DNA of 62,950 nt, counting the filler, from Reclinomonas americana ATCC 50394 (Eukaryota): assembly GCA_048213135.1 (NCBI GenBank). It is 5 parts of 2 records of this genome, joined end to end, with 100 filler letters (N's around TTAATTAATTAA, not from the genome) between each part and the next. Parts side by side here need not be neighbours in the genome. Positions count along the whole stretch, not along the records: positions 24,286 to 32,844 come from PS015272.1; positions 32,945 to 56,867 come from PS015272.1; 3 more parts are not named here. The stretch is one strand, 5' to 3'. Shown here piece after piece: positions 1-62,950 of the stretch. The notes under the pieces are model-generated. The model was not told where the DNA came from, did no database searches, and was given only the letters and a program-made list of their open reading frames with translations. Position numbers and translations under genes: made by a program. The first letter of the stretch is position 1. Every line of letters begins with the position of its first letter.

Positions 1-125
1 CCCCACCCCCTCCCCTCTCTCACTCACACACTCACTCTCTCCCTTCTCTTCTCTTTTCTGCATCACTGTTACTGTTGTGAGTTGCGCGTTGTTGTCCGAC
101 TTTCTTGTCTGCCTCTTCTCCTCAG

Positions 126-2618
126 ATCCGCGACGGCGCCGAGCTCGAAACGCCCATGATGTTGGAGGGCGAGCAAATAGAAAACATCTGCCCTCAAGTG
201 TGCTTCCTCAACGGCCAGACCACGGTGCCGGGCGACTTTTACATTACCAACTATCGCACGATTTTCCTGCCGCAAGTTTCATCGCCCATTCTCTCTCTCT
301 GCCTCTCTCTTCGTTGTGCTCACACGCGTCACGCAGAGCAAGCACGAGTACACGGGCATCTCTGCGCCACATCTCAGCGTGTGGAAGGCGGAGAAGATTG
401 GTGGCAAGAGCACGCGTGGCGCAAACGCCTACCTTGTCGAGCTGCACTGCAAGGACTTTCGTATCTTGCGCTTTGTCTTTGACCCGCTGCAGAAGCGGAG
501 AAAAACGGTGGGTTGTGAAGCGCGGTAGAGAGAGAGAGAGAGAGAGCGGGACTCACAGAGGAAAGAGAGACAGAGAGAGTGAAAGACACAGAGAGAGAGA
601 GAGAGTGACAAAGAGAGTGAGAGAGAGAGAGAGGAGGAGAGTGGAGGAGGAGAAGAGAGAGAGAGAGAGNNNNNNNNNNNNNNNNNNNNGAGAGAGAGAG
701 AGAGGAGATGGAGAGGGAGAAAGAGAGAGAGAGAGAGAGAATGCAAGAGAGGATGAGAAGTGAGAGAGCGAGATGCGGCGGTCTTTCCACTTAAATTTGT
801 TGCCCGCCGCAGATCTTCCAACACCTCAAGCGCAAGGTGTTTCCCGACTCAATCCGACAAACGTTTGCGTTCTCGTATGTGAGGCACTTTGAGGCGCCGG
901 TGAATGGCTGGAAGTTGTACAACATCGAGGCGGAGTTTGCACGACAGGTGCGGGCAAGGAGGAGAAGTGGGGAGAGGGCGTTCACAGCCAGTCTATTGTC
1001 ATTGGAAACCAGCTGTTCGCGACTCCGTCTGCTGTGTTTCTAGACCGCTGGCGTTATTCTCACCTCTCCTCATTCTGGCTTTTCACTCACCGCCCTCTCA
1101 GTCGCAGTTCATACCCTTTCTCTTTCCCTGCTTCGTTCTCTGCGATCCCCGTAGCTTCCGTGTTTGCGCGCAGCATTATCTCGCTCTCTATGCTTCTTCG
1201 CACTCCCCGAATTCCTCGTTTGTGTCTTTCACGAGGGTCGATGTGTCTCAACCAGTTAGTGCACACGCCTCTCTCTCTCTGCACCCTCTCTGCATCCCGT
1301 GATTCCTCTCCATTCCGCCTTGTCTTCTCTCCATCTCGTGAATCCATGCATTGTATTCTCCCTCTCCTCTCTCTCTCTCCTCCTCTCTCTCCTCCTCTCT
1401 CTCTCTCTCTCTGTACCCTCTCTGCATCCCGTGATTCCTCTCCATGCCGCCACGATCTCGTGAATCCATGCATTGTATTCTCCTTCTCTCCCTTTTTCCA
1501 GTCTTTGTCATCCTCTCTCCATTTCTCGCTTCGATGTCCCACGTGTGTCTTACACACGTATTGTTGTCTCCGTTTCTCACTTTTCTTCTCCCTCCTGGAT
1601 TTCTCTCTCAGTCTCCTTCTCCCTCTTCTAAATTTGTGATCCTACCCTTTGCGGGTGCCTCTGTTTCTATCTCCACTACGCGCCCTCTATCGTCCCTCCA
1701 TTCCGTCTCTCGCATCGATGTATCTATCGCTTCTTGAAGCTCAATTTTCGGTCTCTTGTTCACACTCCTTCTCTGCTGAATCCATTCCTTCCCTTGCGTA
1801 ATCGACTCACCTTTCCTCCCTTCCCCCTTTCCCTTCCCCTTCCCTCCCCCCTTCTCAATTCCCCCTTCCCCCTTCCCACCATTCCTCCCTTCCCCCTTTC
1901 CCTTCCCCTTTCCCTTCCCCCTTCGCCCTTCCCCTCCACCCAGGGCGCTCTCGACTCGGGCCTGTGGCGCATGAGCGACATGAACCTGGAGTTTGAGCAC
2001 TCGACAAGCTACCCGAGTCGATTCTGCGTGCCGCGCGACATGGAAGATCGCGAGCTGGAGGCCGTCATGAGCTTCCGTTCGCGAGGTCGCATTCCCGTGC
2101 TGTCGTGGGTCTCGCGCACCAACGGTTCCTCGATCACGCGGTGTTCGCAGCCCATGGTGCGTGTGAATGGCCCTCGGTGTGGGCTGAAATGTCACTTATC
2201 ATGCGCTTCTCTGTGATCACCAGGGCGGTCGCATGTTTGCCAGCGTGTGCAAGGAGGACCAGAAATTGTTGGGTCTCTTTGTTTCGTGCTGCAATGCGGG
2301 ATGTGGCTCGCAAGATTTGTTGATTCTCGATGCGAGACCCAAAGCCAATGCCGTCGCCAATCGAGCTATCAAGGGTTTGTGGCATGATGGGGTCGTCAGC
2401 ATGCTGATCAGTTGCTGACGGTTGAGCAGGTGCGGGTTCGGAGCGGCGTGAGCACTACCGCAACATTGATTTGCGGTACATGTACATTGATAACATTCAT
2501 GTCATGCGAGATAGCTTCCGTAAGGTGCGTGCGATGCGGGGATAAGGTGTTTGTGTTTGCGAGGCCTGCCTGTGGGGGACGATCATTTCGTAGTTCAGGT
2601 TGTTTGAATACCGTGTGG

Positions 2619-2657
<39 letters not shown>

Positions 2658-5600
2658 TGCGTGCACTGTGAGCGGATGAGTTTGGTCGTTTCCTCTGTTT
2701 CGATTTCCGTTAGTGCGTTGCTCGCTGCCATCTCTTGCAAGCACCACGGTTCCTTAAATATTCTCTTTCTTTCTGGTCAGTGATCTGCAGCGTCCTTACT
2801 TCTCACAAGCGTCACTGTTCATTCCCTCTGTCTTTTCTGTCTGATTAGCAGACTGTGATATCCTTTCTTTTTCTTTGCCGATTTTGCTTTCGGTGTCCTC
2901 TTCACTTTGTTGTTAGTGGCCTCCCTCCTTCACCGACCCTTTCCATCTTCACTCTGGTGGCGTTTGTTTTTTCTTTGTGATTATCAGACCGCAACCTTCT
3001 GCCATTCGCCGTTTCATAGCATTTTTCAAAAAGAATCTTTTTGCGCGTGAGTTCGCTTTTCTTTCTTTGCTTTGGTGTGGCTCATGTGGTGCTTCATCCT
3101 CTCCCTGCCTTGGCAAGCTCTTTCTGGTCAGTACCCAGCAGGCTTCATCCGTCACCAGCCGGCCCTTTTCATCTTGTTTTTACTTTCGGGGTCATGTCAC
3201 TGGCCCACTTCATCTGTTCCTCACCTCTCCCTTGCCTTCCCCTCCTCCCTCACCCTCCCATCAATGCAGATCATGGACTTGTCGCAAGATGGTGGTGGGA
3301 GCCCAAAATGGTTGCGCGACCTGGATGACTCGGGCTGGCTGGCGCACATGAATCGCCTGTTCTACGCGGTTCGTTTGACGGTGGATGCCATCACTCGCGG
3401 CCAGCCCGTGATGGTGCACTGCAGTGATGGATGGGATCGGTGCGGGCGATTGAGTTGTTTCATTTGTGCATGCATGCCGTTCCACTGATGCCGTGCTTTC
3501 ACGACCTGCAGCACCTCGCAAATCGTCGCGCTGGCCGAGATCTGCCTCGATCCGTATTACCGAACACTGCACGGATTCTGTGTGCTGATCGAGAAGGAGT
3601 GGCTGAGTCTCGGCCACATGTTTGCCACGCGCATCGGTGCGTGGGTGCCAAGATTGCGCAGTGCGTCTGCTGTGTCTGCTCACCACGTGTGCCGCTTCCG
3701 CAGCGCATGGCATGAAGAACTGGTGGCACGATCAGTCGGGACCCATCTTTTTGCAATTCATCGATGCCGTCTTCCAGCTGCTGCACCAGTTTCCGGCGTC
3801 GTTTGAGTTCGACGAGAGCATGCTGGTGTTCATTCTGGACGAGTTGTACTCGTGCCGTTTTGGCACCTTTCTTACGAATTCAGAAAAGGAGAGGCGCGAG
3901 GTTTGTGTGTGTATGTGAGGGCGACTCGCCTCTCCCAGTCAACATTGATCTTCTCACTCTCGTGGCCGAGCAGGAGGAACTCGAGACCAAGACGCACTCG
4001 TTGTGGACGTACATTCTTGCATCACCTGAGCAATTCACCAATCCACTGTATGTGCCTCCCGAGGACGCCGAAGGACACCCGCCGCTCGACGATCAGAATG
4101 TGTTGCTGCCGAATATGAGGTGCGTCCTTATTGATGTACAGCTGATCGCGATGGTTCCCTCTTCATCCTTCCTCATGCCCCCTTTCACTGTCTTCCTATA
4201 CCTCTTGCATGCACTGCTGCATTCTCTGCTTCACCGTGTTGAGCTTATGTCGATGCACTCATCTTCCTTTCCTTCCACTCTCTCCGTCCCACTTTACAGC
4301 CATTCCATGGTCATTTCACCCCATCTACATTCCTTATTTCCTCATTCTCCCCTCTGCCCTCCCCCATCCCTCTTACCCTTCCTCTTTTCCCTCCTTCCCC
4401 TTCCTCTCTTTCCTCCCTTACCCCTTCCCTTCCCTTCCCTTCCCTTGCCTTCCCTTGCCTTCCCTTGCCTTCCCTTGCCTTCCCTTGCCTTCCCTTGNNN
4501 NNNNNNNNNNNNNNNNNNNNNNNNNNNNNNNNNNNNNNNNNNNNNNNNNNNNNNNNNNNNNNNNNNNNNNNNNNNNNNNNNNNNNNNNNNNNNNNNNNNN
4601 NNNNNNNNNNNNNNNNNNNNNNNNNNNNNNNNNNNNNNNNNNNNNNNNNNNNNNNNNNNNNNNNNNNNNNNNNNNNNNNNNNNNNNNNNNNNNNNNNNNN
4701 NNNNNNNNNNNNNNNNNNNNNNNNNNNNNNNNNNNNNNNNNNNNNNNNNNNNNNNNNNNNNNNNNNNNNNNNNNNNNNNNNNNNNNNNNNNNNNNNNNNN
4801 NNNNNNNNNNNNNNNNNNNNNNNNNNNNNNNNNNNNNNNNNNNNNNNNNNNNNNNNNNNNNNNNNNNNNNNNNNNNNNNNNNNNNNNNNNNNNNNNNNNN
4901 NNNNNNNNNNNNNNNNNNNNNNNNNNNNNNNNNNNNNNNNNNNNNNNNNNNNNNNNNNNNNNNNNNNNNNNNNNNNNNNNNNNNNNNNNNNNNNNNNNNN
5001 NNNNNNNNNNNNNNNNNNNNNNNNNNNNNNNNNNNNNNNNNNNNNNNNNNNNNNNNNNNNNNNNNNNNNNNNNNNNNNNNNNNNNNNNNNNNNNNNNNNN
5101 NNNNNNNNNNNNNNNNNNNNNNNNNNNNNNNNNNNNNNNNNNNNNNNNNNNNNNNNNNNNNNNNNNNNNNNNNNNNNNNNNNNNNNNNNNNNNNNNNNNN
5201 NNNNNNNNNNNNNNNNNNNNNNNNNNNNNNNNNNNNNNNNNNNNNNNNNNNNNNNNNNNNNNNNNNNNNNNNNNNNNNNNNNNNNNNNNNNNNNNNNNNN
5301 NNNNNNNNNNNNNNNNNNCCCTTCCCTTCCCTTTCCTCCGTTTCCTCCGTTTCCTCCCTTCCCCCTACCGCCCTTTTCCTCTCACCCCCTTCCCCACTTA
5401 TCCCTTCCCCATTTAACCCTTTCCCCTCTTGCAGCATCTCCTCCCTCGTCTTCTGGTTCCGCTACTACTGCCGCTACACCAAGGGCCGCGGCTCGGAGGG
5501 CGGCGTGCGAGGCATCACTGTGCACCAACGGATGCGCACCGCGGCCGAGCACCTGCGCTCCATGGCCGAGGCGTCGCTGTTTGAGCGGCAGGAGCTGGCC

Positions 5601-6634
5601 AGCGCCAACGAACGAACAATCACCGTGTTCCAGACAGAGGTCTCGCAGCTCTCGCAAAAGTACCAGCAAGCGAAACAGCTGGTGTGGTTTATTTATTTTT
5701 TGTGTCTCCGTTGTCGCGAGCACTGAACTCACCCTCATTTCTTTTATTATATGTCCATCAGCTCGCCGAGTTGCAATCTCTGGTGCCGCAGTTGCCTGCT
5801 GACCTGCAGCGGCAACTGGAGGCCCTCGATAGCAGCAGCAACAGTAGTGCTAGTGCCAGTGGCGGCGGCGGCGGTGGTGGTGGTGGTGCTGCCAGCAGCG
5901 ACAGCACGTCACCCGCGCCAGGTTCGTCGGTTCCCCTCCCAACGCCATTTGCCGGGTCGGTGTTGCTGGTGTCGAATTCGAGCAGCAGCAGCAGCGGCGG
6001 CGTGTTATCGCATCCCTCGTTGTGGGCTCCACGGCAGCAGACGCTGATTGCACGCCGGCCGTCGGTCAACAAGCGGCCGGTGCATGTGATGCGCGACTTG
6101 TACCAGAGCATCGACGGCGATTTTGATTTGGGTGTGGTCGGCGGCGACGATGATGACTCGCGCTCCGACATTACGGAACCCGAATTGACGCCCTCCCACG
6201 CACCGTCGGGTGGTGGTTTCAAGCAGCCGGCCTCGCAGGCGCCGCCTCAAAACCAACTGCCACCACCGCCTCCGTCAGTACCAGGGCCACCCGTGTCGGT
6301 GCACAAGCATGCGTCGCTGACGGCCGGCTCTCGACATGCGGTACGCATCGATGAGGACGATCTCGACCCGCTGGAACCTCTACCAGAGTCGGGAACGCGG
6401 ATAAATGTGCCGCCGCAGTCGTCGCAGACGCCGCCGCCGCCGCCACTGGCTGCCGCTGTATCAATGGACGCCTCTCTGGCGTACGAGAATGGACCATCAC
6501 CGGCGCCGTCGCCGGCCATGGCGCCACCGGGCCCTGCAGAGTTGCTGGCTGGCGGCGTGCTGACGGGTGGACGGCGTGCCAACAGCGCTCCGCGATCCCG
6601 TTTTGTGCTCATTCCCGACCACTATCGGGGGTGA
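126..6634 (+). CDS. Myotubularin-related phosphoinositide 3-phosphatase (PH-GRAM + phosphatase + coiled coil + low-complexity tail); 5' end outside window; about 12 visible exons
   Basis: Exons at ~126-276, 337-507, 813-947, 1944-2155, 2225-2374, 2430-2525, 3270-3439, 3512-3637, 3703-3900, 3974-4119, 5435-5681 and 5762-6634 splice into myotubularin motifs: [65 protein letters not shown], catalytic [12 protein letters not shown] (3413-3520), [45 protein letters not shown]. Confidence 0.95.
4430..4497. repeat. (CCCTTGCCTT)n intronic satellite running into a gap
   Basis: Direct reading of the sequence. Confidence 0.9.
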
Positions 6635-6738
6635 GTGGCCGGCTGAGACCTAAAATGGAAAAAATGAATGCGGACACGCGTGTTTGAAGGGTGGTGTGTC
6701 ATTCATTTATTATTTCCTAGTACGGTATTTTTTGTGGA

Positions 6739-9700
6739 TCATAATCTTCTTGCTGATCTGTCAGCATCCTCAATTGGCAGCAGGCGCTCTTGTAGCTGCA
6801 CGGTGGCCGTGGTTATATCGTCGGCAGAGCTCGCCAGTGCATTGACTCGTTTCTGCCGCTGCGCTCGCGAGCGAACCAGTTTGCGACACAAACGGAGCCA
6901 CTGGCGACCGACACGAAGAAGCATGGCGCCCAGCACGATGCACATGCCGATAATGTAGAGCACCAGACCTGCAGGGGGTGTACAGGTGAGGCCGTCTCCC
7001 GACTGAATGACAAAAATAAAAAAACAGGTAACACGATATGCTCCACTCACCGACAATCTGGTGGAACGAGCTATTCGAGGACTCGTCGTAGTCCACCACG
7101 GAGCTGCTGAAGAGGCCGGCGAGCAGCATCAGAATCGCAAGAGACAAGCTGTCGACTAGTTGATCGTGCTGTCGCACAAAAGCTGTTGCGTGAAAGGGAA
7201 AAAGTGAGGGGAATTGTGTCGCACGATACATTTTGCATCGAACGCAACGACGAAGCACTACAGGCACCACGAGAAACAGCAACTGCGGTGGAGAATGCAG
7301 TGAGACCACACAATGTCAGTCCGCGAAGAGTGCGCCGAGACGCAACAGAGAGACACCACAGAGAAAAATGCAGTGTGTCTAGCGTGTCGCTGCGCGCCAG
7401 CAAGAGGAAGACCACGGCAAGGGCAGGTCTCCTCAACAACTGCACCAGCTCGTACCACCAGAACGCAGGTCGATAAATAACGATGATCGGCGACACCGCG
7501 TACGGCAGCCACTGCATGAAAGAGCGTCGAGTTACGAACGTGCACAAGAGCTGGAGTCACGTGATAGATATGCAACGCAACAGCGGCAGCAGTGCTCGTA
7601 GCCGGTGCGGGTGCGAGTGCAGTCGCCGCTGCTGATGCTGCTGCTGCGGTGTCGCCGTTTGCGGTAGTAGCTGGCGGCGCGGTGGCGGCCGATGGCAGGT
7701 CCACGTAGCGCAATGCACGGAGCTGCTTATCTTACGTGTGAGAGAAGCCATGCGACGTCACGAAAAACAACTTGCGCACCTCCGTATCGCGGCGCACAAG
7801 CTTGTTGTCACCATTGGGTACCGACGATGCCGCAGAAACTTCATCATCCGTGTCGGCGAGGCGTCGCTTCTCTCGCAGCTGCCGGTGGCGCCTGATGTGG
7901 AGCAGTACCACGAACAACACCACGGGCGCGGCACACAGCAGCGCACAAACAACGCCAAACACGGGTTTGAGTCGCTGCCATCCGTTGCATGCATCGTCGC
8001 CCGGAGAGCAGCCGTTGCACTTGATGCTAAGCACAGCAGCATGAGACCTCGCGCGACATGGCAGAGTGGGCAAGCGTCTATCTGTTTACCTGGGAACCAG
8101 CGTGTTATAGCTGCCAAAGGCGCCGACCTCTTTGCACACCCAGAATGTGAAAGAGGAGAAGAGCAGAGTCCAGTACATGCCAATGCCCAGCATGACGGAC
8201 GTTCGCACGTAATACTTGACGCCAGCCCAACGGTGCATCAGCTGTCGGACAGAGCGTGTTCGAGGCTGCACGGGCACACCAAGTCAGCGGCGACTCATAT
8301 CAATAGGGCGGGGGCAAGCAGAGTACGCACGTCGTGCAGTCGAAAGATGAATGTCAACAGGCGGTGGATGAGGAATGCCACCCACAAGGCCGCAAAGTAC
8401 AGCAGTGGTTTCACTGCACGACATAAAAGCATGAGAGTGAGAGAATGACAAGGCAGCGTGCTCACAACACGCGCAAAAGAACTGACCGAGTGCGACAGCC
8501 AAGTTGCCGAGTCCATTGACTGAAAATGCGCAAGCTGTGGTGTCGTGGCGATCGAGTGAGAAAGGAGTGCGATCATGGCGACAAAAAGGGGGTGGGACGA
8601 AACAGCCAGAGCCGAGCACACGCAAGAGTCGCCAGTTGAAGAATGCCGTCACACCGTCGAGGACAGTTTGTGGATAGAATAGCACTGCGCGCGCACAGAG
8701 AATGCGTGAGATGATCAGAGGTGACTCGCACGCAGCACAGCAGCGATGCGCAACAGCCTGCAGTCTGTGTGAAAAAGTACAAGCAGCGCATCTCCACGGC
8801 TCCCTTGCCCTGCGAGGCGTCGGACATGAGTAAGAATTCTTGTGGTAAGTCACGCAGAATCGGCAGACTAAAAAACCTGGGCGACGACGTGCTGGAACAA
8901 GGTCCAGCCGATGATCTCGAACACGAGCAATGCCAGCACGCCACTTGCTCGGCCGTCGCAGGCAATACAGCTGTGTGCGCAAATAGAGGAGATGAGAGAG
9001 AGAGAGAGGCAAAGCGGGACGCAGGAGGTGAAGGAGGAAGAGGAATAGGCGATTGTAATGAAGGAGATGCAGAGGAGGAAGGAGAATGATGATGAAAGAG
9101 ACGTACAGGACGGAGAAAGAAAGAGAAGAACAGGCTGGAAGAGAAGGAGGCAAAGGAGGAGAAAAAGGGCAAAGACAATGAAGAACATGCAGGAGGTGAA
9201 GACAAGGAAGAGGGGGAGGACGACAGCGATGAAGAAAAAGAGCTCGAAGAGAAGGAAGAAAAGAACAGGCTGGAAGAAAAGGAAGTGAAAGAGGAGGGAA
9301 AAGGGCGAAGATAATGAAGAACATGCAGGAGGTGAAGACAAGGAGAAGGAGGACCGAGAATGATGACGTACAAGATGGGCGAAGAAGAAAAGAATAGGCT
9401 GGAAGAGAAGGAGGTGATAGAGAAGGAAAAAGGGCGAAGATAATGAAGAACATGCAGTAGTTAAAGACCCGGAGGAGGAGCAGGAGGACGGCAATGATGA
9501 AAAGAAAAAAAGCTGGAAGAGAAGGAAGAGAGAGGAGGATGCTGGAATATCAGAGATAAGTTGTATTCATAAAGGTGCGAGGCAAAGGAACACGATCAAC
9601 AGCCTGAACTCATCCATGAACGCTCTCGACATGAATAAAAAGGAAGGAAGAAGTATGCAACAGTGGATACTGTAACGAGAGAAGGAGCGCAAAGAACAAA

Positions 9701-12700
9701 CGGAGAAGCAAAGATGAAACAAGTGGACAGAAACAGATTCAAACAGTCCGTTCCGCGTTCGCCTCCTCCTACCTCACTCCCCGCTCCTTCTCCCTCCCTC
9801 CCTCTCGCCTTCCCCTCATTCCTTCCCATTCTCCCTCACCTCTCGCCCCACTGCGAATACCCAGGGAGACACTGGCCACACATTGGCGACGCCGGATCTC
9901 GGTTGGAGCCCGGTGTGCACAACTGGGAGGAGCGCGACGGCAGAATGCCCAACGTGGAGAACGAGCGTGTGGAGAATAACGACGTAGCGTTGCCGATATT
10001 CACCTATAAGTGCGCGCAATTGAGGGATCGACGCACACTCTCACCGCTTCAACAGTTGCACACACCGGTGCCGCCTGGCAGTAATCGTACGGGCAAAGCA
10101 CGGGAATAATGTCACCAGAGACAGACACTGCCGGCCAGTAGTTGCTGGCCACGAGGACGTCGTCGCCACCGTTGCAGACCAAGTGGTTCGGACATTGCAG
10201 ACAGGCTCCAGAGGACGGCAGCACCGAGTACTCGTCCACAGCGCACACACTACGGGAGAGACATGAGCAATCAATGAACGAATCACATGGAAACACGAGC
10301 GACTCGCCGACAGTCGGAGGTCGGAGTGAGCATGCCGGAGCCGGGCGGACACGGGGAACGCGGCAGTGTGACAATCGACGACTGGGAGGGGATGGATCGC
10401 GAACTGCATATACGAGTGCACGATGAGAGGAGCGAGGAGCTGCATCGCCATCCAAAATATAGAGAGTCACCTGGCCACAATATCCAGAGACGCGTACTGT
10501 CCGGTGGGGATCACCACCGTGCCCACGATCTCGCCGTGCGAACTGGTGAACAACTGCGCTGACTCGGTGCAATTGGAGCAACGCAAGTCAATCTCGCTCG
10601 GAAACAGTGCAAATGTGTTGATCGGTTGGCCGAACAGGTCCAGAACCTGCAATAGCGATGCAGGCTGTCAGCATGCTGACAATCATGAAAAAATATGTGG
10701 AGGTCACGCGCACCGTGGTGTGCACTTCGGCCTGCTGTCCGGGGTACACTGCCAGCAGCTCAACCGTTGTATTCGTGGCGTCAAACAGGCGCGGCGGACG
10801 GAGCTGATACGGCACCGTGGCAACGTAGGGCCCGTAAGAGGCTGCCGACGGCATGAAGCATGCGCTCCATTGTGTCGGTGTGCCAGTGATGCATCGATAG
10901 TCAGCGGTGACCATGATTTCAGGCATGAGCATGCACGCCGTTTGTGCCGCTGCCAGTTGCGGTAACGACATGTCGAGGAAAACGGCACCTGCAATGCACG
11001 CACACGGAAAGAGAGAGATAGGGATGAGGCGACGACAAAGATACTCAGAATAAAAAAACACGGTGATGAACCTCCGCCACCGGCGCCAATGAGACTGCCT
11101 TGTGGCACATTTGCCAAGTTCGTGGCAGTGTTGGCGTGAAACATCACACCATCCATATGCGAGGCTAAGCAAAGCGATGCGCCATCCGAGGAAGGTGAAG
11201 CGATCAAGAACATTGCACTAAAGGAGGGGGGAGGGAAACCGTGAGAAAAGAGTTACATAATCTCGTTCACATTGAGATGTTCTCACTCTGTGCGTGTGCC
11301 ACACACAAGTGGATAAGAAAAGCAGCTCGGACGCATGAAGACGCTTTGGTTAATGCGCGACGCAAGGTGGGGAGGCATTAGAACGAAGAAACCAGAAGAA
11401 GCAGCTCATTCTCATAAAAATGCTCGAATTCTCTCAACACATGCGCGTCGAAAAGAAGGGAGAGAAATGCACGTGCGAACAAGTGACAAGTATGCGAGAG
11501 ATACTCTCATGAGCAATTTCGAACTCTTGCACGCAAGTGCGACAAGCCCAGACGACGAAACTGTGCCCCTGACACACACATTTCTCTCTCTCTCTCTCTC
11601 CTCTCTCCTTCTCCTCCCCTTCCCCCCCCCCCCCCCCCTCCGTCTGCCCTCTCTCTGTCTCCGGTACGCAACCCGCCACGAAGTGCCGCATTGCCGTCGA
11701 AAGTGGAGGACTGGATGTTGAGCGACGCCAGCGGGGAGGTCAGGTACGCTCGCAGACCACCACCATCGCCACCCAACGCCACATTGCCAATGACCTGCAC
11801 GTTTGACAGGCTGCACTCGGAGCCGAGTGCGCAGTCGAAACAGCCGACATCGCCTGCCGACGAGTGCCCCGTGAACCAGCCACTGTGCAGCAGACACACA
11901 CGCAGTCATCAGCGGATACCGACACTAAAAAATGGGTGTTTCCTTCTCCACCAGACAAACCCTTGCACAACAAGCGAACTCTGCTCCTGGAAGGTGACGC
12001 ACGCGGCGGAGCCGGCGGTCCCTCGCGTAAAATTGCTCTGAAACATGGACACCACAGACTGGCCTTGCGCGTAGATTCCCGCCGCGGCGCCGGTGGCCGT
12101 GTTGTCGGCAAAGAGCGAGGAGATGACATAGACAACGCCTCCATCGTACGCCGTCATCACGGCTCCAGTGAAGGCCGTGTTGTACTGACACACCGTGCGG
12201 TTGAGCAGCAAGACGGAGGTGTCTTGCAACACAACGACTGCATGTGACGTCGACAGTGAGGCGCGTCAGATCGTGGAAACAAGCTGTTCGTCACGCACCA
12301 CCACCCGAGGCAGCCTTGTTGTGCGTCATGGTCACATTCTTGAAGACAAAGTAGCTGTTCTCGCGCGATAGTGCCACGCCACCGTTGCGGCCGGCAGTGG
12401 AATTCGTGATCGTCGAATCAATCACCTCCACACCCGATTCGCCGAGACCATACAGCGTGCCACCTGCACCGCGGAAACAACAGCGGGAATTGCATGAGAT
12501 CTGCGATATATGACACGGAGAACACAAGAACATAGACGCAAGAGCTGACCATGCATGGTGGCGCTCTGTGACAACATGAACGAGTCGGTTATAGTGATGA
12601 TGCTCTGACCCGAAACGCCCAAACAGCCACCAAGGAGACTCGTGCTGCGTACGAGAATCAGAATGCCAGCAACAGTATCTTTCTCATGCAGGAAGCGCGT

Positions 12701-15528
12701 CGCAACTTATTGTAAAACTGGCACAGCGTAAAGAGTCCTCGGCACTGTCCGGAAATGTACACGGCACCACCGGCGCTCGCGCAGCTGTTGCTGGAAAACG
12801 ATGCCTTCACAATCCTCGCAAGCTGACCCTCGGCGTAAAGGGCGCTGCATGTCAAAAGAGAGAATAAAGTGGCAACCCTGCTTGTGACAAAACATGGAGA
12901 TGGAGGAAGAAGTGCATCACAAACAAACCCTCCAAATGTGGTCGCAGAGTTGCTGACAAAGTTCGAGTATACGACCTCGACGCTGCTGCCTCCCGATGTC
13001 ATGGCCTGTGGCACGGGCACGGGTGAGCATGCAATCAGAGGGGTTCGAACAACGAAACACAGTAGTTATGCACAATACAGCCCCCAAATGCAAATGAATG
13101 ATTCTTGGTGCAGTTGGTGTACGCAAGGGCCACCGTGCCAGAGCTCTCTGCAGCGGCCACGGCAACAAGGAGACAATGAACGAGACGTTTCAAAATGAAA
13201 AAGAGGAACAACAACTGACCGATGGCACCGCCGCTCGAAGCCGTGGCGGAATTCTTCGACAAAGCAATAAACAATTGTCAACGATCAACGCGCAAAATAG
13301 CTTCTCTCTCTCTCTCTGGAACAGACACCAACCAATGATAGTGTGGAATACGAAATGGAGGCACCGCTCGAGTCGGAGAGCCAAAACGCGCCACCCTCGG
13401 TGGCGAGGTTGCTTGTCTGCAGCAGCAGTTCATCAAGATTCTTGAAAAATAGCACCGCAAGACAAAATCGCGACTCGGGTTGTGATGCGCAACAAAGGTG
13501 CTGGATGCCACGGATACTTGCAAGACGTCTGCAAGCACAGAGCCGTGAGTGACAAAAGCCAATGCAAAGACTCTGTCAGCAACACACCAAAGTAAGCGGC
13601 GCCGCCTTTCGCAAATGTAACACCGTCGCCAGTCGCTGCGCTCGCATTCTCCTCAAACGTGCTGTTGACCATTGTCACGGCGGAGCTTGGAGCCGATTCG
13701 AAAGACGAGATGACACCTGCACGCACGCACGAGATGAGTGGTCGACAAAGAACAAGTGACAATCAATGACACGAACCGCCGACAAGAATACCACCGCCAC
13801 CAATGCGAACCAAGTTGGGCAGAATCGGCTGCAGCGGGGTCAGCAGCTGGAAGGTGACGCCGTTGCCGTAAAATGTCGAGTTGTTCACCAGGGCAAAGAG
13901 AGACGGGCTGCTCGAGGTGGTGATGACGGTATAGATGGCACCTGCACGGAGATGACGATAAGAGTGAGAGACCGTCAGCAGTCAGTAGCAGCACATGATT
14001 CTTGCAACTGACCGCCACCAGCCAGCAACTCCGTCAACTGCGCGGTCAGCAAACCTGTCGGCGCCACGGCTGAAGTTGAAAAAGAAGGAAAAGATAGATA
14101 TTAGCAACCATTCCCAGCACGAGTGCACAATTCAAGAACGCAACTGTTGCAGGCGACAATGTTCATGAGGAACCGTGACTGATCCAGAGTCAGGGTGATG
14201 GATGAGGAGTTTTGCGACTGTGTCACGGCTAGGGGAGGGAGGTCAGACATGCATTTTGCGAGACGATGATTCACTGCACGAACCATAGAGAGCACCACCG
14301 CCAAAGTAGATCTCGTCGGCCGCAGAAGGAAGACCACCAACCACATTGCCGGACAGTGTCGAGTTGAACAGTGACTGTCAACACGACGTGTGAAACGCTT
14401 GGCGGACGGAGCGGGACGACAAACACGTCCACGTACCACTGAAATGACGCCGTCATTGATAAGCTCACGAGCAAAGACAAAGATTGCACCACCGCCGAGA
14501 AACACGGACGAGGCGATCTCTTGCCCGCTGGCGCTATTGTTGTCGATTGTGCAGCGGGTAGTATTGACAGCACTTGTCGCCACTCCGCCGATCGAGTCGG
14601 TGGACGAGAGCACGTACATCGCGCCGCCGCCCTCGAACGCAGCGGAACCGGTGGGCAACGTGGTGCCCACGAGCGTGGCCGTGTTGAGACTCAGAATCGT
14701 GTCGGCCATGGTGGCGGTCGAAACCGCCGTGTTTACTGTGTGACACGCACAAGAGACGGAGCAATGAGTCACGGACACGCCACAGTACACAACACGACAG
14801 CAAGGCGCGCACTTGCAAAAGAGTTCACGTAGAGACATCCACCGCCATTGGCGGCAGTCACTTGCCCACTATTGGTCGTCAGCTGAACGGAATTGACCAG
14901 GCACTCCACATTGTTGAAGTTGACCGATGAGGTCGCGGTGGTCACACTGAACGAGTTCACATAGAGTGCACCACCGCCAACGCTGCACGCACGCATGCAC
15001 CACGCCTCAGGTCATGTACAGAGAATACGGACAGCTATAACAAAAAGGCACGCAACGACAGCGTGCCGCCAGTGCTCGCAATAACAGCAAAGAAATTGTC
15101 GTAGAAAATAACCGAAGTGACGTTGACCGTGGTGAAAGCGTGTGAATTCGAGCCTATTGTCGTCAGCGGAGAGCTGCAGACGGGCGTGATGAAATCAGCT
15201 GTGCGAAAGGCACCACGTACATCATAATACGCGGATCGCAACTTGGAAAAAATGTACACGGCACCGCCGGAGGCTTGCTGACCGGCGGTGGTGCAGTTGT
15301 TGACAAACACACTATTCGCCACGAATCTGCTGTATGCCAGCATGACGTTGGTGTCCATTGAGCGGCCGAGTGCTGTGACGTAGATGGCGGAGCCTCCGCT
15401 CGCCATTCCGAGGTCGCCAACAGCGGCGTTATTGATGGAGACAGAGTTGGCGCCAAAGGTTGAGTTGTACACGGATAGGTTAATGGAGCCGGGACCCTGG
15501 ATGTCACGGAGGGAATACAGAAGGTTGA

Positions 15529-15570
<42 letters not shown>

Positions 15571-18500
15571 GGTCGCAGGAACAAACAAATGCAAGGACAA
15601 GTATGCAATGAGGGCGAATCGTCAGACAAGAACACCGATTTGGTCAGTTCGTACCTGCAGCGACACCGAGGAGAACAACATGCCGCCACCACCGCATGTG
15701 GTTGAACCGAAAAAACCACGAGATCCCACAGAGTTCAACAACACAGACTGCCCCGTCACGAGAACATTGTTCAAGGTGGCCTGCATCAGCCCCTTGCCAT
15801 CATACGAGTCCACCAGGACTGGAGATAAAAATGCACATGAGGGTGGTTACACAGCAACGGATGCCCACACGATACACGCAACATGAGCCGGCCGCTCCGC
15901 CGACGATAACATCGCCTTCGGGTGAGTTGCTGTATGAGCCGTCGAATGCATTGTTCGTAAACGTGCAGTTGGTAAGCGCCACATTGACCGACGCTTGGGC
16001 ACTATTGTAGATGGTGACGTTGAAGGCGCTCGCCACATCCGCGAATGCTTTCGACGAGAGGAGGGCAAGCTTTAGTCAAGAAAGAGAGAGAGAGGAGACA
16101 GGGGGGAGATAGGGAGGAGAGAGGGAGGAGAGAGGACGGAGAGGGGGAGGAGAGAGGGACGAGAGAGAAAGGGAGAAGGAGAGCGAGAACGAGAGAGAGA
16201 GGGAGGAAAGAGAGACGAGAGAGAGAGAGAGGGAGGGGGGAGAGTAGTGAGGCGGAGGAGAAAGAAAGAAAAAGGAGACGGAGAAAGAGATAAATCAAAG
16301 AGTGAGAGAGGGAGGAGAGAGGGATAAAAGAGTGCAACGGGGGCAGAATTGCATAGAGGTGCATGGCGTAACACAGAGGAATGCATGCCTCCGCCTTACC
16401 GATAACTGCGCCCTATAACATACACGCAGGTTGAGTTAGCACGGAGATGCAGCGCACGCGTGTTAACTACCCAGGCGCAACTCCCTGCAGCGACACAGCG
16501 TCGAGTGAGCAACAAGGTGGGCACGCAGATGAAGCAAAGGAAAAATAATTCGCAACATTGAGATTCGCGCCGCCTCCAGTGTTGTACAACGTTTTCACCT
16601 GTACCCGCCATGTAATTATTATGAGGGCTCCATCAGAGAGCGCAAACACTGGCGATGCGCACCAGATTGGAAGAAAACACAGTCGTCTGAATCGTCAATT
16701 GCAAGTAGGCCGATGCATACGCCGCCAACGACCACGCTGCATGCATGAGAGAGACACATAGTGAGCACACTCAAGTATTTGCCGACTCGTCGGCGCCCTC
16801 ACCTTGAATGGCGGCTCCACCGTTGAGATTGGCACTCACAAGCGTATAGGCCGAGTTGGCGATCACTGTGTTGGCAGAAAATGTGGAATTGTACACAGAG
16901 AGCGTGACATTCGAGCTCTGCTGGTAGCCGGTGCATCGGCACATGATGGCGCCACCTGTCGCATAGAGTGCAGATCAATGAATAGTGATATGCAGGACAA
17001 GGGGTGACAATGAACCGCACCACCAATATCGTTGCCACCGTGCGATGTGGAGTTGTTGGCGACGACCGAATTCGCGGCCCACAACGTGCCACGGACCGAC
17101 AACGTGCCGGAACATGAACCCATAGATGATGAGCCGCCGATCATCAGTCCACCTACACCGCCCGCAAAAGTGTGAAATTGAAGCTTGAGAGATGCATGAC
17201 GATCTAGAAAAAAAACAGACCGCCTCCGACAGCGACCGTTGCCACTTGCGCGGTGGAATTGTTGCCAGTGACCGTGTTGTTGTAGAACTGACAGGGGCAC
17301 AGCTGAGGACACGAAACGCAAATGCATTCACACAGCCGTGCAATAGGGCAGACGCACCACAGAGTCTTCGACTGAAACATCGAACGAAGATCCCAAAGCT
17401 GGCGCCGTGAAAGTGGAGTTGTTTTCTTCCGCGGCGTACAGGAACACAGCACCGCCTGCGGAGAATGGGAAGAGAGTGAGGAAGAAAGATAGAAGAGACG
17501 AAATGCGAGACAGCATGAACAAAGAAGAGGGCAGAGTGGGGCACGGAAAGTGAGTAAGTATTCAGTGGAGAGAGAGAGAGAGAGACAGAGACAGAGAGAG
17601 AGACGACAACGAGAGAGAGAGAGAGTGACACACACAGAGAGCCAGACAGAGAGAGAGAGAGAGAGAAATAGAGAGGAGGGGAGAGACGCGCACAAGACGG
17701 ACAACGAGAGAGAGAGAGAGAAAGAGATATGTCAGACACTTATTGCTCCGAAAGACAAAGAGAAAACATCGGCGCGTGTGTCAGTTGTGCGCGCTTCTTG
17801 ACTCCACCTCCGTTGCTCACGACGATCAACAACGCATCTGCGACCGAGATCACAACATAGTGAGTGACGAGCCAGCAGGCATGATTGCGATCTCGGAGGT
17901 GGAGAACAAAGCAAGGCACGCCTCCTGAGCGACTCACCGTGATTATTAGCTGTCACCGAATTGCTGGAAAACATGGCACCACGAACTGTATCACAACGCT
18001 ATGTCATCAACCAGGAGGTGGCGGAAATACGACAGTGACGGCACTTACTTTGTGCACTGACAGTGGCTCCAAGACCGGGGGTTTTGGCGTACAAATAAAT
18101 GGCACCTGCCGATGCATACAGTGAGGACACTTGTGAGTGACCGATTCGTGTGTGAATCACACGCACCTCCACCGGTCTCATCTTCCTTGACGGTCGCCGG
18201 TCCCACCACAACGGAATTCTGCAACGGTGTGTGCGCGACCAGTCAACGACGACTGCCATCGCACAACACAAAGATGCACATCATACGACTCCAACGCAAC
18301 ACCGGTGAATGTGGAGTTGACGATCGATGCAGTGCACACCGAACCTACAGCAGCAGACAGGCTCACCAAGTGCACCACGGCACCGCCACTCGCCGAAGGC
18401 GCCAGGAACTGCGCATGAATGTAGCCAGTGAGAGGAGAAGTGACGATCGAAATACCGCACAACTGGTAGACGGGACACACTTGGGTTATTGAGCTCTGCT

Positions 18501-20864
18501 GCGACGGCACGCTTATCGAGTTGTCGTTGCCTGTGACGCGCAGCATGTCGATGTTGATTGTCGGCACAGCGGCGGTGTAGGCAAAGGCCATCACGGCACC
18601 GCCGACCCAGTTGCCGTCGGTGGACCCGCAGTTGGTGAACACGTTTGTATTGTTGTACAGATGGACGTCGGTGAGAGAGATGGTCGTGTTGGAGGTGCCG
18701 CTGCCGAGAGATCTGCGGGGAGGGAGAGAGGAGATTTAGCAGCTGTGTAGAGGCGAGACAGAAACTGAAATGTCCCAGTTAGTTGCGCCACGCAACTGCA
18801 CACACAGTGCCGCGCCACCGCCAATGAGCGTGCCACTCGCCACCGGAATGATGATATCGCCACCAATCGAAAAATTGTCGCTGAAGGTGCTGTTGCTGGC
18901 CGACACGGCCAACTGCAAGGAATTCACAACAGAAAGGGCGGTCACCATAACACCAGCTGTCATCAATACAAAAAACACGGAATGAGACGAAGCAGCGACG
19001 AGGGAGAGGGCGATTCCACCTCGGATCAACACGTACCGCCGCAAACAGCGCCAACGGGGTCTGCCACCTCGATTCCGAGCACCTTAATATTGTTACCGCT
19101 GACAAGCGAATTGACAATGTCGACGGCAAATAACGAACTCGTCCCCACGCTGGACACGAAGACCAGCACAGCACCGCCGCCCAGAATCAGGTTGCCTTCG
19201 GCAACCACGGCATCCACGGTCAACAGCTGGTTCATAAGCTGACATTGCACAATACTGATCTGCGCAACACCGTTGTTGGGTGCACTGCCGGTGGCAAAGG
19301 CGAGGCCGGAGCCACCGTAGACCACCGAATACTGACTCGCTAGCGAGGCAACGAAGCCACCGAGCCGGCAACTATTTCCCGACATCACAGTCCGCACTAG
19401 AGTGACATTGGCCGTGGTGGCGGCGGTGGGTTGTACAACGAACACGGCACCGCCTCCTGCCGTCATGACAGCGACCACTGGTAGGGCCTGTGTCGCCGAT
19501 CCAACTACTACGGCTGTGTTGTTGTACCAGATGCAGTCGGTGCACAAAAAGTTGGTGACGGTGGCATACAGGGCGCCACCGCCCACCGCCACCAGGATGC
19601 CGGTGACGTTTGGGGCGTACACCTCCAGGTAGTTGTTGGAGAGCGTGACGTTTTGCATCACCAACGTGCCGGCCTCCACGGCCACCGCGCCGCCAACAAA
19701 CACACCGGCCACGTGCTTCATGTACGCGCGATCAAACAGCGAATCCGTAATCGTAGTCACTCCTGTGGTGTTCAATTGGATGGAGAGAGCGCGCGTTTCC
19801 ATCCTCATGCCGGAGAACGTACACCTCGACACTGTGGCCGCCGACTCTGCAATCACAAACATGGACGCCTGGCCAACGGCGGAGAGACCGGAAATCGTGC
19901 CCACGTGCTGGCTAGACACCACCATGCTGGTCGGCGTCTCAGAGTGCAGCACCGCCACGTTGGCGGGGTCGTACGCCTGTAGCGTCGCCGACTGCACGCC
20001 AATCACCGTGAGAGAGGCCGTGGGGAAACCCGTCACGTTGTAGAGGCCGCCGAGGAGAAACACCGTCACCACGTCGCTGGTCTCCGGGCAGGTGGCAATC
20101 GCTCCCCGGATGGAGCACGGCGTCGCCGGCGACGTGCATGCGGTGGTGGTGGTGGAGGTCGGGGAGGCGTAGGAGGTGCATGTGAGGGCGTCGGTGAACG
20201 AGATGAGCGCTGTAAGAGAGAGGGAGGGGGTGAGTCGGAAGGGGGAGGACGGGAGAGAAAGGAGGGAGAAGGGGGAAGACGAAGGGGGAAGAAGGGCGGA
20301 AAGGGGAAAGGGAAGACGGAAGAGGAAGACGGAAGGGGGAAGACAAAGGGGGAAGACAAAGGGGGAAGACGAAGGGGGAAGACGAAGGGGGAGACGAAGG
20401 GGGAAGACCAAAGGGGAAGACGGGAGAGGGGAAGACTGAAAGGGGAAGACGGAAGGGGAAGACNNNNNNNNNNNNNNNNNNNNNNNNNNNNNNNNNNNNN
20501 NNNNNNNNNNNNNNNNNNNNNNNNNNNNNNNNNNNNNNNNNNNNNNNNNNNNNNNNNNNNNNNNNNNNNNNNNNNNNNNNNNNNNNNNNNNNNNNNNNNN
20601 NNNNNNNNNNNNNNNNNNNNNNNNNNNNNNNNNNNNNNNNNNNNNNNNNNNNNNNNNNNNNNNNNNNNNNNNNNNNNNNNNNNNNNNNNNNNNNNNNNNN
20701 NNNNNNNNNNNNNNNNNNNNNNNNNNNNNNNNNNNNNNNNNNNNNNNNNNNNNNNNNNNNNNNNNNNNNNNNNNNNNNNNNNNNNNNNNNNNNNNNNNNN
20801 NNNNNNNNNNNNNNNNNNNNNNNNNNNNNNNNNNNNNNNNNNNNNNNNNNNNNNACACACTACT

Positions 20865-20942
<78 letters not shown>

Positions 20943-21081
20943 CCACCACCACCACCAAGAGCGCAATCCCACCTGTTGCAGTCAAAATCACCAGCAACAC
21001 CGCCAGGCGCCCTCTTACAGCGCACTTAAGCGGCGACACAGCGCCACCTTCGCCACCGCCATGCCGCGGATATCGACGCAT
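6739..21081 (-). CDS. Large multi-exon surface/receptor-like protein: signal peptide, polymorphic-membrane-protein-like (GGA[I/L/V] + FxxN) beta-helix, Cys-rich stalk, multi-pass TM C-terminus
   Basis: ATG at 21081 gives a hydrophobic leader (RLAVLLVILTAT|ALISFTDA) via a phase-1 intron. Many GGA(I/L/V)Y and FxxN motifs occur from 10900 to 20200. The stalk reads CLQCPNHLVCNGG..NYW..LCPYDYC (10080-10210) and GRDPASPMCGQCLPGY (9855-9910). Hydrophobic exons lie at 6900-8650, including YRPAFWWYELVQLLRR. TGA is at 6739-6741. Confidence 0.85.
9050..9530. repeat. Intronic purine-rich minisatellite, ~120-135 bp unit, 3-4 copies
   Basis: aaagggcraagayaatgaagaacatgcag recurs at ~9165, 9300 and 9430; aggctggaaga also recurs. 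Confidence 0.8.
20220..20940. repeat. (GGGGGAAGACGAA)-like satellite, gap and (CT)n microsatellite in the first intron of the Pmp-like gene
   Basis: Direct reading of the sequence. Confidence 0.85.
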
Positions 21082-21465
21082 ACCCACACCCGCTCTCAAG
21101 AGTGCGTGGCCTCTGCGCGCACACGACTCAGAAAATCACGATGATGGGACTGAAAATATACCTCGGCGGCAGAAGGATGAGGTTTGTTGACTCTGACTCT
21201 GCATCACAGGCCGTGCCCCTGCTTTTCTCGCCAAGACAATGCCTCTGAGAAACAGCTGCTTCTATTCCGTGTGCGCAATTGCATAGAAACTGGGCGCTGC
21301 GCATATGTGGACCAGGCAACACTTCACCTTGTCAGCTGGTCGTCTCTTTCGCCGATGAGGATCAGCAATCTCTGCAGTACTAACGTGCTGCACTCTGTCC
21401 CTCTCATTGAGTCTGCGCTTTCAAGTCACAGCCGAGGTTCATTTGCTTGCTGCTCCTTTCACGCA

Positions 21466-24185
21466 TTAGAATATTGTGCTTCCGGCACCGGCACGCAGCG
21501 ACATGGACAGCTGCAGCTTGTCAAAGTTGGAACCGGCGGCCACAAACGCACTGCGTTGCGTGATATCGGTGAGTGACACACGACACGAAACAGCACACTC
21601 CCCTTTCCCCTTCGCGCAACTCCTTTGGCTGGTAATCACCCGGTCCGGGCGTCATGTTGCGCGTCCCCTGTGCACGCGTCTCGCACAGCGGTCCGTCGCG
21701 CTTCTCCCTCCCAAAGCTCCACGCCGGTTGCTGGCGCACGGCTGGCGACGAGCTGGGGCGGTACACCGGACCGGGGCTCTCTCGACCACAGAACTCCTTG
21801 CTGAGGGCGGCCGACAGCACGCGCTGCCGCATGTGTTCCTGCGAGAGGCCGAACCCGAATGCCGGTGGCTGTCGCATGCGCGACGAGGACCAAAATGTCC
21901 GCATGCCGGTGAACTCGCCGGGCCCGGGTCCCGGGGCCACGTAGCGCTCCTTGGCGCGTTCGAGTGCAGCGCGATTGCGCAAATTCTCCTGCACGATTTC
22001 CGACTTGGCGCGGCGCAGTGCCTCCACGCGTCGACCCTTGCCGGTGAGATCCGAGAGCGTCTTTAGTCGATCGTACTCACGCCGCCTCTTGGCGTGCTCC
22101 ACGGCCTCGCGACGGTCCATCTCCTTCAGTCGCATCTCCTCCACCCGTGTCTCGTGCTGTCTCCGCAGCGCCTCCTGCTGCCGCTGGAGATTCTCCTCGG
22201 CCTCGCGCAGCTTCCCCTCGATACGCTCGCGCTTTTCCTCCTCCTCACGCAACGCTTGCGAGCGCGTCTCCAACCGTCGCTGCTCGCGCTCCTGCTCCTG
22301 ACGCTCCCGCTCCCGCCTATCGTTCTCCATCTCCTCGGCTCGCCGCTGCAGTCGCTCCTCGGCGGCACGCTGCTTGTCCAGGGCCGCCTGAATGCGAGCC
22401 GCCTCCTGCTCCGCATTACGCCGCTGCGTTTCGGCAATATGATGCGCCTTCTCCTCGGCCTTGCGTCGCATGTCCTTGCGGTGCGCCTGCCGCGACTCGG
22501 AGAACTCCTCCATTTTGCGCTCGTGTTCCCGCGCCCGGTCGCCAAACTGCCTGCGCGCCTCCTCCAGCATGTGCCGCTGTCGATCCGCAGCCGCACGCTG
22601 CCGTTGCTCATTCTCCTCCCGCAATCGTGCCAACTCGGCTGCACGCTCACGACGAGCGGCCTCCTGAGCGCGCTCGCGCTCCTCCACGCGCTGCTCCAGC
22701 TCCCGTTGTGTGGCCTCGGCACGATCGGCGGCCTCCCGCTGCATCTGCTCCAGTCGCTCTTGCCACTTGCGCTGCCGGCGATCGCGCTCGGCCTCCTTCT
22801 CGCGCATTTCTTTTTCGAAGCGTGCCTTGTTGACCCTTAGTTAGCAACAATGGAGGGAAATGAATTGAAAAGGTGGGGGTTAGACGCACCTTTTCTCGCT
22901 CCACCTTCTCCTCGTGCTCGCGGGCCATGCGCTCATTGTCGGCAATGATGCGCTGTGTGGCCAGGGCACGTTTGCGGCTTTGTTCGGCCAGCGCAGAGTA
23001 CTTGGCCAGCAGCATCTCACTTCGGCGCTTGGACTGAAGGGGGGAAGGGGGGCGGGATTGAGTAGGGGGAAAACGAGGAACAAACGCGACTGGAATGCAC
23101 TAAGTTACACACACGCACGCACACGCACACGCACACACATTGTCAACACATACCTCTTCCAGGCTGGCCTTGACTTTGCGCTCCAGCATTTCGGTCGTGT
23201 CGCCGTGCTGCGCGCCACCACGCATAATTTCACGGCGTCGTTCGCGAACGAGGGCGAGTTTCTCTGCGGGGCGGGGAGAAGAAGGTTGGAAGGGGGAAGG
23301 GAGTATCCAGAAGGGCAGCACACAGAGACAGCGAGAGAGAGAGAGAGGGAGGGAAAGGGAGAGAGAGAGGGAGGGAGCGAGCAGTGAGGGGAAAAGGGGG
23401 CGGGAGAAGGATGACGAGTGCGAGAAATAGGGGTAAACAGAGAGAAGAAGAGGAACGGCGAGCAGAGAGAGAGAGAGAGAGATGGGCGAGCAGTAAAAGA
23501 AGGGACGTGCAGCGAGAGAGCACGACAAGAGTGAATTTTGAGGAGCGAGGAGAGGAAGAAGGATCGGAAGAAGCGAAAGAGAACGATGCGAGTAGTGAGA
23601 AAACAGGAAAAACAGTGAGACAAATGGGTGCAGGGGCCACAGCACAGGAGGCAAAGCAGCGAGAAAATGAAGCGAGGAGTGAGAGAAAAATGGAGATCAG
23701 TGAGAAAAATGGATAACAGCGAGAAACATGGGCGCAAGCGGCCACAGAATAGGAGGATGAGCAGCGAGAGTAGGAGAGAGCAAGCAGTGAGAAAACAAGG
23801 GATACACACTGAGAAAATGGGGGCGAGCGGCCACCGAGGACAAGCAGTGTGAGGGCAGTGATAGTCGAATGAAAACCGACATCGTCGAACTCACCTTTCC
23901 GTCGATTCTCCACATGCTCCCAGCGCATTTGAGCCACATCCTCCTTCACGTTCCCATCCTCGAGAAAGTCCGCAAGATCTCTGCACCACGCGTTCCATGA
24001 GAAACGATTTGTTTCTTCAACGAATCCCTCCCTCGATGCACACCACGCACCGCTTCACCAACTCCAGTGCCGAGATGCCTTCACTGAGACACGCGTCGAT
24101 GCTACGCGGACTCGTCAGCAGAATCGTATGCGAGCCGACGGCTTTGATGTCTTCGGGGAAGTTGTCGAGAGAGATGACAGTCTCG
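21466..24185 (-). CDS. Coiled-coil protein with C-terminal SHIPPO/ODF3-like PGP repeats, likely axoneme-associated; 5' end lost in gap
   Basis: N-terminal exon reads ISLDNF...LLTSPRSIDACLSEGISALEL (24050-24185). A long E/R/Q-rich helical exon spans 21620-22840 and ends with PGPGEF, SPGPVY and PGPGDY motifs plus PAFGFG and PAWSFG. A plausible last exon ends ...AGSTIF* at TAA 21466-21468. Confidence 0.8.
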
Positions 24186-24229
24186 NNNNNNNNNNNNNNN
24201 NNNNNNNNNNNNNNNNNNNNNNNNNNNNN

Positions 24230-24241
24230 TTAATTAATTAA
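24230..24241. other. Artificial contig linker TTAATTAATTAA inside N run
   Basis: Palindromic 12-mer with stops in all six frames, flanked by ~44 N each side. Confidence 0.95.
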
Positions 24242-24285
24242 NNNNNNNNNNNNNNNNNNNNNNNNNNNNNNNNNNNNNNNNNNNN

Positions 24286-27200
24286 TTCGTCTTCGGACCC
24301 AAACGCGGGTCAGACGCTGACGTACACGATCACGGGCGGCGCGAATCAGGCCTCGTTCAACATTAGTGGAACGAGCTTGCGATCGAATGTTGCTGGTCTC
24401 ACCGGCAGTGGTCTGCAAGTGATTGTGCAAGTGAGTGACGGAGCTGGCGGAACGGCAAGCACGACGTTTACCATTAATGAGGGTTTGTAGTGGATTTTTT
24501 CTCTGAAACATTTGTGTGACGATTCATCGACGACCTCACCGCACCGTGGTTTTTTCCCCCTTTCCTGTCTGCTATCGATACATGCAGGAGGCAATGTGAG
24601 TCCGTCGGCACCGACATTGTCGAACAACACGTACACGCCGCCGCTTGCGATGAATGGTGTGATTGGGACACTATCATCAAGCGATCCTGATGCGGGCCAG
24701 ACGCTGACGTATACGATCACGGGCGGCACGAACTCGGCTTCGTTCAACATCAGCGGAACGAACTTGCGATCCAACGTGGCTGGTCTTAGTGGCAGTGGTC
24801 TGCAAGTGATTGTGCAAGTGAGCGACGGAGCAGGCGGCACGGCAAGCACGACATTCACGATCAACGATGGTGTGTGTTTCTCGTCTCTTTTTTGTGTTGT
24901 TCACGCACACATCTCACTCGGTATCTTGTCGTGCGATATAGTCAATGTGGCGCCAACTGCACCGACGCTGTCGTCGTCGACGTACACGCCGCCGCTTGCG
25001 GTGAATGGAGTGATTGGCACGCTGTCGTCAACTGACGTGAACACGGGTCAGACTTTCACGTATACGATCACGGGTGGCACCAACTCGGCTTCGTTCAACA
25101 TTAGCGGTACCAGTCTGCGCTCGAATGTTGCTGGTCTCACTGGCAACGGGTTGCAAGTGATTGTACGCGTCAGTGACGGAACACTGACGGCGACGACAAC
25201 TTTCACCATCAACGAAGGTACGTGAGATTCCATTAGTGATGATATGTGTTTTTCTTGTGCAACTCATTCGGTGGGCATCGTTAGCCAACGTCAATCCGAC
25301 TGCGCCAACTTTGTCATCGACAACATACACGCCACCTCTCGTTGTGAATGGAGTGATTGGCACACTGGCGTCGACAGACGTGAACACGGGTCAGACGCTG
25401 ACGTACGCGATCGCTGGCGGCACGAACTCGGCTTTGTTCAACATCAGTGGCACGAATCTGCGCTCGAATGTGGCTGGCCTCTCTGGTAATAACCTGCAAG
25501 TGATTGTGCAAGTGAGCGATGGCGTTGGCGGCACGGCAAACACGACATTCACAATCAACGAAGGTCTGTTGTTTGTTTGACCTGGGCACGAGTTGATCGT
25601 AGTTTGCTCAATCTTCGTATCCGTTGCAGCGAACGTGAATCCGACTGCACCGACCTTGTCTTCATCGACATACACTCCGCCTTTGGCTTTGAACGGCGTG
25701 ATTGGCACTCTGGCGTCGACGGATGTCAACACGGGCCAGACACTGACGTACACGATCATCGGTGGTACCAACTCGACTTCGTTCAACATCAGCGGCACCA
25801 GCTTGCGATCCAGCATTGCTGGCCTCACTGGCAATAATCTGCAAGTGATTGTGCAAGTGAGTGATGGAGCAGGTGGAACGGCAAGCACCACATTTACGAT
25901 CAACGAAGGCGTGTTGCTGTCGTCTTGTCCTTCATGTGTTTGTGATGCGTCTCACTCACTATTTGTTTGCGACAGTCAATGTGGCACCAACTGCGCCTAC
26001 CCTGTCTTCATCGACGTACACGCCACCTCTTGCTGCGAATGGAGTGATTGGCACTCTTTCGTCGACAGATGTCAACACGGGTCAGACACTGACGTATACG
26101 ATCACGGGCGGCACGAATCAGACGTCGTTCAACATTAGTGGTACTAGCTTGCGGTCGAATGTGGCTGGTCTCACCGGCAACAATCTGCAAGTGATTGTAC
26201 AAGTGAGTGATGGAGCTGGTGGAACGGCAAGCGCGACATTCACGATCAACGAGGGTCTGTGTTTCATTGTCTTTTTTTGTTGCTCACACACGCATTTCAC
26301 TCAATATTTATTTGCGATAGTCAATGTGGTACCAACTGCACCGACGCTGTCATCGTCAACATACACTCCGCCTCTTGCTCTGAATGGAGTGATTGGCACT
26401 CTTTCGTCGACAGATGTCAACACGGGTCAAACATTGACGTACACGATCACGGGTGGCACCAACGCGTCCTCGTTCAACATCAGCGGTACCAGCTTGCGGT
26501 CAAACATTGCCGGCCTGGCCGGCAACAATCTACAAGTGATTGTGCAAGTGAGTGACGGAACTCTGACGGCGAGTACAACATTCACGATCAGCGAAGGTAT
26601 GCTTCGTGTCTGCCTGTCCGTGTTGATTGTATCTGTACAGCTCAGTTGTTTCTTTCTGGTTGCAGTGAATGTGGTGCCGACTGCGCCAACATTGTCGTTG
26701 TCTACCTACGTTCCGCCGCTCGCTCTGAACGGCGGGATTGGTACTCTGTCCTCTTCGGACTCAAACACGGGCCAGACGCTGACGTACACGATCACGGGTG
26801 GTACGAACTCGGCATTATTCAACATCAGCGGAACGAGCTTGCGATCCAACGTGGCTGGTCTTAGTGGCAGTGGTCTGCAAGTGATTGTGCAAGTGAGTGA
26901 CGGAGCTGGCGGAACGGCAAGCACGACGTTTACCATTAATGAGGGTCCGTAGTGGATTTTCTCTGAAACATTTGTGTGACGATTCATCGACGACCTCACC
27001 GCACCGTGTTTTTTTCCCCCTTCCTGTCTGCTATTGATACATGCAGGAGGCAATGTGAGTCCGTCGGCACCGACATTGTCGAACAACACGTACACGCCGC
27101 CGCTTGCGATGAATGGTGTGATTGGGACACTATCATCAAGCGATCCTGATGCGGGCCAGACACTGACGTACACGATCACGGGTGGTACGAACTCGGCTTC

Positions 27201-30200
27201 GTTCAACATCAGCGGAACGAGCTTGCGATCCAACGTGGCTGGTCTTAGTGGCAGTGGTCTGCAAGTGATTGTTCAAGTGAGTGATGGAGCAGGCGGAACG
27301 GCAAGCACGACATTCACGATCAACGAAGGTGTGTGTTTCTCGTCTCTTTTTGTGTTGTTCACGCACACGTCTCACTCGGTACCTTGCCGTGGGATATAGT
27401 CAATGTGGCGCCAACTATGCCTACCCTGTCATCGACGACATACTCGCCGCCACTTGCTCTGAATGGAGTGATTGGCACTTTGGCGTCAACCGACGTGAAC
27501 ACGGGTCAGGCACTGACGTACGCGATCACGGGTGGCACGAACTCGTCTTTGTTCAATATCAGCGGTACCAGTCTGCGATCGAGTGTGGCCGGTCTCACTG
27601 GCAACGGGTTGCAAGTGATTGTACGCGTCAGTGACGGAACACTGACGGCGAGTACAACTTTCACCATCAACGAGGGTACGTGAGATTTCGTGAGGGATGA
27701 TATGTGTTTTTCTTGTGCAACTCATTCGGTGGGCATCGTTAGCCAATGTGAATCCGACTGCGCCCACCCTGTCTTCGTCAACGTACACGCCGCCTTTGGT
27801 TTTGAATGGAGTGATCGGCACTCTGGCGTCGACTGATGTCAACACGGGTCAGACGCTGACGTACACGATCACTGGCGGCACGAATCAGGCGTCATTCAAC
27901 ATCAGCGGCACCAGTTTGCGATCCAGCATTGCTGGCCTCACTGGTAACAATCTGCAAGTGATTGTACAAGTGAGTGATGGAGCAGGCGGAACGGCAAGCA
28001 CGACATTCACGATCAATGAGGGTCTGTTAGTGGTTGATTGATATGGGAACGAGTTCATTGTGGTTTGCTTACTCTTCGTATCCGTTGCAGCGAACGTGAA
28101 TCCAACTGCACCGACCTTGTCTTCGTCAACGTACACTCCGCCTTTGGCTTTGAATGGAGTAATCGGCACTCTGGCGTCGACTGATGTCAACACGGGTCAG
28201 ACGCTGACGTACGCGATCACGGGTGGCGTGAATGCCTCGTCATTCAACATCAGCGGCACCAGCTTGCGGTCAAACATTGCTGGTCTCACGGGCAATAACT
28301 TGCAAGTGATCGTGCAAGTGAACGATGGAGCAGGTGGCACTGCAAGCACGACATTCACAATCAACGAAGGTATGTTGCAAACGCAGATTTTGTGGTTACA
28401 GCACCGTTCGAAGCTGATATCTTTGTTCCTTGATTGCTAAGGGGCCAACACGAGTCCGTCGGCACCAATGTTGTCGAGTAGCATGTACACTCCGCCGCTC
28501 GCTCTGAATGGAGTGATTGGCACGCTTTCAGCGAGCGATCCAGATGCGGGCCAGACGCTGACATACACGATCACGGGTGGCGCCAATGCAGCGTCTTTCA
28601 ACATCAGCGGTACCAGTCTACGATCGAGCATTGCTGGCCTCACTGGTAATAATCTGCAAGTGACTGTGCAAGTGAGCGATGGAGCTGGTGGTACGGCGAA
28701 TACCTCGTTCACAATAAGCGAAGGTTTGAAGTTCATCGACAACGTATTCGCTGTTTCTCTAGTTACTAATTTGTGTGTACAGTCAATGTCGCGCCGACCG
28801 CGCTGACTCTGTCGTCATCGACGTACACGCCACCACTTGCGTTAAACGGAGTGATTGGCACACTGTCGGCGACGGATGCGAATTCGGGTGAAACGTTTAC
28901 GTATGCGATTACCGGCGGCACGAATCAAGCGTCATTCAACATCAGTGGCAGCAGCCTGCTGTCGAATGTGGCTGGTCTCACTGGCAACAACTTACAAGTG
29001 ACTGTCCAAGTGATCGACTCCCAGGGCGGCGCGATAAGTTCCACGTTTACGCTGAGCGAAGGTTTGCCGAATCGCTCATGCTCTCTCTCCTTCGTTCCTT
29101 GTTTTCTCTCCTTCCTGTGTACTGAACGTCCGTTGTCGTCAGTCAATGTGGCACCGACTGCACCGACGCTGTCGTCGACGACGTACATGTCACCACTTGC
29201 ATTGAATGCAGTGATTGGCACTCTGGCTTCAACCGACCCCAACACCGGCCAGACGCTGACGTACACGATCACGGGCGGCGCCAACGCAGCATCATTCAAC
29301 ATCAGCGGCATTAACTTGCGCTCGAATGTGGCTGGCCTCACTGGCAGTGGTCTGCAAGTGATTGTGCGTGTCAGCGACGGAACCCTGACGGCAAGCGCGA
29401 CTCTTACGATCAGCGAAGGTTCGATTAGTTCGTTGTACCATTTTGTTTGTTTGGGCCGTGCAGCTTACGCGATCGAGTACATTCATCAGTCAATGTGCCA
29501 CCGACCGCACCGACCCTGTCTTCATCAACATACACTCCGCCACTTGCACTGAACGGCGTCATTGGCACGCTGGCGTCGACCGACGTCAATACGGGTCAAA
29601 CCATGACGTATACGATCACGGGCGGCACGAATCAGGCGTCGTTCAACATCAGCGGTACCACTTTGCTGTCAAATGTGACTGGTCTGACTGGCAATATCCT
29701 GCAAGTGACTGTGCAAGTGAGCGATGGCGCAGGCGGCACTGCGAGTACGACATTCACGATCAACGAAGGTATGCTGTTGTCTGCGTGCGTGTCTGTCATT
29801 ATTGCTCTCGTGCTCTCTTTTTAAACTCGTGGGTCAGTCAATGTGGCACCGACTGCACCGACGCTGTCGTCGTCGACATACGTACCGCCACTTACATTGA
29901 ACGGCGTCATTGGCACGCTGGCGTCTACCGACCCCAACACGGGTCAGACGTTGACGTACACCATCGCGGGTGGCACGAACTCTGCGTCGTTCAACATCAG
30001 CGGCACCAGTCTGCAGTCCAATGTGGCAGGCCTCACCGGCAACAACCTGCAAGTGATTGTGCGGGTCAGCGACGGAACATTGACCGCTACATCTACATTC
30101 ACGATCAGCGAAGGTATGCGATTGAGATGTCCCTGCGTTTTCCATGTGCATGCAGTGCTAACATGAGACTGGTGTGAATTCGTGTAGCCAACGTGGCACC

Positions 30201-33200
30201 GACGGTGCCGACCCTGTCTTCGTCGACGTACACGCCTCCTCTCGCTCTGAACGGAGTGGTCGGCACATTGTCGTCGAGTGACGTGAACACGGGTCAAACA
30301 CTCACGTACACGATCACGGGCGGCACGAACTTGGCGTCATTCAGCATTAGCGGCACCAGTCTGCGGTCGAATGTGGCTGGCCTCACCGGCAATAACCTGC
30401 AAGTGATTGTGCAAGTGAGCGATGGCACCCTGACGGCGAGTACAACATTCACAATCAGCGAAGGTGCGCTTCTTGTCTCGTCACTTTGTTGGTAACGTAC
30501 GCATCTCATCTATTATTTGCTTGTGACAGTCAATGTGGCACCGACGACACCGACGTTATCATCGACGACGTACACGCCACCGCTCGCCGTGAACGGAGTG
30601 ATTGGCACTCTTTCGTCGACGGATGTCAACACGGGTCAGACTCTGACGTACACTATTGTGGGCGGCACCAACGCATCATTATTCAACATCAGCGGAACAA
30701 ACTTGCGGTCCAGTGTTGCTGGGCTGACTGGCAACAGCCTGCAAGTGATTGTGCGGGTCAGTGACGGAACGCTGACTACGAGCAAGACGTTCACAATCAG
30801 CGAAGGTATTTGTTGGTGTTTTCGTGTTCTTTGTCCATTGGTCGTGCGACTCTCATTCCTGGCTGGGACAGTCAATGTGACACCGACTGCACCGACCCTG
30901 TCTTCGTCGACGTACACACCGCCACTCGCCGTGAATGGAGTGATTGGCGTGCTTGCATCAACTGACCCCAACACGGGTCAGTCGCTGACGTACACCGTTG
31001 TGGGTGGCACGAACTCTGCTTCGTTCAACATCAGCGGTACCAGCTTGCAATCCAGTGTGGCAGGCCTCACTGGCAACAATCTGCAAGTGATTGTGCGGGT
31101 CAGTGACGGAACGCTGACAGCGAGTACGACATTCACGATCAGCGAAGGTGTGTTGGTGTTGTCCCTTCGATTCGTGTGTGCACTGTCACTCACACAAGTG
31201 TTCGTCTCAGCCAACGTGAATCCGACTGTACCGACGCTGTCATCGACAACGTACACACCACCGCTTGCGCTGAACGGAGTGATCGGCACTTTGTCGTCTG
31301 CCGACCCCAACACGGGCCAGACGTTGTCGTACGCTATCACGGGCGGCATTGACTCTGCATTGTTTAATATCAGTGGTACCAGTTTGCGATCCAGTCTGGC
31401 AGGCTTGATTGGCAACAACCTGCAAGTGATTGTGCAAGTGAGCGATGGTGCTGGCGGCACTGCGAGTTCGACCTTTACGATCAGCGAAGGTGTGTTATGT
31501 GCTCTGATGTCTTCGTTCTGCGTTAACTCGCGCTGACTTTGCTGTGCCCGATAGTCAATGTGGCGCCGACGACACCGACGCTGTCATTGTCGACATACAC
31601 GCCGCCTCTCGCCGTGAACGGAGTGATTGGCACGCTGTCGTCGACGGATGTGAACACGGGTCAGACGCTGACGTATGCGATCACGGGCGGCTCCAACGCA
31701 TCATCATTCAATATCAGTGGAACGAGCTTGCGATCGAATGTTGCTGGCCTCACCGGTATCAGTCTACAAGTGATTGTGCAAGTGAGTGATGGCACCCTGA
31801 CGACAGCTGCGACATTCACAATCAGCGAAGGTGTGTAGCTGTCTTGAGTTTCTTCAGTTGTCTGTTATTTTGACTGACGTTGGTGACTGGATCAGCGAAC
31901 GTGGCTCCAACTGCACCGACGTTGTCATCGTCGACGTACACGCCACCACTTGCTGTGAACGGAGTGATTGGCTCGTTGGCGTCAACGGATGTCAACACGG
32001 GTCAGACACTGACGTACACAATCACGGGCGGCAACAACGCAGCGTCATTCAGCATCAGCGGTACCAGCTTGCGGTCGAATGTGGCAGGTCTCACCGGTAA
32101 CAATCTGCAAGTGACTGTTCAGGTCAGCGACGGAACTCTGACGGCGAGTACAACATTCACGATCAGCGAAGGTGTGTTTGCTGTCATGTTCCTTTGATTA
32201 TCTGTCATGTGACTGACGTGGGTGACTGCGTCAGCGAATGTGAATCCGACTGCACCGACGCTGTCATCGTCGACGTACACGCCGCCTTTGGCTTTGAACG
32301 GTGTGATTGGCACTCTGTCGTCTTCGGACCCAAACACGGGTCAAACATTGACGTACAACATCACGGGCGGCACGAATCAAGCGTCATTTAACATCAGCGG
32401 CACGAGCTTACGGTCGAATGTGGCTGGCCTGACTGGCAATAACCTGCAAGTGATTGTGCAAGTGAGTGACGGAGCAGGCGGAACGGCAAGCACTACTCTC
32501 ACAATCAACGAGGGTCTGTTATTGGTTGATGACTTAGGGACGAGTTGGTTGTGGTTTGCTCACCCTTCGTTTTTGTTGCAGCGAACGTGAATCCGACTTC
32601 GCCTTCTCTGTCTTTGTCGACATACACGCCACCACTTGCTCTGAATGGCGTGATTGGCTCGTTGGTGTCGACCGATGTGAACACGGGTCAGACACTGACG
32701 TACACGATCACGGGTGGCACGAGTCAGGCATCGTTCAACATCAGTGGCACTAGCTTGCGGTCGAATGTGGCTGGCCTGACTGGCAACAATCTGCAAGTGA
32801 TTGTGCAAGTGAGCGATGGAGCAGGCGGCACTGCGAGCGCGACANNNNNNNNNNNNNNNNNNNNNNNNNNNNNNNNNNNNNNNNNNNNTTAATTAATTAA
32901 NNNNNNNNNNNNNNNNNNNNNNNNNNNNNNNNNNNNNNNNNNNNCTGTCGTCGTGTCTTTCATGTCTTTGTTATGCGTCTCACTCATTATTTGTTTGCGA
33001 CAGTCAATGTGGCACCAACTGCACCAACGCTGTTGTCATCGACGTACACGCCACCACTTGCTCTGAATGGAGTGATTGGCACCCTGTCGTCAACGGATCC
33101 AAACACTGGTCAGACCCTGACATACACGATCACGGGTGGCACGAACTCGGCTTCGTTCAATATCAGCGGTACCAGTCTGCGATCGAATGTGGCCGGTCTC

Positions 33201-36200
33201 ACTGGCAATAATCTGCAAGTAATTGTGCAAGTGAGCGACGGTACTCTGACGGCGAGTGCGACGTTTACGATCAACGAAGGTACGCGAGATTCCATTAGTG
33301 ATGATATGTGTTTTTATTGTGCAACTCATTCGGTGGGCATCGTTAGCCAACGTCAATCCGACTACACCGACCCTGTCGTCAACGACATACACGCCACCTC
33401 TCGTTGTGAATGGAGTGATTGGCACTCTGGCGTCGACTGATGTCAACACGGGTCAGACTTTCACCTACACTATTATTGGTGGCACCAATCAGGCGTCATT
33501 CAACATTAGCGGTACCAGTCTGCGATCCAGCATTGCTGGCCTCACTGGCAACAATCTGCAAGTGATTGTGCAAGTGAGCGACGGGACTTTGACAGCAAGC
33601 ACGACGTTCACGATCAACGAAGGTCTGCTGCCTCAAGAAGATTGTGTCTTTCTCATTCGTTTTTTTATTGACTTGCCGTTACTATGTGACAGTCAATGTG
33701 GCACCGACTGCACCAACGCTGTCATCGCTAACCTATGCCTTCCCTCTTGCACTAAATGGAGTGATTGGCACTCTGGCATCTACCGACCCCAACACAGGCC
33801 AGACGCTGACGTATTCAGTCACTGGTGGTGCCGATGCTTCGTTGTTCAACGTTAGCGGTACCAACTTGCAGTCGAATGTTGCGGACCTCACTGGTAATGG
33901 TCTGCAAGTGACTGTGCAAGTGAGCGATGGAGCAGGCGGCACGGCAAGCACGACATTCACGATCAGCGAAGGTGTGCTGTTTGTTTGTGTTACTTTGTTG
34001 GTAACGTACGCATCTCATCTATCAATTGCTTGTGAAAGTCAATGTGGCACCAACGACACCGACGCTGTCTTCGTCGACATACACGCCGCCGCTCGCTGTG
34101 AACGAAGTGATTGGCACGCTGTCGTCGACCGACCCCAATACGGGTCAGACTCTGACGTACACGATCACTGGCGGCGCCAACGCATCATCATTCAACGTCA
34201 GCGGCACTAATTTGCGGTCCAATGTTGCTGGTCTGACTGGTAACAGTCTGACAGTGATTGTGCGGGTCAGTGATGGATCATTGTCGGCCAGTGCTACATT
34301 CACGATCAGCGAAGGTATTTGTTGGTGTTGTCGTGTTCTTGGAACGTCTGTCGTGTGACTCTAATTCCTGGCTGGGACAGTGAACGTGGCACCGACTGCA
34401 CCGACACTGTCGTCGTCGACGTACACATCGCCACTTTCTGTGAATGGAGTGATTGGCGTGCTTGCATCAACTGACCCCAACACGGGCCAGACGCTGACGT
34501 ACACCATTGTGGGTGGCACGAACTCGGCTTCGTTCACCATCAGTGGCGCGAGTCTGCGCTCGAACGTGGCAGGCCTCACTGGCAATGGTCTGCAAGTCTC
34601 TGTTCAAGTTAGTGATGGAGCTGGCGGCACAGCGAGCGCGACATTCATTATCGACGAAAGTTTGTTCTGCGTCCGTCTGCCATTGATCTCTTCCCGCTTG
34701 TTTCTAAATGCGTTCGTTTTGCTGTGTGTAGTCAGCGTGGCACCGACGGCACCGACGCTATCGTCAACGACGTACACGCCGCCTCTCGCTGTAAACGGAG
34801 TGATTGGCTCGCTGTTGTCTGCCGACCCCAACACGGGTCAGACGCTGTCATACGTCATCACTGGCGGCGCGAACCAGGCGTCATTCAACATCAGTGGAAC
34901 GAGCTTGCGGTCGAATGTGGCTGGTCTCACGGGTAACAACCTGCAAGTGACAGTTCAGGTCAGCGACGGCACCCTGACAGCAAGTGCAACGTTCACGATC
35001 AACGAAGGTGTGTTTGATGTCCTCGTGTTCTTGATGAATCCGTCATGCGACTGACGTGGGTGACTGCATCAGCAAATGTGGCACCGACTGTACCGACACT
35101 GTCATCGTCGACGTACACGCCGCCTCTTGCGCTGAATGGCGTGATCGGCACACTGGCGTCGACAGATGTAAACACAGGTCAGACGCTGACGTACACTATC
35201 ATTGGTGGCACGAATCAAGCCTGGTTCAACATTAGCGGTACCAGTCTGCGTTCTAATGCTCCTGGGCTGACGGGAAATGGGCTGCAAGTGATTGTGCGAG
35301 TCAGTGATGGAGCGGGCGGAACGGCAAGCACTACGTTTACCATCAGCGAAGGTGTGTCGTTTGTCCTGCCAGAATCCCCCTTTTTTCAGCTGTTGCTTAT
35401 TCGATCCACATTAGCAAATGTGAGCCCAACCGCTCCCACCCTATCGCCGACGACGTACTCGCCGCCACTCGCCCTCAACGGCGTAGTCGGGACGCTGTCT
35501 TCGGTGGATGTCAACTCTGGTCAGACGCTGACGTACACCATCATTGGTGGCTCAAATGCATCGTCGTTCAACATCAGTGGCTCGGTTTTGCGATCCAGCG
35601 TGGCTGGACTGACGGGCAATGGCCTACAAGTGTCTGTGCGAGTCAGCGACGGAGTCGGCGGCACTGCAAGCTCGACATTCATCATTAACGAAGGTCTTGT
35701 GCTTTGCATTGTTGCTGTGTTTTTTCTTCTTTTTGACAGCTCGTGCAGGCAACGTCTCGCCCACTGTACCTGTCCTCTCGCTGTCGACATATGCGCCTCC
35801 GCTTGCCCTCAACGGCGTGATTGGCACGCTTTCTTCGAGTGATCCGAACACGGGTCAGACGCTGACATTCTCTGTTATCGGCGGAGCCAATCAATCATCT
35901 TTCAATATCAGCGGGAGCAGCTTGCGTTCAAACGTCGCGGGCTTGAGTGGCAACGGCCTGCAGGTTATTGTGCGCGTGGATGATGGAGTCGGTGGTGTGG
36001 CCAGCAGCACCTTTACTATCACTGAAGGTATGTATGCTTTGCATTTCAGTTCATTTTTTGTTTCTCTTCGGTTATCTGAGTGCATTGCCCACGGCAGCCA
36101 ATGTCTCGCCCACGGCGCCGACACTGTCAGCGTCGTCGTACATGGCACCGCTCGCTTTGAATGGAGTCGTTGGTCTGTTGTCCTCGAGCGACCCGAATAC

Positions 36201-39200
36201 GGGCCAGAGCATCACCTTCACCATTACTGGCGGCGCGAACGCGTCTTTGTTCAATATTAGCGGCACAAGCTTGCGCTCCAATGTTGCCGGTCTCACCGGT
36301 AGTGGACTGCGAGTGACCGTGCGAGCGAGTGATGGCGTTGGAGGAACGGCCTCGACTTCGTTCACTATTAACGAAGGTCTGCTCTCTCGAAACCCCGTAT
36401 TGATCATCGATGCGTGCTCTCTTATTCCCCTTGTGTGTCACATTCAGTCAACTTCCCCCCGACTGCACCCACGCTGTCGACAACCACGTACATTCCACCG
36501 CTTCTGCTGAACGGTGTGATTGGCACACTGTCGTCGTCGGACCCGAACACGGGACAGACATTGACCTTCACCGTCGCCGGTGGTGTCAACGCGTCGCTGT
36601 TCAACATTGACGGATCGTCTCTGCGTTCCAATTTTACCGGACTGACGGGCAATGGACTGCAAGTGACCGTACAAGTGAGCGACGGAGTTGGTGGAGTTAC
36701 CAGTGCCACATTCGTCATCAGCGAAGGTGTGTTGCTGTGTTGACTAGTTGCATCTCTCTGACTCACTATGCTCATGTGTACACTTATTTTGCTCTGTGTG
36801 TTGCAGCCAATGTGGTGCCGACGGCGCCTACATTGTCGACCACTCTCTACACGCCACCGCTCGCACTCAACGGGACCGTCGCCACGCTGACTTCTGTGGA
36901 TCCAAACTCCGATCAAACTCTGACGTACACCATCACGGGCGGCGCACACGCGTCCCAATTCAGCATCAGCGGCGCGACTCTGCGTTCCAACGTGGCCGGC
37001 CTCACCGGCAACAACTTGCAGGTGGTGGTGATGGTGAGCGATGGCGCAGGCGGCTCGGCCACCAGCACGTTCACAATCTCCGAGAGTTGCGTTCTCTTTT
37101 TCTTTCATTTCTCTCGCTATACGTGTCTAACAACGGATGAGTGAGCAGTCAATGTTGTGCCGTCGACGCCGACGCTGTCTTCGAGCACGTACACGAAGCC
37201 CCTTGCCTTGCACGGCGTTGTGGGAGCTTTGCTGTCGAACGACCCCAATACCGGTCAGACACTGCTGTTCACCATCACGGGTGGCGCGGATCAGGCATTG
37301 TTTGTGATCATCGGTTCGAATCTGTGCTCGAACGTGGCGGGGCTGATTGGCAACGGCTTGCGGGTATCCGTGAGCGTCAGCGATGGCGCAGGTGGCGTCG
37401 CCAGCACCGCGTTCGTCATCAACGAGGGTGAGTTTCGAGCATCGCACGTCAATGGTTTTCTTGGTGACTGCCTTTTCACATGCTAATGGTCTATGTTCTT
37501 GATGCAGTGAATCTCCTCCCGACAGCTCCGGTGCTCTCCAACAGTCTCTTTGTACCCCCGCTTGCACTGAATGGTGTCATTGGCACACTGTCGTCGACGG
37601 ATGGCAACACCGGCCAGGTGCTGTCATTCACCGTCGTTGGAGGCTCCGATGCCACTCTGTTCAACATCAGTGGCTCTTTGCTGCGGAGCAACGTGGTGGG
37701 CCTGACAGGTTATAACTTGCAAGTGACGGTGCAGGTGAGCGACGGAGCAGGTGGTTTGGCGAATGCATTGTTCAGCATCAACGAAGGTGCGTCGGGCACG
37801 GAGAGTGTGTGTCCCTTTTTATGATGCCACTCACCGAGTTGTGTTTCGGTTTCTGCAGCAAATGTGGCACCGACTGGCATCACGCTGTCGTCCGCTGTGT
37901 ACAATCCGACACAGTTGCCTCTGGCGATGATTGGCACCCTCAGTTGCACAGATGCGAACACGGCACAGAGTTACACGTTTACAGTGCTGCCAACTGGCAA
38001 TGGCGCCCTGTTCCGAGTGATGAACGGCAACCAGCTGTTCATCAGCAGTGCCACCGAAACGGTCACGCCGCTCAGCGTGAGCATCAAGGCCACCGACAGT
38101 GGCACGCCGCCGCTGTCCGTCACGCAACTGCTTACCGTGAATGCTGGTGCGCATGGGAGAAGTGTGCTGTATTCTTGTGTCATTTATGTTGCTCACCATG
38201 ACAATAGCCAATCTTCCTCCTACGGGCCTTGCCCTCTCGTCGAGCGAGTATCGGCCGCCGCTGCCGTTGAATGGAGTGGTTGGCACGCTGTCGGCCACCG
38301 ATGCGAACTGCTGCCAGACGTTGACGTATCGGTTGGTTGGTGGTGCTGATCAGAGCAAGTTCACGATCGTCGGCAACCAGCTGCGCAGTAACGTCGCGGG
38401 CGGGCTCACCGGTACTGGATTGCAAGTGAGTGTGGAGGTGGCGGATGGCGCTGGTGGAACACAGATGCTGCAATTCGTAATCAACGAAGGTGAGTTGGTG
38501 GGGGAAGAATGTGGGAGAGGATGGGGGAGGGGAGGGGGAAGAACGGGGGAAACGAATGGGGAGAGGGCGCGGAGAGGATGGGAGAGAGGACAGGGGAGAG
38601 GATGGGGAAAAGAATGGGGGTAGGGGATGGGGNNNNNNNNNNNNNNNNNNNNGGGGAAAGAATGGGAGAGAGAATGGGGGAGAGGATGGGGGAGGATGAG
38701 GGAAGAGGATGGGATGGGGGAGAGGATGGGGGAGAAGGTAGGGGGGAGAACGAGGGAGAGAATTAGGGAGAGGATGGGGGAGAGAATTAGGGAGAAAATG
38801 GGAGAGAGAACGGGGGAGACGATGAGGCAGGAATAGAGAGAGAAGATGTGGAAAAGGAGGGGGGTAGAAGTTGAGGGGAGAGGATAAGGGCGCATTATAC
38901 CGTCTGTGTGTGCTCTTCCCTCTTGTTCTCTTTCTGCTCTTTCTGATTTCCTCGAGTTCATGCTCTCCTCGTCCTTCGTACTCATGCCATGGTTGTGCAG
39001 TCAATGTGCCGTCCACACGACTCGTGCTCTCCGCCTCGGCATACACTCCACCGACGCCAGCGGCCAACCAGATTGTCGGCACACTCTCCACTGTGGACCT
39101 CAATTGCTGTCAGACCTTCACGTATGCGATTGTGGGTGGTGGTGATGCTGCTCTTTTTGATCTCGTCAACGGCAATCAGCTGGTGCTGCGCAATGCCGGA

Positions 39201-42200
39201 CAGCGTGGAAGTAATCTTTCGGTCACCATCCAGTCGACCGATGACGCGACACCTCCGCTGTCCACGCAACAGTCGTTGACTATCACAGAAGGTGGGGTTT
39301 TCTTCAGCGTTCGCGTTTATTGTGAAATATTCTCGCTGTTGTCTCACTATTTCCCACCCGCAGCCAATGTGCCGCCGACCGATATTACGCTCACTGCCAA
39401 CACATACACACCACCGACGGCGACAACAAACACGGTGGTCGGCACTCTGTCTACGGTCGACATTAACAGCATCGAATCCTTTACGTATACCATTGTCGGC
39501 GGCACCTCTTCTGCGCTCTTCGCCGTTGTCAACGGCAACCAGCTGGCGCTGTTGCCGACGGGGGTACGTGGCGGTGGTTTCCGCGTTGTTGTGCGCACGG
39601 CGGATCGGTTTGGAGCGACGTTGGATAAGATGTTCATCGTCAATGATGGTGAGTTGGGAGGGAAGAGAAGAGGGGAGGGGGCAAGAGGGGAGGAGAGAGG
39701 TGGACAGCCTCGCACTTGGCACCTCTTGTATTTCTATATCCCTTCTTTGAATTCTCATTCACATCAATCTGCAGTCAACGTGTCGCCCACCGACCTCGCG
39801 CTCTCGACGGACGTCTACACACCGAACTGGCCGCAGTCGAATGTGGTGGTTGGAGTGCTGACGGTCACCGATGCCAATCCGTCCGACACGTACACGTTCA
39901 GCGTCACTGGTGGTGTCGATGCGACGAGTTTCGCCGTCAGTGGATCGTCGCTGGTCACCCGGGTGGCACGCGTCACCGGTAACCAGCTGACAGTTGAGGT
40001 CACTGGTACATGCGTCGGCTGCGGGGATGTCATTACGCGAATGTTTACTTTAAACGAGAGTTTCGTGTTTTCTTGTTTCTTCGCGAGTGGAATGTCAAAG
40101 AGCTCATGAGCATGCTGCGCAGGAAATGTGGCACCCACGCTGGTGCAACTGAGTAGCACATCGTATGTGAGACCGAGTGCGCCTTCCAACATTCCCATTG
40201 GCGCGTTGACGGCAGCCGACGACAACTGCTGTCAGACGTTCTCGTACTCTGTCGTTGGTGGCACGGACGCGTCACGGTTCTTCGTCGGCCTGGATTTGGT
40301 GCTGTATCTGCGATACGACGCGACTGTAATGTCGGGACTGCAAGTGCAGATTCAAGTGGACGACGGACAGGGTGGACTGTTTGCCGGCTCGTTTACGATT
40401 TCCGAAGGTACTTTTGTGGAAGAGTGGATACTAGAAAAGAAGTGATTGATGTGCCTGCGTGTGTTCATCATTCTGCCAGTCGTGGTGCATGCTGTTGTGT
40501 CGCTTCTCTCCTCGCCCTCATTGTTTTCATCTCCTCTCCGCTCCTCAGTCACGGTGCAACCGCTGGCTCTTTTCCTGTCGTCCACGACATACGTGCCACG
40601 AAGTGCCGCCAGCAATGCTATCATCGGCACGTTGTCGACGGTGGACGCCACTGTCGGTCAGAGTCATGTGTACGCAGTGGTCGGCGGCGCAGCGCAGGCG
40701 CAGTTCACCATCACGGGCGCCAACAAGCTGGTCCTTGTGCCGGCCAATGTCAGTGGGAACGGACTGGAAGTGGTGGTGCGCACCACCAACACGAATGGAG
40801 TCATTTTCCAAAAGACGTTTGTGATCAACGAAGGTGGGTGTATCGACGACGGCAAGTTGCTGAGGGTCTTGCGAGTTGCAGCTGACTGTGAACATTGTTG
40901 TTGTGCAGTCAATGTACCGCCTGCCGACATTCGCGTGCTTCCCGACGCCACCTACACACCGCCGACGGTGACGTCGAATACGGTGGTAGGCACACTGACG
41001 ACGGATGATGACAACGCTGCTGACACGTTCACGCACACGCTGCTGGGCGGACCTGCGGCGGACCTGTTCCAGATTGTCAATGGCACAACTCTCGTGTTGC
41101 GCAATGCTCAGCAACGTGGCAGTCGGTTCTCCGTGCTCGTGCGCTCCACGGATTCACGAGGAGCGTTCTTGGACAAGATTCTGGTTGTCGATGATGGTTT
41201 GCGTGTGGTGACGTCGCCCGATGATTCAACGCGCGTCTCTCTGTGCTCACTTTGTCTCTGCGCAGTGCCTGTGGCGCCATCCGACATTGCGCTGTCGAAC
41301 GCTGTGTACACGCCACCTGTTACCATGTTGAATACGGTGGTTGGTGTATTGTCGGCGGTGGATGGCAATTCGGATGACACATTCACGTTTGCGATTGTGC
41401 CGGAACTGGATGCGGTGAGTGAGGCACATCAAGAGAGAGGGAAGAGGGAAGGAGAAGGGAGAAGGGAGATGAAAGGAGAAGGTAGAGGGAAGGAGGAGAA
41501 GGGAGAGGGAGGGAGGAGGAGAGAGAGAAGGAGAAGAGAGAGAAGGAGAAGAGAGAGGGAAGGCGAGGGGAGAGGGATGGAGAAGGGAGAGGGAAGGAGA
41601 CGAGAGGGATGGAGTATAGAGGGAAGGGAAAGAGAAAGGGAAGGAGAATGGAGAGGGAAGGAGAAGTGAGAAGGAGAAGGGAGAGGGAAGGAGAAGAGAG
41701 GGAAAAGAGAGGGAGGGGCGACAAGGAATGAGAATGAGAGTGTCAATCGAGCAGATGATGTGGAAGACATGAAATAGAGGCGGAGAAAATAAGACAAGGG
41801 GAGAGAGGAAGAGGGAGCTGCCGCCGAACATCTTGTGTCGCCAGAGAATCATTTTCCAGTCGGTTGAGTACGTGTGTATGAGAGTGTCCGTGGTAAGGGG
41901 AGAGAGAGAATATCAGAGCACCTCCTATCAGACGCTCGTCCAATAAGGAGTGGCTCGTGGAATATACACAAGACATATAAAAACCGAAGAGGCGATGCCA
42001 AAGCTGCATCTTCGACAGTGCTGAGCGTAGAACAGTTGTTCAGCTGTTGCACAAGAGATGGGAATCTTTCTTAACGTATTTCTTAGCCTTTTTGCTGAAA
42101 ACTCTTGGCCACCTGTCACTCATTCCCCCTTCCATCATCGCAGTCACATTTTGACATCCTCGGAAGCCAGTTGGTGATGACGCAAGTTGGAGACACGGGA

Positions 42201-43440
42201 GCATGGAGCGTCAAGATCACTGTCACAGATTCCACCGCAAAGACCTTTACCAAGCTCTTTGTTGTTGCTGAAGGTTTGCATGATGTGCTTCTTTTATTGT
42301 GCACACTCCCATTAACTTGCTTCTCCTTCACGCACAGCCCGTGTACTGCCGACTAATCTGACAGTTGGCAGCACGTCGTACCCGGTGGGTCTGCCACTCG
42401 GCGGCACTGTTGCCACTCTGCGCACCGCCCACCCGAACTGCTGCGTCACCATCGTGTATACGATTATTGGCGGCGCCGATGCGGTTCGTTCTTCAGCACA
42501 CCCTTCATCTACGACGACATGCTCACTCACCTTCTTTACCACACCGTAGGCAAAATTCCGCATTCAAGACGACAAGCTGATATCGAATGTGCTTTCACTA
42601 GCCGGCAACAATCTCGAAGTGTCGATACGAACCGACGATCAGCAAGGAGGTGTACTGGAGAAGACCTTTGTTCTCTCGGAAGGTACGTTGAACAAAGTAG
42701 GGCTTTGTACTTCAAAAATCGATATGCTTACACCTCCGCAGTGCTCGTGGCCCCGAGTGAAATCTCACTGTCGGCCACCACCTACGTGCCTCGCACGCTG
42801 AACACCAATTACGTTGTTGGTACGCTGACGACCACGGACTCCAACTGCTGCGAGTCATTCACGTACACGATTCGAGGAGGCGCTCAAGCCTCCATTTTCA
42901 ACATTGCTGGCAACAAGCTGCGCTTCACGGTGGAGAATGTTGGAGGGCAGCCGTTCGAAGTGATCGTGCGCTCGACAGACTCCAATGGATTGTGGTTGGA
43001 GAGGACCTTCACCATTACAGAGGGTTTGTGTGGGTTGCTTTTTCCGTCGCTCTCTCAGCTACGTCTAGCTCACCTGTCTGGTTGACAGCGAATGCGGCGC
43101 CGGTGGGTGTGGCAATCGAACCGGCGCTGTTCAAGGGACCCGTGTCGCGCAATGGATTGGTGGGACGGCTGCGCGCGCTGGATGCCAATTGCTGTCAGAC
43201 GCATACATTCACCTTGGTTGGCGGCGCTGCCAAGGTCTGCAATCGCGATTGTCGTGGCCATTGGTCTTAATCTCCCACTCATCGTGGTGTTCCTTGAGCA
43301 GGAGAACTTTTTCATTGCGGCTGCTGAATTGCGATCGAATGTGGATCGATTGTCGGGAAGTGGAATGCAGGTGGTGATTCTGGTGGACGATGGAACCGGA
43401 GTAGGAGGCCGGATGAACAGCACTCTCATCATCAGCGAAG
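24286..43440 (+). repeat. Tandem exon-intron array, unit ~350 bp (exon ~276-291 nt + intron mostly ~60-105 nt), 51 units counted
   Basis: Nearly every exon starts after AG with the last two bases of a codon followed by AAY-GTN, and ends ATC-AAC/AGC-GAA-G|GT. Units to ~35400 are near-identical at DNA level; units after ~37800 are diverged. Confidence 0.95.
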
Positions 43441-46400
43441 GTTTGGAGAGAAAGTGAGGGAGAGAGGGGCGGAGTGAAAGAGGGGGAGTAGAAGGAAGTG
43501 GGGTGGACTGAGTGGGGGGAGGGAGAGCAGAGTGAGAGTGAGAGAGAGAGAGGCAAGAGGGATTGTGTGTGTGTGTTTCTCTCTGTGTGTGGCTGGGGGT
43601 GAGTGGAGCAGTAGGAGTGTGGGGTGGTGATAATGTGGCGGAGGACGTGCAATAGATGAAACTTCTAATCAGAGGTGGACTTAGTTCGTCGCCGTCTGTC
43701 AGTGAGTGCCTATCGAAATCGGATGCATTAGTTGCTGCTCTTTTTTCTTGAGAGCCGATTGTGGCTGAGAGGTGGTGTAAGTGGTGGTGCACCAGAGATG
43801 GAAACAATCGGTCTATGATTGTCTGTGTGTAGTTAGTTGATTGACATTCTCGTCTCTCACAGAACCGCCGCCTCCACTGCCGCCACCAACTGTCAGCCTT
43901 GTGCCCGGTGTGGCGACCAGTGTTCCAACTGGCACAACCACGGTGGCGACCAGCGTGGTGTACGCCAACTCCGGCAATGCGGTGACGTGGCAGGCGACGA
44001 CTGTTGTCGCCAGCAAGGTCAATGTGGAGCTGTGGGCACTAGTTAATGGTTTGTCTGAGCAACTGGCGCCTCCTCTCCTCTCCTGTCGCACTCACTTGGT
44101 GATCGCACGCAGGCACATTTGTGAAGCAGGTGGAACTGGCCAGTGGGCTCGACAGAGCTCTGTCGTCCACTGAATTGGATGCATCGCTCAAATCGGTGAA
44201 GAACATGGTGTCGTCGAGTGCCACGCTGAGGGTGGTGGTGACGGAGGCGTCGACAAATGGCACGGTGGTCGGCTCGACGGATGCGTTCATGTTGAAATGT
44301 TGCGAATGGGGGTGAAAGGGGGATGGGGGGCAGATAAAGAGGAGCGGAATGGGCGTGAGGGCTGAGAAGAGAAACAGGAGGGTTAGAATTGGAGAGAGAG
44401 TCAAGGGAATGAGCGAGTGACTGCAAGAAAGGAAAAGGGAGAGAGAGAAACGGAGATGAAGGAGTTGAAAGAGAGGGAGAATTGAGATAGCAGAGTGGGA
44501 CAAAAGGTGAGGGGTTTGAGAGAGAGAGAGGGTGAGAATGTACGAGTGAGTAAGGAACACGGCAAGGGAGGTGTGAATGAAGAAGGAGAGAGAGAAACAG
44601 AGATGGAGGAATTGAAAGAGTAATAATTGCGACGGCAGCAAGGGAGGTGAGAAGAAATAAGTGGGAGAGTGGACAGAGAGNNNNNNNNNNNNNNNNNNNN
44701 NNNNNNNNNNNNNNNNNNNNNNNNNNNNNNNNNNNNNNNNNNNNNNNNNNNNNNNNNNNNNNNNGAGAGAGAGAGAGAGAGAGGGTCCGAATGAAAGGTA
44801 GCTAGGGAGGTGAGAAGAAGAAGTGGAGTGAAGATAGGGATTGAGAGTGAGAGTCAGAAGGAAATGAGCGAGTGGGTGAGGGGACACAGCACGGGAAGTG
44901 AGAAGACAAAGGACAGTGAGAGAGGAGACATGGAAGGAAAAGGGCGATTGAGTGATGAAAGGCAACATTGGAGAAAAGAAGAGGCAGGGAAGAGAGCGAG
45001 CGACTGAGTAAGTGAGTGAAAGGCAGCAAGGGAAGCGAGAACTCAAGGGGAGTGAGAGGCGCAATGTGTGAGAAATATTGAGAGACAAATAGAGAGAGTT
45101 AGCAGGAGAAGGCGAGTAAGTTAAAGGCAACAGTGGAGGAATGAAGAGGCAGGCGAGAGAGCGAGCGACGCAGCAAGGGAAGGGAGAAGGAAAGGAGTGT
45201 GAGAGTTACAGTGTGTGAGGGACATCTATAGAGAGACAAAGAGACAGCGAGGTACGAAACGAAAAAGGCGAGTGATAGAAGGCAACAGTGGAGAAATGAC
45301 GAGGCAGAGAAGAGAGCGAGCGACTGAGTGAGTGAGTGAAAGGCAGCAAGGGAAGTGAGAACTCAAGGAAAGTGAGAGGCACAATGTGTGAAGGATATCT
45401 AGAGAGACAACGAAGGAGAGATAGAAGGAGAAAGCGAGTGATAAAGGCAACAATGGAGAAATGAAGAGGCAGGGAAGAGAGCGAGCGACTGAGTGGGAAG
45501 GAAGAGGAGAGTGAGACAGAAATAGAGTGAGAATGAGTGAGTTAGTGATTGCAAGGCAACATGAAGGTGAGAAGGAAAAAGGGAGAGAGGAAGCAGTGAT
45601 GGAGGAATAGATGGAGAGAGAGAGCGTGAGTGAGAGTCAGGAAAGAGAATGGGTGAATAAGTGGGAGAGACTAGGTGAGAGTGCGCGTTCGTTTCTGGCG
45701 ACATTGCTCACGAGCTCTGCTCTTTGCTCCACCCTTCGCAGACCCAAGTATCGCGAGTCGTGCGTCAGCCACACAGGCAGAACCGGCCTCAGTTGCTGAG
45801 CCGCTGCTTGTCACGTGGATTTGCGATGGACCACCAAAGGCCACGAACTTTACAATCACTGTGAGTGTGAATTCGTCGTTTGTAGGCTGCGTGCAGGTGA
45901 TCATCGCTCACGTTATTTGTCATCACATAGTTGCAACAGCGTTCCAGTTCCAGTGGCTCGCCGGTTTCACTTGGACAGGTGGCCACGCAAGTTCCTGGAG
46001 CATGCACTGCCGGTGCCAGTGCGACGACATCTGTGTCCCGTGACTCTATCAGTGGCACCGCAGCCGAGCTTGCTCGCGCGCTGAATGGCACCAATACGGC
46101 CACGCTGACGCTGGCCACCAGTGTCACCGGCGTCAAGCTGCACGGTGGCGCTGATTACTTGTTTGAAGTGACGCCGGAAGTGGATGATGTCTTGCTGTAT
46201 GACATCTCGCCGACTGAGACGTTCCGTGTGTTTGGTGAGTGGATGCAGAGGGGAGAGGGAAGAGGGGAGACACAGGAGGCATCATAGTGATTTGAGTTGA
46301 GGCGGGGGCAGTTTGTTTCTGCCAACTTTGTCTGTGCGCCAGCGCATCTCTCCCTCCTTTGCCTCTCTCTCTCTCTCATTCACCCTTGGCGTCACCCCAG

Positions 46401-48112
46401 ATCCCACCTCCGTCCTGTCGACTTCCACGTGTCCCTCCTCCATTCGTTGTTGGTACTGGGTAACGCTGATGGCTGTGGGAGGCGCGCTGGTGTGCATGAC
46501 TGCCACTTGCTGGTGTCTATTTGCGCGCTACCGCCGTCGGCGCGATCGGCGTCGTAGCCTCAGCGCCGGCAAACTCAGTCCAGGCGCGGAGCTGCTGCAC
46601 GGCCGGGATGCCACCTTCCTCAAGTTTATCGTGTCGCCCGCATTGTGGTGTGCACGAGACACTGCGCGCAAGCCGGATGCGGAGCTCGCGGTTGTCCATG
46701 CAAGCGGCCCTGTCACATTGACAATGATTGACTTGCCTGCGACTCGTTTCGTGCTTGCCTTGGTATCTCGTAGCGAAAATTAGTATGTTTGTTCACTTGC
46801 ATCTCTCTGCAGCCTCTGCCGCCGCCGTTGTGCCGCCAGGATGTTGCGTGACATGTTCCTACACTCTTCATTTGTACTTGCACCTAAAATCGCAGACTCG
46901 TTCTTCGTTAGCCCTTTCTTTCTCTTTCTGTATGTTCTCTACTCCTTAGTTGTGATTTCTCACTGCCTTTTGCATGCACAGCACGGTCATTAACATCGCT
47001 TGCGGGTCGCACGGCACCACCGTCGCTGAGGAACGCCTCACTACTCTTCTTCACTCCACATCCACCGCTGCCGTTGCCGCCACAGCTGCCGCCTTTGTCA
47101 TCACTTGCAAACGACAGTGTGTCCCCGGACAACGTACGAGTGCGCGTCGATGTGCCTCGACAGCCTGTATTACGACTGCCGAATCTCCCCAGCCTGTCAG
47201 AATTCACCCTGCGCTCAGGCGGTCGACTGACGCCACCTCCTTGGCCTCCTGCACTCGCGCCTCGTCGCCTTCCAGAGTTGCCTTTCAAACTGACATTCAA
47301 TCGCTTGTACTTGTCGCGAATGGAATCATTTTCATCGCTGTCGTCGTCGGCGTCATCGTCGTCGTCGTCGGCACCCGTGGCCGAGGAAGTCGACCGCAAC
47401 GTGCCTCAATTGCCGAGGCTGTCAACGGTTGATCTGCCGTTGCCACCACCGCCTCTGCCGCCACCACGGCGTCTGTCATTGCAGCTGCCGACAGTGCCGG
47501 TGAGTGATACGGGGGGAAAGAGGAGAGCTGTTAATTCACGGAGGAGTTTACTTTTCGTTTCTTTGTCTTTATTTGACTTCTTCTTGTTCTTTGGCCTTCT
47601 TCTTTTTCTGAGTGACTCACTCACTCCTCGCTTGAAATCGCTTTGCAGGTTGCGTCGGTCTCGTTGCCGCAGCGCATGCAGTTGCCGCCAGTGGTGAGCT
47701 GTTGCTTGCGCTCAGCAGCTTTGTGTCGATGTTGTCGCTCACTTGTATGTGTGTGCAGCAACAGCAGCGGTTGCCGGTGTTGCCGTCGTTGCCGAGTTCA
47801 TTGTCGCGTCGGTTGCCGCCGCGTTTGCCGCGGGTCGGTGATTTGAGCGTGCCTCTGCCGCTGCCGCCGCCGCCAGCAGTTGCGCAAGGGAAAGGGAAAG
47901 GGAGGAAGGGGGGAAGGGGGAGGAAAGGGGAGAAGGAGGGAGAAGGAGAGAAGGGAGAAGAGGGGGTAGAGAAGGAGAGAAGGATGGGAGAGAAGGAGTG
48001 AAGAGAAGGGAGAGCGGGGAAGAAAGGGAGGAGGGAGAGATTGGAGAAAAGGGTGCGAACGGCAGTGGGATAGTTAAGAGAAGGGCGAGAAGTGAGAGAA
48101 ACGCACACATGC

Positions 48113-48143
<31 letters not shown>

Positions 48144-48422
48144 CTGGCAGTCAGAGAGCCATAGATAATGCAAGAAAAGGGGATGGGGTGTATGCAGCAA
48201 GCGAGTCACATGAATATCGATAATGCACCGGGAGAAACCTAAGTTGGCGAGCGAGGCAGTGTGTTATGTACGGCTGATACTCATCTCATGCTCGTACAGA
48301 TTCCACTTCCGCTGTTGGAGAGGGGGATGGAAGTGTCGAGACCACAGTTGGGGGCTCGTCGGCCTGGATCGACTTTGCGCATGACGATTCCGCAGTCGGT
48401 GTCGTGGGTGCGTAGCAAGTGA
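24286..48422 (+). CDS. Giant type-I membrane protein with >=51 cadherin-like repeats, Pro-rich linker, beta-rich juxtamembrane domains, single TM helix and Pro/Leu/Arg-rich cytoplasmic tail; 5' end lost in gap
   Basis: The ~92-96 aa repeat VNVAPTAPTLSSSTYTPPLALNGVIGTLSSTDxNTGQTLTYTITGGTNxASFNISGTSLRSNVAGLTGNNLQVIVQVSDGxxxTASTTFTINE recurs from 24286 to 43440. It is followed by EPPPPLPPP (43863), TM WYWVTLMAVGGALVCMTATCWCLFA (46451-46525) and the basic stop-transfer RYRRRRDRRR. Tail exons and the stop position are less certain. Confidence 0.85.
32889..32900. other. Artificial contig linker TTAATTAATTAA inside N run
   Basis: Same linker as at 24230. Confidence 0.95.
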
Positions 48423-48649
48423 TGATTCGTACGCAGGCTTATTGGCGAGATGAACTAACGTCTGCCACGCCTGCAGATGCGAGGACCTCTGCCTGATTCG
48501 CCAAGCTCGAGCTCAGCTGAGAACACACGCAAAGATGAAGGTTGACGTGAGTGTTTGGGAGAGTGAAGCAAGGATGATGTGACGAGAGATGCCGTTGCTT
48601 CACTCTTCATTGATGCAGAGCATCGATAAGCGATGGTGTTTGCAGCCCT

Positions 48650-48940
48650 GAGAGAGATACTGACTGCACGCACACGATCAAGGGTTGAGGGTGGAGGAGA
48701 GACACTGACTGCACGCACACATCGATCAAGGGTCAAGGGGTGGAGAGAGACACTGATCGCACGCACGCACATACAGATCAAGGGTTGAGGGTGGGAGAGA
48801 CACTGATTGCACACACACATAGATCACGGGCTGAGGGTGGATGGTGAGCCACTAATTGCACGTACACACACCGATCATCGGTTGAGGGTGGAGGGAGACA
48901 CTGATTGCACTCACACAAAGGGATCAAGGGCTGAGGGGAG
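48650..48940. repeat. Minisatellite, ~50 bp unit, about 6 copies
   Basis: Repeated gagacactgaytgcacrcacac...gatcaagggttgagggtgg. Confidence 0.85.
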
Positions 48941-49338
48941 TGAAGCCGCACAACAGCTTCTTGAGGGTCACCACTCCCCGTTCACTCGATGGACAGTGAA
49001 GCACCAGCAGGATGAGGTGGAAAAAGTATGCAAACTCCTCGAATCGCGAGCCGGTGGACTGCTAAAAGTAGAAACCTGAGGCACATGGAGGAGAAAGAGA
49101 AGACTCCAACAGAGTCGTGCAGGCCAAACACACTGCTGCAAAGCATCGCTGGTACAGCGTGTCTGGATAATGGTCCCATGTTGCGAAAGGTACCCGAACC
49201 GACGCCAATCGCCAATCGTATTGATACGCCGGCATATACACACGGCCGGTCATCTCGTGTGGTGCGAGATCGCGACTAGATGCGGCAAAACCAGCCAATG
49301 CCGGTCGCAGAATGGGGTCATCGGCAGCAGTGAGCATG
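48940..49338 (-). pseudogene. C-terminal fragment of a Crinkler-like (CR-NTPase/REase) gene, possibly degenerate
   Basis: Minus strand reads GRVYMPAYQY and, after a probable intron, QSTGSRFEEFAYFFHLILL...GVVTLKKLLCG. This resembles the region entering the CRN nuclease domain. No clean downstream exon is seen. Confidence 0.4.
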
Positions 49339-49750
49339 NNNNNNNNNNNNNNNNNNNNNNNNNNNNNNNNNNNNNNNNNNNNNNNNNNNNNNNNNNNNNN
49401 NNNNNNNNNNNNNNNNNNNNNNNNNNNNNNNNNNNNNNNNNNNNNNNNNNNNNNNNNNNNNNNNNNNNNNNNNNNNNNNNNNNNNNNNNNNNNNNNNNNN
49501 NNNNNNNNNNNNNNNNNNNNNNNNNNNNNNNNNNNNNNNNNNNNNNNNNNNNNNNNNNNNNNNNNNNNNNNNNNNNNNNNNNNNNNNNNNNNNNNNNNNN
49601 NNNNNNNNNNNNNNNNNNNNNNNNNNNNNNNNNNNNNNNNNNNNNNNNNNNNNNNNNNNNNNNNNNNNNNNNNNNNNNNNNNNNNNNNNNNNNNNNNNNN
49701 NNNNNNNNNNNNNNNNNNNNNNNNNNNNNNNNNNNNNNNNNNNNNNNNNN

Positions 49751-50758
49751 GACGGAGTCACCGACGTGACGGCCAAGCTGCAGGCGGCCCTGAACCAGGC
49801 CGCCGGCAAGCAGGTGCTGCTGATGCCGTTCGGCACCTACCTCATCTCCGACACGGTGGTGGTGCCGCCGGGAACGCGTCTCGTCGGGCAGGCGTGGAGT
49901 GTGATTATGGTCGGCGGCGCCGCCTTTGCCGACGCCAACAATCCACGCCCCGCACTGCAGGTGGGCCGCGCCGGCGATCAGGGTGTGGCCGAGCTCAGCA
50001 ATCTGCTCTTCTCCACCAAGGGCCCGCAGCCGGGCGCCATTCTCCTCCAATGGAACATGCGTGACCCGGCCAACCAGCCCGGCTCCTGCGGCATGTGGGA
50101 TGTGCACTTCCGCATCGGCGGCGCCCTCGGCACGCAGATCGACGAGGTGGTGTGCCCGCGTGGCGACGGAACCGGCGCTCCGGCCAGCAAGTGTACCGGC
50201 GCTGCGCTGCTGATGCACGTCGGCAAGACCGGCAGTGTGTTTGTGGAGAACTCGTGGGGCTGGGTCGCCGATCACAACATCGACTCGGCCATCCAGATCA
50301 ACGTCTACAACACGCGTGGCTTCCTGAGTGAGTCGGAGCAGGGACCGGTGTGGCTGTACGGCACCGGCTTTGAGCACTCGCTGCTGTACCAGTACAACTT
50401 TGTCGGCGCCGCCAACGTCTTCATGTCCATCATCCAGACGGAGACGCCGTACTTCCAGCCGTCGCCCAACGCACCATTCCGGCCGGTCAAGCCGTGGCCG
50501 ACGGACCCCACTTTTTGCACCGGCGACGTCCGCTGCAACATGTCGTGGGCGTTGCACATTCAGGACTCGCACGACATTGTGTCGCTCGGCACCGGTCTCT
50601 ACAGCTTCTTCAACGTGTGGGACCTCGCCTGCAGCGACGACCGCCTCAACCCGCACTGCCAGCTGGAGTTGGTCAAGATTGTCAACTCGCACCGCATTTT
50701 CCAGTTCGGTCTGAGCACTTTCGGCTCGGTCAACATGCTGACCGCGGCCGAGTCGGCA
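49751..50758 (+). CDS. Glycoside hydrolase family 55 (exo-beta-1,3-glucanase, pectate_lyase_3 fold), C-terminal half; both ends in gaps
   Basis: Intronless ORF with DGVTDVTAKLQ, PFGTYLISDT..VPPGTRLVGQAWSVIM, GAILLQWN, GMWDVHFRIGG, ENSWGWVADH, GPVWLYGTGFEH..LYQY and IQTETPYFQP. Confidence 0.92.
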
Positions 50759-50778
50759 NNNNNNNNNNNNNNNNNNNN

Positions 50779-51990
50779 ACATTGTTCGTCAGCCACTCAG
50801 GGCACAGAGCTGCACATGAGTGAGACGAGGCGACGTAGCGATGCAAATACTGGTGCTACACTCACCGTTGCTGTTCAGCTCCACTTCGCCGGACAGCAGC
50901 GCGCACTGCAACGCGCCAGCCAACTGGAGTGCGGTAGAGAGTGGATTACTGGGTTTCACAACGACGTGATCTATACAAGAATGAGTACCAGGCAATGCGA
51001 CCCTTGTTGAATGTCAAGCACAACGCACCCGCAATGTTCTCCAGAATGTACTTTTCCCAACTCCCTGGATGACCAGCAAGCGATTGCAGAGTGGCTACAA
51101 TTTGCGGAGAGCGTCTCCACGGCAGCTTGTCTGCGCGTGGTGGTGTCTGCATACATCCAGCGTGCAAGAAGACGAGAAGAGCAAGGTAACACAAACCAGC
51201 GAATGCAAAATCAATCATATTCTCAACGCCATGCGCTGGCAATAGCGGGACCGGCACCGGTACCACGAATCCATAGCCTGGCATGAGGATGTTGCGTTCC
51301 AGTCCAGTGTCGACGCCTGCAAACACTGGGAGGATCTGGTACTCATGGTGGCCGGCCAGGAGTTTATCTTGGCAGGTGAGAGTGAGGCTGCGTAGGAAAT
51401 CACGACGAACGTCGACTGGCAGCTCCATGTTCTGCGTCATTATGTAGTCGATATCGTCGACGCACACCATCATCCAGATCCTGGCAACATATGAGGCACA
51501 AACAGTGTGCGGGTGTAGGTCGGGGAGTTTGCACGAACGCACCTCTTGCTGTCTATATCCGGAGAACGCAGCTGCTTGGCGTCAACGGCCACTGCTCGGA
51601 GAACCTCCCACAGTGTCAGCCGCCAACCCAAGTCACCGAGAGCATTCATGATATCCGAAAACGGAGACTTGGGGCACGCATAGTTTCGCAGAATACGGGC
51701 GGCGAAACCCGGAGCATGATACAAGTACTGACGGTCTTTCTCGAGTGGTAAGAATCCGTCGCTGTCGCCGTATGCGACGAAGAGCGGAAGCATTGCAGAG
51801 CCAGCAGGGAGTTCTGCGCAGCACACAAAGAGGAGAAAGAAATACACCACGCTGTGTCGTCGCTTGTTGACGTCATCGCCTTCTCTGCCTCGGTCTTCAG
51901 CTTTTTAGCTTCGGCGATGTCGCTTGCGTTCTGCAGTAATTCGATCTTTGTTGTCTCAATGGCCTGCTGCACCTTGCTGTATCGCCGAGG
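50779..51990 (-). CDS. Crinkler-associated P-loop NTPase-like region (possibly pseudogene)
   Basis: Motif order is LPLFVAYGD ... WMMVCVDDID (Walker-B-like) ... LPVFAGVD ... VPVPLLP ... LQSLAGHPGSWE (GGHPR-like). No Walker A is visible, and the splice from the coiled-coil exon 51850-51990 could not be put in frame. Confidence 0.5.
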
Positions 51991-53501
51991 CGGGGAATCT
52001 GCGATGGGGAAACAGGGGAAGGGAGAAGGGGAAGGGGAAGAGGAAGGGAGAAGGGGAGGAGAGGAGGAGGAGGAGGAGGAGGAGAGAGAGGAGAGAGAGG
52101 AGAGAGAGAGAGNNNNNNNNNNNNNNNNNNNNNNNNNNNNNNNNNNNNNNNNNNNNNNNNNNNNNNNNNNNNNNNNNNNNNNNNNNNNNNNNNNNNNNNN
52201 NNNNNNNNNNNNNNNNNNNNNNNNNNNNNNNNNNNNNNNNNNNNNNNNNNNNNNNNNNNNNNNNNNNNNNNNNNNNNNNNNNNNNNNNNNNNNNNNNNNN
52301 NNNNNNNNNNNNNNNNNNNNNNNNNNNNNNNNNNNNNNNNNNNNNNNNNNNNNNNNNNNNNNNNNNNNNNNNNNNNNNNNNNNNNNNNNNNNNNNNNNNN
52401 NNNNNNNNNNNNNNNNNNNNNNNNNNNNNNNNNNNNNNNNNNNNNNNNNNNNNNNNNNNNNNNNNNNNNNNNNNNNNNNNNNNNNNNNNNNNNNNNNNNN
52501 NNNNNNNNNNNNNNNNNNNNNNNNNNNNNNNNNNNNNNNNNNNNNNNNNNNNNNNNNNNNNNNNNNNNNNNNNNNNNNNNNNNNNNNNNNNNNNNNNNNN
52601 NNNNNNNNNGACGGAGGGGGAAGAGAAGGGAGAAGAGTGAGGAAGAAGAGTGAGGAGGAAGAGAAGGGAGAAGAGAGAGGAGGAAGAGAAGGGAGAAGAG
52701 AGAGGAGGAAGAGAGACGAGGAAGAGAGAAGAGGAAGAGAAGAGGAAGAGAGGAGGAAGAGAAGTGGAAGAGAAGGGGGAAAAGAGGAGAAACGGGGGAA
52801 GGGGAAGGCAGATGTGGAGATCGAGAGAGAGAGAGAGAGCAGACGAGAAATAAAAACGCTCATGAATGGAATGCACGCACCAGCTGCCGACATGAGCGAT
52901 CGCTGCTGAGGCAGAATGCGCAGGCTGCGGGTGTGACTCGGTGACTCGAACCGGACTGAACGCAAATGTGTGTATTGCGGTGCGAGAGCAGCTGCAAAGA
53001 AATGCACGACAATGAGTACAGAAAATCAAAGGGCATGGAGGGTGATTAACCAAGCAGGGAAACAACGACAATGACAGAAATGACAAGAAAAAAAAAGCAC
53101 TCAGAATAATGTAAGGTGCGTGTCAGACACGTCGAACGGTCGCAATAGTCTGATAACAAGAAATCAAGAATGCTTCTCACACTGTCGTGTTCTGGAGGAA
53201 ACACAACACTCACACTCACTCATAGTACACGCGAATGAGGAGAATGGATCACGTTGGAAGGGGAGAGAGAGAGTCAATGATGCAAACACCGAAGAAGTGC
53301 AGACAAATAAAGACGCAACAGCGCACTGAACCAGGATACACATTGAGCGAACTCGATGAATGTCCACGACTGGCAGAGGCATATACGGCGACTGAAACTG
53401 AGAGCGGGTGCATATAATTCACAATGAGAGTGGAAAAAAGAATGGGAGACGCGGGTACTGACCTCGAGCTCCACGCCCACACGGTTTGGCCACATTGGCT
53501 G

Positions 53502-54443
53502 TCACAGGGCGCAGGAACGCTGCTCCCACGCGTCGAAGCATCTCAACGGCGTAGAAATGGAGATTGACGGGACGAGCGGACACATCTCCTTCAAAAGAAG
53601 GAGCTCGTCAGACCGGTCACCTGGCTTGTTGATCTTGATTAGCCGCTTGACCAGTTGCTTGCACTTGGCACCAGTGGATTGCACCTCTTCGAGTAGATGC
53701 TGGAGGCGTCGTTCAGAGTTGGTTGCGCTCTCAGCACGCTGGCCACCACCAGCACGAGCACCACCGCCGCCACCACCGTCACGTTTCGCCTGGCACCGCT
53801 CCATGTACTTGTTTCGAAGCTGCTCGTTGAGAGCGACCGTCATTTGATACATTGCCTCGCCAAGGGTGGCAACCAGTCTTCATTCTTGGGAAAGAAAAAG
53901 CAAGGAGATCACCTATACAAAGTCGATTTGGCGAGGAGACGAAGGTGTTGCGAAGCAATGCCGTCTCGACACCGCTGTAGAGCTTGCTGCGGAGGCAGCG
54001 ATGGTGACTCGCAAGTCCTGCAAGGTGCGTATGGGTGAGAAAGGAAACTATGTGCAAGTGACAATGACAGAGCAACACGGGGGAGTGAACGACAGGCGAC
54101 GAAAACGTGGCGGCAGATCTAGAGAGACAGGGTGCGAGAAAAACGAGGAGGGGAGAGACGGTGAGACGGCGGAGAGAAAAGGAGACCTCGGCGAGAGAGA
54201 GGGTGACAGAGACGAAGCCGGAGAGGGAAAAGGGAGAGAGGGCGAAGAGAGAAGGGAGACTGAGAGGAGAGAAAGGGATAGGGAGAAAAGATAGCTCTGG
54301 GAGTCGAGGTAGATGAAGAATTCATGTACGAACATTCTCACCACTCTGACAAAGGCATGCCGACTCGGAACTTCCCAGCACACCACATCGATTGGCTGTA
54401 CCACCCCAACACCCAGACAGTCCAGCGCGTCTCTCTCCCCCAC
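53502..54443 (-). CDS. Hypothetical protein fragments (helical, Gly tract)
   Basis: ORF 53502-53852 (MYQMTVALNEQLRNKYMERC...LQHLLEEVQ) looks coding. Exon-like blocks at ~53910-54020 and 54295-54443 flank a CT-rich intron-like stretch. No family recognised. Confidence 0.3.
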
Positions 54444-54447
54444 TGCC

Positions 54448-56790
54448 CTAATACAAGGCGTCGCTGAAATCGGGCAGGAATGATCCGAGAATTCGCTCCG
54501 TCAGCTCGCTCTCCCCGTCCCCCCGAAGCACGTGAATCGACTTGTCAGAGGCTTGGACGGTGATATTGTCCATGGTGGCAGTCTTGTTGGAGGTGCCAGC
54601 GAGATCGTTCCGCGTGTCGCATTGCACTTCTTCGCCGCTTGTCAGCGACCACACACGCACCGTCTTGTCCGAACTCTTGCTCACAACATGCTGGCAGTCG
54701 GGTGTAAAGGCCACAGATGTCACCCGTTCAGTGTGTCCCTCAAACCGCTGCAACTCCTCCCCGTTGACCATGGACCACACTCTCACCGTCTTGTCGTCAC
54801 CGCCACTAACAAGTCGCTGACCATCTGGAGTGATGGCGAGAGCCAGCACCCATCCCGTGTGCCCCTCCAGCCGTCGCACTTCGTTTCCACTCGCCACAGA
54901 CCACACGCGCACGGTCCAGTCATCACTGCCACTCACAACATGCTGACCATCCGGGGTACAGGTGACAGACCACACCCCTCCATTGTGCCCTTCGAATCGT
55001 CGCACCTCTTCTCCACTCGTCGCAGACCACATCCGCACCGTCTTATCGACACTGCCACTCACAATGTACTGACCGTCGGGAGCAATGGCGATAGAGAACA
55101 CCCNNNNNNNNNNNNNNNNNNNNATCCCGTGTGACCTTCCAAGCGTCGCACTCCGTCTCCGCTCGCCAGTGACCACGTACGCACTGTCCCATCACTGCCC
55201 CCACATACAATGTGTTGACCATCCGGGGTGACAATGACAGACTCCACGCCTTCAGTGTGTCCCTCCAACCGTCGCACTTCCTCTCCACTTGCGAGTGCCC
55301 ACACTCGTACTGTATTGTCAGCGCTCCCGCTTACAATGTACNNNNNNNNNNNNNNNNNNNNCTCGCACCGTGGAGTCGGCACTTCCACTCACAATACACC
55401 TACCGTCGGGCGTGACGGCGACAGACAACACTCGTCCCGTGTGTCCATTCAGTCGTCGCACCTCTTCTCCAGTCACCAGTGACCACACGCGCACTTTATC
55501 GTCATTACTCCCACTGACAATGTGCTTGGCATCGGGAGTGACGGCGACACTTCCCACCCCCAGACGGTGTCCCTTGAACCGGTGGACTTGTTCTCCAGTG
55601 GCCACAGACCACACTCGCACTGACTCGTCGCCACTGCCACTCACAATGAATTTGCCATCGGGTGTGACGGCGACAGACCGCACTTCACGAGCGTGTCCTT
55701 CAAATCGCTGCAATTCCTCACCGCTCGCCAGTGACCACAGACGCACTATGTCATCATCACCTCCACTCACAATAAACTGACCATCGGGGGTGACGGCAAC
55801 AGAGTACACCACGCCTTCTTGTCCATCCATCTGTCGCACTTCTTCCCCAGTCGCCACGGACCACACTCGGATCGTCTCGTCAGCACTCGCGCTCACCATG
55901 TGCCGACCATCGGGGGTCACGGCGATGGAACACACCGAATCCGAGTGCCCCACCATTGGCTTTCTCGGCCACTTCACATCCGTCACCTTCGCCCCGCGGA
56001 AATCCGCCTCCTTGGCAAATGCAGAGCACACATTCACCCCTCGCAAATCCGCCCCACTCCACACCGTCCTATGCATCACCGCATCTCTCAAGTCCGCACC
56101 CCGCACTCGCACACCCGACAGATCGCGCCCACTGAACGACACCTCCGCAAGGCACAGTGCGCTCGCCGCACTCGATGCCACTGCCGTGATTCGCTCCTGG
56201 TCGCGCGAGAGAGCAACGGCGTACCACAGCGCAGGTTGCAGTGAGTGGTCTGCGCGCACTTGCTCGCCAATGAACGACAGAATGGAGCTGAGTCCCTGCG
56301 ATCAACAGTGAGGTTGTGAGAACGGCGACCGCGTACGGTGATGAAGAATCACACTCACTTCATCGGAAGTGAGCAACGCTCGTTGACCAGAGAAGCTGCA
56401 ACAGAGCCGGTCGACTCGTTCCTACGAGCGATCAAAGGAATCAGCATACAATAGCTGGAAGAACATGCAAAACAACGGTACCGCTTCGCTCACCTCCAGC
56501 TCAACGTCCTCGTTGGCCAGCACTTGCACATCGGCCAGCCACGCTTGTGCGGCAAAATACTCCAGCACTGACTTGTGCATGAATTCCACTCGCTGCTGCG
56601 ACACGCCCAGACGGCTCCACTTTAACAACGCCTGCATGATCTAGTGAGAGCGCGAAAAATGACGAACGCGTGGCTGACCAACAAAACGTAACAGCACGAG
56701 CGAGTGAATTTTGCAACGGGTCATCACGAGCAAACCACTTGTCCCACACCTGTTGCTCTGCTGAGGCTCCCTGCATCCAGTGTCACAAGA
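54448..56790 (-). CDS. NACHT-associated winged helix + pentapeptide repeats + >=11 WD40 repeats (NLR/HNWD-like), N-terminus truncated
   Basis: FMHKSVLEYFAAQ (56545-56590), then FSGRDLSGVRVRGADLRDAVMHRTVWSGADLRGVN..ADFRGA (55990-56140), then 42-aa repeats GHxxxVxSVAVTPDGxxIVSGSxDxTVRVWSxxSGEEVRRLE (54640-55950) interrupted by two 20-N gaps. Confidence 0.88.
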
Positions 56791-56911
56791 AAGTCAGACA
56801 AAGTGGCAGGATATCCATGCGAAAAGTGGGGGAAGGGAATAACGAGAGCGGGTGAGAAGTTGTACAANNNNNNNNNNNNNNNNNNNNNNNNNNNNNNNNN
56901 NNNNNNNNNNN

Positions 56912-56923
56912 TTAATTAATTAA
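56912..56923. other. Artificial contig linker TTAATTAATTAA inside N run
   Basis: Same linker as at 24230. Confidence 0.95.
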
Positions 56924-57661
56924 NNNNNNNNNNNNNNNNNNNNNNNNNNNNNNNNNNNNNNNNNNNNCACAAAGACACACCCTGTTCCATTGCTGTCGTG
57001 CACGTACAGACACAGAGAGAGAGGAAGAAGTCAGTCGCTGTTATGTTGCAAGCAGGCAGACACACACGCCGCAACTCGATGACGACAGCCTGGTGACCTG
57101 ACATTGCTCCGCGTGTGATGGAGAGTAACCCGTAATCTAGGCGTGGAATTCCGCGCGATGGTAACCCAAAGCCAATGCTTTTTTTTTTGTTACAACAACA
57201 ACTTTACTAATCCAAACAGCAGCAGCTGCATGTTGGTCTGTTCCAAGTGGCATAGGTGCGGAAAGCACGGAGCATAGTAACAGCATTTACAAAGGAACCG
57301 TTGGTTCATTCGACGCTGCAGCCGTGTTGACTCGTTGGGTACGGACGTCGACGCACATCCCGCGCGCGCGCGGAGCAAAGCCACCTGCGCATGCGCACTG
57401 CGAACCCGGATCTCGATATAGATCTGTGCAATCACAAAGAGGAAGCGCTCCTCGGCGGCACACCCACCGCAAAAAAGTGCACGTGTGTACGAATACCGGC
57501 CTTGCAAAACAAATTTTTCGAGATATTTCTCGTACTGCTTGCGCAATTTCTCCGTTTCTGGTGCTCCCTCGCGATCATCCTGCAGCTACATGCATTATAT
57601 ACAATCGGTGCACCGCGGCCGCCCGCGTGTCCTGCGCACCAATTCCTGTCATTTTTCCGCA

Positions 57662-59082
57662 ATGCAAGTCGGTTTCCGCGACCAGGAAGCCTCTGTGCTG
57701 GAGATCGGCTGGTGGCGCGGGCAATGGCGAGCCATCACCACGCTCTTCTTTGGCGATGTGCACCCGCCCTGGTCAGTCTCTCTCTTTTTTCTCTCTTGCA
57801 ATTGCCTCTCCGTTTTTCCTCATTGCTTCTCCTCTCAGGGCGCTTCTTGATCGCGTTGTGCGCACTGATGACGAGGAGGGAGATGAGGAAGAGGGATTGA
57901 TTGATGATGAGAGGCGACGTGCGGTGCGACGTTCGTTCTTGTCGCTGGTTGGACTGGTGGTGTTGGGCGCGGGATTTGTGCTGCTGCGCCTGGTGTATGT
58001 GAAGAGGAGGCATGCGAGGAGGGATTTTGGTGAGTTGGCGCTCATCAGTTGCAATTGCATGTTGCCTTTTTTATCATCCACTCTCGCTTGTTTGTCTGGC
58101 TCTTGTTCTTCTGACTTCATGCACGCCTCCCGCACCTCTCACTCTGGCCACTCTTGTTCTCCTGACTCCATGCAAACATCCCTTGCCTTCTCCCTCTCCT
58201 TTCACCCGGCACTCCGTCCATGTTCCATGCGAACATCCCTTGCCTTCTCCCTCACCTCTCCATCTCTCCGTCCTTCTTCTTCTCACTCCATGCAAGCATC
58301 TCTTGCTTCCTCTCTCTGCTCGCGCTCTTGCACTCCGTCCTTGCTCTTCTGACTGCATGCAAGCATCTCTTGCCTTCTCCCTCTCCTCTCAATCCTGCTG
58401 TTGTCTCGCTCTTGTTCTTCTCACTTGATACAAGCATCCTCTTTTGTTCTCCTCTCCTCTCACTCTGCCACTCCGTTCTTGCTCTTCTGACTCAATGCAA
58501 GCATCCCCTTTGCCTTCTCTCCCTCTCCTCTCACTATGCCACTCCGTTCTTGCTCTCCTGCCTCCATGTCAGCATTCCTTGCCTTCTCCCTCTCCTCTCC
58601 AGTCAGTTCTCGTTGTCGCTCTTGTTCTTCGGACTCCTTGCAAACATCCCTTGTCTTCTCCGTCTCCTCTCACTGTGGCACTCCACTTTTGTTCTCCTGC
58701 CTCCATGTCAGCATTCTTTGCCTTCTCCCTCTCCTCTCCAATCAGTTCTCGTTGTCGCTCTTGTTCTTCGGTCTCCTCTCACTCTGGCACTCCACTTCGT
58801 CCTTGTTCTCCTGACTCCATACAAGCATCTTCTTTGCCTCCCCCTCACCTCTCCTCTCTCTCCCTCTGACCACTCCGTCCCCATCGTGTCATCGCGCTTG
58901 TTGGTCTGCCTCCAGTCTTCAGCTTGCAAGCCTCCCTTTGTCTTTCTCTCCATCTCTCAATCTTTGTTGCCGCTCTTGTTCTGTCACTCTTCCTTCTTCC
59001 CAATCCCCTCCCCTCCCGTTCACCCCCTTCATCCCCTTTCCGCAGTGGAGCTCGCCCTCGACCGCGTTGGCCTGGTGGACCC
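57662..59082 (+). CDS. 5' part of a putative single-pass (type II-like) membrane protein
   Basis: ATG at 57662. A phase-2 intron (~57772-57838) joins ...GDVHPPW|ALLDRVVRTDDEEGDEEE...RRSFLSLVGLVVLGAGFVLLRLVYVKRR. GTGAGT donor at ~58030 and acceptor at ~59045 give ELALDRVGLVD, followed by a gap. Confidence 0.5.
58080..58870. repeat. Intronic minisatellite, degenerate ~60-70 bp unit, about 10 copies
   Basis: Recurrent ccatgcaarcatcycttgccttctccctctcctctc and cttgttcttc(t)gact. Confidence 0.8.
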
Positions 59083-59126
59083 NNNNNNNNNNNNNNNNNN
59101 NNNNNNNNNNNNNNNNNNNNNNNNNN

Positions 59127-59138
59127 TTAATTAATTAA
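59127..59138. other. Artificial contig linker TTAATTAATTAA inside N run
   Basis: Same linker as at 24230. Confidence 0.95.
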
Positions 59139-59299
59139 NNNNNNNNNNNNNNNNNNNNNNNNNNNNNNNNNNNNNNNNNNNNTGAGCAAGGAAAGGGACG
59201 GGAATGGGGGGAGAGAGAGACTGCCAGGGGAGGGCGAGAGGGATGTTGAGAGAAGGAGAGAAGGAGAGTGAAGGGGACAGAGGAAGATAGAGATAATGA

Positions 59300-59950
59300 G
59301 TGAGAGGGAGAGATACCGAGACCAGACCTCTGTGTTGTATGCGAGAAAGAGAGAGAAAGAGGGACAGAAGGAGAGGGAAAGAGGGAAAGAGAGGGATGTG
59401 AGATGACAGGAGATTGACAGTGGGGGAGAGACGTACTGAGACCTGACCTCTCTCTGTTTTTCTCTCTCTCACTTTCTGCGTGTTGCGTTTGTGTGTGAGA
59501 GAGATGGGGACAGAAGAAGAGAGTAAGAGAGAGAGAGAGAGAGAGAAAGAGAGGACGAGGGTGAGAGAGATTAACGAAGATAGAAAGAAAGAGAAAAGGA
59601 TAGAGAGAAAGAGAGACAGAAGAAGAGAGAAAAGAGGGGGAAACGGAGGGGAGATGACAGGAGATTGATAGTGGAGGAGAGAGGTACAGAGACCAGACCT
59701 CTCTCTCTCTACTCTCTCTCTCTCTCTCTCTGTGTGTGAGAGAGAAGGGGTCAGAAGAAGGGGAACAGAAGAAGAGAGTAAGAGACAGAGAAAGACAGAG
59801 AGGACGAGGGCGAAGAAAGAGAAAAGGAGAGAGAAGGGAACAGTAGACGAGAGAAGAGAGGGAGGGGAGATGAAAGGAGATTGGCAGTGGAGCAGAGAGG
59901 TACAGAGACCAGACCTCACTCTTTCTTCGCTCTCTCTCTCTCTCTCTGTA
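59300..59950. repeat. Intronic GA-rich degenerate repeat, ~240 bp unit, about 3 copies
   Basis: gagatgamaggagattg..agtgg...gagaccwgacctc recurs at ~59400, 59650 and 59870. Confidence 0.7.
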
Positions 59951-60195
59951 TGAGAAAGAGTGAAGGGGTCAGAAGATGGGGAAAAGAAAAAGAGGAAAAC
60001 GGGGAGGGGTAGGGAGAGCAAGAGTCGGTTGCAGACCACACGTCGAGAATCTCGAATGAGACGCTGCAGAACACGCAACATAAATGTGTGCGCATCTCTT
60101 AGCATAGGAATAGCGTTTTGCGTCTTCCTTCGCCATGGACGATAGAGACCTGTTCACTCCCCTTCTCACTTCCGCCCTCCCTCTCTTCATTACAG

Positions 60196-62500
60196 CCGTC
60201 CCCGACCACAAGCGACGACTGCTCGTCGCCCGTGCCGTGCTGCGGGAGATCATGAACACGGAGCGGCAATGCCTCCGCACCCTGTTTGCGTACTTGTCAA
60301 CCGTCGGCGCCGTGCACCAGGCCTCGGGACTAACGACCACCGACATTGCAGCTGTTTCGTCAATCTTCGATATATTTCACACCTCGCTCCTTCCCTTTCT
60401 CCACTTCTGTGTGCTCACTTTCCCCTGCATTCATGCGCTGTGTGCTCCTCCCCTCATCCCTCTCCTTCCCCCTCCACCAGGTGATCGGCCCCGCCGTGCT
60501 GCCCCACGCGCCGGCCAGCGACAGCGCCTTCTTTTGCGAGATGTGCATCGACGGCTTTGCCAATATCTTCAACGACGGTCAGCTGCACCGCGCCCTCTTC
60601 TCCTTTGCCGGCAGCACCGGTGACGAGCTCACGGTGCAGGCGGGCCAGCTCGTGAATGGTGCGGTGTTTGTCTGCCTGCGAGTGTCAGTGAGGGTATGTC
60701 TCACTGCCCTTCCTTTACACAGTGATCCAGGCGGAGGGCAACGGGTGGGCCTTTGGTCAGATCTACGACCCACAGATTCCCAACTCGGTGCAGGTCGAAT
60801 CCGTCGGCTACCTCCCGCAGTCGTATCTCGAACCGGTGTCTGGCGGTGACGCCACTGGTACTGCAATTTTTGCCTACTCACTGTCCGTTCTCGTCGCTTG
60901 CTCATCGTGCATGTGTACCTGCAGCCATCCTCACCGCCGAGACTCTCCGACAGCACAACGAGCACGTCGGAAGTGCGCCGGAATCCGCTCAGGGGGGTGC
61001 GTCAGCGGCAAGAGAACATTCTCTCTTTTTTGCGTTTTTCCTCATCCATCCCCGCAGGCTCCTTTTCGCTCGGCATGGCGCTCCCACCCCGAGTCGCTGC
61101 CGCCCCGACAGTACTCGACACACTCAGCACCATCCAGCTGCAACAGCAAGCGGCGGAGCGTGCCGGCGATCGCAACTCACTGACTCGCCTCAAGAGCGAG
61201 AAGGACATGGTGCTGCGGTCTCACATGAGCGCAGCGATTGTGCGGCCGGGCTCGCCACCGCCACTGTCAACCACTTTGGGGGCGTTTGCCGATGCTCGTG
61301 ATGGGCTGATGACGGATGGTGGGTGGATGGAGAAGGGAAGAGCGAGAGGGAGAGGAGGGGATGAGAGAGAGGGAGACGGGGGGAGAAAGGGAACTCACGC
61401 CACTTGTGCGATCTCTTGGCCTTCTGCCGTCTGTAAATTTTTACTCTTTTCTCCTCGCACTGTACTCCATTCGACTATCTGCGCATTCTATCTCTCTCCG
61501 TGCTGTGTTCGTCTTGCTGTGCTCTACTCCTTTTACTGTGCTTCGTTGATCTCGCTAGGTTGCGTTCCTCTCGCTGTGCTCCGTTCCGCTTGCTATGCTC
61601 CGTTCCTCTTGATGTGCTCTACTCCTCGCACTGTGCTGCATTCGACTCTCCGTGTTCGTTCCTCTCGTTGTGCCCCGTTCCTGTCACTTTCCTCTGTTCA
61701 TCTCTCTGTGCTCCGATCCTCGTCTGTATTCCATGTCTCTCGCTGCGCCTCCCCCTTTCGCTGTGCTCTGTTCACCTCGCTGTTCGCGCTTCCGATACCC
61801 ATTTCTCTCATGCTATGTTTGTCTCTCCCCTCGCGCCCTTCCCCCCTTTCCCTTATACCCCTCAATTCCTCTTCCCCAATCCTCCCCCCTTTTTCCTCTT
61901 CTCGCAGGCCTCATCACCTCACCCACCTCCACCATTGTCGGCGGCATGAGCGGTCCATTCAGTCCACTCGCCGATCACCCGTCACAGTCGTACCAGCAGC
62001 AGTCGCTTCCGCCACCCTCACAGCTGTACATGCAAGCAACTGCGCTGCCGTCGTCGCTTCCCCACCCACAGCCTGTGCCGGCCTCCGCCGCCTCCTCTGT
62101 CCACGGCGAGCTGCCACCGCTGGCCCCACAGCAGGCCGAGCACGCAGCGCCAGTGTCGCACATCGATGCCGGCGCGATTGAGCCGTCGGCTGTGGGTCTC
62201 GCGCCGTGGACACCACAGTCCGTTGCTCTCCACCCAATCGTGTCAGCGTCTCCCATTCCATCGCCGCACATTCATCGTCCTGCGTTGGTCGGTTATCAAG
62301 GTGAGAGACAGCACTTTCCATCTCTCCTGTCCCCTCTCTTTCCCACTCCTGCGCTCACACGCTCGTATCGTCTCGCAGCTGGTCCGTCTGCGGCCGGACG
62401 ACCCACGCTGCAGCCGCTGCGATTGGACTCGATGGACGGTGGTGCCGGTGTGAATGTTGCACCTTCTGGCACGGTGCCGTTCGGTTCGTTTGCGCCGATG
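60196..62500 (+). CDS. RhoGAP (C-terminal part) + SH3 domain protein with Pro-rich tail; partial
   Basis: ERQCLRTLFAYLSTV..ASGLTTTDIAA|VIGPAVL fits the end of a RhoGAP domain. HRALFSFAGSTGDELTVQAGQLVN|VIQAEGNGWAFG...GYLPQSYLEPV fits an SH3 domain. P/S-rich exons follow. Confidence 0.8.
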
Positions 62501-62870
62501 CGTGAAGTGCATTCTAATCCGTTGCCTGATATTGTCACTTGTTTGTTCAGCGTCCACAACCCTCACCAATCCCGGAGCACAAGCTTCTGGTTGCGTACTC
62601 TTGAATAGCACTTCAGTATTCTCCTCTCTCTCTCACGCACGCAACTTACACACTGTCTCGGTGTGTGAGCGTGTTTCTCTTTTCTCTCTCTCTCCTTCTC
62701 CCCCCTTCTCACTCCCCTTCTTCTTTCTGTCTTCTTCTTCTTCTCTCACACGCCCCCCGTCCCTCTCACTCTCTCTCCCTCTCATTCTGCCTCTCCCTCT
62801 CCCTCGCCCTCACTCTTCAACTTCTCTCTCCTCTCCTCCCTTCTCCTCCCCTCTCCTCCCTTCTCCTCTC

Positions 62871-62950
62871 CTCCCCTCTCCTCCCCTCTCCTCCCCTCTC
62901 CTCCCCTCTCCTCCCCTCTCCTCCCCTCTCCTCCCCTCTCCTCCCCTCTC
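62871..62950. repeat. (CTCCCCTCTC)n perfect decamer array
   Basis: Eight perfect copies to the end of the window. Confidence 0.95.

Follow-up and report, generated by a model that had tools for sequence, protein, structure and literature searches.

Does a gene in which domain follows domain, each in its own exon and each exon bounded by introns of one phase, use this frame-neutral layout to diversify its protein by splicing, or does the layout record how the gene grew? The question is raised by a repeat array in the window, by which we mean the whole stretch of 62,950 nucleotides (filler included) that was analysed. The original prediction had described 47 consecutive repeats, each a single exon flanked by phase-1 introns, and had proposed that they might tune adhesin length or specificity by exon skipping, mutually exclusive splicing or genomic copy-number change. 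We argue below that the uniform phase is best explained by repeated copying of exon plus intron and not by a splicing-based diversity system, and we assign a probability of roughly 0.6 to the reading that cassettes of exon and intron were duplicated, with inherited phase, in a constitutively spliced gene for a surface stalk. The elements of the region are the following:

24186..24285, no strand: contig-join linker (44 N + TTAATTAATTAA + 44 N), immediately followed by the array; no domain match lies upstream.
24287..32844, plus strand: segment A, units 1-25, each domain on its own exon, with phase-1 introns of 59-108 nt.
24287..25285, plus strand: duplicated block of exons and introns, with its copy at 26749-27743.
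25218..25284, plus strand: intron after unit 3, near-identical to the introns after units 26 and 10.
32845..32944, no strand: second contig-join linker; the flanking contig ends are in register.
32945..38489, plus strand: segment B, the 3' part of an intron followed by units 26-41 (16 units), with divergence rising toward the 3' end.
38490..39000, plus strand: long intron (511 nt as assembled), purine-rich and of low complexity, with a 20-N gap at 38633-38652; donor and acceptor in phase 1.
39001..41196, plus strand: units 42-47, diverged copies; exons of 285-291 nt, one per domain, phase 1.
41266..43440, plus strand: units 48-51, continuation of the array past 41196, from profile matches and translation.
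41266-41414 and 42144-42273, plus strand: unit 48, two exons.
42338-42483 and 42550-42682, plus strand: unit 49, two exons.
42742-43023, plus strand: unit 50, one exon.
43089-43234 and 43302-43440, plus strand: unit 51, two exons.
43864..44049, plus strand: predicted next exon, a proline-rich stretch followed by non-repeat sequence, phase 1 at both ends, from translation and ORFs.
From 44114, plus strand: predicted further exon, with a gap at 44681-44764 downstream.
46301..46783, plus strand: candidate exon from ORF translation, a hydrophobic stretch of ~25 residues followed by RYRRRRDRRR.

A profile search of the window located 47 units of a ~92-amino-acid domain at 24287-41196 on the plus strand, 45 of them complete exons. 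The 47 plus-strand matches (24287-41192) have E values from 9.5e-49 to 9.8e-16 and arise partly by construction, as the profile was made from 36 of the array's own units; the same search gave no match better than E 2 on the minus strand. Units 1 (24287-24482) and 25 (32582-32844) are cut short at assembly gaps, the former without the first 27 profile positions and the latter without the last 5. The complete exons measure 276 nt (14 exons), 279 (22), 282 (2), 285 (4), 288 (2) or 291 nt (1), all 45 being multiples of three, and exon borders coincide with domain borders in phase 1 on both sides, which makes these units symmetric (1-1) domain exons. To our knowledge, the introns of metazoan cadherins generally do not lie at EC domain borders. 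Including the continuation, 48 of at least 51 cadherin-like domains in the gene are encoded by a single exon, and units 48, 49 and 51 carry an extra phase-0 intron inside the domain, at an identical domain position in all three. The spliced frame contains no stop in 4717 codons (2283, 1487 and 947 amino acids, the last segment taking in units 48-51).

Together, profile matches, splice-site pairs and open frame confirm the predicted run of 47 single-exon repeats, where “consecutive” spans the three interruptions of the array (the linkers at 24186-24285 and 32845-32944 and the 20-N gap) and the adjacency of units across the two linkers is a statement of the assembly. If the ends at the second linker belong to one unit, the loss amounts to just 24 alignment columns (16 nt of exon and 8 nt of intron); if they come from different units, it is 24 nt plus whole units. 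Since the array starts directly after the first linker, the 5' end of the gene is absent from the assembly here, as are any signal peptide and the ligand-binding end. The array is best explained as the middle of one very large gene, whose product would be a surface protein, either secreted or anchored in the membrane.

All 44 gap-free unit junctions show a predicted phase-1 donor/acceptor pair that adjoins the domain ends and keeps the frame open, 43 of them GT-AG and one GC-AG (25908; 18 nt further downstream there is a phase-1 GT as well). The two junctions that contain N's agree with this, since the sites still visible there (acceptor 33004, donor 38489, acceptor 39001) are all in phase 1. 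The predicted introns are 55-141 nt long (median 69; intron/exon length ratio ~0.25) and look real by their composition: their T content is 38% (exons, 21%), and 36 of 45 have a branch-like CTNAY motif close to their 3' end (11.2 expected from shuffles). The first base of the split codon is G at 42 and A at 3 of the 45 tabulated junctions, so any exon-to-exon join is stop-free because no stop codon begins with G or A. Likewise, because every complete exon is a multiple of three with phase 1 on either side, exons can be skipped, deleted or duplicated without a frameshift, and this premise of the original prediction is correct. The 45 junction phases are, though, not independent observations, since the units are paralogous copies.

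What kind of domain is repeated in this way? The 92 amino acids of one exon fold alone in AlphaFold2 with a mean pLDDT of 96.6, and in a Foldseek search against the PDB cadherin or protocadherin EC domains account for nearly all of the best rows (from E 1.7e-3, TMq up to 0.75, probability 1.00), with no row for this one-exon model at E ≤1e-3. Single units stay below the Pfam cut-offs, both for Cadherin (PF00028; E 0.1, 13.5 bits vs 28.8) and for Big_9 (19.4-22.0 bits vs 23.6); six of the nine units tested against Pfam have no match at E ≤1, and a 363-amino-acid read-through ORF of about three units reaches 23.4 bits against the Big_9 cut-off of 23.6. The A1 profile, by comparison, matches 17,347 representatives at E ≤1e-3, among them CELSR1 chains at 1.4e-5. 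Its top match, P0141, belongs to the same domain family and has 34 matched stretches, 36-41% identity per repeat and 742 bits on PF00028; the Atlas neighbours are cadherin clusters. Homology to clear members and the modelled fold thus place the domain in the cadherin superfamily, below the Pfam cut-off. LDRE and DxND motifs set “true” cadherins apart from bacterial cadherin-like proteins (PMC2926784), and a motif scan of the 4717 spliced residues found no DxND, LDRE or DRE, the linker reading N-E-x-N. Because the DxND and LDRE motifs are lacking, the domain is not a “true” cadherin; its fold is that of a cadherin and its type bacterial cadherin-like, so that the earlier label “cadherin” holds for the fold and not for the type. 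What the array has in common with the “true” cadherins of animals, choanoflagellates and oomycetes is the fold, tandem extracellular repeats and possibly a single-pass anchor; it differs from them in its subthreshold Pfam Cadherin score and its missing motifs.

The spliced residues are rich in threonine and serine (28%) and poor in acidic residues (D+E 4.6%), with 66 N-x-S/T sequons, among them a conserved N-I-S sequon in each domain. The low acidic content, together with the lack of DxND and LDRE, makes calcium-stiffened linkers doubtful. Tandem β-sandwich extenders from bacterial adhesins are described in PMC4083281 and PMC7493085. With this precedent and the composition above, the array is probably a long extracellular extender, or stalk, of a surface adhesin. 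Like the array, bacterial giant adhesins (P0141, P0143 and region II of MpAFP/MpIBP, PMC4083281) contain tens of head-to-tail copies in what is probably an extender role. However, their genes are single ORFs without introns (such as the 2052-amino-acid ORF of L001), whereas the array gene is intron-rich, and in the alignment their repeats keep more acidic linker residues.

The array keeps traces of how it was built. Tandem Repeats Finder (TRF) detected a period of 345 bp in 23.6 copies in segment A, a period that takes in the intron. Among 946 intron pairs with a median identity of 54%, 13 are at least 75% identical and form recurring families. Finally, the block at 24287-25285 recurs at 26749-27743, seven units (2462 bp) further on; the two are 92.0% identical across 1000 columns, as many as a 1-kb query chunk allows, in agreement with the unit pairs 1/8, 2/9 and 3/10. 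These observations indicate that copies arose by genomic duplication of exon plus intron. The boundary intron itself is old, as judged by its identical position in the distal units 42-47, which share only 35-45% amino acid identity with unit 11. Exons, in turn, show an excess of mosaic runs of identity: at p<0.01 they occur in 24 of the 666 pairs, where 6.7 would be expected, and in 10 exon pairs the observed run was reached in 0 of 300 permutations. All units are under purifying selection and thus functional: the median Ka/Ks is 0.12, the maximum 0.30, and none of the 666 pairs exceeds 1, at a median Ks of 1.16.

Inheritance is the simplest account of the uniform phase: the array would have grown by repeated tandem duplication, via unequal recombination, of a domain exon with its short intron. 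The founder exon would have been symmetric, with phase 1 at both ends and within the inter-domain linker, so that every copy inherited phase 1 and frame-neutrality would be a consequence of descent. Later gene conversion would have turned exons into mosaics, and the gene would be expressed with, most likely, all exons spliced in constitutively. Under this best explanation, the biologically important point is that whole domains can be added to the genome, or lost from it, with the frame left intact. The proposal of a diversification system thus stands for one of its halves: evolutionary copy-number change is supported by the sequence traces (345-bp period, intron families, 1-kb block, mosaic runs). 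The splicing half finds no support and meets some evidence against it (no shared intronic selector, no docking-like complementarity beyond shuffled controls in the regions scanned, short introns, no Ka/Ks above 0.30).

One pattern goes beyond plain copying. The intron after unit 3 shares 97% identity with the one that follows unit 26 (33280-33346) and 94% with the one that follows unit 10, although the flanking exons of these units are only 80-88% identical, and in all 13 intron pairs of at least 75% identity the introns have diverged far less (0.03-0.25) than the synonymous sites of the exons beside them (Ks 0.12-1.8). Neutral drift after simple duplication does not predict this difference, which needs either conversion among the exons or constraint on the introns; constraint, if present, could mean a splicing-regulatory role. 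One rival reading is modelled on the titin I-band, where domain exons are differentially included in an exon-definition genome with long introns. There, too, symmetric exons each encode one β-sandwich domain and allow in-frame changes of length. In the array, blocks of exons might correspondingly be dropped in some conditions to give a stalk of variable length, and the 3n exons and the stop-free joins would permit it, while the intron families that are better conserved than neighboring synonymous sites could reflect constraint from splicing regulation. However, the array's introns are far from the long introns of titin, and sit beside exons of 276-291 nt. Across eukaryotes, short introns and a low intron/exon length ratio are associated with low exon skipping (PMC6142364), and short introns thus argue against frequent skipping. 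In addition, the 45 introns share no common motif or selector (the best 8-mer occurs in five), and purifying selection is similar in all units, so that we regard regulated length tuning as unlikely. Mutually exclusive choice of one or a few homologous exons per mRNA, by docking-selector RNA structures as in Dscam, is extremely improbable. Dscam has clusters of 12, 48, 33 and 2 alternative exons, and homology, similar length and shared frame serve as prediction criteria for mutually exclusive exons (PMC3228551); the array's dozens of tandem homologous exons share all of these features. Yet the Dscam clusters lie between constitutive exons and depend on pairing of docking and selector RNA (PMC6071210), whereas the units here constitute all of the ectodomain that can be seen. 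Neither such complementarity nor a selector common to the introns was found: in a scan with 9-mers and up to one mismatch, covering one upstream region and five long introns with their flanks, no single site was complementary to more than 3-8 of 45 introns, against a shuffled mean maximum of 4.2-8.9. Tandem inclusion is, moreover, natural to this domain family, as the 34 stretches of P0141 and the uninterrupted ORF of L001 illustrate.

The introns carry a further signal that duplication with constitutive splicing does not predict. Intron length is a multiple of three in 25 of 45 cases (P = 0.0018 vs 1/3), and 12 introns of 3n length also lack a stop when read in the exon frame, where shuffles predict 5.4; with one intron kept per family, the counts are 20 of 34 (P = 0.002) and 11 vs 4.3, a correction done by hand that may leave residual kinship among introns to inflate the excess. 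It is tempting to see here an error-tolerant architecture, in which more than 50 introns per transcript would lead selection to favor skippable exons, symmetric throughout, and retainable introns, so that splicing mistakes yield slightly shorter or longer working proteins. On the other hand, in-frame stops persist in 13 of the 25 3n introns and in 22 of 45 overall, and the excess was measured against one third and shuffles rather than genome-wide introns; we consider this idea quite improbable. Almost as doubtful is the broader proposal that a gene frame-neutral at both levels, with skippable exons, an excess of retainable introns and intron families that vary less than the synonymous sites nearby, uses or tolerates variable splicing to make graded stalk lengths. 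If it were true, splicing-based length diversity would exist for a bacterial-type domain in a short-intron eukaryote that is probably not an animal. That the array is a wrongly joined or wrongly collapsed repeat, or a relic without expression, is very unlikely. Two artificial linkers and one N gap do interrupt the array, which borders a contig end on its 5' side, but the contig ends meet in register at the second linker, and an open frame of 4717 codons with Ka/Ks 0.12 at Ks ~1.2 is unlike a relic. Nucleotide identity between units is 61-96% (median 74%, a difference of 4-39%), and the merging of identical copies is therefore not the chief concern within contigs.

The array thus belongs to a known class, that of tandemly duplicated symmetric 1-1 domain exons, and is probably a surface-adhesin extender. 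Symmetric class 1-1 modules of exon shuffling, found with tandem exon duplication in extracellular multidomain proteins, are reportedly an idea of Patthy. Symmetric 1-1 domain exons are described as a trend in PMC6547436. The array agrees with this class in its autonomous domain per exon, phase-1 ends, 3n length, tandem order and co-duplicated introns. It differs in scale (one gene with 48 or more single-exon copies), in its very short introns, in its bacterial-type cadherin-like domain and in the look of a short-intron eukaryote rather than a typical animal gene. It shows, cleanly and at unusual length, how a gene grows by whole domains via a symmetric exon, and, as a bacterial-type domain that lacks the calcium motifs typical of true cadherins yet lies inside an intron-rich eukaryotic gene, it bears on the spread and remodelling of adhesion-type repeats outside animals. 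Were exon content variable, this would be a rare case of protein-length diversity via exon skipping in a short-intron genome; were it invariant, an ordinary repeat-expanded surface protein. Downstream of the array, neither the predicted exon at 43864-44049 nor the candidate exon at 46301-46783 has a Pfam match, and the hydrophobic and basic stretch of the latter is a possible membrane anchor and a possible part of the array gene.

Three-frame translation of the window revealed a recurrent module of about 92 amino acids on the + strand, whose reading frame shifts between copies. A sequence profile built from 36 copies matched the + strand 47 times within 24287-41192 (E from 9.5e-49 to 9.8e-16), and on the - strand of the window it returned nothing better than E 2; the original prediction of 47 consecutive repeats was therefore correct in both number and coordinates. 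Match 1 is without 27 profile positions and match 25 without the last 5, and both are cut by linkers. Altogether, the window (a eukaryotic scaffold) contains 18 runs of N, its interruptions including the following.

24186-24285: artificial linker (44 N, TTAATTAATTAA, 44 N), a six-frame stop spacer, ending exactly where the array starts
32845-32944: identical linker, inside the array
56868-56967: identical linker
59083-59182: identical linker
38633-38652: gap of 20 N inside the array

The presence of these four linkers means that the record was put together from chained contigs, and adjacency across a linker is the assembler's statement. At the second linker, the flanking contig ends are in register, and what is missing amounts to 24 columns if the two ends share one unit, or else to 24 nt plus whole units. 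Upstream of 24186, a profile search and Pfam analysis of ORFs gave no domain match and no recognizable exon, which indicates that the gene lacks its 5′ end here. The array also extends past 41196, into units 48 to 51. Because sequence is missing at the second linker and the 5′ end is absent, the unit number is a lower bound, and the true number is at least 51.

To resolve the exon-intron structure, every GT/GC...AG pair preserving an open frame was enumerated at each of the 44 N-free junctions. All 44 have a predicted phase-1 pair directly at the domain ends, with 43 GT donors and a single GC donor (25908), 18 nt downstream of which lies a phase-1 GT; at the two N-containing junctions, the visible sites (acceptor 33004, donor 38489, and acceptor 39001) are likewise phase 1. 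Exon length among the 45 complete copies is 276 (14 exons), 279 (22), 282 (2), 285 (4), 288 (2), or 291 (1) nt, in every case a multiple of 3, so that the predicted architecture of one domain per exon between phase-1 introns is borne out at the sequence level. Since the split codon starts with G at 42 of the 45 junctions tabulated and with A at the other three, no exon-to-exon join can give a stop, and the spliced translation is stop-free over three segments of 2283, 1487, and 947 residues. The short introns of the array (n = 45) span 55 to 141 nt (median, 69), share the donor consensus GTNTGT and the acceptor YAG, and contain 38% T versus 21% in the exons; a CTNAY motif lies 5 to 45 nt before the 3′ end in 36 of them, versus 11.2 expected from shuffles. 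The idea that these spacers are not introns was rejected, given that the frame changes between neighboring exons, that 22 of the 45 contain in-frame stops, and that splice and branch signals are enriched.

As to the identity of the domain, single units fall below every Pfam cutoff (Big_9, 19.4 to 22.0 versus 23.6 bits; Cadherin, 13.5 versus 28.8), and of nine units tested, six drew no Pfam match. The sequence profile of the array units (A1), on the other hand, matched 17,347 representative proteins at E ≤ 1e-3, as well as CELSR1 and cadherin-23 chains. Its top match, P0141, is a protein of 4098 amino acids with 34 matched stretches at 36 to 41% identity per repeat, and in a Pfam scan covering three of the best A1 representatives it scored 742 bits on Cadherin; another matched protein, P0143, has a signal for type IX secretion. 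In a word-indexed search, all organism-named matches were bacterial (Planctomycetes and others; 25 to 35% identity). An AlphaFold2 model of the product of one exon reached a pLDDT of 96.6, and the PDB entries that Foldseek ranked best were, with few exceptions, EC domains of cadherins or protocadherins (E from 1.7e-3, probability 1.00, TMq up to 0.75); Atlas neighbors are cadherin clusters, bacterial wherever a taxon was recorded. Taken together, the profile, P0141, Foldseek, and Atlas results assign the domain, as judged from sequence and a predicted model, to the cadherin fold and superfamily. The calcium motifs LDRE and DxND, described as separating “true” cadherins from bacterial cadherin-like proteins (PMC2926784), each occur zero times in the 4717 spliced residues, only 4.6% of which are D or E. 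Threonine and serine make up 28%, and there are 66 N-x-S/T sequons, with N-I-S included in the unit consensus; such a composition would fit an extracellular, glycosylated stalk. A metagenome search with one unit found a single distant locus, L001 (33% identity), and no close intron-bearing relative. The L001 match (2245-8403) lies inside an uninterrupted ORF of 2052 amino acids, a prokaryote-style relative without introns.

We then turned to the origin of the array. Tandem Repeats Finder reported a period of 345 bp, equal to exon plus intron, with 23.6 copies. Exon identity among units 2 to 39 ranges from 61 to 96% (median, 74%); the introns are mostly unalignable (median identity, 54% over 946 pairs), except for 13 pairs at 75 to 97% identity that group into families, by unit (1,8), (2,9,6), (3,10,26), (4,11,24), (18,28), (19,29), and (22,23,31). 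A block of about 1 kb (24287-25285) is repeated 2462 bp, or 7 units, downstream at 92% identity. A Sawyer-type runs test, applied to 218 polymorphic columns, placed 24 of the 666 exon pairs at p < 0.01 (6.7 expected), and in 10 pairs the observed run was not reached by any of 300 permutations; these excess runs of identity show that the exons are mosaics, as gene conversion or unequal exchange would give. The period, the intron families, the duplicated block, and the mosaic exons support that part of the original prediction which envisaged frame-neutral copy-number change in the genome. Amino acid identity to unit 11 drops from 75 to 96% in units 2 to 32, to 65 to 76% in units 33 to 39 and 35 to 45% in units 42 to 47 and 50, indicating that the 3′ units are old and that expansion in the center and on the 5′ side is more recent. 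As the boundary intron position is common to all units, the intron is probably older than the expansion; the uniform phase would thus have been passed on by one founder cassette rather than arising in 45 independent events. Nei-Gojobori estimates for the 666 pairs of units 2 to 39 gave a median Ka of 0.16, Ks of 1.16, and Ka/Ks of 0.12 (maximum, 0.30), and on this measure every unit is long maintained as protein-coding. Diversifying selection across the whole domain was rejected, with Ka/Ks > 1 in none of the 666 pairwise comparisons.

It had also been proposed that the array diversifies through splicing. A Dscam-type system, as described in PMC6071210, requires an intronic selector per exon and a docking site. 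No shared selector was found, the commonest 8-mer being T-rich and present in only 5 of 45 introns. In six candidate docking regions, comprising the long introns together with 1 kb of upstream and 0.4 kb of downstream sequence, a complementary 9-mer (up to 1 mismatch) to any one site was present in no more than 3 to 8 of the 45 introns, not above shuffled regions. With introns of about 69 nt against exons of about 279 nt, the intron/exon ratio is low; in a comparison of 65 eukaryotes, levels of exon skipping tracked intron length and this ratio, with low values in non-bilaterian lineages (PMC6142364). Homologous exons of equal length and frame are reported among constitutive exons too (PMC3228551), and in the bacterial relatives (the P0141 repeats and the L001 ORF), domains of this family are normally all included in tandem. 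Regulated skipping, or splicing-based diversity in general, finds no supporting evidence in the sequence and is disfavored relative to cassette expansion.

Only two intron features, neither of them predicted by the simple expansion model, hint at anything beyond it. In all 13 similar intron pairs, which were chosen for intron similarity, intron divergence (0.03 to 0.25) is far under the Ks of the flanking exons (0.12 to 1.8). The introns after units 3 and 26 (25218-25284 and 33280-33346), for example, are 97% identical, and their flanking exons 80 to 83% (Ks, 0.69 and 0.84). Conversion among exons can inflate exon divergence; constraint on the introns is another possible cause. In an alignment of units 3, 10, and 26, the sharp change in identity falls at the intron borders. 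The second feature is that 25 of the 45 short introns (24483-41265) have a length divisible by 3 (P = 0.0018), and 12, versus 5.4 expected, are in addition stop-free in the exon frame; with one intron per family kept, these values become 20 of 34 (P = 0.002) and 11 versus 4.3. Counted in this gene alone, the excess could reflect tolerated intron retention or a property of the genome.

Symmetric phase 1-1 domain exons have been linked to exon shuffling and to titin. The coincidence of exon and domain borders and an excess of phase 1-1 exons around domains are described as known trends (PMC6547436), and variable intragenic repeats have been reviewed as a source of rapid change (PMC3899988). Tandem β-sandwich extenders are well known from bacterial adhesins, such as MpAFP with about 120 copies of a 104-residue repeat and calcium in the linkers (PMC4083281, PMC7493085). 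The locus brings these elements together, with a probable bacterial-type cadherin-like extender encoded in a eukaryote by 48 or more single symmetric exons. A limited literature search found no published description of such a gene, which is weak evidence that none exists. What the locus chiefly offers is a clear illustration of cassette expansion.

The distal units and the surroundings of the array comprise the following features.

41415-42143: additional phase-0 intron in unit 48 (729 nt, full of purine-rich low complexity)
42484-42549: additional phase-0 intron in unit 49
42742-43023, + strand: unit 50, a single exon
43235-43301: additional phase-0 intron in unit 51
43864-44049 and from 44114: two more predicted phase-1 exons, followed by another gap
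46301-46783, + strand: candidate ORF with a hydrophobic stretch of about 25 residues, then RYRRRRDRRR
1632-3485, + strand: myotubularin-like phosphatase exons (Pfam E 6.4e-24 and 1.4e-11)
55318-56301, - strand: WD40 beta-propeller gene (E 8.3e-53 in a separate Pfam search)

The additional introns occupy the same domain position, after GGxxA, and are absent from the 47 upstream units and from unit 50, reflecting either loss in the amplified founder or gain in the distal subfamily. The ORF at 46301-46783 may belong to the repeat gene as its 3′ portion; with a sequence that resembles a type I anchor plus stop-transfer signal, it is a possible membrane anchor. Pfam analysis of 112 flanking ORFs recovered myotubularin only, with no candidate for the 5′ end of the gene upstream of the array. 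In units 41, 42, 45, 49, 50, and 51 (for instance at 38210-38488, 39003-39290, and 40125-40406), the conserved motif D-x-N-T-G-Q-T becomes D-x-N-C-C-Q/E/V-T, with two adjacent cysteines; units 1 to 25 contain no cysteine. Every long intron of the gene is filled with purine-rich, GGGAGAGGGAAGGAGA-like low complexity, as are a number of intergenic regions (38490-39000, 41415-41800, 43441-43620, and 44320-44680; also 20268-20463 and 23100-23700), and assembly gaps are often located in such sequence. The 126-bp tandem repeats at 54647-55801 are the WD repeats of the WD40 gene.
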